Assembly: GCA_028713935.1 (NCBI GenBank)
Contig: JAQTNI010000002.1
Location: forward strand, 17,854-49,853
Reading direction: 5' to 3'
DNA: 32,000 bases
Origin: Candidatus Iainarchaeum sp.
GTDB lineage: Archaea; Iainarchaeota; Iainarchaeia; Iainarchaeales; GCA-2688035
Below are positions 1 through 32,000 of the stretch, piece after piece. Positions within the stretch are counted from its first letter, which is position 1; every line of letters begins with the position of its first letter. The notes beneath the pieces are model-generated. The model was not told where the DNA came from, did no database searches, and was given only the letters and a program-made list of their open reading frames with translations. The translations under genes and the position numbers were made by a program.

Positions 1-203
1 TTCATTGGAACATTTTCCGCCTGCGTGCCTGAATTTAAAACACCCAGCTCTAAAAAAGCTGTTTCTTCAGGGTAAAGGGCAAGCAGTTCTCCCTGCCTGT
101 CTTTCGGGCTTATTTCAAACAGGGTTTCCGCATTGGCAACTGAAAAAACAAGGATTAGAAAAAAAATTATTGCAAATTTTGAATTTTTATTATTGAAAGT
201 CAA
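1..203 (-). CDS. 5' part of a gene for a hypothetical secreted or membrane-anchored protein; it continues past the window start
   Basis: The minus-strand frame is open from 203 to 1. It reads (TTG)TFNNKNSKFAIIFFLILVFSVANA/ETLFEISPKDRQGELLALYPEETAFLELGVLNSGTQAENVPM..., a signal-peptide-like hydrophobic core with an A-x-A site. There is no ATG; the only canonical start is TTG at 203..201, overlapping the stop of the upstream gene. Confidence 0.3.
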   Translation of the reverse strand, partial: MTFNNKNSKFAIIFFLILVFSVANAETLFEISPKDRQGELLALYPEETAFLELGVLNSGTQAENVPM

Positions 204-1494
204 TTTTTTCGCCTTCAGAGTTTCCAGAAACAAGGGATGCGAATTTTTTTCTGTTCCTGAGAACAAGGATTAGTATCAGCAATGCAATTATTATTACTCC
301 GGCAGTTATTATGAGATCAATGTTTACGCTTGGCGTTTCTTCCTGAAACCCTTCCTGGTAAATTGCAAGGGCATTGGTTTTTGCTTTTACGGCAAAGCCT
401 GAGGCGCTTTCAAAATTGCCATTATTGAAATATGCAGTTGCTTTCTGCCAGTTTTCGCGCAATGCAGGGACTTGCTCTGAATTTTTCCAGTAATCCGCGT
501 TTTCCTCTGCAAGCACATATTCAACAAGCTTTGACAAGGTCGGATAGCCTGTTTTGTCAATTATTGCGTTGTCCTGGCCATAAAAAACCTGGTAAGCACT
601 GTTTCTTTTTATTCTTGTTTCAAGCGAATCAGCAAGGGTTTGTGAATGTGCAATTGCATCGTCAAAGGCATTTGAAAGGCTTTCCTGCAGGTTTGTTGAA
701 GAGGCGGAAATTGAGGAAAGATAAGCCATTTCAGAAGGCGGGTTTGCAAGGCTTCCCAATGATTTTTTTGTTTCAATCGGCAGGCTTGTCTGTGCAATTC
801 CCTGTTTTAGTTTTTCAGAGTCAAGCACATAGGCTGTTTTTTTTGCGTCAAGTTCGTTTGTTTCATTGAAAACATTTTCAAATTCTGATTGAAGTGTTTC
901 AAGAGTTGAAGTGTCTGGATTGTTGTAAAAAGAATTTTCATAAGCGCTTGTGTCAATAATGTCTTTGCTTAGCGCGGTTGCCTGGCTGTTCATCAGGCTC
1001 AGCTCTGATTTCATTTTGCCAAGAAGCTCGACAAGCGAAGGATTTGTTTTCACTTCTGCTTCTATTGTTGAAAGGTCAAGGCTTGCTTCGCTCTGGAGCT
1101 TTACTGCCAGGTCGCTTATTCTTTTTGAATTCAGCGAATTGAAAATCCACTGGTCCTGCTGTAAGGCGTTTGTTTTCAGCTTGTCAAAATTGTACAAAAA
1201 ATAGCCTGTTTTTATCAGGTCTCTTCTCACGCTTTTTGAATCAGGAATTGTTGCATTGTCAGCAGAAACAGGAATAAAGCCTGCCAAGGAATCCCCGCTT
1301 ATAACCGCAACAACCCAGTATGGCTTTGACTGGCTGCTTATTTTGACATTCGGCTGAATTTCAACTGATTCTCCCTGAAGCAAAAAATTGTTTGTTTTTG
1401 AAACAAAATCAATTGCTTCCTGGCTTGAAACAGCCGCAAAAACAGGCTGGACAAGCAGCAAGGCAAGAAAAACAAGGAAAAAACACTTTTTCAT
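190..1494 (-). CDS. hypothetical secreted protein with an N-terminal signal peptide and a C-terminal TM anchor
   Basis: The ORF is 190..1536. The internal Met at 1494 gives MKKCFFLVFLALLLVQPVFA/AVSS, a classic signal peptide. The C-terminus IITAGVIIIALLILILVLRNRKK is a TM helix plus a basic stop-transfer. The middle is Ser/Leu/Glu-rich. No family was recognised. Confidence 0.7.
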   Translation of the reverse strand: MKKCFFLVFLALLLVQPVFAAVSSQEAIDFVSKTNNFLLQGESVEIQPNVKISSQSKPYWVVAVISGDSLAGFIPVSADNATIPDSKSVRRDLIKTGYFLYNFDKLKTNALQQDQWIFNSLNSKRISDLAVKLQSEASLDLSTIEAEVKTNPSLVELLGKMKSELSLMNSQATALSKDIIDTSAYENSFYNNPDTSTLETLQSEFENVFNETNELDAKKTAYVLDSEKLKQGIAQTSLPIETKKSLGSLANPPSEMAYLSSISASSTNLQESLSNAFDDAIAHSQTLADSLETRIKRNSAYQVFYGQDNAIIDKTGYPTLSKLVEYVLAEENADYWKNSEQVPALRENWQKATAYFNNGNFESASGFAVKAKTNALAIYQEGFQEETPSVNIDLIITAGVIIIALLILILVLRNRKKFASLVSGNSEGEKIDFQ

Positions 1495-1560
1495 CAGAGA
1501 ATATAATGCAATTTTCCAATAAAAACCTTTCCGCAAGCGCTTTTTATGAAAAAAATTTTT

Positions 1561-2004
1561 TCAGGGCAATTTTATGGTTTTTCTTTTCTTAACCCCTATT
1601 TTGCCTGGCAATAGCTTCACTTCGATTAGCATGCTTGGGCGCCTTGCTCCTCTTGCAAATTCGCGCCTGATTGGGATTGCAAGCCGCCTGTAAACACTGC
1701 CATTGTTTTTATGTGTAAGAATAAAAATAAGCTGATTCCCGCTTTCCCTCCTGACTCTTCCCAAAAAAGAAGAGTAACGCCCGCCAATTGCAGGCAAAGT
1801 ATAAGAAAACAATGTTTCGGACTTCAGGTTTTTAGCGGCTTTCAAATCCAGGCTTTGCCCGCTGTCCTTAATCACTCTGACTTTTGCCAGTTCACTTGGT
1901 AGTATTGTTTCCCGCCCCAAAACCAATTTTGCAAAGTTTTTACTCGCGCGGTTCGCAGCAATCATTTGCCTGTAATTTCTTCTCTTAACTGGTCTGCGAA
2001 GCAT
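1561..2004 (-). CDS. hypothetical, very basic protein (possibly nucleic-acid binding)
   Basis: 147-aa ORF rich in Arg/Lys (MLRRPVKRRNYRQ..., ...GVKKRKTIKLP). It fills the gap between flanking genes. I could not match it to any ribosomal-protein or other family. Confidence 0.5.
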   Translation of the reverse strand: MLRRPVKRRNYRQMIAANRASKNFAKLVLGRETILPSELAKVRVIKDSGQSLDLKAAKNLKSETLFSYTLPAIGGRYSSFLGRVRRESGNQLIFILTHKNNGSVYRRLAIPIRREFARGARRPSMLIEVKLLPGKIGVKKRKTIKLP

Positions 2005-2100
2005 ACTTCAAAATAACCAGCAACAATTATTAAAGACTTCGTGACGTGCAGAAAAAAGTTGTTTTTTCCAAAGTGCTTATTTATTCAAGATTCAGGTTTT

Positions 2101-2123
2101 CTTTTCTTTTTCAAAAAGAAAAG
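2101..2123 (-). terminator. perfect inverted repeat plus oligo-T directly downstream of the tRNA
   Basis: cttttcttttt-c-aaaaagaaaag has 11-nt perfect arms. On the minus strand the tRNA 3' end is followed by CTTCTTTTCTTTTT, and oligo-T tracts are archaeal termination signals. Confidence 0.4.
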
Positions 2124-2131
2124 AAGGGCAG

Positions 2132-2291
2132 TGGGGCGTGGAGGATTTGAACCCCCGCCGCAGCGTTGTTCGAGCTTCTTTTTTTAGGAATGAATTCTTT
2201 TCGCGCAGCGAAAATCTCTTTTTCCCAGGTTTTTCTCTTTAGAGAAAAAGCTGCCCGAACGCTGAATCCTGCCAAGCTAGACTAACGCCCC
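2132..2291 (-). tRNA. tRNA-Pro(CGG) with an 87-nt intron at the canonical 37/38 position
   Basis: Minus-strand fold: acceptor GGGGCGT/ACGCCCC, discriminator A, no encoded CCA. D arm GTCT-AGCTTGGCA-GGAT. Anticodon stem CAGCG/CGCTG. Loop TT-CGG-G|intron|A. T arm GGGGG-TTCAAAT-CCTCC. Exons are 2254..2291 and 2132..2166 (73 nt mature). The intron 2167..2253 is framed by a textbook helix-bulge-helix-bulge-helix: AGCTT/AAGCT, bulge GG|C, TTCG/CGAA, bulge CA|A, then the anticodon stem. Confidence 0.9.
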
Positions 2292-3049
2292 AGGTTTTTT
2301 TCAAGGTTTTTTATTTTTCCGAAATAATAAACCTTGTCTTCTATTATCCAGGCTTCGAATTCTGAAAGATTTTGTTGCAGGAAAGGACTTAAAATCTCTT
2401 GTTTTAAGACGTCAGTGCCATAGGCAATTGCGCTCATGGAGGGCAATACAATCAGGTCTTTTTTTTCAAATTTTCCTTTTAGAAAGCATTTGTAGGTTTC
2501 AGTTTTTGCTGCTTCGCGCAGTGAAATTGCAGGGTGCTCGTGCCCGATTACAATTGTTTTTGATTTTTTGAATTCCTCTGTTTTTGGAATTTCGTTTCCG
2601 TGTACAACAAGAATTTTGCTTTTTTCAAGGAAAAAGCCTTCTTTGCTTATCCGCATTTTTTTGAATTTCGCAATTGGCCCCAGAATTTTGTCATGGTTTC
2701 CCTGGACAAGGATTATTTGGCTGCAGTTTTTTTCAAGGAATTCCAGCATGTCAAGTGTTTCTTTCCATTCCTGCTGAGAAATTTCCCCGAACTCGTGCTT
2801 CAAATCCCCGTTAATAATTATTTTTTCAATTTTTGCCTGCTTTTTCTTTTTGAAAATTTCCAGAAAAATTTTTTCCAGTTTTTCCGTTATTTCCGAAAAA
2901 TTTATTCGCGGCATCATTATGCCCTGCCTGTTCAGCATTTCTTCATAGCCAAGGTGAAGGTCTGAAATGACAAGGCTTTTTTCTTTTGGAATCCACAAAG
3001 CCAGGCCAATCGCCTTGATTCCCGGTGCCAGCATGTTTTCGGGTTTCAT
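2282..3049 (-). CDS. calcineurin-like metallophosphoesterase (archaeal MJ0037/SbcD-related type)
   Basis: Motifs in order: SDLHLG, INGDLKHEFG, VQGNHD, VVHGNE, IGHEHP. Start chosen at Met 3049 (MKPENML...). The longer 3250 start would overlap the divergent GNAT gene. The last 10 nt, including the stop, overlap the tRNA 5' end. Confidence 0.85.
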   Translation of the reverse strand: MKPENMLAPGIKAIGLALWIPKEKSLVISDLHLGYEEMLNRQGIMMPRINFSEITEKLEKIFLEIFKKKKQAKIEKIIINGDLKHEFGEISQQEWKETLDMLEFLEKNCSQIILVQGNHDKILGPIAKFKKMRISKEGFFLEKSKILVVHGNEIPKTEEFKKSKTIVIGHEHPAISLREAAKTETYKCFLKGKFEKKDLIVLPSMSAIAYGTDVLKQEILSPFLQQNLSEFEAWIIEDKVYYFGKIKNLEKNLGR

Positions 3050-3089
3050 ATAAAAAAAGCTTGTTTCGAATTGTTTTAAAGGGATAGCA

Positions 3090-3635
3090 ATGAAGCTTAT
3101 TGGTGAAAGGATTTTTTTGAGGCCCTGGAAAAAAAGTGATGTTCCGCGCATTGTTGAAATCTGCAAAGATAAAACAATAAGCAAATTCACGCATGTGCCT
3201 TTTCCGTATACGAGAAAGCATGCTGTGCAGTTCATTAAAAATTCTTTCAAACAGCGGAAGGAGAAATCAAAATTTGCTTTTGCAATTGTTTTAAAGGAAA
3301 AAAACCTTGTAATTGGCGCAATTGGCTTGACTCATTACGAAGAGCGTGACAGGCGTGCAGAAGTCGGTTATTGGCTTGCAAAAGAATTCAGGGGAAAAGA
3401 AATTGTCCCGGAAGCCGCAGAAATTTTGCTTGATTTTGGTTTTAACAAATTGAAACTTCATAGGATTCAAATTGACTGCGCAGTAAAAAATTCTGCTTCC
3501 AAAAGAGTAATTGAAAAGCTTGGCTTTGAATTTGAATGCAGGCAAAAAGAACGGGGTTTTTTAGGGGGAAAATTTGTTGACACTTTTTCCTTTGCAATTC
3601 TTGACAGGAAATTTTTCAAGGGAAAAAAGAAATAA
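3090..3635 (+). CDS. GNAT family N-acetyltransferase (RimJ/RimL-like)
   Basis: LRPWKKSDV..., VIGAIGL, AEVGYWLAKEFRGKE and RIQIDCAVKNSASKRVIEKLGFEFE follow the typical RimJ/RimL-type GNAT pattern. Confidence 0.85.
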   Translation: MKLIGERIFLRPWKKSDVPRIVEICKDKTISKFTHVPFPYTRKHAVQFIKNSFKQRKEKSKFAFAIVLKEKNLVIGAIGLTHYEERDRRAEVGYWLAKEFRGKEIVPEAAEILLDFGFNKLKLHRIQIDCAVKNSASKRVIEKLGFEFECRQKERGFLGGKFVDTFSFAILDRKFFKGKKK

Positions 3636-3687
3636 TTTTGGTTTATAACAAAAAGCCCATGTATCTGAATTTTGAATTGCTTTCCTT

Positions 3688-3733
3688 ACAAAGCAGGCTT
3701 TGTGAGGCCTCGCAAAACTTTGTTTTGCAAGGT
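3688..3733. repeat. intergenic hairpin repeat module, homologous to 19830..19878
   Basis: ACAAAGCAGGCTTTGTGAGGCCTCGCAAAACTTTGTTTTGCAAGGT aligns with GTAAAGCAAGGCTTTACGATGCCTCGCAAAAACTTGTTTTTTGCAAGGT. The core CCTCGCAAAAC-TTT-GTTTTGCAAGG forms a 10/11-bp hairpin. Confidence 0.6.
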
Positions 3734-3812
3734 TGTATATAACAAACCGCAATAAAAGTTCAGGAATATAGGCGGTTTGCTATAAAAGAATTCCCATTTA
3801 TATTTCTTTTAT

Positions 3813-4583
3813 ATGTTTTACCTTGTCGGAATTGGCCTGAACCCGAAGCAGGTAACGCTTGAGGCGCTTGAGGCAATAAAGGGATGCAAAAAGGTTTTTT
3901 TTGAGTCATACACAAGCGCTTATTCACAGGGCACAATAAAAGAGCTTGAAGAAATTTCAGGAAAAAAATTTGTTGAGCTTGACAGGAAAGGCGTTGAAGA
4001 AGGCTTTCTGCTTTTCCTCAGGGAAGCGAAGAATTTGGATGAAAACATTGCACTGCTTGTTTTTGGAAACGCTTTGAATGCAACAACACACCTGCAATTG
4101 CTTCTTGATGCAAAAAGCCTTGGCCTGAAGAGCAAGGTTTTGCAGGGAATAAGCGTTTTTGATTATCTCGCGGAAACAGGTTTGGATGCCTACAAGTTTG
4201 GCAGGGTTTGCACTGTTGTTTCTCCTAAAAAAAATTTTGCTCCGGAAGATTTTTTTGATGTAATCGAAAAAAACTTTTCCATTGGCCTGCACACGCTTTG
4301 CCTGCTTGAAATTGATGCTTCTCAGAATTATCAGATGGGTGTTTCAGAGGCTGTTTCTATTCTGCAAAAAATTGAGGCAAAGAAAAAAACAAAAATCCTG
4401 GATTCAACTGTTTTGATTGGCTTGTATGCTTTGGGCTCAAAAGACCAGAAGTTCAGGAAAGGCACTGTCAGGGAATTTTTGATGTCCGGCTTTGGAAAAT
4501 TTCCCCAGTGCCTTGTTGTATGCGGAAAACCCAATGAAAAGGAAAAAGAAGCGCTTGCAATTTTGTGCGGTGCGGAATCATGA
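3813..4583 (+). CDS. dphB: diphthine synthase
   Basis: The N-terminus MFYLVGIGL...TLEALEAIKGCKKVFFESYTS and the ~255-aa tetrapyrrole-methylase fold length are typical of archaeal Dph5/DphB. Confidence 0.9.
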   Translation: MFYLVGIGLNPKQVTLEALEAIKGCKKVFFESYTSAYSQGTIKELEEISGKKFVELDRKGVEEGFLLFLREAKNLDENIALLVFGNALNATTHLQLLLDAKSLGLKSKVLQGISVFDYLAETGLDAYKFGRVCTVVSPKKNFAPEDFFDVIEKNFSIGLHTLCLLEIDASQNYQMGVSEAVSILQKIEAKKKTKILDSTVLIGLYALGSKDQKFRKGTVREFLMSGFGKFPQCLVVCGKPNEKEKEALAILCGAES

Positions 4584-5074
4584 ACAGGCTCAAAAAGTTT
4601 TCACGGAGAAAGCCTCCTGAAAAAAGGCAGAAAGTAAGGCTTTTGACAAGCAGCGATACACAGGGTTCTGATTTTTTCCTGCAATCTGAACATTTTATTA
4701 TTACTGGCGAGGGAAAAACAGTTTCTTCTCCAAGGCGCTATCGGAATTTTTTTGGAAAGGGTGAAACCATTCTTAACGCCCATTTTGACACCACAACGGA
4801 AAAACTTCCTTCTCCGCGCGAAGCTCTTCTCCTGTTGAGGAGATTTGTAGGGACCTTTTCCGAATTGAAACGTGCAGGATATTCCAGCTTTGTAGGGGAT
4901 ACTCCAAATTCTGCTCTTGTTAATTTTTTTCGGAGGCAAGGCGCGCAAATCACGCAAACTCCCTTGCCAACTGGCATGGGGGCAAAATTGAGATATGCCA
5001 GGAGTGTTTATGACTGGAATTATCCGAGGCAGTATGCAAAAATGCCGGTTTTTAGGGTAATGCTGAGGTTTTAA
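4580..5074 (+). CDS. hypothetical protein
   Basis: ATG at 4580 overlaps the dphB stop (ATGA), suggesting translational coupling. The 164-aa product is basic at the N-terminus. No family recognised. Confidence 0.5.
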   Translation: MNRLKKFSRRKPPEKRQKVRLLTSSDTQGSDFFLQSEHFIITGEGKTVSSPRRYRNFFGKGETILNAHFDTTTEKLPSPREALLLLRRFVGTFSELKRAGYSSFVGDTPNSALVNFFRRQGAQITQTPLPTGMGAKLRYARSVYDWNYPRQYAKMPVFRVMLRF

Positions 5075-5094
5075 TAAAAAAAGAGGTTACCATT

Positions 5095-5406
5095 ATGGCG
5101 AAAAAAATTCATTTAACATTGCAACAATCATTGGAGCAAAAGGCAGGGCATTATGGGGAATTAACCAAAAAGGCTTTGGAAAAAGTTGAAATCCGGAAAG
5201 GGCTGGATTCCCGCGATGAAGCCAGGGCGCATGATTTTCTTTCAATGGCGCGGAATTATTTTAATGATGCAAGGCATTTTGAGGAAAAAGGGGAATTGCT
5301 TCTTGCGCTTGCTGCTTTTTCTTATGCCCATGCCTGGCTTGATGCGGGAGTAAGGGCAAAAATTCTTGACGGAAAAAATGATGACAGGCTTTTTACTCTG
5401 CCCTAG
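5095..5406 (+). CDS. small helical protein, probably DUF357 family
   Basis: 103 aa. The ...ALAAFSYAHAWLDAGVRAKIL... segment resembles the conserved Y-x-x-G/A-W-L-D-x-G motif I recall for archaeal DUF357 proteins. This rests on memory only. Confidence 0.5.
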   Translation: MAKKIHLTLQQSLEQKAGHYGELTKKALEKVEIRKGLDSRDEARAHDFLSMARNYFNDARHFEEKGELLLALAAFSYAHAWLDAGVRAKILDGKNDDRLFTLP

Positions 5407-6565
5407 GCTTTTCTTTTACAAAAAAAAGCATTGCAATTGCGATTATTGTCAGGCCTATTGAAAGATAGAATGGCACAAACTTGCTTGTTGTGTCCCAGAG
5501 AAGGCCCGCAATTATTGAAGATGGCAATGCGCATAGGCCTGTTGCCATTTCAAAAAATCCCAGTGAGGAAGCCCTGAATTCTTTTGGGCAGAGTTCTGAA
5601 ACAAATGCCCTTTGCACTGGATTTAATGCGCCTTCCTGCAGGCCGAATGCAATGAAAGCAAGGATTATTGCTGCGAAGGCCTGTGTAGTGACAAAAGAAA
5701 TGCAGACAAGGAGCCAGAGAATAAAAGAAATCATTATTACCGGCTTTCTGCCTATTTTGTCAGCCATTTTTCCAAAGGGAATTGATGAAAGCGATGCAAA
5801 TCCCATATAAAAAAGGTAAAGCGCGGGAATGAAAATTATTGGGATTCCCGCTTCTTTGGCAAAAATCAGCAAAAAAGAATAGCTGAAGGAACCGAGTGCA
5901 AAAACAGAATTAAGCAGGATAAACAATTTGAAATTTTTGCCAATTTTTTTAAAATAAAATTTTTCTGTTTTTGTTTTTTCAGGTGCAGTTTCTGCCTTGT
6001 GTTTTTTTTCTTTTATAAAATGCAGTATCAGTACTGCGCCTATGAAAGAAGGCACTGCTGCGAGAAGAAACAATTCCTGGTAGCCAAGCACTGCAAAAAG
6101 AATTATGCAGGCAATTATTCCGCATACGCCTCCCAGCTTGTCCATTGCCCTTAGTATTCCAAAATTTTTTCCCCTGTTTTGTTCCGTTGAAATATCTGCA
6201 ACAATTGCATCTCTTGGCGCATCCCTTATTTTTCCAGACCTGTCAAGAATCCGAAAAGGGATTAGCTGCTGCCAGCTTATAGAGGCCGCATACCCAATTC
6301 TTGAAAGCGCCCCGAACAGATAGCCGAGCCAGATAAAAATTTTTCTTTTTTTCCACCTGTCAGAGAGATAGCCTGAAACTGCCTGTGAAATTGAAACAAG
6401 AGAATCCCCCAATCCATCCAGAAAGCCAAGCGTAACCATGTTTGCGCCGAAAAAGCCTGTTACAAACAACGGCCATATGGGATAAATCATGTATGCGCCG
6501 AAATCATTGAGAAAAGACGCGATTGAAAAAGTTGCCAGTGTTTTTTTGTGTTGCTTTTCCTGCAT
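5393..6565 (-). CDS. MFS transporter
   Basis: 390 aa with about 12 hydrophobic segments. It has a loop motif GYLSDRWKKRKIF (MFS motif A, G-x-x-x-D-R-x-G-R-R/K-like) and a second one, GKMADKIGRKP, in the C-terminal half. Confidence 0.85.
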   Translation of the reverse strand: MQEKQHKKTLATFSIASFLNDFGAYMIYPIWPLFVTGFFGANMVTLGFLDGLGDSLVSISQAVSGYLSDRWKKRKIFIWLGYLFGALSRIGYAASISWQQLIPFRILDRSGKIRDAPRDAIVADISTEQNRGKNFGILRAMDKLGGVCGIIACIILFAVLGYQELFLLAAVPSFIGAVLILHFIKEKKHKAETAPEKTKTEKFYFKKIGKNFKLFILLNSVFALGSFSYSFLLIFAKEAGIPIIFIPALYLFYMGFASLSSIPFGKMADKIGRKPVIMISFILWLLVCISFVTTQAFAAIILAFIAFGLQEGALNPVQRAFVSELCPKEFRASSLGFFEMATGLCALPSSIIAGLLWDTTSKFVPFYLSIGLTIIAIAMLFFVKEKPRAE

Positions 6566-6662
6566 AGGATACCATTCTTTTGGTTGCCTGAAAGTTTTTT
6601 TAAACAGGTGCCTGGAATAGGAAATTTTATTAATTCCAAATCCGTTATTATTGCTGGTTTTT

Positions 6663-7151
6663 ATGGGAATTTATGACAATAAGAAGAAGCAAGGAATAAA
6701 ATTCGGGTTTTCCTTTAAGCAATTCAAATACCCTGCGATTTTTGTTGGAGGGCTAATCGTAATAATAATTGTTTTTCTTGCCTTGCAGGCATTGCTTGAG
6801 CCACAGCCAATAATTGTTTCCATTAATCCAAACCCGATTGATTTGGCGCAGGAAGAGACTGCGTTGCTGACTGTAAATGCAGTTAACACTACACAGCAAA
6901 ATTCCGCAAGCTCTTCCCTTAAAGTTGTGCCTGTTGCATCTGAAATGTTTGTTGTTACGCCTGCCTTGCAGGAAATTTCAACTTTTGAAGCTGGCGCAAG
7001 AAGGGAATTTGTTTTTCAAATAAGGCCTTTGAACAAGGCAAACCCCAATTCAATTGTTCCGCCTGGCGATTATAAAATAAAAATTTTGCTTGCAATTAAC
7101 GGCCAGGAATTTTCAAAAGAAATTGTTTTGCAGATAAAAGGCGCTTCCTGA
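6663..7151 (+). CDS. hypothetical membrane-anchored surface protein (beta-sandwich/CARDB-like impression)
   Basis: First ATG at 6663; the track start at 6651 is TTG. One N-terminal TM (AIFVGGLIVIIIVFLALQALL) is followed by a ~110-aa Thr/Val/Asn-rich domain. Confidence 0.6.
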   Translation: MGIYDNKKKQGIKFGFSFKQFKYPAIFVGGLIVIIIVFLALQALLEPQPIIVSINPNPIDLAQEETALLTVNAVNTTQQNSASSSLKVVPVASEMFVVTPALQEISTFEAGARREFVFQIRPLNKANPNSIVPPGDYKIKILLAINGQEFSKEIVLQIKGAS

Positions 7152-7177
7152 CTTGAAAATTCTTTTTTTGGGATATT

Positions 7178-7876
7178 ATGAAAAACACAACAAATGTAAA
7201 TCCAGAAGATTTGAATTATCACCACCATTCAGCGCGCAGATATGATGCTGAAATTGTGGATTCAATTCCTTTTTACAATGAAATCCACAAAATAATTCAA
7301 AATTTTATTTCAGAAAATTTTGAGGTTAACAAGAACTATTCTATTCTGGATTTGGGAGTTGGAACAGGGTTTACAAGCAAGATTTTTCTTGACTTATTGC
7401 CAAATTCGGAGCTTGACGCAGTGGATTTTTCAAGGAACATGCTGAAAGGCGCAAAAAAAAGGCTTGGCAAAGAGCGCGTGAATTTCATTTTTGGAGATTA
7501 TTCAAAATTGAAATTTGGTAAAAAATATGACATTGTTGTTTCTGTTCTGGGAATGCATCACCAGACAAATTTTGGCAAAAAACTGGTGTTCAAAAAAATT
7601 TATTCAATGCTAAAACCGAAAGGAATTTTCATTTTTGGAGACCTTGTTACTCACAAGAATAAACACAAAGCAGCTTTGAACCATGCTTTGCATCTGGGCA
7701 GTTTGGTTGGGCATGCCACAAACCAAAAGATGCTTCAAGAGTGGGCATATCATCATCTTGTCCTGAATGACCTTGCCCCTGTAGAAGACCAATTGTCCTG
7801 GCTGAAAAGTTTTGGTTTTAAGGCAAAATTAGCTTTTTTGAAAATGAACACTGCACTAATCATTTGCAGAAAATAA
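7178..7876 (+). CDS. class I SAM-dependent methyltransferase
   Basis: Motif I ILDLGVGTGFTS, an acidic post-I residue (AVDFS), then YDIVVSVLGMHH and LKPKGIFIFGD. Confidence 0.85.
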   Translation: MKNTTNVNPEDLNYHHHSARRYDAEIVDSIPFYNEIHKIIQNFISENFEVNKNYSILDLGVGTGFTSKIFLDLLPNSELDAVDFSRNMLKGAKKRLGKERVNFIFGDYSKLKFGKKYDIVVSVLGMHHQTNFGKKLVFKKIYSMLKPKGIFIFGDLVTHKNKHKAALNHALHLGSLVGHATNQKMLQEWAYHHLVLNDLAPVEDQLSWLKSFGFKAKLAFLKMNTALIICRK

Positions 7877-7881
7877 CTGGC

Positions 7882-8151
7882 TTATAGCATTTCAAAGCCC
7901 ATGAATTCGCCTGTGGGGATTTCATGTTCAATAATGCATTTTGAAACAGTGCCGGGCGAAGAGGATTTTATTTTTTCAATCAGCTTTTCAATTGAGTTTT
8001 GCTCGCCTTCCGCGACTATTTCAACGCTGCCGTCAATCCTGTTAGTAACCCAGCCTTTCAGGCCAAGGAGCTTTCCCCAGCTCACTGTGCTATAGCGGAA
8101 TCCGACTCCCTGCACCAAGCCGGTTACAATAATGTGAACCCTTTTAATCAT
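7882..8151 (-). CDS. acyP: acylphosphatase
   Basis: 89 aa with the signature V-x-G-x-V-Q-G-V-x-F-R (VTGLVQGVGFRYS) and GWVTNRIDGSVEIVAEG. Confidence 0.9.
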   Translation of the reverse strand: MIKRVHIIVTGLVQGVGFRYSTVSWGKLLGLKGWVTNRIDGSVEIVAEGEQNSIEKLIEKIKSSSPGTVSKCIIEHEIPTGEFMGFEML

Positions 8152-8231
8152 TGTACTAATTTTGCAGCAATTATTTTTAATTGTTATCCATCTTATCCTT
8201 TATGATAATTCAATTTTTTTTGGTGCCTTAA

Positions 8232-8789
8232 ATGGATTTGAAGGAAATCAGGATTCACGGAAGAGGAGGCCAGGGAGCTGTTACTAGCTCGCAGGTTTTG
8301 GCAATTGCAGCTTTTTTTGACGGAAAGAAAAGCCAGGCTTTTCCTTATTTTGGAGTGGAAAGGACTGGTGCGCCAGTAGAGGCTTTTGCAAGGATTTCAA
8401 AGGAAAAAATTTTTGTAAGGCAGCATGTTTATGAGCCTGATTTTGTATTGGTTCTTGATTCTTCTCTTGTAAATGCAGTTGATGTGACAAAGGGCCTGAA
8501 AAAAAACGGTTTTATTATTGTGAATTCAAACAAGAATCAGGAAGAAATCGGCCTGAAAGGCTTCAAAATCCATTGCATTGACATTACGAAAACAGCATTG
8601 GAAATAATTGGCAAGCCATTCGTGAATATTGCAGCGCTTGGCGCTTTTGCGGGCCTGAGCAAAGAAGTTTCACTGGAAGCGCTTGGAAAGGCAATTGACC
8701 AGCGCTTTGCAGGCAATCCGCGCATAGCAGACCTAAACAAGAAAGCCTGTGCAAAATTGTTTGAGGAAGCCGCAAAATTAAAAAAATAA
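8232..8789 (+). CDS. porG: pyruvate:ferredoxin oxidoreductase gamma subunit
   Basis: IRIHGRGGQGAVTSSQVLA... is the typical 2-oxoacid:Fd oxidoreductase gamma N-terminus. It is first in a G-D-A-B gene order. Confidence 0.9.
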   Translation: MDLKEIRIHGRGGQGAVTSSQVLAIAAFFDGKKSQAFPYFGVERTGAPVEAFARISKEKIFVRQHVYEPDFVLVLDSSLVNAVDVTKGLKKNGFIIVNSNKNQEEIGLKGFKIHCIDITKTALEIIGKPFVNIAALGAFAGLSKEVSLEALGKAIDQRFAGNPRIADLNKKACAKLFEEAAKLKK

Positions 8790-8795
8790 TTTTTA

Positions 8796-9104
8796 ATGAT
8801 TTTTATGGCAAAAGAAAAAAAGAGCAAGGCTGAAAAAAAGCAGGAACTGCCTTCGGGGGCAGTTGTGCTTGAGCCTGGAAGCGCAAAAAAATACCATACA
8901 GGGGCATGGAGAACTTACAGGCCTGTTTTGCACAATGACAAGTGCATTAAATGCGGCAATTGCTGGAAAGTCTGCCCTGATGCTGCAATAAAAAAAAGCC
9001 CTGAAGGAATTTTTTACATTGATTACACTTACTGCAAGGGCTGCCTGATTTGCGTGAACGAATGCGCAGTAAAGGCAATTGTGAAAGAGGTCGAGGTAAA
9101 ATGA
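8796..9104 (+). CDS. porD: pyruvate:ferredoxin oxidoreductase delta subunit (2x[4Fe-4S] ferredoxin)
   Basis: Two Cys clusters, CIKCGNCWKVCP and CKGCLICVNEC. The start is either 8796 or 8805 (MAKEKK). Confidence 0.9.
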   Translation: MIFMAKEKKSKAEKKQELPSGAVVLEPGSAKKYHTGAWRTYRPVLHNDKCIKCGNCWKVCPDAAIKKSPEGIFYIDYTYCKGCLICVNECAVKAIVKEVEVK

Positions 9105-10240
9105 GAAAGGTTGAAGAATCTTCAATTGCAGTTGCAATTGGCGCAAAGCTTGCAAGAGTCCAGGTTTGCCCAATGTATCCGATTACTCCTTCAACCCATG
9201 TCCATGAGCATATTGCGGAGTTTGTCAATAATGGCGAGCTTGAAGCGGCTTTGATTAATGTTGAATCAGAGCATTCAGCTTTGAGCGCAGCAGTCGGGGC
9301 TTCAGCAACTGGTTCAAGGGCTTTTACTGCCACTTCTTCGCAGGGATTTGCATTGATGTTTGAAATTCTGCCGATTGCATCGGGAATGAGATTGCCGATT
9401 GTAATGGCTGTTGCAAACCGTTCTCTCAGCGCTCCAATTAATATCTGGAATGACCATTCAGATTCTGTTTCAGCAAGGGACCAGGGCTGGATACAGTTGT
9501 ATGTTGAATCAGGACAGGAAGCACTTGACACAACAATCCAGGCATTCAAAATTGCAGAAAACAAAAAAGTAATGCTCCCAGTAATGGTGAACCTTGACGG
9601 CTTTTCATTGACGCATGTTTTTGAGGAAATTGACCTGCCTGACCAAAAAGAAGTTGACTCTTTTTTGCCTGCTTACAAAGCAGAGCATTTTTTGGACCCA
9701 GCAAAACCAAAAACTTTTGGCCCGATTGCTTTTCCGGATTCTTTCATGGAATTCAAAAAAATGCAGCAGGAAGCAATGCTTGAAAGCCTTGAAATAATCA
9801 AAAAAACAAATTCGGATTTTGCAAAAAAATTTGGGAGAAGTTATGGAAACGGCTTAATTGAATTGTACAAAATGGCTGATGCAAAATTTGCGGTAATTGC
9901 AATGGGCACTGCCTGCGGAACAGCAAGGGTTGTTGTTGATGAACTCCGCGCAAAAGGAAAAAAAGTTGGCCTGATAAAATTGAAATGCTTAAGGCCCCTG
10001 CCTGTTGAGGATTTGCAGAAGGCAATGAAAAGCCTGAAAGCACTTGGCGTAATTGACAGGCATGTTTCCCTCGGCTTTGAAGGGCCTTTGTTTTCGGATT
10101 TGAAAAGCATTGCAAAAGAAAACCTAAAAATAATTGATTTTATTGCCGGCCTTGGAGGCAGGGATGTTTCAATGAGGCATATTCACAGTGTTTTTGAAGA
10201 AATCCAGAAAGCAAAGCCGAAAGGGAGCTGGCTATTATGA
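9101..10240 (+). CDS. porA: pyruvate:ferredoxin oxidoreductase alpha subunit
   Basis: ATG at 9101 overlaps the porD stop (ATGA). The sequence MRKVEESSIAVAIGAKLARVQVCPMYPITPST...ESEHSALSA is the typical alpha subunit. Confidence 0.9.
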   Translation: MRKVEESSIAVAIGAKLARVQVCPMYPITPSTHVHEHIAEFVNNGELEAALINVESEHSALSAAVGASATGSRAFTATSSQGFALMFEILPIASGMRLPIVMAVANRSLSAPINIWNDHSDSVSARDQGWIQLYVESGQEALDTTIQAFKIAENKKVMLPVMVNLDGFSLTHVFEEIDLPDQKEVDSFLPAYKAEHFLDPAKPKTFGPIAFPDSFMEFKKMQQEAMLESLEIIKKTNSDFAKKFGRSYGNGLIELYKMADAKFAVIAMGTACGTARVVVDELRAKGKKVGLIKLKCLRPLPVEDLQKAMKSLKALGVIDRHVSLGFEGPLFSDLKSIAKENLKIIDFIAGLGGRDVSMRHIHSVFEEIQKAKPKGSWLL

Positions 10241-12270
10241 CAGAAGAAAAAAAACAGGAAAAAATTGCAGGCTTAAGCACAGAAGAATTGTTTTCTTCGG
10301 GGCACAGGGCATGCGCAGGCTGCGGCGAAGCCCTTACATTAAGGCACATAATGAAGGCTGCAGGCAGGAACACTATTGTTGTTTCGGCAACTGGCTGCAT
10401 GGAAGTTGTTTCCACTCCTTTTCCCCAGACAGCATGGGAAGTCCCGTTTATTCATGTTGCATTTGAAAATGCGGCTGCGGTTGCATCAGGAATAGATGCG
10501 GCACTGAGAATGCAGAAAAAACGCGAAGGCATAAATCTCCTTGCAATTGGAGGAGACGGAGCTTCCTTTGACATTGGCTTCGGCGCTTTAAGCGGGGCTT
10601 TAGAAAGAGGCCAAAAATTCACTTATATTGCAACAGACAATGAAGCATACATGAATTGCTTATCTTTATCATCATTGATTCTAATGAAAGACGGGCTCAA
10701 GGGGATTGCTGAAATAAAAAAAGGAGATTTGGTTTATGCTTTTAACCAAAATTCCCATGAGTTGGTTTTGAAAAAATGTGTTGGTGTTTTTAACAATGGC
10801 AAAAAAGAAGTGTTTGAACTGGACACTTTGCACCACACAATAAAGGCAACTTCAAATCATCCTTTTTTGGTTGTTGAAAAAAAAGGCAGAGGCAAAGAAA
10901 ATACTCTTGTTTGGAAAACATTGGGGGGATTAAAAAAGGGAGAGCAAATAATTGTTTTGAAAAATTTACCTTCTGAAAAATCTTTTTCTTTCCAAAAAAT
11001 AAAACTTTCCAAAAAAGGCGATTTTAAGGTTAATAAAATTAATGAAATAAAATTGCCTTTAATTTCAAGCCCAGATCTGATGGAATTTTTTGGAATTTTT
11101 TTGGGAGATGGATGGGCTAGGTTGAATCATGGAGAAATTGGCTTTGCCTTGCCAGAGGGCAAACAAGCAAGAGACAGGCTTTTAATGCTTCAGGAAAGGC
11201 TTTTTGGCTTAAAGCCAAGGCTTGGCAAAAACTATGTCTATTTTAATTCAGTTAATCTTGCAAAGTTTATTGATTCTTTAGGCTTTAACAAGCCAGCCAA
11301 GCAAAAAACAGTTCCTGGCTGGGTTTTTACTTTGCCTGCCGATGAAAAAGAATCTTTTATAAGGGGGTTAATGCTTTCAGATGGCTACAAAACAGGCAAC
11401 AGTTCAAGGATTGTTTCAGCGAGCTTTGATTTGCTGCAAAGGACAAGGCTTTTACTGCAGACAATAGGCTACCGCGTGGGGAAAATTCACAAGCAGAAAA
11501 AAGTAAAAGGAACACATTGTGTTTACAGGCCGCTTTTGAAAGATTGCGAATATGGCTATATTTGTTTCAGCGAACGCGATGATTGGAACATGGAAAAATA
11601 CAAATCTCAATACAAATATCACAATTTTTTATTGGGAAACAAATTTTTTGAAACAGAAAAAATCCAAAGCATAAAATCAGTTGGAATTGAACCCACATTG
11701 GATTTGAGAGTCGAAGGAGAGCATAATTTTGTTGCCGATGGTATAGTTGTACATAACACGGGGGTCCAAAGAAGCGGCGCAACTCCCTTTTATGCAAACA
11801 CAACTACAAGCCCTGCCGGAAAAAAAATTCATGGAAAGCTTGAGCCAAAAAAGCCATTGCCTTTGATTGTGGCTGCCCATGGCATTAAGTATGTTGCAAC
11901 TGTTTCAATTGCAAATTTTTCTGATTTGCACGCAAAAATCCAGAAAGCGCTTTCAATTGACGGCCCGAGCTTTATTATTGCATATTGCCCCTGCCCAGTC
12001 GGATGGCAGCACGATTTTTCCCAGGCAATCAACCTGGCAAGGCTTGCAATCCAGACAAGGGTTTTCCCTTTATATGAAATTGAAAACGGAATCCTTTCCT
12101 TTAACCAGAAAATTGAGGAGCCAAAGCCATTGAAGGATTATTTCCAGCTGCAGGGCAGGTTCAAGCACCTTTCAGAAGAAGAAATTGCCCAGGCACAGGC
12201 ATATGTAAATGCCCGCTATGACTTCCTGCTTGGAATTGAAGGAAAAAAAAGTTTTGATGTGCTATACTGA
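10237..12270 (+). CDS. porB: pyruvate:ferredoxin oxidoreductase beta subunit (TPP-binding), interrupted in frame by an intein
   Basis: ATG overlaps the porA stop. It carries GHRACAGCG and GGDG...DNEAYMN//TGVQRSGATP. The ORF is 677 aa, of which 310 aa are extein, a normal PorB size. Confidence 0.9.
   Translation: MTEEKKQEKIAGLSTEELFSSGHRACAGCGEALTLRHIMKAAGRNTIVVSATGCMEVVSTPFPQTAWEVPFIHVAFENAAAVASGIDAALRMQKKREGINLLAIGGDGASFDIGFGALSGALERGQKFTYIATDNEAYMNCLSLSSLILMKDGLKGIAEIKKGDLVYAFNQNSHELVLKKCVGVFNNGKKEVFELDTLHHTIKATSNHPFLVVEKKGRGKENTLVWKTLGGLKKGEQIIVLKNLPSEKSFSFQKIKLSKKGDFKVNKINEIKLPLISSPDLMEFFGIFLGDGWARLNHGEIGFALPEGKQARDRLLMLQERLFGLKPRLGKNYVYFNSVNLAKFIDSLGFNKPAKQKTVPGWVFTLPADEKESFIRGLMLSDGYKTGNSSRIVSASFDLLQRTRLLLQTIGYRVGKIHKQKKVKGTHCVYRPLLKDCEYGYICFSERDDWNMEKYKSQYKYHNFLLGNKFFETEKIQSIKSVGIEPTLDLRVEGEHNFVADGIVVHNTGVQRSGATPFYANTTTSPAGKKIHGKLEPKKPLPLIVAAHGIKYVATVSIANFSDLHAKIQKALSIDGPSFIIAYCPCPVGWQHDFSQAINLARLAIQTRVFPLYEIENGILSFNQKIEEPKPLKDYFQLQGRFKHLSEEEIAQAQAYVNARYDFLLGIEGKKSFDVLY
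10657..11757 (+). mobile_element. intein (367 aa) with a double-motif LAGLIDADG homing-endonuclease domain, inside porB
   Basis: Cys1 (CLSLSSLILMKDG); block B T-x-x-H (KATSNHPFLV); LAGLIDADG motifs FFGIFLGDGWA and FIRGLMLSDGYK; C-terminal blocks LDLRVEGEHNFVADGIVVHN followed by a +1 Thr. Confidence 0.88.
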
Positions 12271-12275
12271 TTCTT

Positions 12276-12704
12276 ATGCCGGAACAAAAATTTCCAGAGC
12301 CTGGTGTTGGCGCATTGATTTTTAATCAAAAGGGCAAAATTTTTTTGATGAAATCCTACAAATGTAAAGGGCTTTGGATTTTGCCAAGCGGCCATATTGA
12401 ATTGGGAGAAACAATTGAACAAGCCGTAAAGAGAGAGGTAAAAGAGGAAACTACTTTGGAAGTTTTTGACATAAAATTTTTGTGCATGCACGAGACTATT
12501 TTTGACAAAGTATATTACAAAAAAAAACATTTTTTGATTTTTGAGTTTGCATGCAAAACAAATTCAGAAAAGGTAGAGCTTAATGAAGAAGCGGAGGAAT
12601 ACACTTGGGCAACAATTCCGGAAGCATTCAGGTTGCCCCTAACAGAGTATACAAAAAAAACAATTGAAGAATACAAAAAAAAGCTTGAGGAAAAAAAGGG
12701 TTAG
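12276..12704 (+). CDS. NUDIX hydrolase
   Basis: Nudix box GHIELGETIEQAVKREVKEETTL (G-x5-E-x7-R-E-x2-E-E-x-G/T). Confidence 0.9.
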   Translation: MPEQKFPEPGVGALIFNQKGKIFLMKSYKCKGLWILPSGHIELGETIEQAVKREVKEETTLEVFDIKFLCMHETIFDKVYYKKKHFLIFEFACKTNSEKVELNEEAEEYTWATIPEAFRLPLTEYTKKTIEEYKKKLEEKKG

Positions 12705-12729
12705 GCAATTTTTAAAGTTTTTTTTCTCC

Positions 12730-13278
12730 TTATCTTACCATTCCGAATTGTTTGTTTTTGCCTGTCATTTTGATGAAGTAACGCATTCTCTTCTTGAATT
12801 CCTCGGGGCGTTTTCTTGCGTCTTCAATAAATCCAATCCTGATCCGTTTGTATGCCAGCGAAAATTTCCCGAAGTTTTTCCAAACCAGTTTATCCTGTTT
12901 CAGTTCTTTAAGAATGTCATTTGGAATAACAAATTTGTCATTAAGGTTATCCTTGATTTTTGCCAGCCCGGCCCGCGTCATCTTCCCCTTTCTAATGAGC
13001 CGCCTTGCGCGCTCCTTGTTCATCTCTGATAGCGGGCTATTTTCTCTTCGCGGAGTGAAGCGCTGGGCAGTCCTTTCTTCATCAATTTTTTTTACTGTGC
13101 TGTCAATCCAGCCGTAACATAATGCTTCTTCAACAGCATAATTGTATGGAATCCTTGGTTTATTCGAATGTTTTTTGTAATACACCAGCCAAATTTCTTT
13201 TTCAGTGGCATGATGTTTTGCAAGCCATGAACGCCAGGCTTTTCTGCCAGTAACATAAAGCGTTTTTCCCAGTTTCAT
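12730..13278 (-). CDS. YdeI/OmpD-associated family protein (DUF1801-like)
   Basis: From Met 13278: MKLGKTLYVTGRKAWRSWLAKHH...EIWLVYYKK...EEALCYGWIDS...RFTPRR. The track's longer ORF, up to 13554, would overlap the proS 3' end. Confidence 0.6.
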   Translation of the reverse strand: MKLGKTLYVTGRKAWRSWLAKHHATEKEIWLVYYKKHSNKPRIPYNYAVEEALCYGWIDSTVKKIDEERTAQRFTPRRENSPLSEMNKERARRLIRKGKMTRAGLAKIKDNLNDKFVIPNDILKELKQDKLVWKNFGKFSLAYKRIRIGFIEDARKRPEEFKKRMRYFIKMTGKNKQFGMVR

Positions 13279-13351
13279 TCTAGAATATGCTGGTGAAACA
13301 ATTTTAAGAATTAGTTGCCGGCAGCCCGCATGCCAATTTTCTAAGCAATCC

Positions 13352-14854
13352 TTAATACTGCTTTGCAATGTAAACGACTTTTGTCGCGGGCTTTCCGCAG
13401 ATTGCGCATTTTTTGTTTCCAAAAGGGGGCTCTTTTTTGTCGACTCTTGTTCCGCGCACTGTTGCAGAAAAATCTTTTTCAATTGTTTCAGCGCATTTTG
13501 CGCCTTCAAGGCCTGTTGAGCAGAAATTTGCCCTTGCAATTCCCCTGTTTTCAAGAACCTTTGAAATTTCTTCGTGAGAAGAGGCGTCCCTTATAAGCCC
13601 TTCAAAAATCCTGTCCGCTTTTTTAATAAGGTTCTGCGAAATTTCTTTTCCGGTTTTTTTTATAAAGTCAGGCAGTTCTTTTTCTGCAATTGTTTTTTTC
13701 TCAGCCGTATCGCGCCTGAAAACAGTCAGTTTTTTTTGTTCCAGTTCTTTTGGGCCAAGCTCTATTCTCAGGGGAACACCTTTCATTTCCCAGAAATAAA
13801 ATTTTTCGCCAGGCATCCCTTCTTTTGAATCAATTCCAACCCTGTAGCCTTCATTGGCAAGCATTGCCTTCAGCTCAGCTGTCTTTTCAAGGACTTTTTT
13901 GTTTTTGTCAAAGGCAATTGGGACAATTACAATCTGCATTGGCGCAATTTCAAAGGGAAATTTTAATCCCTTGTTGTCGCCATGGGTAATTACAACGCTT
14001 GCAAAAATCCTGCTTATTGCAGGGCCATAACATGTCAGGTAACAGAATTTTTCCTCTCCCTTGCTGTCAGTGAATTTTACATCAAAGGGAGTGCTGAAAT
14101 TCTGGCCAAGCATGTGGGTTGACGGCTGCTGCACTATTCTTCCATCGGGGCTGATTGCATCCGCAGCATAAGTGTTTTCCGCGCCAGCAAACTTGTCCCA
14201 TTGCGGCCTTTCAAAGAAAATAAAAGGAATTCCAAAAACATCGTGCATTGTTTCCTTTGTTGTTTCCATGTCCTCAAGAACCTGTTTTTCAGCTTCTTCC
14301 CTTGTTGCAAAGGCACAGTGGGCTTCAATCCAGTAAAATTCCCGTCCCCTCAAAAAAGGCCTTGTGGCTTTTGTTTCATACCTGAAAACCTGTGCGCGCT
14401 GGTAAGTTTTGAATGGCAAATCCTTGTAAGAGCGGATCCATAAGGCAAACATCTGGTAAAAAGCAGTCTCTGATGTTGGCCTTAAAGCAAGCTTTTCTTC
14501 TAGCTTTTCCCCTGCACCGTGCTCTGTTGCCCAGAAAACGCTTGGTGAAAACCCTTCCACGTGCTCTTTTTCAATGAAAAAATTTTTTTCAGGAATCAAA
14601 ACAGGAAACCAGTATGGCGAATGGCCTTTTTTTTGCAGTGCCTTTTCAAGGCAATTATACATTGCTTCCATTGCCAATACTGCCCATGGCTGGAAAACAA
14701 TGAATCCCTTTATGTTATAGCGCAAATCCGCGAGCTCCGCAGTTTTTATTATTTCAGTGAACCATTCTGAAAAATTTTTTTCCCTGTCAATGTTAAAAGT
14801 GACTTTCTGCGATTGCTCTTTTGCAGCCTGCCCTGTTCCCTGGTTATTTTTCAA
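13352..14854 (-). CDS. proS: prolyl-tRNA synthetase, archaeal/eukaryotic type
   Basis: Class II motifs (FRYETKATRPFLRGREFYWIEAH), an anticodon-binding region, and a C-terminal Zn domain (CAICGKP) ending in the conserved terminal Tyr (...AKQY). Confidence 0.92.
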   Translation of the reverse strand: MKNNQGTGQAAKEQSQKVTFNIDREKNFSEWFTEIIKTAELADLRYNIKGFIVFQPWAVLAMEAMYNCLEKALQKKGHSPYWFPVLIPEKNFFIEKEHVEGFSPSVFWATEHGAGEKLEEKLALRPTSETAFYQMFALWIRSYKDLPFKTYQRAQVFRYETKATRPFLRGREFYWIEAHCAFATREEAEKQVLEDMETTKETMHDVFGIPFIFFERPQWDKFAGAENTYAADAISPDGRIVQQPSTHMLGQNFSTPFDVKFTDSKGEEKFCYLTCYGPAISRIFASVVITHGDNKGLKFPFEIAPMQIVIVPIAFDKNKKVLEKTAELKAMLANEGYRVGIDSKEGMPGEKFYFWEMKGVPLRIELGPKELEQKKLTVFRRDTAEKKTIAEKELPDFIKKTGKEISQNLIKKADRIFEGLIRDASSHEEISKVLENRGIARANFCSTGLEGAKCAETIEKDFSATVRGTRVDKKEPPFGNKKCAICGKPATKVVYIAKQY

Positions 14855-14860
14855 TTTTTT

Positions 14861-15208
14861 TCACCCTACATTAGTTAGCTGATGTTCTCCGTATTGCTGT
14901 GCTTCTCTTTCCCTTTTTTTTGCTGCATTAAACTCTTCATATTCTTTCCAGGCTTTTTTGCCTGTTTCCCCGCGCAGGATTTTTATTGCAATCTGCTTTG
15001 GCACAGGAATATTCGGGCTGGTTGGCGAATAATCAATCAGCACAATGTCCCCGTCCTTTATTTTTTCGCCAAGGCCTTCTTTTACTGAAACAGTCACAAG
15101 GTTTTCATCCCACATCAGTGTCAGTGCCTGGATGCTTGAATCAACCCCGATTACGTCCTTGTCTGCGCTTTTGAAGACCTTAACCACTTTTCCAATATGA
15201 AACATCAA
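14861..15208 (-). CDS. hypothetical protein, immediately upstream of proS
   Basis: 115-aa ORF lying 6 nt upstream of proS on the same strand. Beta-rich N-terminal part and a Lys/Glu-rich tail. No family recognised. Confidence 0.55.
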   Translation of the reverse strand: MMFHIGKVVKVFKSADKDVIGVDSSIQALTLMWDENLVTVSVKEGLGEKIKDGDIVLIDYSPTSPNIPVPKQIAIKILRGETGKKAWKEYEEFNAAKKREREAQQYGEHQLTNVG

Positions 15209-15285
15209 ACCACCAAATCCACGTTATAATCATATTATATCGTATTAACTATTTTTAATTACTAAACCCAGTGTCGGCAAATAGG

Positions 15286-15295
15286 TTTTTAAATA
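15286..15295 (+). promoter_or_regulatory. TATA box candidate for the acidic micro-ORF
   Basis: TTTTTAAATA lies 51 nt upstream of ATG 15346. This would give a ~25-nt leader carrying the GAGGTG SD at 15335..15340. Confidence 0.4.
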
Positions 15296-15345
15296 GTAGT
15301 GTAGAAGATTAAGAATACAATTATTTTTTACCGTGAGGTGAAAAC

Positions 15346-15468
15346 ATGGCTAAAAAGAAAGTTGAAGAAGACGAAGAAGAAAATTTTGACGACGACGAAA
15401 GCTACGATGAAGACGACGAAGACGAAGAAGATTCAGACGACGATTCTGACTTCGGCGACGACGAATAA
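15346..15468 (+). CDS. 40-aa hyper-acidic micro-protein
   Basis: ATG preceded by GTGAGGTGAAAAC (SD with a 5-nt spacer). Product: MAKKKVEEDEEENFDDDESYDEDDEDEEDSDDDSDFGDDE*, with 26 of 40 residues Asp or Glu. It is followed by oligo-T runs. It falls below the 60-aa cutoff of the ORF track. Confidence 0.6.
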   Translation: MAKKKVEEDEEENFDDDESYDEDDEDEEDSDDDSDFGDDE

Positions 15469-15535
15469 AACAAAATTTTTTAATCCTTTTTTTGGTTTTT
15501 TTTTACCTGCTTTTTTGATATTTTTTGAAAATGCA
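15469..15535 (+). terminator. cluster of oligo-T termination signals
   Basis: Five T runs of 6-9 nt (15476-81, 15487-93, 15496-504, 15511-16, 15521-26) lie directly after the micro-ORF stop. Confidence 0.45.
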
Positions 15536-15538
15536 GAT

Positions 15539-16108
15539 TCAGTATTTTTCCCTGTGCATTATGCTCTGCAGGCTTCTTTTTGGCACAACTAAATCGCCTT
15601 TTTCAGTCCAATACTGGGTTTTGCCATTCTCATCCGCAATGCGCGGCTTTTCTTTTGGATAACCAAGTGCAACAGCAAGAACTATTTCGCAGTTATCAGG
15701 CAATCCAAGCAGGGGGGCAAGCTTCTGCCTGTCAACGGAACCTATAATGCATGTTCCAAGGCCTTGTTCAAAAGCAGAAAGGCAGATGCTTTGCACTGCA
15801 ATTCCGGCATCATTAATGCTGTAATCATAAGCCTTTTGCCTGTTAAGCAATATTACAATAAACGCTTTTGGCTCTTCTCCCTTTTGGATTCCTTTTTCAG
15901 CAACAACTCCACCAAGCCTGATGCATCCAAGCGCGGCTTCCCTGTTTTTCTTTTCCTGCACAACAACAAATTCCAATGGCTGCAAATTTCTAGCAGTAGG
16001 GCTGAGCCTTGCAGCTTCAACGCATTTTTCAAGCGCCTTGAAAGGAATTTTTTTTTCCTTAAAGCGCCTTATTGAACGCCGTTTTTTAATCGCAGAAAAA
16101 ACATTCAT
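15539..16108 (-). CDS. nitroreductase family protein
   Basis: N-terminus AIKKRRSIRRFKEKKIP...AARLSPTARNLQPLEFVVV is the classic nitroreductase signature. Confidence 0.88.
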   Translation of the reverse strand: MNVFSAIKKRRSIRRFKEKKIPFKALEKCVEAARLSPTARNLQPLEFVVVQEKKNREAALGCIRLGGVVAEKGIQKGEEPKAFIVILLNRQKAYDYSINDAGIAVQSICLSAFEQGLGTCIIGSVDRQKLAPLLGLPDNCEIVLAVALGYPKEKPRIADENGKTQYWTEKGDLVVPKRSLQSIMHREKY

Positions 16109-16160
16109 TTTTCCAAACCTCTAATAATAAATATTTGCAAGGTTCTTTAATTTATTTATT

Positions 16161-17867
16161 ATGAAGAACAGGGAAATTGCAGGGGTATTTTTTGAAATAG
16201 CTGATTTGCTTGACCTGCAGGAAGTGCAGTGGAAGCCGCGCGTTTACAGGCAGGCAGCGATTGCAATAGAAGCGCTTCCGAATGGCATTGAAGAAATCTG
16301 GAAACAAGGCAGGCTGGAAGAAATTCCAGGTGTGGGAGAAAACATTGCAAAAAAAATAATTGAAATCCTTGAAACTGGAAAATTAAAATACCTTGAAGAA
16401 TTGAGAAAACAATTCCCGATTGATATTGAAGCATTAAACAAAATCCCGGGCCTTGGCCCTAAAAAGGCAATGGTTTTGTACAAAAAGCTCGGCATAAAAA
16501 ATATTGCAGGCCTGAAAAAGGCAGCGCTTTCTGGAAAAATTTCAAAGGTAAGGGGCTTTGGGGAAAAAACACAGCAAGAAATTTTAAAGGGAATTCAGCA
16601 GGCGCAGGGAGAAAAAAAAAGAATTTTGCTCTGGCTTGCATTGCAGGAAGCGCGGCAGGTGAAAGCTTTCCTTGAAAATTGCAGTGAAGCCTTGGAAGTG
16701 GAATTGGCAGGCAGCCTGCGCAGGCGCTGTGAAACAATTGGTGACATTGATATTCTTGTTTCTTCAAAAAAGCCTGAAAAAGTAATGGATTTTTTTGTTT
16801 CAATGCCGAATGTGAAAGGAGTTCTTGCAAAAGGCATTACAAAAACCAGTGTGCTTGTTGAAAATAATTTGCAGATAGACCTGAGAGTTGTTTCAGAAAG
16901 CCAATGGGGTTCTGCATTGCAATATTTCACTGGAAGCAAGCAGCACAGCATTGACCTGAGGAAAATTGCCCAGAAAAAAGGCTTAAAGCTCAGTGAATAC
17001 GGAGTTTTCAGGGCTGCAAAAGTAATTGCAAGCAAAACAGAAAAAGATGTTTACAATTCACTTGGCCTTGATTATATTGAGCCGGAAATGCGCGAGGCAG
17101 CAGGCGAAATTGAGGCAGCGCAGAAGCATTCCCTGCCTTGCCTTGTAAAATATTCAGAAATCAGGGGCGATTTTCATTTGCACACGAATTACAGCGACGG
17201 CAAAAATCCGGTTTCTGAAATTGTTGAGAACGCACAAAATCTTGGACAAAGCTTTTGTGCAATTACTGACCATTTTGGCGCCTTGAAAATTGCTGGCAGC
17301 ATGGATGACAGGGCAATGCTGAAGCAGATTTCTGAAATTGATGTTCTCCAAAAAAAATTTCCAAAACTCAGGATTTTCAAGGCTTGTGAAGCCGATATCC
17401 AACCTGATGGCTCAATAAAAAGAAATCCTGCTGTTTTGAAGAAGCTTGATTTTGTCTGCGCAAGCGTGCATTCTCATTTCAGGCTTGGAAAGATAGAACA
17501 GACAAGGCGCATTGTAAAGGCAATTGAGAACCCGCTTGTGAAAATAATCGGGCATCCCACTGCGAGAAAAATAGGTGAAAGAGAGCCGATTGAAATTGAT
17601 TTTGACGCGGTTTTTGATGCAGCTAAAAAAAATTCAGTTGCCCTTGAAATAAACGCAACACCTGAAAGGATGGATTTGAATGATGTCAATGCAAGGGCAG
17701 CAGTAAAGAGCGGAGTCGCCCTTTCAATTGGCACTGATTCGCATTTGAAAGAACAGATGAGTTTTCTTGAGCTCGGAACTGCAATTGCAAGGCGCGCATG
17801 GGCTGAAAAAAAAAGCATTCTGAATTCCTGGCCTCTCCCCAAGATAGAAAAATTTTTTGAAAAATAA
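16161..17867 (+). CDS. polX: family X DNA polymerase with a C-terminal PHP domain
   Basis: HhH motifs (IPGVGENIAKKI, IPGLGPKKA), a Pol-beta nucleotidyltransferase core (GSLRRRCETIGDIDILV, ALQYFTGSKQHSI, LSEYGVF), and PHP (GDFHLHTNYSDG...HFG...SVHS...IGHP). Confidence 0.9.
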   Translation: MKNREIAGVFFEIADLLDLQEVQWKPRVYRQAAIAIEALPNGIEEIWKQGRLEEIPGVGENIAKKIIEILETGKLKYLEELRKQFPIDIEALNKIPGLGPKKAMVLYKKLGIKNIAGLKKAALSGKISKVRGFGEKTQQEILKGIQQAQGEKKRILLWLALQEARQVKAFLENCSEALEVELAGSLRRRCETIGDIDILVSSKKPEKVMDFFVSMPNVKGVLAKGITKTSVLVENNLQIDLRVVSESQWGSALQYFTGSKQHSIDLRKIAQKKGLKLSEYGVFRAAKVIASKTEKDVYNSLGLDYIEPEMREAAGEIEAAQKHSLPCLVKYSEIRGDFHLHTNYSDGKNPVSEIVENAQNLGQSFCAITDHFGALKIAGSMDDRAMLKQISEIDVLQKKFPKLRIFKACEADIQPDGSIKRNPAVLKKLDFVCASVHSHFRLGKIEQTRRIVKAIENPLVKIIGHPTARKIGEREPIEIDFDAVFDAAKKNSVALEINATPERMDLNDVNARAAVKSGVALSIGTDSHLKEQMSFLELGTAIARRAWAEKKSILNSWPLPKIEKFFEK

Positions 17868-17873
17868 TTGAAT

Positions 17874-18320
17874 TCACATTTTTCTTACTATTATTTTTGC
17901 TTCTTCCAAAATTTTTGGGCTTAATTCATCGAACTGGTCATTTTTGTAAACAATTTCCTTTATTCCCGCATTAATCAATAGCTTTGCGCATAAAACGCAT
18001 GGAAAATGTGTTGCGTAAATTGTTGCGCCTTTTGTCGGAATTCCAAAACAGGCTGCCTGTGCAATTGCATTTTGCTCTGCATGGGTTGCCATGCAAAACT
18101 CCAGGTTCTGCCCGCTTTTTAGCTGTTTTTTTTCCCTCATGCAATGGCCTTTTTCAAAGCAATCCTGAACCCCTTTTGGGGCTCCGCAGTATCCTGTTGA
18201 AATAATCTGCTTGTCAATAACCAGGACAGCGCCTGCTTTTCTTTTGAAGCAGGTTGCCCTTTCAGAGGCAATTTCCGCAATTTTCATGAAATATTCGTCC
18301 CAGGAAATTCTTTTCTGCAT
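17874..18320 (-). CDS. dCMP deaminase (ComEB/Dcd-type zinc deaminase)
   Basis: SWDEYFMKIA, HAEQNAI and PCVLCAKLLINAGI (H-A-E and P-C-x-x-C zinc motifs). Start taken at MQKRISW (18320). In-frame Mets at 18329 and 18350 are alternatives. Confidence 0.88.
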   Translation of the reverse strand: MQKRISWDEYFMKIAEIASERATCFKRKAGAVLVIDKQIISTGYCGAPKGVQDCFEKGHCMREKKQLKSGQNLEFCMATHAEQNAIAQAACFGIPTKGATIYATHFPCVLCAKLLINAGIKEIVYKNDQFDELSPKILEEAKIIVRKM

Positions 18321-18454
18321 AAAAATCATTTCCGTTTTATTTTTTCCCAAGGCTTTTGGAAGCGAGCAAAGCGAAGCATTTTCCCAAGGCTTTTTGCAAT
18401 AGCAAAAAGGCTTCAGCGAGCGCTACAAAAAGGCTTTTCTGCATAAAATCATTT
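18310..18454. repeat. ~100-nt intergenic repeat element flanked by a 20-nt direct duplication of the dCMP-deaminase start region
   Basis: Minus strand ATGATTTT(T)ATGCAGAAAAG occurs at 18329..18310 and 18452..18434. The sequence between carries two copies of TTTTCCCAAGGCTTTT (18343-58 and 18380-95), a CTTTTTGC/GCAAAAAG hairpin, and GCGAGC/GCGCTCGC modules shared with 19794..19900. Confidence 0.65.
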
Positions 18455-19531
18455 TTCATAAATTTTTTTCAGCTCCCCGAATAATTGTTCCATGAATTTT
18501 TCAAGAAATTCTTTTGGGACTCCGCCTGCCGCGGCAGGAATATGCCCCCCCGCATTGGAATTTGGGATTCCTTCAATTGCTTTTTCAAGCAGCCTGTTGA
18601 CCTGGACTTTTCCATCCTGCCTTCTTGCGGAAAACCTCGCATTGTTTCCCGAAACGCTCCAGACAATTATTGTTTTTTTCGGCTTTTTGTTGCTTATCTC
18701 GTTCACTATCTGGGATTTTATTGTTGGAAAGTCTGTCTTGATATTGTAAATTTCAAGTTCAAGTTCCGGAAAATTTTCAATTCCCGCTTTTGCTGATTCC
18801 TCAAGCCTTTTTTTTTCCACTTCAAATTCCTGTTTTATTTCCAAAAATTCTTTTTTCATGCAGTCCTGGATTTTTTTTGCGTCAAACAAAACCCAAAAAA
18901 TTTCCCTGAATTTGTCCTTGCGCATTACTCCCACTGCTGAAACCAGGCGCTCAAGCTCCTCTATTTCCCCTATTGTTGCCTTGTTGCGCTTTGCTGTTTT
19001 TTTCAAAAAGCCAAGCCAGTGTTTTTTTGCATTGTCCCCTATTATGCCTATGCAGGCAATCCAGTCTGTTTCTTCCAAAGGAAGAATCCCGTTGAAAACG
19101 TCAAAGCACAATTTTGAGGCATTGTAGGAACTCGGGTTTTTTTTTGACAAAAATTTTGGGTGCACAAAAACAATTTTTTCGGAATTCAAATCAGAATCAA
19201 ATTCATGGTGGTCAATTATCAGGATTGCATCCATAAAATTTACTTCACTGAGCTTTTCAAGATAGTAGCCAGTGGCAAGGTCCACAATAATCAGCTTGTT
19301 GGCTTTTTTTGAAAGCTCTTTCATGATTATTTTTCCTTTTGCACTGTCCCTGTAATTAAAGCCGTAAACAAGGACAGGCTTTTTTTGTGTGAGCTTAAAA
19401 ACGGCCTTTGCTGTTACCGCTGCAGAGGAAATTCCGTCGGCATCATTGTGGTAAACAATTGCAATGTTATCCCTGCCTGAAAGGCTTCTGCAGAAATCGC
19501 CGAATTTTTCAAGCAGAATTTTTTTTTGCAT
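18449..19531 (-). CDS. DHH/DHHA1 family phosphoesterase (RecJ/NrnA-like)
   Basis: IVYHNDADGISSAA (DxD), IIDHHEF (DHH) and NAGGHIPAAAGG (the GGGH-like DHHA1 motif). Start MQKKILL at 19531, or 19555. Confidence 0.8.
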   Translation of the reverse strand: MQKKILLEKFGDFCRSLSGRDNIAIVYHNDADGISSAAVTAKAVFKLTQKKPVLVYGFNYRDSAKGKIIMKELSKKANKLIIVDLATGYYLEKLSEVNFMDAILIIDHHEFDSDLNSEKIVFVHPKFLSKKNPSSYNASKLCFDVFNGILPLEETDWIACIGIIGDNAKKHWLGFLKKTAKRNKATIGEIEELERLVSAVGVMRKDKFREIFWVLFDAKKIQDCMKKEFLEIKQEFEVEKKRLEESAKAGIENFPELELEIYNIKTDFPTIKSQIVNEISNKKPKKTIIVWSVSGNNARFSARRQDGKVQVNRLLEKAIEGIPNSNAGGHIPAAAGGVPKEFLEKFMEQLFGELKKIYEK

Positions 19532-19621
19532 AAAAGTTTTTTTGCAGCAAAACATTTAATAACTCTAACAACTTATCTTAATAAAACAAAATAATTGTTG
19601 CTTTTTATTGGGGCGGCTTGA

Positions 19622-19789
19622 ATGGTTTTTTCTCATGTCAACAGCAAGGGCGTAAAATATTTTTTGCACCAGAAAGGCAGATTGCTTTTCTTCTCAAAAA
19701 ATCCCGAAGGCTCGATTAGCCTGCCTGAAGGGATGGCTGTTGTTGAAAACCAGAGGACAGGCCTTCCAATGGTGAAAAAAAAGCAGTAA
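19622..19789 (+). CDS. 55-aa conserved-looking small protein
   Basis: MVFSHVNSKGVKYFLHQKGRLLFFSKNPEGSISLPEGMAVVENQRTGLPMVKKKQ*. The pattern ...Y-x-L...(F/Y)FSK...LPEG(Y/M)-x-V-x-EN-x-RTGLP-x-(L/V)KK resembles a widespread small-protein family I recall. It falls below the track cutoff. Confidence 0.55.
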   Translation: MVFSHVNSKGVKYFLHQKGRLLFFSKNPEGSISLPEGMAVVENQRTGLPMVKKKQ

Positions 19790-19793
19790 AACA

Positions 19794-19900
19794 GCTTTTT
19801 GAAGCGCTCGCCTTTTGGCTCGCTTCATTGTAAAGCAAGGCTTTACGATGCCTCGCAAAAACTTGTTTTTTGCAAGGTCAAAAACCTGGGAAAAAAGAAC
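19794..19900. repeat. composite intergenic repeat element
   Basis: The 5' module GCTTTTTGAAGCGCTCGCC matches the reverse complement of 18415..18433 at 17 nt with 1 mismatch. TTGGCTCGCTTC and CCTGGGAAAAAAGAAC also match the 18330-18375 element. The central hairpin module 19830..19878 matches 3688..3733. Confidence 0.6.
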
Positions 19901-19930
19901 ATATATTGGAGAATAAAAGAGGTGTTTTTT

Positions 19931-21718
19931 TTGCGCTATAACAACAATGCTTTGAACAATGCGATTCTTTATTACAAAAAGTCGCTTTCCACAAAACTGA
20001 AAAAAAACCAGCTTGTGCTTATTGAGCTTCCCCTTAAAAACGAAAAGGCTTTTTTTTCACTTGCGCCCTTAAGCCAGGCAATCCACGAGCTTGGCGCAGA
20101 TGCGAATGTTTTTGTCCTTGACGGGGAAAGCAACATGCTAAAGTCTCTGCGCAAAACATGGGAATTGTTTGCAGGCCTGCAGGCTGGAGAAAAAAATTCC
20201 GGTACAATTGCGTTAAAGGAATTTATCGGCTCTGTGCAGAAAAAAACAAAAAGCAAAGAATTTGAAAAAATTTTCAAGGCTCCCGACCTTGAGCTTCGCG
20301 CAACAAAAACAGGTTTTATGGCAAAAGGAATTTCTCTAAACTATGATACAAAATGGTTCAAAAAATTCATGTGGGGCCTGCTTCTCAAAACAGCTGAAAA
20401 AATTCTTGTGCAAGGCTATGGCATAAAAAAATCTGAAAAGCTAAGCATTGGATTTGAATTATTGCCAAAAAGAAAAGATTTGGAATTGCCTTTGCAGGAT
20501 TACCTTGACAATTTTGCAGTTGCCTATACTTTTGCCCTGAAAGGCAAAAAGCTCTGCAAAAAAGTCAGCATGGGCGCCGAAACAGCGAGAATGTCGCAAT
20601 TGGAGCCCAGTGACAGGGTCTCTGACTTGTCCGCAACAATTTCCGGGTGCGAATATGAAAAAAAAATTTCAGAACCCTGGTTTAATGCTTTCAGGAAGCT
20701 TTCCCCGATTATTGGCTCTGGCAAGCTTGAAGTGTCTGAAGCCTCTTTCAGCATTGCTGGAAAAGGCTATGGGGGAAAACATTTTTTTGGAATGAAAATC
20801 GGTTACCCGACTCCAAACAAAAAAAGCAGATGGCAGGGCCCTGGGCAGATGTTTTTGAAGCCATGGTGGCTTGTCCAGACAAAAATCGACCCAAGGGAGC
20901 CACAGAGAAGGCATGCAATGACAGAAACTCTGCCAATAGAAAATTTTGTGAAAACCTGCAATATTGATTATTTTGAAATGCGCAAAAGGGACGAAGAAAT
21001 AAAAAAAGTAATTGAAAAATGCAAAACTCTTTTTGTGAAAGGCAGGCCAGTTAAAGGCGGCAGGACAGACCTTGTGCTTGACCTGCAGCACATTTTAAAC
21101 AAAAAAAGCCCAGTGCTTTCTTCAGACATTGAAGTCAATCCAATTGTCCCTTCAGAAGCAGCGTATATTTTCAATGTGAAAGCAGGCAGATACGGCAATT
21201 TTCCGGGAGGAGAGGTTTTTTTGACTCCCCACAAAATGGACGGAATTTTCATAGGGGATATAGTAATTGCAATTGACCAGAGCTATGTAATAGGGGACAA
21301 AAACCCGCTTGTAGTGAAAGTCATTGATGGCAAATACAAAATTCTTTCAGGGCCAAAGCATATTCTCAAGGCCTTTGAAAACCGCAAAAAAGAAGCCTGG
21401 CACCTGATAAATGAAATGGAAAAAAGCGGTGCAATGCCAAAAAGCATTATCCGGAGCTACAGGAGAAACTTCCAGAATGTGGGCGAGTTTGCAGTGAACA
21501 CAAACCCGAATGCAAGGCTGTCAAGGTATCTCATTGAAACAGAAAAGCTTGCGCGCATGATTCACATTGCGCTCGGTTCAGGATATGAGCCAAGCAGGGA
21601 AACATTGTACCACTGTGACATTGTAATAAACAATCCAAGGCAAAAAATGGACATTTACGGGCTCTCCCCTGACGGAAAAGAGCACTGGATAATCAGGAAA
21701 GGAAAATTCGTGATTTGA
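19931..21718 (+). CDS. M29 (aminopeptidase T/PepS)-like metallopeptidase with a long divergent N-terminal half
   Basis: C-terminal motifs GNFPGGEVFLTP, GEFAVNTNPNA, EKLARMIHIALGSGYE and LYHCDIV resemble the M29 metal-ligand blocks. The track start at 19799 (TTG) lies inside the repeat element. I prefer TTG 19931, 6 nt after the AGAGGTG SD. The first ATG is much further in (MLKSLRK). Confidence 0.65.
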   Translation: MRYNNNALNNAILYYKKSLSTKLKKNQLVLIELPLKNEKAFFSLAPLSQAIHELGADANVFVLDGESNMLKSLRKTWELFAGLQAGEKNSGTIALKEFIGSVQKKTKSKEFEKIFKAPDLELRATKTGFMAKGISLNYDTKWFKKFMWGLLLKTAEKILVQGYGIKKSEKLSIGFELLPKRKDLELPLQDYLDNFAVAYTFALKGKKLCKKVSMGAETARMSQLEPSDRVSDLSATISGCEYEKKISEPWFNAFRKLSPIIGSGKLEVSEASFSIAGKGYGGKHFFGMKIGYPTPNKKSRWQGPGQMFLKPWWLVQTKIDPREPQRRHAMTETLPIENFVKTCNIDYFEMRKRDEEIKKVIEKCKTLFVKGRPVKGGRTDLVLDLQHILNKKSPVLSSDIEVNPIVPSEAAYIFNVKAGRYGNFPGGEVFLTPHKMDGIFIGDIVIAIDQSYVIGDKNPLVVKVIDGKYKILSGPKHILKAFENRKKEAWHLINEMEKSGAMPKSIIRSYRRNFQNVGEFAVNTNPNARLSRYLIETEKLARMIHIALGSGYEPSRETLYHCDIVINNPRQKMDIYGLSPDGKEHWIIRKGKFVI

Positions 21719-21725
21719 ATTGTAT

Positions 21726-22793
21726 ATGCAGGGAAAAATAGCAGAGTTTTTTGAAAACACAAATGCAGAAGCAGTTTTGCTGAGAAATTCCGATTCCGCA
21801 CCCGATGCAAATTTTTATTATTTTTCAGGGCTGGAATCCGGGCATTATTCCGGAAGCTCGCTTATTCTCAAGCGGAACGGAAAGCCGCTGCTGCTTACAA
21901 ACGCGCTTTACAGCACAAGCATTGCCGCGCTGAGGGCAAAAAAAGTTTCTTCTGAAACCCAGTTAAAAAAAATCCTGGAAAAAGAATTCAAGGGGATAAA
22001 AAAAATCGGCCTGAATTTTGATTCTTATCCCAAAAACTCTTTTTTAAGGCTAAAAAAAATCCTGCCGGGAAAAAGTTTTCTGGATGTTTCAAAAGCCCTT
22101 GGAAAAACGCGTGAAACAAAAACAAAGGAGGAAATAAAAAAAATTGAAACCGCAATAAAAATTTCAGAATCCGCAATAAAAGAATTGCCTGTTTTTTTCA
22201 GAAAAGGCATGGCTGAAAAGCAACTGGCCTTGAAGCTTGAATTATTGCTCAGGGAAAAAGGCGACAACGAACTGGCTTTTCCCACTATTGTTGCCTCTGC
22301 AAAAAATTCTTCTGTGCCACATTATTTTACCGGGAACACGAAAATAAAAAACGGGTTTTTGCTTGTTGATTTTGGCGCAAAGTACAGGAATTATTGCTCT
22401 GACTTAAGCAGAATGTTCTGTGTTGGAAAAGCAAGTGCAGAACAAAAAGAACTTTACAAAAAAATATTTGATGCAAAGCAGTTTGCAAAAGAACTTTGCT
22501 TTCCAGGGGCTGACAGAAAAGAAATTTTTGGCAAAACAAACTCTTTCCTGAAAAAAAACACTCGCCTTGGAATGATTCACGGTTTGGGCCATGGCCTTGG
22601 ATTGCAGGTGCATGATTTTCCCTATGGTTTTGGGGAAAAAACAGGCGGCACCCTGAAATCAGGAATGGTTTTGACTCTGGAACCCGCGATTTATACAAAA
22701 AAATTTGGGATAAGGATAGAAGACGATATTTTGATAACAAAAAACGGCTGCAAATTGCTTAGCAATGCTCCGGAAGAACTTGTTGAATTATAA
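21726..22793 (+). CDS. M24 family Xaa-Pro aminopeptidase/prolidase
   Basis: Creatinase-like N-domain plus pita-bread motifs: VDFGAKYRNYCSDLSR, HGLGHGLGLQVHD, TLEPAIY and IRIEDDILIT. Confidence 0.88.
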   Translation: MQGKIAEFFENTNAEAVLLRNSDSAPDANFYYFSGLESGHYSGSSLILKRNGKPLLLTNALYSTSIAALRAKKVSSETQLKKILEKEFKGIKKIGLNFDSYPKNSFLRLKKILPGKSFLDVSKALGKTRETKTKEEIKKIETAIKISESAIKELPVFFRKGMAEKQLALKLELLLREKGDNELAFPTIVASAKNSSVPHYFTGNTKIKNGFLLVDFGAKYRNYCSDLSRMFCVGKASAEQKELYKKIFDAKQFAKELCFPGADRKEIFGKTNSFLKKNTRLGMIHGLGHGLGLQVHDFPYGFGEKTGGTLKSGMVLTLEPAIYTKKFGIRIEDDILITKNGCKLLSNAPEELVEL

Positions 22794-22799
22794 TTTTTT

Positions 22800-23075
22800 T
22801 CATTCCTGCAATGGCTTGTAGACGCAGAGGACAAGCTGTTTTGCTTCAGAAACTGCCGGTACAATAGTGTATTCATTAAAGCCCAGATTTTCCTGTTTTA
22901 CAAGTTCAAGGCCCTGCATGCTTCTGCAGTATTTTGTGTCTGAAATGATTGCCTGTTGCCTTGATGAAAGGTTGTTCAGGACAACTGCCATGTTGTTCTG
23001 GTTCAGGGCAATTACCATTGTCCAGGCAAGCAATCCCAACAAGACAATTCCCAGAAAAACATCTGTTACCTGCAT
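22800..23075 (-). CDS. hypothetical small membrane-anchored protein
   Basis: 91 aa with an N-terminal TM (VFLGIVLLGLLAWTMVIAL). A TATA-like CTTTTAAATAT lies about 30 nt upstream. Confidence 0.5.
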   Translation of the reverse strand: MQVTDVFLGIVLLGLLAWTMVIALNQNNMAVVLNNLSSRQQAIISDTKYCRSMQGLELVKQENLGFNEYTIVPAVSEAKQLVLCVYKPLQE

Positions 23076-23153
23076 GGATAAATAAAGCAGAGCCGATATT
23101 TAAAAGTTTGCCCATCGGGTTAAGTTTAATTAAACAAAGTTCAAGATAGAGTC

Positions 23154-23606
23154 ATGCCAACTCCAAAACGAAGGCGTTTTCTCATTCGACAAAAACAGAA
23201 ACGTAGAACTGGCAAACAAAAAAGAGTCACCATTTTCAACAAAAAAGTTTCTGATTTTCGGTGGAAGCAAATTCTTTTCGGTGCGAAACTGCAAAAGGCC
23301 TTAAGAATCGCCCGGACAGACCCACAACAGGCAAAGAAACAATACAGCAGGTTTGACTTTGTGGGGGAGTGGCTTGGCCTTCTTCAGGAATACAGCGCAT
23401 TGATTAAAACAGATAATGCAATTGGGGAAAAACCATTTAGGCAAAGATATGAAGAACGGCAGCACTCTGCACATTTAATACACGAAATACGGGTTCCCCT
23501 AATTCAGACAGCCCAAGAAGCAATAAAAGAATTGGAAAAGACAGGAATAATTCCAGAAAGTTTGGAAGAACGACGAGAAGGTTTGGCAAGAAAGCACATA
23601 TTGTAA
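23154..23606 (+). CDS. hypothetical basic protein
   Basis: 150-aa ORF with an Arg/Lys-rich N-terminus (MPTPKRRRFLIRQKQKRRTGKQKR). It uses CGA/CGT Arg codons, which look rarer in neighbouring genes. It converges on padR with a 3-nt gap. Confidence 0.45.
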   Translation: MPTPKRRRFLIRQKQKRRTGKQKRVTIFNKKVSDFRWKQILFGAKLQKALRIARTDPQQAKKQYSRFDFVGEWLGLLQEYSALIKTDNAIGEKPFRQRYEERQHSAHLIHEIRVPLIQTAQEAIKELEKTGIIPESLEERREGLARKHIL

Positions 23607-23609
23607 AAT

Positions 23610-24158
23610 TTATTTTTTTGCGTGAATTTTTGCCGAGAAATTTATTTTTTCGACTTTTTCAAGGAACTCCCTGAAAATATTCAAAAATTCTTTTTTTTGT
23701 TTTGCGGAAAGCATTCCCCTCCTTGAGAGCACTGCAAGCTCCAGAAGAGAAGTGCGGTATTCTGCAAGTTCCCGTTCAAAAAGGCTCTGGATGCTTTCAA
23801 ATATGTGCAAAAAATCCTCGTGGCTGTACTTTGAAAATTCCTTTGATTTGTACAATTCAATCAATTTTGGGGGAAAGAAGCTTTCAGAAAGGGACCTGGC
23901 TTTTTTTCTTCCAAGGCCTGTTATTGCATAAACCTTTTTTTTCCTGCCTTTGGACTCAAGGCTTTTCACTCCAATTAATTTTTCCTTTTTCAATTCTTCA
24001 AGCGCAGGATACAAAGAACCCGGAGTAGGCTTCCAGATGTTCATGCACTGCTTGCCTATGCTCTGCATCAACAGGTAACCATGCATAGGTTCTGTTTGCA
24101 GCGCCTCAAGGATCATCTGTTTTAATTGGCCCTTAAAAAAATTCTGCGAGTTCAGCAT
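23610..24158 (-). CDS. PadR family transcriptional regulator
   Basis: MHGYLLMQSI...WKPTPGSLYPALEELKKEKLI...KKKVYAITGLGRK is the PadR wHTH signature. The ATG directly abuts the permease stop (TAA-ATG). Confidence 0.85.
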   Translation of the reverse strand: MLNSQNFFKGQLKQMILEALQTEPMHGYLLMQSIGKQCMNIWKPTPGSLYPALEELKKEKLIGVKSLESKGRKKKVYAITGLGRKKARSLSESFFPPKLIELYKSKEFSKYSHEDFLHIFESIQSLFERELAEYRTSLLELAVLSRRGMLSAKQKKEFLNIFREFLEKVEKINFSAKIHAKK

Positions 24159-25379
24159 TTATTCACTTCCTTTCCTCAATGCCTCAACAGGGTCAAGCAA
24201 TGCAGCCCTCCTTGCAGGATATGCGCCTGAAGCAATGCCAACAAACATGGAAAATGCAAGAGCACCGATTATCAGCAGGAAATCAATCCTCACACTGAGT
24301 GCAAAGTTCATTGCACTTGCAACTATTCCCACCAAAAAAGCCAGTCCATAGCCCAGAATAACCCCAATAACACCGCCAAACAGGCCAATCATGCCGGCTT
24401 CAACAATAAAAATAGAAAGTATCAGCCCGTTTGTTGCTCCGATTGCCTTCATTACTCCGATTTCAGATGTCCTTTCCATAACAGACATTATCATTGTGTT
24501 CATTATGCCGATGCCACCCACAAAAAGCGAAATGCTTGCAATTCCCACAATAAACAGCTGAATCAGGCCCATAACCTGGTTTATGCTATCAAGAATCTGG
24601 GCACTTGTGACTACCGTGAATGTTTTCTGGTCCTTGCCATATTTTTGATCAAAAATCCTTTCAATTTTTTTCTGGACAGCCAGAACATCCTCTTTCTTTT
24701 TTGTAGTTGCCATCATGAACATGGGTTGTGAATCTTCAAAAGTCGCTTTGTAAGCACTTTCATTGATAAGAATAGTTGTGTTTGTATTTGGGCCTCCTCC
24801 AAAAGAAGTGCTTGCTTCCGCAGTAATTCCAACTACCCTGAAATTTTTTCCATTGACAGTGATATTGTCCCTGAGCCTTATCTTCTTGTCAAATGTATCG
24901 TTTGCAAGCCCGTATCCTATAATTGCAACATAGCCATCAGAACTCTTGATTTCCCTGCCTTGCGCTATTTTCACAAAGCCTGTTTTAACCAGGTCCTTGA
25001 CCTCATTCGGGTTATACCCAATTATTGAAACGCTTTTTTTTTCATTATCAAACTCGGTTGTTGTCGAGGTCATTAAGGGCGCAAAAGCCTGTGAAATTTC
25101 TGGAATGCGTTTAATCTTGTTTATTTCAGCATCTTGAAGATATTCAATCCCCATGCTACCTTCCATGCTCATGCTGCCTGAAGGCGCAATAAAAATAGTA
25201 TTCGAGCCAAGCGTCTCAAACTGCTCGACAACAGCATTGTTCAAGCCGTCACCAAGCGCAACAAAAGTGACAATTGCGGCAATCCCAATTATTACGCCCA
25301 ATATTGTAAGATATGTTCTCAGGCCCTGATGGCTGAGATTGTCAACCGCAACTTCAATTACCTCAATTCCGCCCTGCAT
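24159..25379 (-). CDS. ABC transporter permease, MacB/FtsX-like
   Basis: N-terminal TM, a large extracytoplasmic MacB-like domain, then the FtsX-type three-TM C-terminus (...ISLFVGGIGIMNTM...MKAIGAT...). Confidence 0.88.
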   Translation of the reverse strand: MQGGIEVIEVAVDNLSHQGLRTYLTILGVIIGIAAIVTFVALGDGLNNAVVEQFETLGSNTIFIAPSGSMSMEGSMGIEYLQDAEINKIKRIPEISQAFAPLMTSTTTEFDNEKKSVSIIGYNPNEVKDLVKTGFVKIAQGREIKSSDGYVAIIGYGLANDTFDKKIRLRDNITVNGKNFRVVGITAEASTSFGGGPNTNTTILINESAYKATFEDSQPMFMMATTKKKEDVLAVQKKIERIFDQKYGKDQKTFTVVTSAQILDSINQVMGLIQLFIVGIASISLFVGGIGIMNTMIMSVMERTSEIGVMKAIGATNGLILSIFIVEAGMIGLFGGVIGVILGYGLAFLVGIVASAMNFALSVRIDFLLIIGALAFSMFVGIASGAYPARRAALLDPVEALRKGSE

Positions 25380-25435
25380 TTGTCCACAGCCCCAAAAAGA
25401 AAAGAATTTGCCGCCGCTATGGGCGGCTTTCTGAT

Positions 25436-26671
25436 TTATTTTTTTTGTTTTTTTCCGCGCCTTCTCAAAAAGAAAAAAGCAGCGATTATTACAATCACTA
25501 TGATTGCAGCCGGAAGTATCAGGGATCCAGAGCCATTGCCATCTGCAGATGCTTCTGCTGCGGAATAAATCTTCACAGGAACAATTTTGGTTACTTTATG
25601 GGGTTCGCCGAAATTGTCCTTGTATGTGATTTCAACAGTCAGATTATGCATTCCAGGCTGGGCATCCTTGTTTATTTCAGCATCGAGAACAATTGAATCA
25701 AAATCATCTGATTCCAGGGAACCTACAAAAAAGCTGTTCTTTTTTACTGTAGCAAAGTCAGATTCAACAGTTGCCTGAAGAACACTGGCTTTTCCATCTC
25801 CAGAATTGTAGATGTCGACTGTTATCTCTGATTTTATGCCTGGCTGAAGCAGCACGCTTTCTTCGGAAACAATTGCCCCGATTTCCGCTTCATCAGAAAC
25901 TTTCAATCCTATGTAATCTGTTTTTGTATACTCTGTCTTGTTCTCATCCAAAAAAGCCATTTTTATCGGAATATAATATGCTTTTGGCTCTGAACCCGGA
26001 TTCATCAATATTTTCAGCTTCACATCTGTTGTTTCATTTGCCCCAAGTTCTGGCAGATAGGCAAATGCTATTCCAAGTGGCACAACAGCCCTTTCAACGA
26101 CAACACCTGTTGTTGTCACGCTTCTGTCCTCTGTAGGGCCTATTGAAAGGTTATATGCCCTACTGCTTCCAGTGTTCTTTATTGTGAGAACCAGGTCAAT
26201 CGGAGTCCCAATAATTGCCGAATCAGGAGTAACTGAAATAATCTGCAGGCTTGGCTTTCTGCTAAGTATCTTTATTGTGATCGGAGCCGAATTCCTTGTT
26301 AATCCTTCCTCGCCAGTAAGCGCATAAATTGTATATGTACCGTCAAGCGCATTGGGATCTACAAGAATCCTGTATCTTGCAACTGCTGTCTTATAAGGTT
26401 CAATGGTTCCAAGCTGCCTTGTGCCGTCATCCCCTGTTTCAAAGGAAAAAGGGTACGTTGTAGTTGCCTCATCTGCTTTAAGGCGGAGCACGATAAATGC
26501 ATCCTTTGACTGTCCAACAGACTTGTTTGTCATGTTAACCCACAGAGTGATATATTGGCCTGGCATTGCCGGGCTTGGATCAGTGCTGGTTGAAGTAACC
26601 TCCATAGGGGTCCCGAAAACTGTTGCTGCAAAAAAAATCACCAGAAATGCAACTAGAATTTTATTTTTCAC
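25436..26671 (-). CDS. cell-surface protein (COG1361/S-layer-domain-like) with a signal peptide and a C-terminal TM anchor
   Basis: The GTG start overlaps the ATPase stop (GTGA). Signal peptide MKNKILVAFLVIFFAATVFG, repeated beta-sandwich-like segments, and the C-terminus LILPAAIIVIVIIAAFFFLRRRGKKQKK. Confidence 0.75.
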   Translation of the reverse strand: MKNKILVAFLVIFFAATVFGTPMEVTSTSTDPSPAMPGQYITLWVNMTNKSVGQSKDAFIVLRLKADEATTTYPFSFETGDDGTRQLGTIEPYKTAVARYRILVDPNALDGTYTIYALTGEEGLTRNSAPITIKILSRKPSLQIISVTPDSAIIGTPIDLVLTIKNTGSSRAYNLSIGPTEDRSVTTTGVVVERAVVPLGIAFAYLPELGANETTDVKLKILMNPGSEPKAYYIPIKMAFLDENKTEYTKTDYIGLKVSDEAEIGAIVSEESVLLQPGIKSEITVDIYNSGDGKASVLQATVESDFATVKKNSFFVGSLESDDFDSIVLDAEINKDAQPGMHNLTVEITYKDNFGEPHKVTKIVPVKIYSAAEASADGNGSGSLILPAAIIVIVIIAAFFFLRRRGKKQKK

Positions 26672-27399
26672 TTGTAATCCCTCCTAATTTTTTCATCTTT
26701 TTTTCCTTTGCTCGTAATTTCAGTCCTTTCGATTTCACCGTCTTTAATATGAATAATTTTCTGTGCCCTTTCGGCAACATATCTTTCATGGGTCACAATT
26801 AAAATTGTTTTGCCCTTATCAATGTTCAGCTTGTCAATCAATTCAAGTATTGTCGCTCCAGAAGCTGAATCAAGGTTCCCTGTCGGTTCATCTGCCACAA
26901 TAATGTCAGGGTCAACAGCGAGCGCCCTTGCAATTGCAACTCTCTGTTTTTGCCCGCCTGAAAGTTCCCCGGGCCTATGGCTCATTCTTCCCTCAAGCCC
27001 AACTTCAGCCAGAATTTTTGTTGCTATTTCGATTCTTTCCTTTTTAGGGACTCCCTGAAACCATAAAGGCAGCATTACATTTTCAAGCGCGGTCAGCCTT
27101 GGGATAAGGTTAAAGCTCTGGAAAACAAAGCCAATGTTGCTTCCCCTTACAACTGCCAGCTCGGAATCATCCATTTTTGAAATAGGGTGCCCTGTAATGT
27201 AAACTTCTCCCGCAGAAGGCCTGAGCAGGGCGCTTACAACATGAAGCAGGGTTGTTTTCCCGCTTCCGCTGTGGCCTGTGATTGAAACAAAATCGCCTTT
27301 TTTGACTTCAAAATTAATGTTCTTTAAGGCGGTAACCTGAATCTCCCCACCCATATCATAAATCTTGTCAACATTCTCCACTTTCAAAACAGGCTCCAC
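26668..27399 (-). CDS. ABC transporter ATP-binding protein (MacB/LolD-like)
   Basis: Walker A GHSGSGKTTLL, signature LSGGQKQRVAIARAL, Walker B IIVADEPTGNLD. The start is ambiguous: TTG 27441, GTG 27399 or TTG 27387. The TTTAAATA box at 27452..27445 is too close to 27441, so a downstream start is preferred. Confidence 0.88.
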   Translation of the reverse strand: MEPVLKVENVDKIYDMGGEIQVTALKNINFEVKKGDFVSITGHSGSGKTTLLHVVSALLRPSAGEVYITGHPISKMDDSELAVVRGSNIGFVFQSFNLIPRLTALENVMLPLWFQGVPKKERIEIATKILAEVGLEGRMSHRPGELSGGQKQRVAIARALAVDPDIIVADEPTGNLDSASGATILELIDKLNIDKGKTILIVTHERYVAERAQKIIHIKDGEIERTEITSKGKKDEKIRRDYK

Positions 27400-27444
27400 T
27401 TTAAAACCAACCCATATATCTATACCAATATATCCCTGCAATAA

Positions 27445-27452
27445 TATTTAAA
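27445..27452 (-). promoter_or_regulatory. TATA box of the ABC-transporter/PadR operon
   Basis: The minus strand reads TTTTTAAATATTAT, a consensus archaeal TTTAWATA. It lies 46-53 nt upstream of GTG 27399. Confidence 0.5.
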
Positions 27453-27486
27453 AAGGTTTTTGTCAAAGAAAAAGAATTTTTTTTTT

Positions 27487-27539
27487 GGCAGGCTGGCTTG
27501 CGGCTTGTGCATTTAAACAAGCTACAAGCCCTTCCTGCC
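27487..27539. promoter_or_regulatory. nested GC-rich hairpin containing a CTTGT-N8-ACAAG palindrome
   Basis: GGCAGG(27487-92)...CCTGCC(27534-39) is the outer stem and GGCTTGT(27502-08)...ACAAGCC(27524-30) the inner stem. An alternative pairing is CTTGT(27504-08)-gcatttaa-ACAAG(27517-21). It lies 35-90 nt upstream of the operon TATA box. Confidence 0.4.
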
Positions 27540-27786
27540 CAGATGCCTATCCAAAATTGTTCTTCTCAGCCACCTCCATAACTTTTTTTTGTCCCGGTTT
27601 CCTGCTCTAATTTGGGGTTTGCATTGGCCGGGATGCCTCAGCTTGCATGGAATCGTTTATTCAGATACAGAACCAATTTTTCTTTTTTTTGCACCACCTC
27701 CCAACTCGCGTTAATATTGTGGCGCCCTTTTTTAATTAGAATTTCCCAGAATTAGACCCAAATCTATTCCAAATCAGCAGTTTTTT

Positions 27787-28197
27787 TCACTGCATGTTCA
27801 GGTAAAGCAGCGCAAAAACAGCGATTATTGTAAAAATATTCGGAATTATTGAAAAAGGCCCTTCCATTGGCGAATACCCAAAATATGAAAAGAACAGCGG
27901 GTTTGAAGTAATGCTGTGGGCAAGAAGCACTAATGCCATTATAACAAAGCCAAGAGTAAAATTGGTCCTGAATTTTAAAAAGCTTTCCAAATATTGCGCC
28001 AAAAGAATTATTACAAGCACAGAGCTTGAAATCGCAACTGCAATCTGGACATTCAGGAACAATATGTCGCGTTCAGGCAAATTGTATGTCCTGTGCAAGC
28101 CAAATACATGGGAAGCAGCCACAATCAAGGTCGTAAGCACTACAAATATGGCTAAAGAAATCAAAAGGAATACAAATTGGTTACTGCGTTTTTTCAA
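27787..28197 (-). CDS. hypothetical 4-TM membrane protein
   Basis: Four hydrophobic helices. The track start at 28284 would overlap the upstream wHTH gene by 104 nt. TTG at 28197 (then KKRSNQFVFLLISLAIF...) overlaps it by only 17 nt. Confidence 0.55.
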   Translation of the reverse strand: MKKRSNQFVFLLISLAIFVVLTTLIVAASHVFGLHRTYNLPERDILFLNVQIAVAISSSVLVIILLAQYLESFLKFRTNFTLGFVIMALVLLAHSITSNPLFFSYFGYSPMEGPFSIIPNIFTIIAVFALLYLNMQ

Positions 28198-28465
28198 GGT
28201 ATTGCCCGAATTCAATCCACATCTCCTCCATATCTTGTGATACAAAAAATATTTTACCATATCTATTGCCAGTTGATTCAACAAGGCCGTGTTTTGACAT
28301 TATATCCGCATGGTGCTGCACTGTTTTATAATCAAGATTCAGGGAATCAGCTATTTTTTTCAGGTTGGAAGGCTCTTTCTTTAAAAGCAAAAGAATCTTA
28401 ATCCTGTTTTCCCCGCCACGCGAGCCAACCAGAAGCCAATAAACAATTCTTTTGGATAGGAACAT
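28181..28465 (-). CDS. ArsR-like winged-helix transcriptional regulator
   Basis: RGGENRIKILLLLKKEPSNLKKIADSLNLDYKTVQHHADIMSKHGLV follows the ArsR/archaeal wHTH pattern (R-x-x-I-L...L-A-x-x-L...T-V-x-x-H-x-x-x-L-x-x-x-G-L-V). Confidence 0.7.
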   Translation of the reverse strand: MFLSKRIVYWLLVGSRGGENRIKILLLLKKEPSNLKKIADSLNLDYKTVQHHADIMSKHGLVESTGNRYGKIFFVSQDMEEMWIEFGQYLEKTQ

Positions 28466-28719
28466 TATTATAAAAAGTGCTCAGAAAAATTATTTAATTA
28501 ATCGATTCTGTTTTTTGTCTCTTACAGCCCAACAGGCTGGAATAAAAAAATTTTGCATTGTTGTTAGGTAATGCAGTTGGAGCAGGCTCAGAAGCAGATT
28601 TGCGAAGCCATTAGGGCAAAGCATCTCTGCAATATTGTCGGGAATTGCTATGTTGAATCCTATTTAGTGTAGCTGTTGTTTGATTGTTTTAAAAACATAA
28701 CGGCTATAGGTTGTTATGT

Positions 28720-29964
28720 ATGGCGTATACTGATGTTTTTGCTATTGAACAATACTTTAAGGAGCTTGAAAGGATTGTAGTGCCTAAAGAAAACCAAGAG
28801 TTAGCAAAAAAATTTTTGCGTGAAGAAAAAGTAAAGGGCATTAAAGAGTCTACTTTGCGTTGGAAGCTTTACACGCTTCTTAGATTGTGTTCAATGTTTC
28901 CCAACAAAAAGCTTGTTGACATGTCCAAGGATGACATTGTTAATTTTTTGCATGATGTCAAGCCTCGAAGCACAGCTAATCACAAGGATAAGGCTAAAAC
29001 TGATTTTAGTGAAACTACCAAAGTTTTGTTTAAAATTAACATAAAAAATTTTTTTAAATGGTTGAATGGCGGCAAACAATATCCCGAGAGCGTGGATTGG
29101 ATTTATGCTGCTGGAGACACTTCAAAAAAAATTGATGAGAAGGATATTCTTACTCCGGAGGATGTTTTGGCAATGGTTAACAAGGCAGGCACTACAAGAG
29201 ATGCGGCTTTTATTTACACTATTTTTGAAACTGGTTGCAGGGCCAGTGAATGGTTAAACATCAAGTATTCTGATATTTCTTTAGAAGGCAGAACCGCTAC
29301 TATCAAGGTTGATGGTAAAACTGGCAAGCGTACTGTTTACTTGATTAATTCTTTGAGTTATTTGCGTGATTGGTTGAATGTGCATCCTTTCAAGGACAAG
29401 GATGATTTTCCTATTTGGATTTCTATGGAACGGCTAAGCTATGGTCATAGAATTTTGTTGGGTTCAATGAGAAAAAACTTGTTGCGAATCAAAAAAATGG
29501 CTGGAATAAAAAAGCCTGTGAATCCGCATGCTTTTCGGCATGCTCGCGCAACTGATTGTGCGAGGCGAGGTTACCAAGAATCTTTGATGCGAAAAATGTT
29601 TGGTTGGGCTAATGCCAGTAACATGCCTTCAGTTTACATTCACTTGGTGTCAAAAGACGTCAAAGACAAATTGTTGAGCGATGCTGGGTTAGAGCAATCT
29701 TATACTCAAACGAGTAATGCCTTGGATTTAATTGATTGCCCCAAGTGTGGTAAAAAATATGGCGCTGGAACAAAGTTTTGCACTTGTGGTTTTATTTTGG
29801 ATGAAAAAGAAGCACAAAACAATAGTAGTGACAAAAATGAAAATGCTTTGGCTACTATGCAAACTTTGATTTCAGAAGTAAAACAATTGGAAGCAAAAGG
29901 TTTTGATTTACAACAATTTAACAAGTTCATGGAGAGTTGGGCTAAGGCAAATACAAAGCAGTAA
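28720..29964 (+). CDS. tyrosine recombinase/integrase with a C-terminal zinc ribbon
   Basis: Box I ETGCRASEW, HAFRHARAT (H-x-x-R) and GWANASNMPSVYIHL (catalytic Tyr). C-terminal CPKCGKKYGAGTKFCTCG. ATG at 28720; the track start at 28711 is TTG. Confidence 0.85.
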   Translation: MAYTDVFAIEQYFKELERIVVPKENQELAKKFLREEKVKGIKESTLRWKLYTLLRLCSMFPNKKLVDMSKDDIVNFLHDVKPRSTANHKDKAKTDFSETTKVLFKINIKNFFKWLNGGKQYPESVDWIYAAGDTSKKIDEKDILTPEDVLAMVNKAGTTRDAAFIYTIFETGCRASEWLNIKYSDISLEGRTATIKVDGKTGKRTVYLINSLSYLRDWLNVHPFKDKDDFPIWISMERLSYGHRILLGSMRKNLLRIKKMAGIKKPVNPHAFRHARATDCARRGYQESLMRKMFGWANASNMPSVYIHLVSKDVKDKLLSDAGLEQSYTQTSNALDLIDCPKCGKKYGAGTKFCTCGFILDEKEAQNNSSDKNENALATMQTLISEVKQLEAKGFDLQQFNKFMESWAKANTKQ

Positions 29965-30234
29965 TTATTTTCCAACTATGACAATTGTTCTTTTGCTTTG
30001 CTTGTTTTCTCCGCCAATTACAATTATTTTGTTGTGGTCGTCTATGATTGGGTGTTCTTCTGTTCTTGGATTTTCAACTGCGCTCCAAATTTCGTTGTAT
30101 CGAATTCCATTAACCTTGTTGACTTTGATTAAGTCTCCGTTTTTTGCTTCCACTTCAATAATTGCAAACCTATTTGTATTAGTTAATTCGAAACCGTGTT
30201 TTCCGGAAATAATGCACTTTGTAGTAACATCCAT
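29965..30234 (-). CDS. hypothetical small protein (orphan)
   Basis: 89-aa ORF transcribed divergently from the 30345 gene. Its stop abuts the integrase stop. No family recognised. Confidence 0.45.
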   Translation of the reverse strand: MDVTTKCIISGKHGFELTNTNRFAIIEVEAKNGDLIKVNKVNGIRYNEIWSAVENPRTEEHPIIDDHNKIIVIGGENKQSKRTIVIVGK

Positions 30235-30344
30235 ATTGTCGCCTTACAAACACCCTTGTTTTGTTTTATTTAAGCGTGTTTTAACTCGCTATCCGAAGAG
30301 TCAGTTAACCAAGATTATTAATCCTCAAGAAGGGGGGTTATTGT

Positions 30345-31325
30345 ATGGTTGATGAAAAACGATTTGATGAACAATTAGTCGAAGAATTTAATATTGAATT
30401 TGATTTTGATGAAACAAAATTTAATCGTTTTTTAGCCAAGGCAAAAGTTGATTTGGATTCTGCTAAGGAACAGGTTTTGTACGAGCTTGGCTGCGGCACA
30501 TTTTACAACAAAGGTTTTTTTCTTACTGCTACTGGTGTCTTGTTTTTTGGTTTGCAGCCTGAAAAGTTTTTTCCTCAATCTTATGTTACTTGTGTGCGCT
30601 ATCATGGTAATTCAATGGCTAGTGTTATTGATAGAAAAGATTTGTATGGGGATTTGGTTTCTCTTGTTGATGAATCTGAAGCTTTTGTTAAAAGACATAC
30701 TCGGTTGGCGTATCTTTTTGATGGTTTCAAAAGAGTGGACATTGAGGAGTATCCTTACAAGGCAATTCGAGAAGCCATAATCAATGCTGTTTGCCACAGA
30801 GACTATCCTTCTAGAAATAATGTTTTTGTCAATGTTTTTGATGATCGCGTTGAAGTGATTTCTCCTGGCACTATTCCGGATAATTTGACTCTTAAAGAGG
30901 TTTATGGGCGTAGTCATCCGAGAAATTTTAAAATTCTTGAATTGTTTCATAAAATTGATTACATTGAAAAAATTGGTTCTGGATTAAAAAGAATGGAAGA
31001 ATTAATGCTGTTTCACGGCTTGAAAAAACCAGTTTACGAAACTAATCGGGCTTTTTTCCAAGCAACTTTTTTAGGCCCTAAAGAAAAAATTTTGGAGTTG
31101 GTTAAGCCGTCTAATGTTTTGGATTTGCATGAATTGGGTTTGAATGAAGACCAAGTTAAAGCGCTCAATTTTTTTCAAAATAAAAAACAGTTTTCTGCTT
31201 TAGAGTATCAAAAACTTTTAGGCACTACAAAGAGAACTGCTCAAAGGCACTTAAAAGAATTAATCAAAAATGGCTTAATTTCAAAGCAAGGAATCGGCAA
31301 AAAAACCATTTATTCAATGACATAG
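30345..31325 (+). CDS. COG2865-type putative regulator (RecG-C-terminal-like HATPase_c_4 domain plus C-terminal wHTH), apparently lacking the N-terminal AlbA_2 domain
   Basis: AIREAIINAVCHRDY, VEVISPG, SHPRNFKILELFHKIDYIEKIGSGLKRM, and a C-terminal HTH (TTKRTAQRHLKELIKNGLI). SD GAAGGGGGG lies upstream. Confidence 0.7.
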   Translation: MVDEKRFDEQLVEEFNIEFDFDETKFNRFLAKAKVDLDSAKEQVLYELGCGTFYNKGFFLTATGVLFFGLQPEKFFPQSYVTCVRYHGNSMASVIDRKDLYGDLVSLVDESEAFVKRHTRLAYLFDGFKRVDIEEYPYKAIREAIINAVCHRDYPSRNNVFVNVFDDRVEVISPGTIPDNLTLKEVYGRSHPRNFKILELFHKIDYIEKIGSGLKRMEELMLFHGLKKPVYETNRAFFQATFLGPKEKILELVKPSNVLDLHELGLNEDQVKALNFFQNKKQFSALEYQKLLGTTKRTAQRHLKELIKNGLISKQGIGKKTIYSMT

Positions 31326-31328
31326 CTC

Positions 31329-31367
31329 ATGTCGCGAAAAACCCAAAAATGTCGCGCAAATGTCGCG
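31329..31367 (+). repeat. three direct ATGTCGCG repeats (iteron-like)
   Basis: ATGTCGCG occurs at 31329-36, 31349-56 and 31360-67, with centre spacings of 20 and 11 nt. The repeats start 4 nt after the COG2865-like gene stop. Confidence 0.6.
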
Positions 31368-31563
31368 AAACAAAAAAGCCAGAAAATCACGGATTCAAAA
31401 AAACAAGGAATTTTAGGAGAGTTTTTTTAAAAAAAACAAATTAAATCACAGTCCCGACTGAATCAAGCAAAAAAGAAATCAGAATTATTCCCAAACAACC
31501 AAATTAGCCTCGGGTTCTTCCATAGAGTATAACCCTCTTTTGAATTTCAATTGCCTCTTTTTT

Positions 31564-31941
31564 TTAGGTAAAACCATAAATTTGGAACATTCCTCTTGAG
31601 GGTACAAATTCGAATCCTGATCGGTATTTGTTAAGAACGCCCCTGTAGCAGTCAGCACTTTCACAAATTGTAAAATCTTGTTTTGCCATTGCAACATTTG
31701 TGCGACACGTGTCATCACATGCTTTGTCGCATAGTGAAATGTCTTTTTTTGCTTCAGCAACTTGGTCATAGCAGTAACATTTTTGCCCGCCAGCAGGAGT
31801 TTCTTGTATTGTCTCACAAATAGAAGAATCCTTGTTTATTTTTGCAACGGCTCCATAACAATAGTTTTTACTAAGAGCCCGTCCCGTTAGACTAATATAG
31901 AAGTTTGTTTCTCTTTTGTTGGGAGTGAGTGGGTAGGAGAC
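31564..31941 (-). pseudogene. start-less fragment of a Cys-repeat (secreted-type) protein gene
   Basis: The minus frame is open from 31941 to the TAA at 31566..31564. It encodes ...NYCYGAVAKINKDSSICETIQ/ETPAGGQKCYCYDQVAEAKKDISLCDKA/CDDTCRTNVAMAKQDFTICESADCYRGVLNKY..., about 3.5 repeats of C-Y-x-x-V-A-x-x-x-K-D-x-S/T-I/L-C. There is no ATG/GTG/TTG until the last third. Confidence 0.45.
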
Positions 31942-31945
31942 TCAC

Positions 31946-32000
31946 ATGGGACTTATAACAAAAGAGGATGGTTGGCGCATACCTGATGCGCTTTGGAAAC
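31946..32000 (+). CDS. 5' end of a possible IS transposase gene (DUF4096-like N-terminus); runs off the window
   Basis: TAGGAGACTCAC-ATG (SD AGGAG). The product MGLITKEDGWRIPDALWK... resembles the I/L-x-D-E/A-x-W N-termini of IS5/IS4-group transposases. Only 18 codons are visible. Confidence 0.3.
   Translation, partial: MGLITKEDGWRIPDALWK

Follow-up and report, generated by a model that had tools for sequence, protein, structure and literature searches.

The window, a stretch of 32,000 nucleotides from a contig of Candidatus Iainarchaeum sp. (JAQTNI010000002.1), contains an intact porGDAB operon whose genes are translationally coupled. The last of these genes, porB, carries an insert with the anatomy of an intein. 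The features of the locus are as follows.

8232 to 8789, forward strand: porG (gamma subunit), first gene of porGDAB; Pfam POR, E-value 5.5e-36
8796 to 9104, forward strand: porD (delta subunit, 2x[4Fe-4S] ferredoxin-like); Pfam Fer4 families; NCBIfam PorD_Arch, 119.3 bits (cut-off 120)
9101 to 10240, forward strand: porA (alpha subunit); Pfam POR_N and PFOR_II; NCBIfam PorA_Arch, 512 bits (versus 550)
10237 to 12270, forward strand: porB precursor reading frame, 677 aa, 75.5 kDa; start codon and porA stop codon overlap (ATGA)
10237 to 10656, forward strand: N-extein, aa 1-140; Pfam TPP_enzyme_C; alignment to 9bt4_C, 5c4i_C and 6cin_A
10633 to 10656, forward strand: presumed homing site, upstream half; final 24 nt of the N-extein, ending in GCATACATGAAT before the intein
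10657 to 11757, forward strand: intein, 367 aa, 41.8 kDa, pI 9.6; precursor residues 141-507 (CLSLSS...IVVHN); Pfam, TIGRFAM, AF2 and Foldseek
10657 to 10968, forward strand: Hint N-lobe, intein aa 1 to roughly 104; aligned by phmmer with the Ssp DnaB intein (1mi8)
10657 to 10659, forward strand: block A Cys1, the N-terminal nucleophile
10849 to 10860, forward strand: block B T65-S-N-H68 (intein numbering), inside the Hint N-lobe
10969 to 11646, forward strand: LAGLIDADG homing endonuclease insert, approximate limits; LAGLIDADG_3 match; Foldseek matches to I-DmoI and intein endonucleases
11077 to 11115, forward strand: LAGLIDADG motif 1, LMEFFGIFLGDGW (LMEFFGIFLGD151GW; Asp151)
11356 to 11388, forward strand: LAGLIDADG motif 2, FIRGLMLSDGY (Asp242)
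11647 to 11757, forward strand: Hint C-lobe; aligns with DnaB, DnaX and GyrA inteins in their C-terminal regions
11695 to 11730, forward strand: block F, TLDLRVEGEHNF, inside the Hint C-lobe
11740 to 11757, forward strand: block G, GIVVHN; terminal HN at nt 11752-11757 (intein H366-N367; precursor His506 and Asn507)
11758 to 11760, forward strand: Thr+1, first codon of the C-extein
11758 to 11781, forward strand: presumed homing site, downstream half; initial 24 nt of the C-extein, starting with ACGGGGGTCCAA after the intein
11758 to 12270, forward strand: C-extein, aa 508-677 plus stop codon, beginning at the nucleophile Thr+1 (TGVQRS)

The gamma subunit passed the NCBIfam model PRK08534 (pyruvate ferredoxin oxidoreductase subunit gamma; 232 bits, cut-off 225). 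The likely start of porA is the ATG at 9101, which overlaps the porD stop codon by 4 nt; porA of the syntenic locus L081 is likewise 379 aa long. The top NCBIfam match of the spliced PorB was PorB NF008819 (396.8 bits), followed by VorB. The enzyme belongs to the POR/VOR type of 2-oxoacid:ferredoxin oxidoreductases. Pyruvate is its probable substrate, judged from these matches, and we say probable rather than certain because the PorB equivalog score falls slightly under the cut-off of 405 bits. Among the reading frames that were scanned against Pfam there was no second intein; tRNA genes are absent from the window.

The porB reading frame is uninterrupted across 2,031 nt. Removal of residues 141-507 leaves a PorB of 310 aa and 33.8 kDa with the junction DNEAYMN/TGVQRSGATP, the slash marking the insertion point; the predicted ligated stretch reads ...FTYIATDNEAYMN-TGVQR. 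An earlier note on this DNA had proposed the same 677-aa frame, insert and 310-aa remainder, and the coordinates (nt 10657-11757) were recovered on re-examination; the spacer between GGDG and DNEAYMN, given there as 27 residues, is 25 residues long. The spliced sequence aligned to the beta subunit of PFOR (9bt4_C, E-value 1e-92) without a gap at DNEAYMN/TG, and the junction was also gapless against oxalate oxidoreductase beta (5c4i_C). The two exteins are thus contiguous with intein-free PorB, a comparison that the note had suggested, and at this position none of the homologues has a non-splicing structural insert. The TPP-binding GDG...N motif and the four cluster cysteines (Cys26, Cys29, Cys54 and Cys218) align to the PFOR and OOR structures. 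The N-extein carries GGDG at residues 105-108, DNEAYMN at 134-140 and, by alignment, three of the four [4Fe-4S] ligands (Cys26, Cys29 and Cys54); the fourth, Cys218 in mature numbering, lies in the CPCP of the C-extein. The intein interrupts the thiamine-diphosphate/Mg-binding GDG...N motif between Asn140 and Thr141 of mature PorB.

The insert matched Pfam Intein_splicing (PF14890; 57.2 bits, E-value 2e-15, cut-off 35.8), Pfam LAGLIDADG_3 (PF14528; 26.5 bits, cut-off 22.5) and the intein models TIGR01445 (N-terminal; 27.3 bits, cut-off 24.5) and TIGR01443 (C-terminal; 27.9 bits, cut-off 15.6). The Hint and LAGLIDADG profiles proposed as a check thus all scored above cut-off, and every intein hallmark that the note had listed was located at verified coordinates; the resemblance to an intein is no coincidence. 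The AlphaFold (AF2) model of the intein has a pLDDT of 91 and a pTM of 0.89. In a Foldseek search, the model matched solved inteins at probability 1.00, with TliVMA (7qsu, TM 0.74) followed by PhoVMA, PI-PkoII, PI-SceI, PI-PfuI and I-DmoI. Helices 139-151 and 228-242 of the model correspond to the two LAGLIDADG motifs, each ending in the Asp, and the helices and strands over residues 139-282 fit the endonuclease domains of I-DmoI, PI-SceI, PI-PfuI and the VMA inteins (pseudo-dimeric alpha-beta-beta-alpha-beta-beta-alpha fold). By sequence and predicted fold, the insert is a class-1 intein of the Hint superfamily with a monomeric two-motif LAGLIDADG endonuclease, and it is predicted to splice and to cleave.

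We compared 121 intein-bearing PorB proteins. Block B T65 and H68, the terminal His-Asn and Thr+1 are present in all 121 alleles, and Cys1 is present in 120, the one gap being due to a truncated CDS. Block F D349 and H356 do not vary in A1. Among 28 diverse alleles (<72% identity), Asp151 is found in 27 and Asp242 in all 28, and indels are almost absent. The non-catalytic Cys41 is also found in 28/28 of these alleles, and the intein as a whole is unusually well conserved. Among 85 related inteins, the catalytic Asp positions are retained in 80 (motif 1) and 83 (motif 2). For ten close pairs, dN/dS was 0.055-0.17 in the endonuclease domain, 0.035-0.09 in the Hint domain and 0.02-0.13 in the exteins; for the pair formed by the window and L001 the endonuclease value is 0.055. 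These values show purifying selection on the endonuclease domain. In three of the pairs, intein dS was 0.3-0.7 compared to an extein dS of 1.0-1.6. In the allele P0246, both catalytic Asp residues are gone, together with about 59 aa of the endonuclease, while the splicing residues are retained; this is a stage of decay that the homing cycle predicts.

The PorB sequences nearest to that of the window have no intein; the closest intein-free homologues are 88% and 84% identical, and empty-site alleles were identified at L081 and L082. The L082 site is a variant that reads TDTEVYSN/TGAQRS. The L081 locus is syntenic (acylphosphatase, porGDAB, NUDIX, ProRS), its PorB is 84% identical, and it lacks exactly the 1101 nt. 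The empty allele reads GCATACATGAAT directly followed by ACGGGAGTCCAG, whereas the window reads GCATACATGAAT, the 1101 nt, and then ACGGGGGTCCAA; the consensus over 81 occupied alleles is TAtgAtAAtGAaGCnTAtATGAAt before and ACnGGnaTnCAg after the insertion point. Occupied and empty alleles were compared by codon-anchored alignment. A direct MAFFT alignment of the nucleotides placed the gap 44 nt off, owing to spurious similarity at the 3' end of the intein. Since relatives with 84-88% PorB identity have empty sites, the gain or loss of the intein within this clade was recent. The sequence flanking the insertion point is the presumed recognition site of the endonuclease.

At least 408 species-representative genomes contain a relative of the PorB intein, and the intein occupied the identical site in all 80 species-level loci that were inspected. 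The archaeal carriers include DPANN, Heimdallarchaeota (Asgard), Bathyarchaeia and ANME-1; the bacterial carriers include Omnitrophota, Patescibacteria (CPR), Cloacimonadota and others. The carriers among the 80 loci are all metagenome-assembled or single-cell genomes, with no isolates; among the assemblies are the closed genome CP045477.1 and contigs 0.67, 0.84 and 1.19 Mb long. L004 and L058 have additional intein insertions in the same TPP-binding motif, so that at least three insertion points cluster in 35 residues. In a profile search against 1.84 billion representatives, PorB alleles scored 582-617 bits and the nearest non-PorB inteins 212-379 bits. This clear gap to the inteins of other hosts makes the PorB intein an allele family of its own; at 50% identity its members form one or two clusters. 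A search of IMG/VR for a viral vector returned no PorB intein, only distant inteins with at most 29% full-length identity. Automatic JGI annotation labels some copies 'beta subunit/intein/homing endonuclease', and in NCBI gene calls the carrier genes are shortened, with the N-extein lost or the product called 'LAGLIDADG family homing endonuclease'.

Mean identity between alleles is higher for the intein (62%) than for the extein (57%). Discordance occurs in both directions, with pairs of 85% extein and 58% intein identity as well as pairs of 49% extein and 81% intein identity, and the neighbor-joining trees of intein and extein have only 18 of 69 bipartitions in common. The pairs with the strongest apparent discordance involve L004 and L058 and were discarded as artefacts, because the extein slices of these loci contain the extra inteins. 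The mixing of archaea and bacteria was rejected as proof of cross-domain transfer: the intein tree needs about three switches between the domains and the extein tree six. Spread across domains is thus real but rare, and the discordance lies mostly within domains. In the window, the G+C content of the intein is 35.2% compared to 44.9% for the exteins. The low value was rejected as a sign of recent arrival, because the intein is about 9.5 G+C points lower in 80 of 81 alleles and its G+C content tracks that of the host (r = 0.93), which makes low G+C a compositional trait of the family. Given this correlation and the few domain switches, many copies may be long resident and vertically inherited rather than freshly acquired. 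Taken together, the invariant splicing residues, the purifying selection on the endonuclease and the discordance between intein and extein point to a splicing-competent homing intein that is recently or currently mobile. The earlier reading of the endonuclease motifs as intact, with recent or ongoing mobility, gains support from the Asp conservation, the dN/dS values (0.06-0.17) and this discordance.

Very probably, then, a class-1 intein splits the TPP motif of porB, splices out of the protein and homes. The porB gene would be translated as the 75.5-kDa precursor containing the 367-residue intein, whose Hint domain would fold and carry out standard four-step splicing. In the predicted course, an N-to-S acyl shift at Cys1, aided by block B Thr65 and His68, would form a thioester; Thr+1 would attack this thioester to give a branched ester; cyclisation of Asn367, helped by His366, would free the intein; and an O-to-N shift would re-form an ordinary Asn-Thr peptide bond. 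As long as the insert sits inside the cofactor loop, the precursor is expected to be inactive. The 310-aa product could bind both TPP/Mg and the [4Fe-4S] cluster and could associate with PorA, PorD and PorG. The freed 41.8-kDa intein would act as a monomeric two-motif LAGLIDADG endonuclease, which should cut intein-less porB at the sequence coding for DNEAYMN/TG(V/I)QRS, with recombinational repair copying the intein in. Homing of this kind would explain a distribution that is patchy yet very wide.

The intein might instead splice but be immobile in this lineage, its endonuclease inactive or kept for another reason (e.g., stabilising the Hint fold) and inherited with porB. We regard this as unlikely. 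It fits the amelioration of G+C to the host, the existence of endonuclease-dead alleles such as P0246, and the equal identity of intein and extein (87% each) between the window and L001, as vertical descent predicts. However, both catalytic Asp residues are intact in the window and in nearly all alleles, the low endonuclease dN/dS of the window and L001 is difficult to explain if the domain is dead, and the empty sites in close relatives indicate recent gain or loss in the clade. There is even less reason to read the insert as a non-splicing insertion or a decaying pseudogene that leaves porB non-functional, which is scarcely credible given the open reading frame, the full complement of splicing residues and their invariance over 121 alleles, the purifying selection on exteins and intein, and the intact, translationally coupled operon. 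The window does come from a metagenome-assembled genome, so a chimeric contig that joins an intein gene to porB through faulty assembly or binning can be imagined; the same in-frame architecture recurs in all 80 independent assemblies, drawn from many studies and including the long contigs and the closed genome, and both junctions are in frame and codon-exact relative to the empty allele, which leaves such an artefact with a negligible probability.

Conditional splicing has been reported for some RadA, SufB and MoaA inteins. The PorB intein could similarly have been co-opted as a switch, with splicing, and through it POR activity, dependent on redox state, oxygen, temperature or the supply of cofactor. 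Its insertion in the cofactor loop of an oxygen-sensitive enzyme, the nucleophile Cys1, the unusual conservation of the intein including Cys41, and the SufB inteins among its closest non-PorB relatives would suit such a role, but specific support is nil and closely related organisms live without the intein. Moreover, a redox switch based on the invariant Cys41 is weakened by the Val or Ile at this position in 75 of 85 related inteins of other hosts, which suggests a buried core position rather than an obvious disulfide partner; a Cys1-Cys+1 disulfide trap is impossible because the +1 residue is Thr. We therefore consider co-option as a switch very unlikely. The broader proposal, that the PorB intein is a conserved cross-domain post-translational gate responding to redox, oxygen or cofactor supply and not merely a parasite, with the clustering in the TPP motif as the TPP-enzyme counterpart of the P-loop intein hotspots, is improbable as well. 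If it were true, DPANN, CPR, Omnitrophota and Asgard carriers would keep inactive POR precursor in reserve and mature it when needed.

Under the preferred reading of a splicing and homing intein, the location in the POR cofactor loop would make the central carbon and energy metabolism of the carrier dependent on protein splicing. POR links pyruvate, acetyl-CoA and ferredoxin in anaerobes, and inteins are known chiefly from replication, repair and nucleotide-metabolism proteins. Because NCBI calls shorten or misname these genes, metabolic reconstructions of carrier MAGs may miss or mis-score POR. The PorB family is a large natural collection of Thr+1 inteins on which protein engineering could draw, and the predicted LAGLIDADG enzyme, with its defined and highly conserved target, could find use in genome engineering. 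The discordance between intein and extein could serve as a marker of gene flow among uncultured anaerobes in a common habitat. Within its main text and top-15 tables, the survey by Novikova et al. (2016) assigns the overwhelming majority of inteins to COG categories L and F and to ATPases (PMC4760082); POR beta and TPP motifs are absent from these parts, and an entry in the supplement is possible. A description of a POR intein was not found in the searchable literature, including PMC10710043 and PMC5498576. To this extent the suggestion in the earlier note of an undescribed insertion site holds; the allele itself is abundant in public assemblies, where some copies already have the JGI label. 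This is an ordinary intein in an unusual host site, one apparently undescribed in the searchable literature.

The best structural match to the PorB intein is TliVMA (7qsu; TM 0.74, E-value 3e-23). The Thermococcales VMA inteins (TliVMA 7qsu/7qss and PhoVMA 7qst) and PI-SceI likewise consist of a Hint domain split by a two-motif LAGLIDADG endonuclease, and they share Cys1, the terminal His-Asn and a site in a region of the host enzyme that binds a nucleotide or cofactor. In contrast, the sequences are only about 19% identical, these inteins reside in the catalytic subunit of the V/A-ATPase and not in a TPP enzyme, and the DNA-recognition region of PI-SceI is larger. PI-PkoII and PI-PfuI, from archaeal DNA polymerase and RNR, are LAGLIDADG inteins matched by both sequence (2cw7, E-value 1e-6) and structure; however, they are 454-537 aa long, have extra domains and reside in proteins of replication and nucleotide metabolism. 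By sequence, the Hint lobes lie closest among solved structures to the Ssp DnaB intein (1mi8) and other DnaB inteins, with about 33% identity in blocks A-B and F-G. An intein-containing DnaB model is also the best NCBIfam match of the PorB intein, but the solved forms are mini-inteins that lack an endonuclease, and DnaB inteins have Ser+1 instead of Thr+1. Metagenomic inteins in SufB, T4-like portal proteins and ClpP are the nearest non-PorB relatives and have the same architecture, in other hosts and at other insertion sites. As far as the main text and top-15 tables of PMC4760082 describe the clustering of inteins at P-loops and cofactor motifs, the PorB intein resembles it in lying at a ligand-binding motif that is highly conserved, with a conserved nucleophilic residue immediately after it, and in sharing a short motif with further insertion points, as in L004 and L058.

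The beta subunit of a probable pyruvate:ferredoxin oxidoreductase (POR) is encoded in the window within a porGDAB operon, in which stop and start codons overlap at porD/porA and porA/porB. The features are as follows:

8232-8789, + strand, porG, member of the porGDAB operon
8796-9104, + strand, porD, member of the porGDAB operon
9101-10240, + strand, porA, member of the porGDAB operon
10237-12270, + strand, porB, ORF of 677 aa
10657-11757, intein, porB residues 141-507, 367 aa, beginning with CLSLSS and ending with IVVHN

Removal of residues 141-507 leaves 310 residues and the junction DNEAYMN/TGVQRSGATP (the slash marks the insertion point). Each intein hallmark named in an earlier note was found at the checked coordinates: Cys1, T65-S-N-H68 in block B, His366-Asn367, Thr at +1, and the LAGLIDADG motifs LMEFFGIFLGD151GW and FIRGLMLSD242GY; block F reads TLDLRVEGEHNF. 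The sole numerical slip concerned the spacer between GGDG and DNEAYMN, given as 27 residues and actually 25. Of the four cluster cysteines, three lie in the N-extein, together with the GDG, and one in the C-extein.

The domain searches that the earlier note had proposed for residues 141-507 gave matches to Pfam Intein_splicing (57.2 bits, cut-off 35.8) and LAGLIDADG_3 (26.5 bits, cut-off 22.5), and to the NCBIfam intein N-terminal and C-terminal models, both above their cut-offs; the exteins matched TPP_enzyme_C. Among solved structures, the Hint lobes are closest in sequence to the Ssp DnaB intein, and the protein as a whole to PI-PkoII and the VMA inteins. An AlphaFold2 model built with 28 diverse homologues was confident (pLDDT 91.1, pTM 0.89), and its top Foldseek matches were endonuclease-bearing inteins: TliVMA (7qsu, TM 0.74, E 3e-23), PhoVMA, PI-PkoII, PI-SceI, and PI-PfuI. 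The endonuclease part of the model also matched I-DmoI. On all sequence and fold features tested, the insert is a textbook class 1 intein with a two-motif LAGLIDADG endonuclease, the activities of both being predicted.

The spliced 310-residue sequence aligned without gaps over the junction to 9bt4_C, the beta chain in the structure of a four-subunit PFOR (E 1e-92; DNEAYMNTGVQRS versus DNEAYMNTGIQRS), and equally cleanly to 5c4i_C (oxalate oxidoreductase beta) and to the homodimeric PFORs 6cin and 1b0p in their TPP domain; the exteins thus align contiguously with intein-free proteins. The insertion point is within the GDG...N TPP/Mg motif and falls between the counterparts of about residues 995-997 in Desulfovibrio africanus PFOR (Asn-Thr in DTEVYSN-TGGQ, counted from the alignment). 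An insertion of 367 residues at this point should leave the precursor inactive.

The NCBI protein for the window's porB (P0001) is 100% identical, yet has only 528 aa and starts at Met150; this start is inside the intein, and the N-extein thus falls outside the annotated product. The name "LAGLIDADG family homing endonuclease" has been given to two further proteins, P0004 and P0021 (540 and 541 aa), whose start lies at the intein or close to it. POR could be overlooked in metabolic reconstructions of MAGs with such porB gene calls.

When the spliced sequence was the query, the best 120 matches were all intein-free PorB, and the closest of them, with 88% and 84% identity, belong to Diapherotrites/Iainarchaeota. 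L081 is the relative with 84% identity, and its contig shows synteny to the window (acylphosphatase, porGDAB, NUDIX, ProRS, PolX). At the site, the DNA of L081 reads GCATACATGAAT/ACGGGAGTCCAG and the window GCATACATGAAT/1101 nt/ACGGGGGTCCAA; the insertion is therefore codon-exact, and gain or loss occurred inside a shallow clade. The 88% relative (P0121, L082 166-1107), the nearest by extein, is intein-free with the divergent site TDTEVYSN/TGAQRS, and its DNA is 62% and 71% identical to the window over the 45 nt on either side. This site could represent a cleavage-resistant allele. Met is found at -2 in 115 of 121 occupied alleles; among the nearest empty alleles, about one in three has a different residue (A, Q, E, or S) at this position.

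Synteny between L081 and the window breaks between NUDIX and ProRS, where the window has an OmdA/YdeI-domain ORF (12730-13554, - strand), which, in the listed coordinates, overlaps proS at its 3' end, and L081 has an NYN-domain gene in its place. Elsewhere in the window, the lowest G+C (33-37%) occurs at 28000-31500, a stretch with genes for a tyrosine recombinase/phage integrase (28711-29964) and for a HATPase_c_4-domain protein (30345-31325) that possibly represents an integrated mobile element. No tRNA genes were found across the whole window, and the large ORFs at 19799-21718 (+), 190-1536 (-), and 1561-2004 (-), of 639, 448, and 147 aa, had no Pfam match at E <= 0.001.

With the full precursor as query, 1,213 matches were obtained; the best 120 are all PorB with the PorB intein, mostly 654-721 aa long, with three shortened NCBI calls of 528-541 aa. 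When one genome for each GTDB species was scanned, at least 408 genomes were found to encode a relative. All 80 loci listed carry an uninterrupted intein of 349-372 aa at the identical position, xNxxYxN/TGxQRS. According to record titles, the archaeal hosts are Iainarchaeota, Woesearchaeota, Aenigmatarchaeota, Micrarchaeota, Nanoarchaeota, Heimdallarchaeota, Bathyarchaeia, ANME-1, and the closed genome of Ca. Forterrea, and the bacterial hosts are Omnitrophota, Aerophobetes, Cloacimonadota, Poribacteria, Parcubacteria/Patescibacteria, and Vermiphilus; some automatic labels (Planctomycetia, Clostridia, and Methanosarcinales bins) call for caution. With library clustering at 50% identity, the whole PorB-intein family reduces to one or two representatives (582-617 bits), and the matches that follow (212-379 bits) are inteins from SufB, T4-like portal proteins, and ClpP. 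The IMG/VR viral contigs searched yielded distant inteins only. The window's intein is part of a large, cross-domain, well-conserved allele family.

The porB of L004 (CAYHAE010000023.1) has two inteins, one at YMN/TGVQRS and a second, LAGLIDADG-containing one of about 555 aa (CLPPETEIIL...KFVISN, Cys at +1), in the N-extein region upstream of the match at 3001-4101. The latter lies between ...ERGHDMLYV and CYDNEAYMN, 8 residues upstream of the former (Intein_splicing 42.5 bits, LAGLIDADG_3 56.4 bits). A third insertion point, within the GDG motif, occurs in L058 (JAHIMK010000007.1), in the porB N-extein upstream of the match at 1566-2672: FAGDGG/CYSEDTEIF...KISLNGN/SYDIGLQ, about 340 aa, with Ser at +1 and GN instead of HN at the end. 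LAGLIDADG_3 matched above its cut-off (36.1 bits) and Intein_splicing below (22.5 bits). Taken together, L004 and L058 make the 35-residue TPP motif of PorB look like an intein hotspot.

Conservation data exclude, for practical purposes, a non-splicing insert or a pseudogene. The block B Thr and His, the His-Asn, and Thr+1 are each present in 121/121 PorB-intein alleles, and Cys1 in 120; the one other allele, from a truncated CDS, has a gap there. The earlier note's statement that the endonuclease motifs are intact also holds: among 28 alleles less than 72% identical, the catalytic Asp is present in 27 (motif 1) and 28 (motif 2), and indels are nearly absent. Nei-Gojobori dN/dS for ten close pairs of alleles was 0.055-0.17 for the endonuclease, 0.035-0.09 for the Hint lobes, and 0.02-0.13 for the exteins; the endonuclease domain is thus under purifying selection. 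An assembly artefact is excluded by the occurrence in 80 independent assemblies, megabase contigs among them.

The intein is more conserved than its host enzyme (62% versus 57% identity overall, 60% versus 51% between domains). In three pairs, its synonymous divergence (0.3-0.7) is well under that of the host gene (1.0-1.6); these inteins have a later common ancestor than their exteins. Discordance among pairs goes in both directions: the Omnitrophota loci L003 and L072 share 85% extein and 58% intein identity, and archaeal L030 and Cloacimonadota L040 share 49% and 81%, respectively. The neighbor-joining trees of intein and extein have 18 of 69 bipartitions in common, and only about three switches between domains occur on the intein tree. 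Intein G+C tracks host G+C (r = 0.93) and is below that of the exteins in 80/81 alleles, which indicates that the dip is compositional and that many copies have resided in their hosts for long enough to have ameliorated. P0246, a PorB of 607 aa with an intein at the same site, has a degenerate endonuclease with deletions of about 59 residues; both catalytic Asp are gone (IFIASGQ, MTNTNGVGN), and all splicing residues (Cys1, TxNH, HN, Thr+1) are retained. It is the decay stage predicted by the homing cycle. The window's own copy is possibly splicing-competent yet immobile: it and L001 have the same identity, 87%, in intein and extein.

Conditional splicing with a regulatory role is attractive because the host enzyme is oxygen-sensitive, with nothing specific in its support. 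With Thr at +1, the known Cys1-Cys+1 disulfide trap is impossible. A single invariant cysteine is unexplained, the non-catalytic Cys41 (10777-10779), which is present in 28/28 diverse PorB inteins; among 85 related inteins in other host proteins, 75 have Val or Ile at this position. Cys41 is probably a core residue.

The classic InBase host list, to our knowledge, does not include POR. Our full-text literature search retrieved no description of an intein in POR, PFOR, or any 2-oxoacid:ferredoxin oxidoreductase, and a POR intein is absent from the text and top-15 tables of the large-scale survey by Novikova et al. (PMC4760082). The suggestion of an undescribed insertion site stands as regards the literature searched, but automatic pipelines had already picked up this intein: JGI labels some copies [quoted passage not shown], and UniRef labels one "DOD-type homing endonuclease". 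The overall reading of the earlier note is supported, and the finding is real. The PorB intein is a canonical and probably homing intein at a metabolically central, apparently undescribed insertion site; its host and breadth of distribution will be mildly unexpected for specialists, whereas its mechanism is the expected one.
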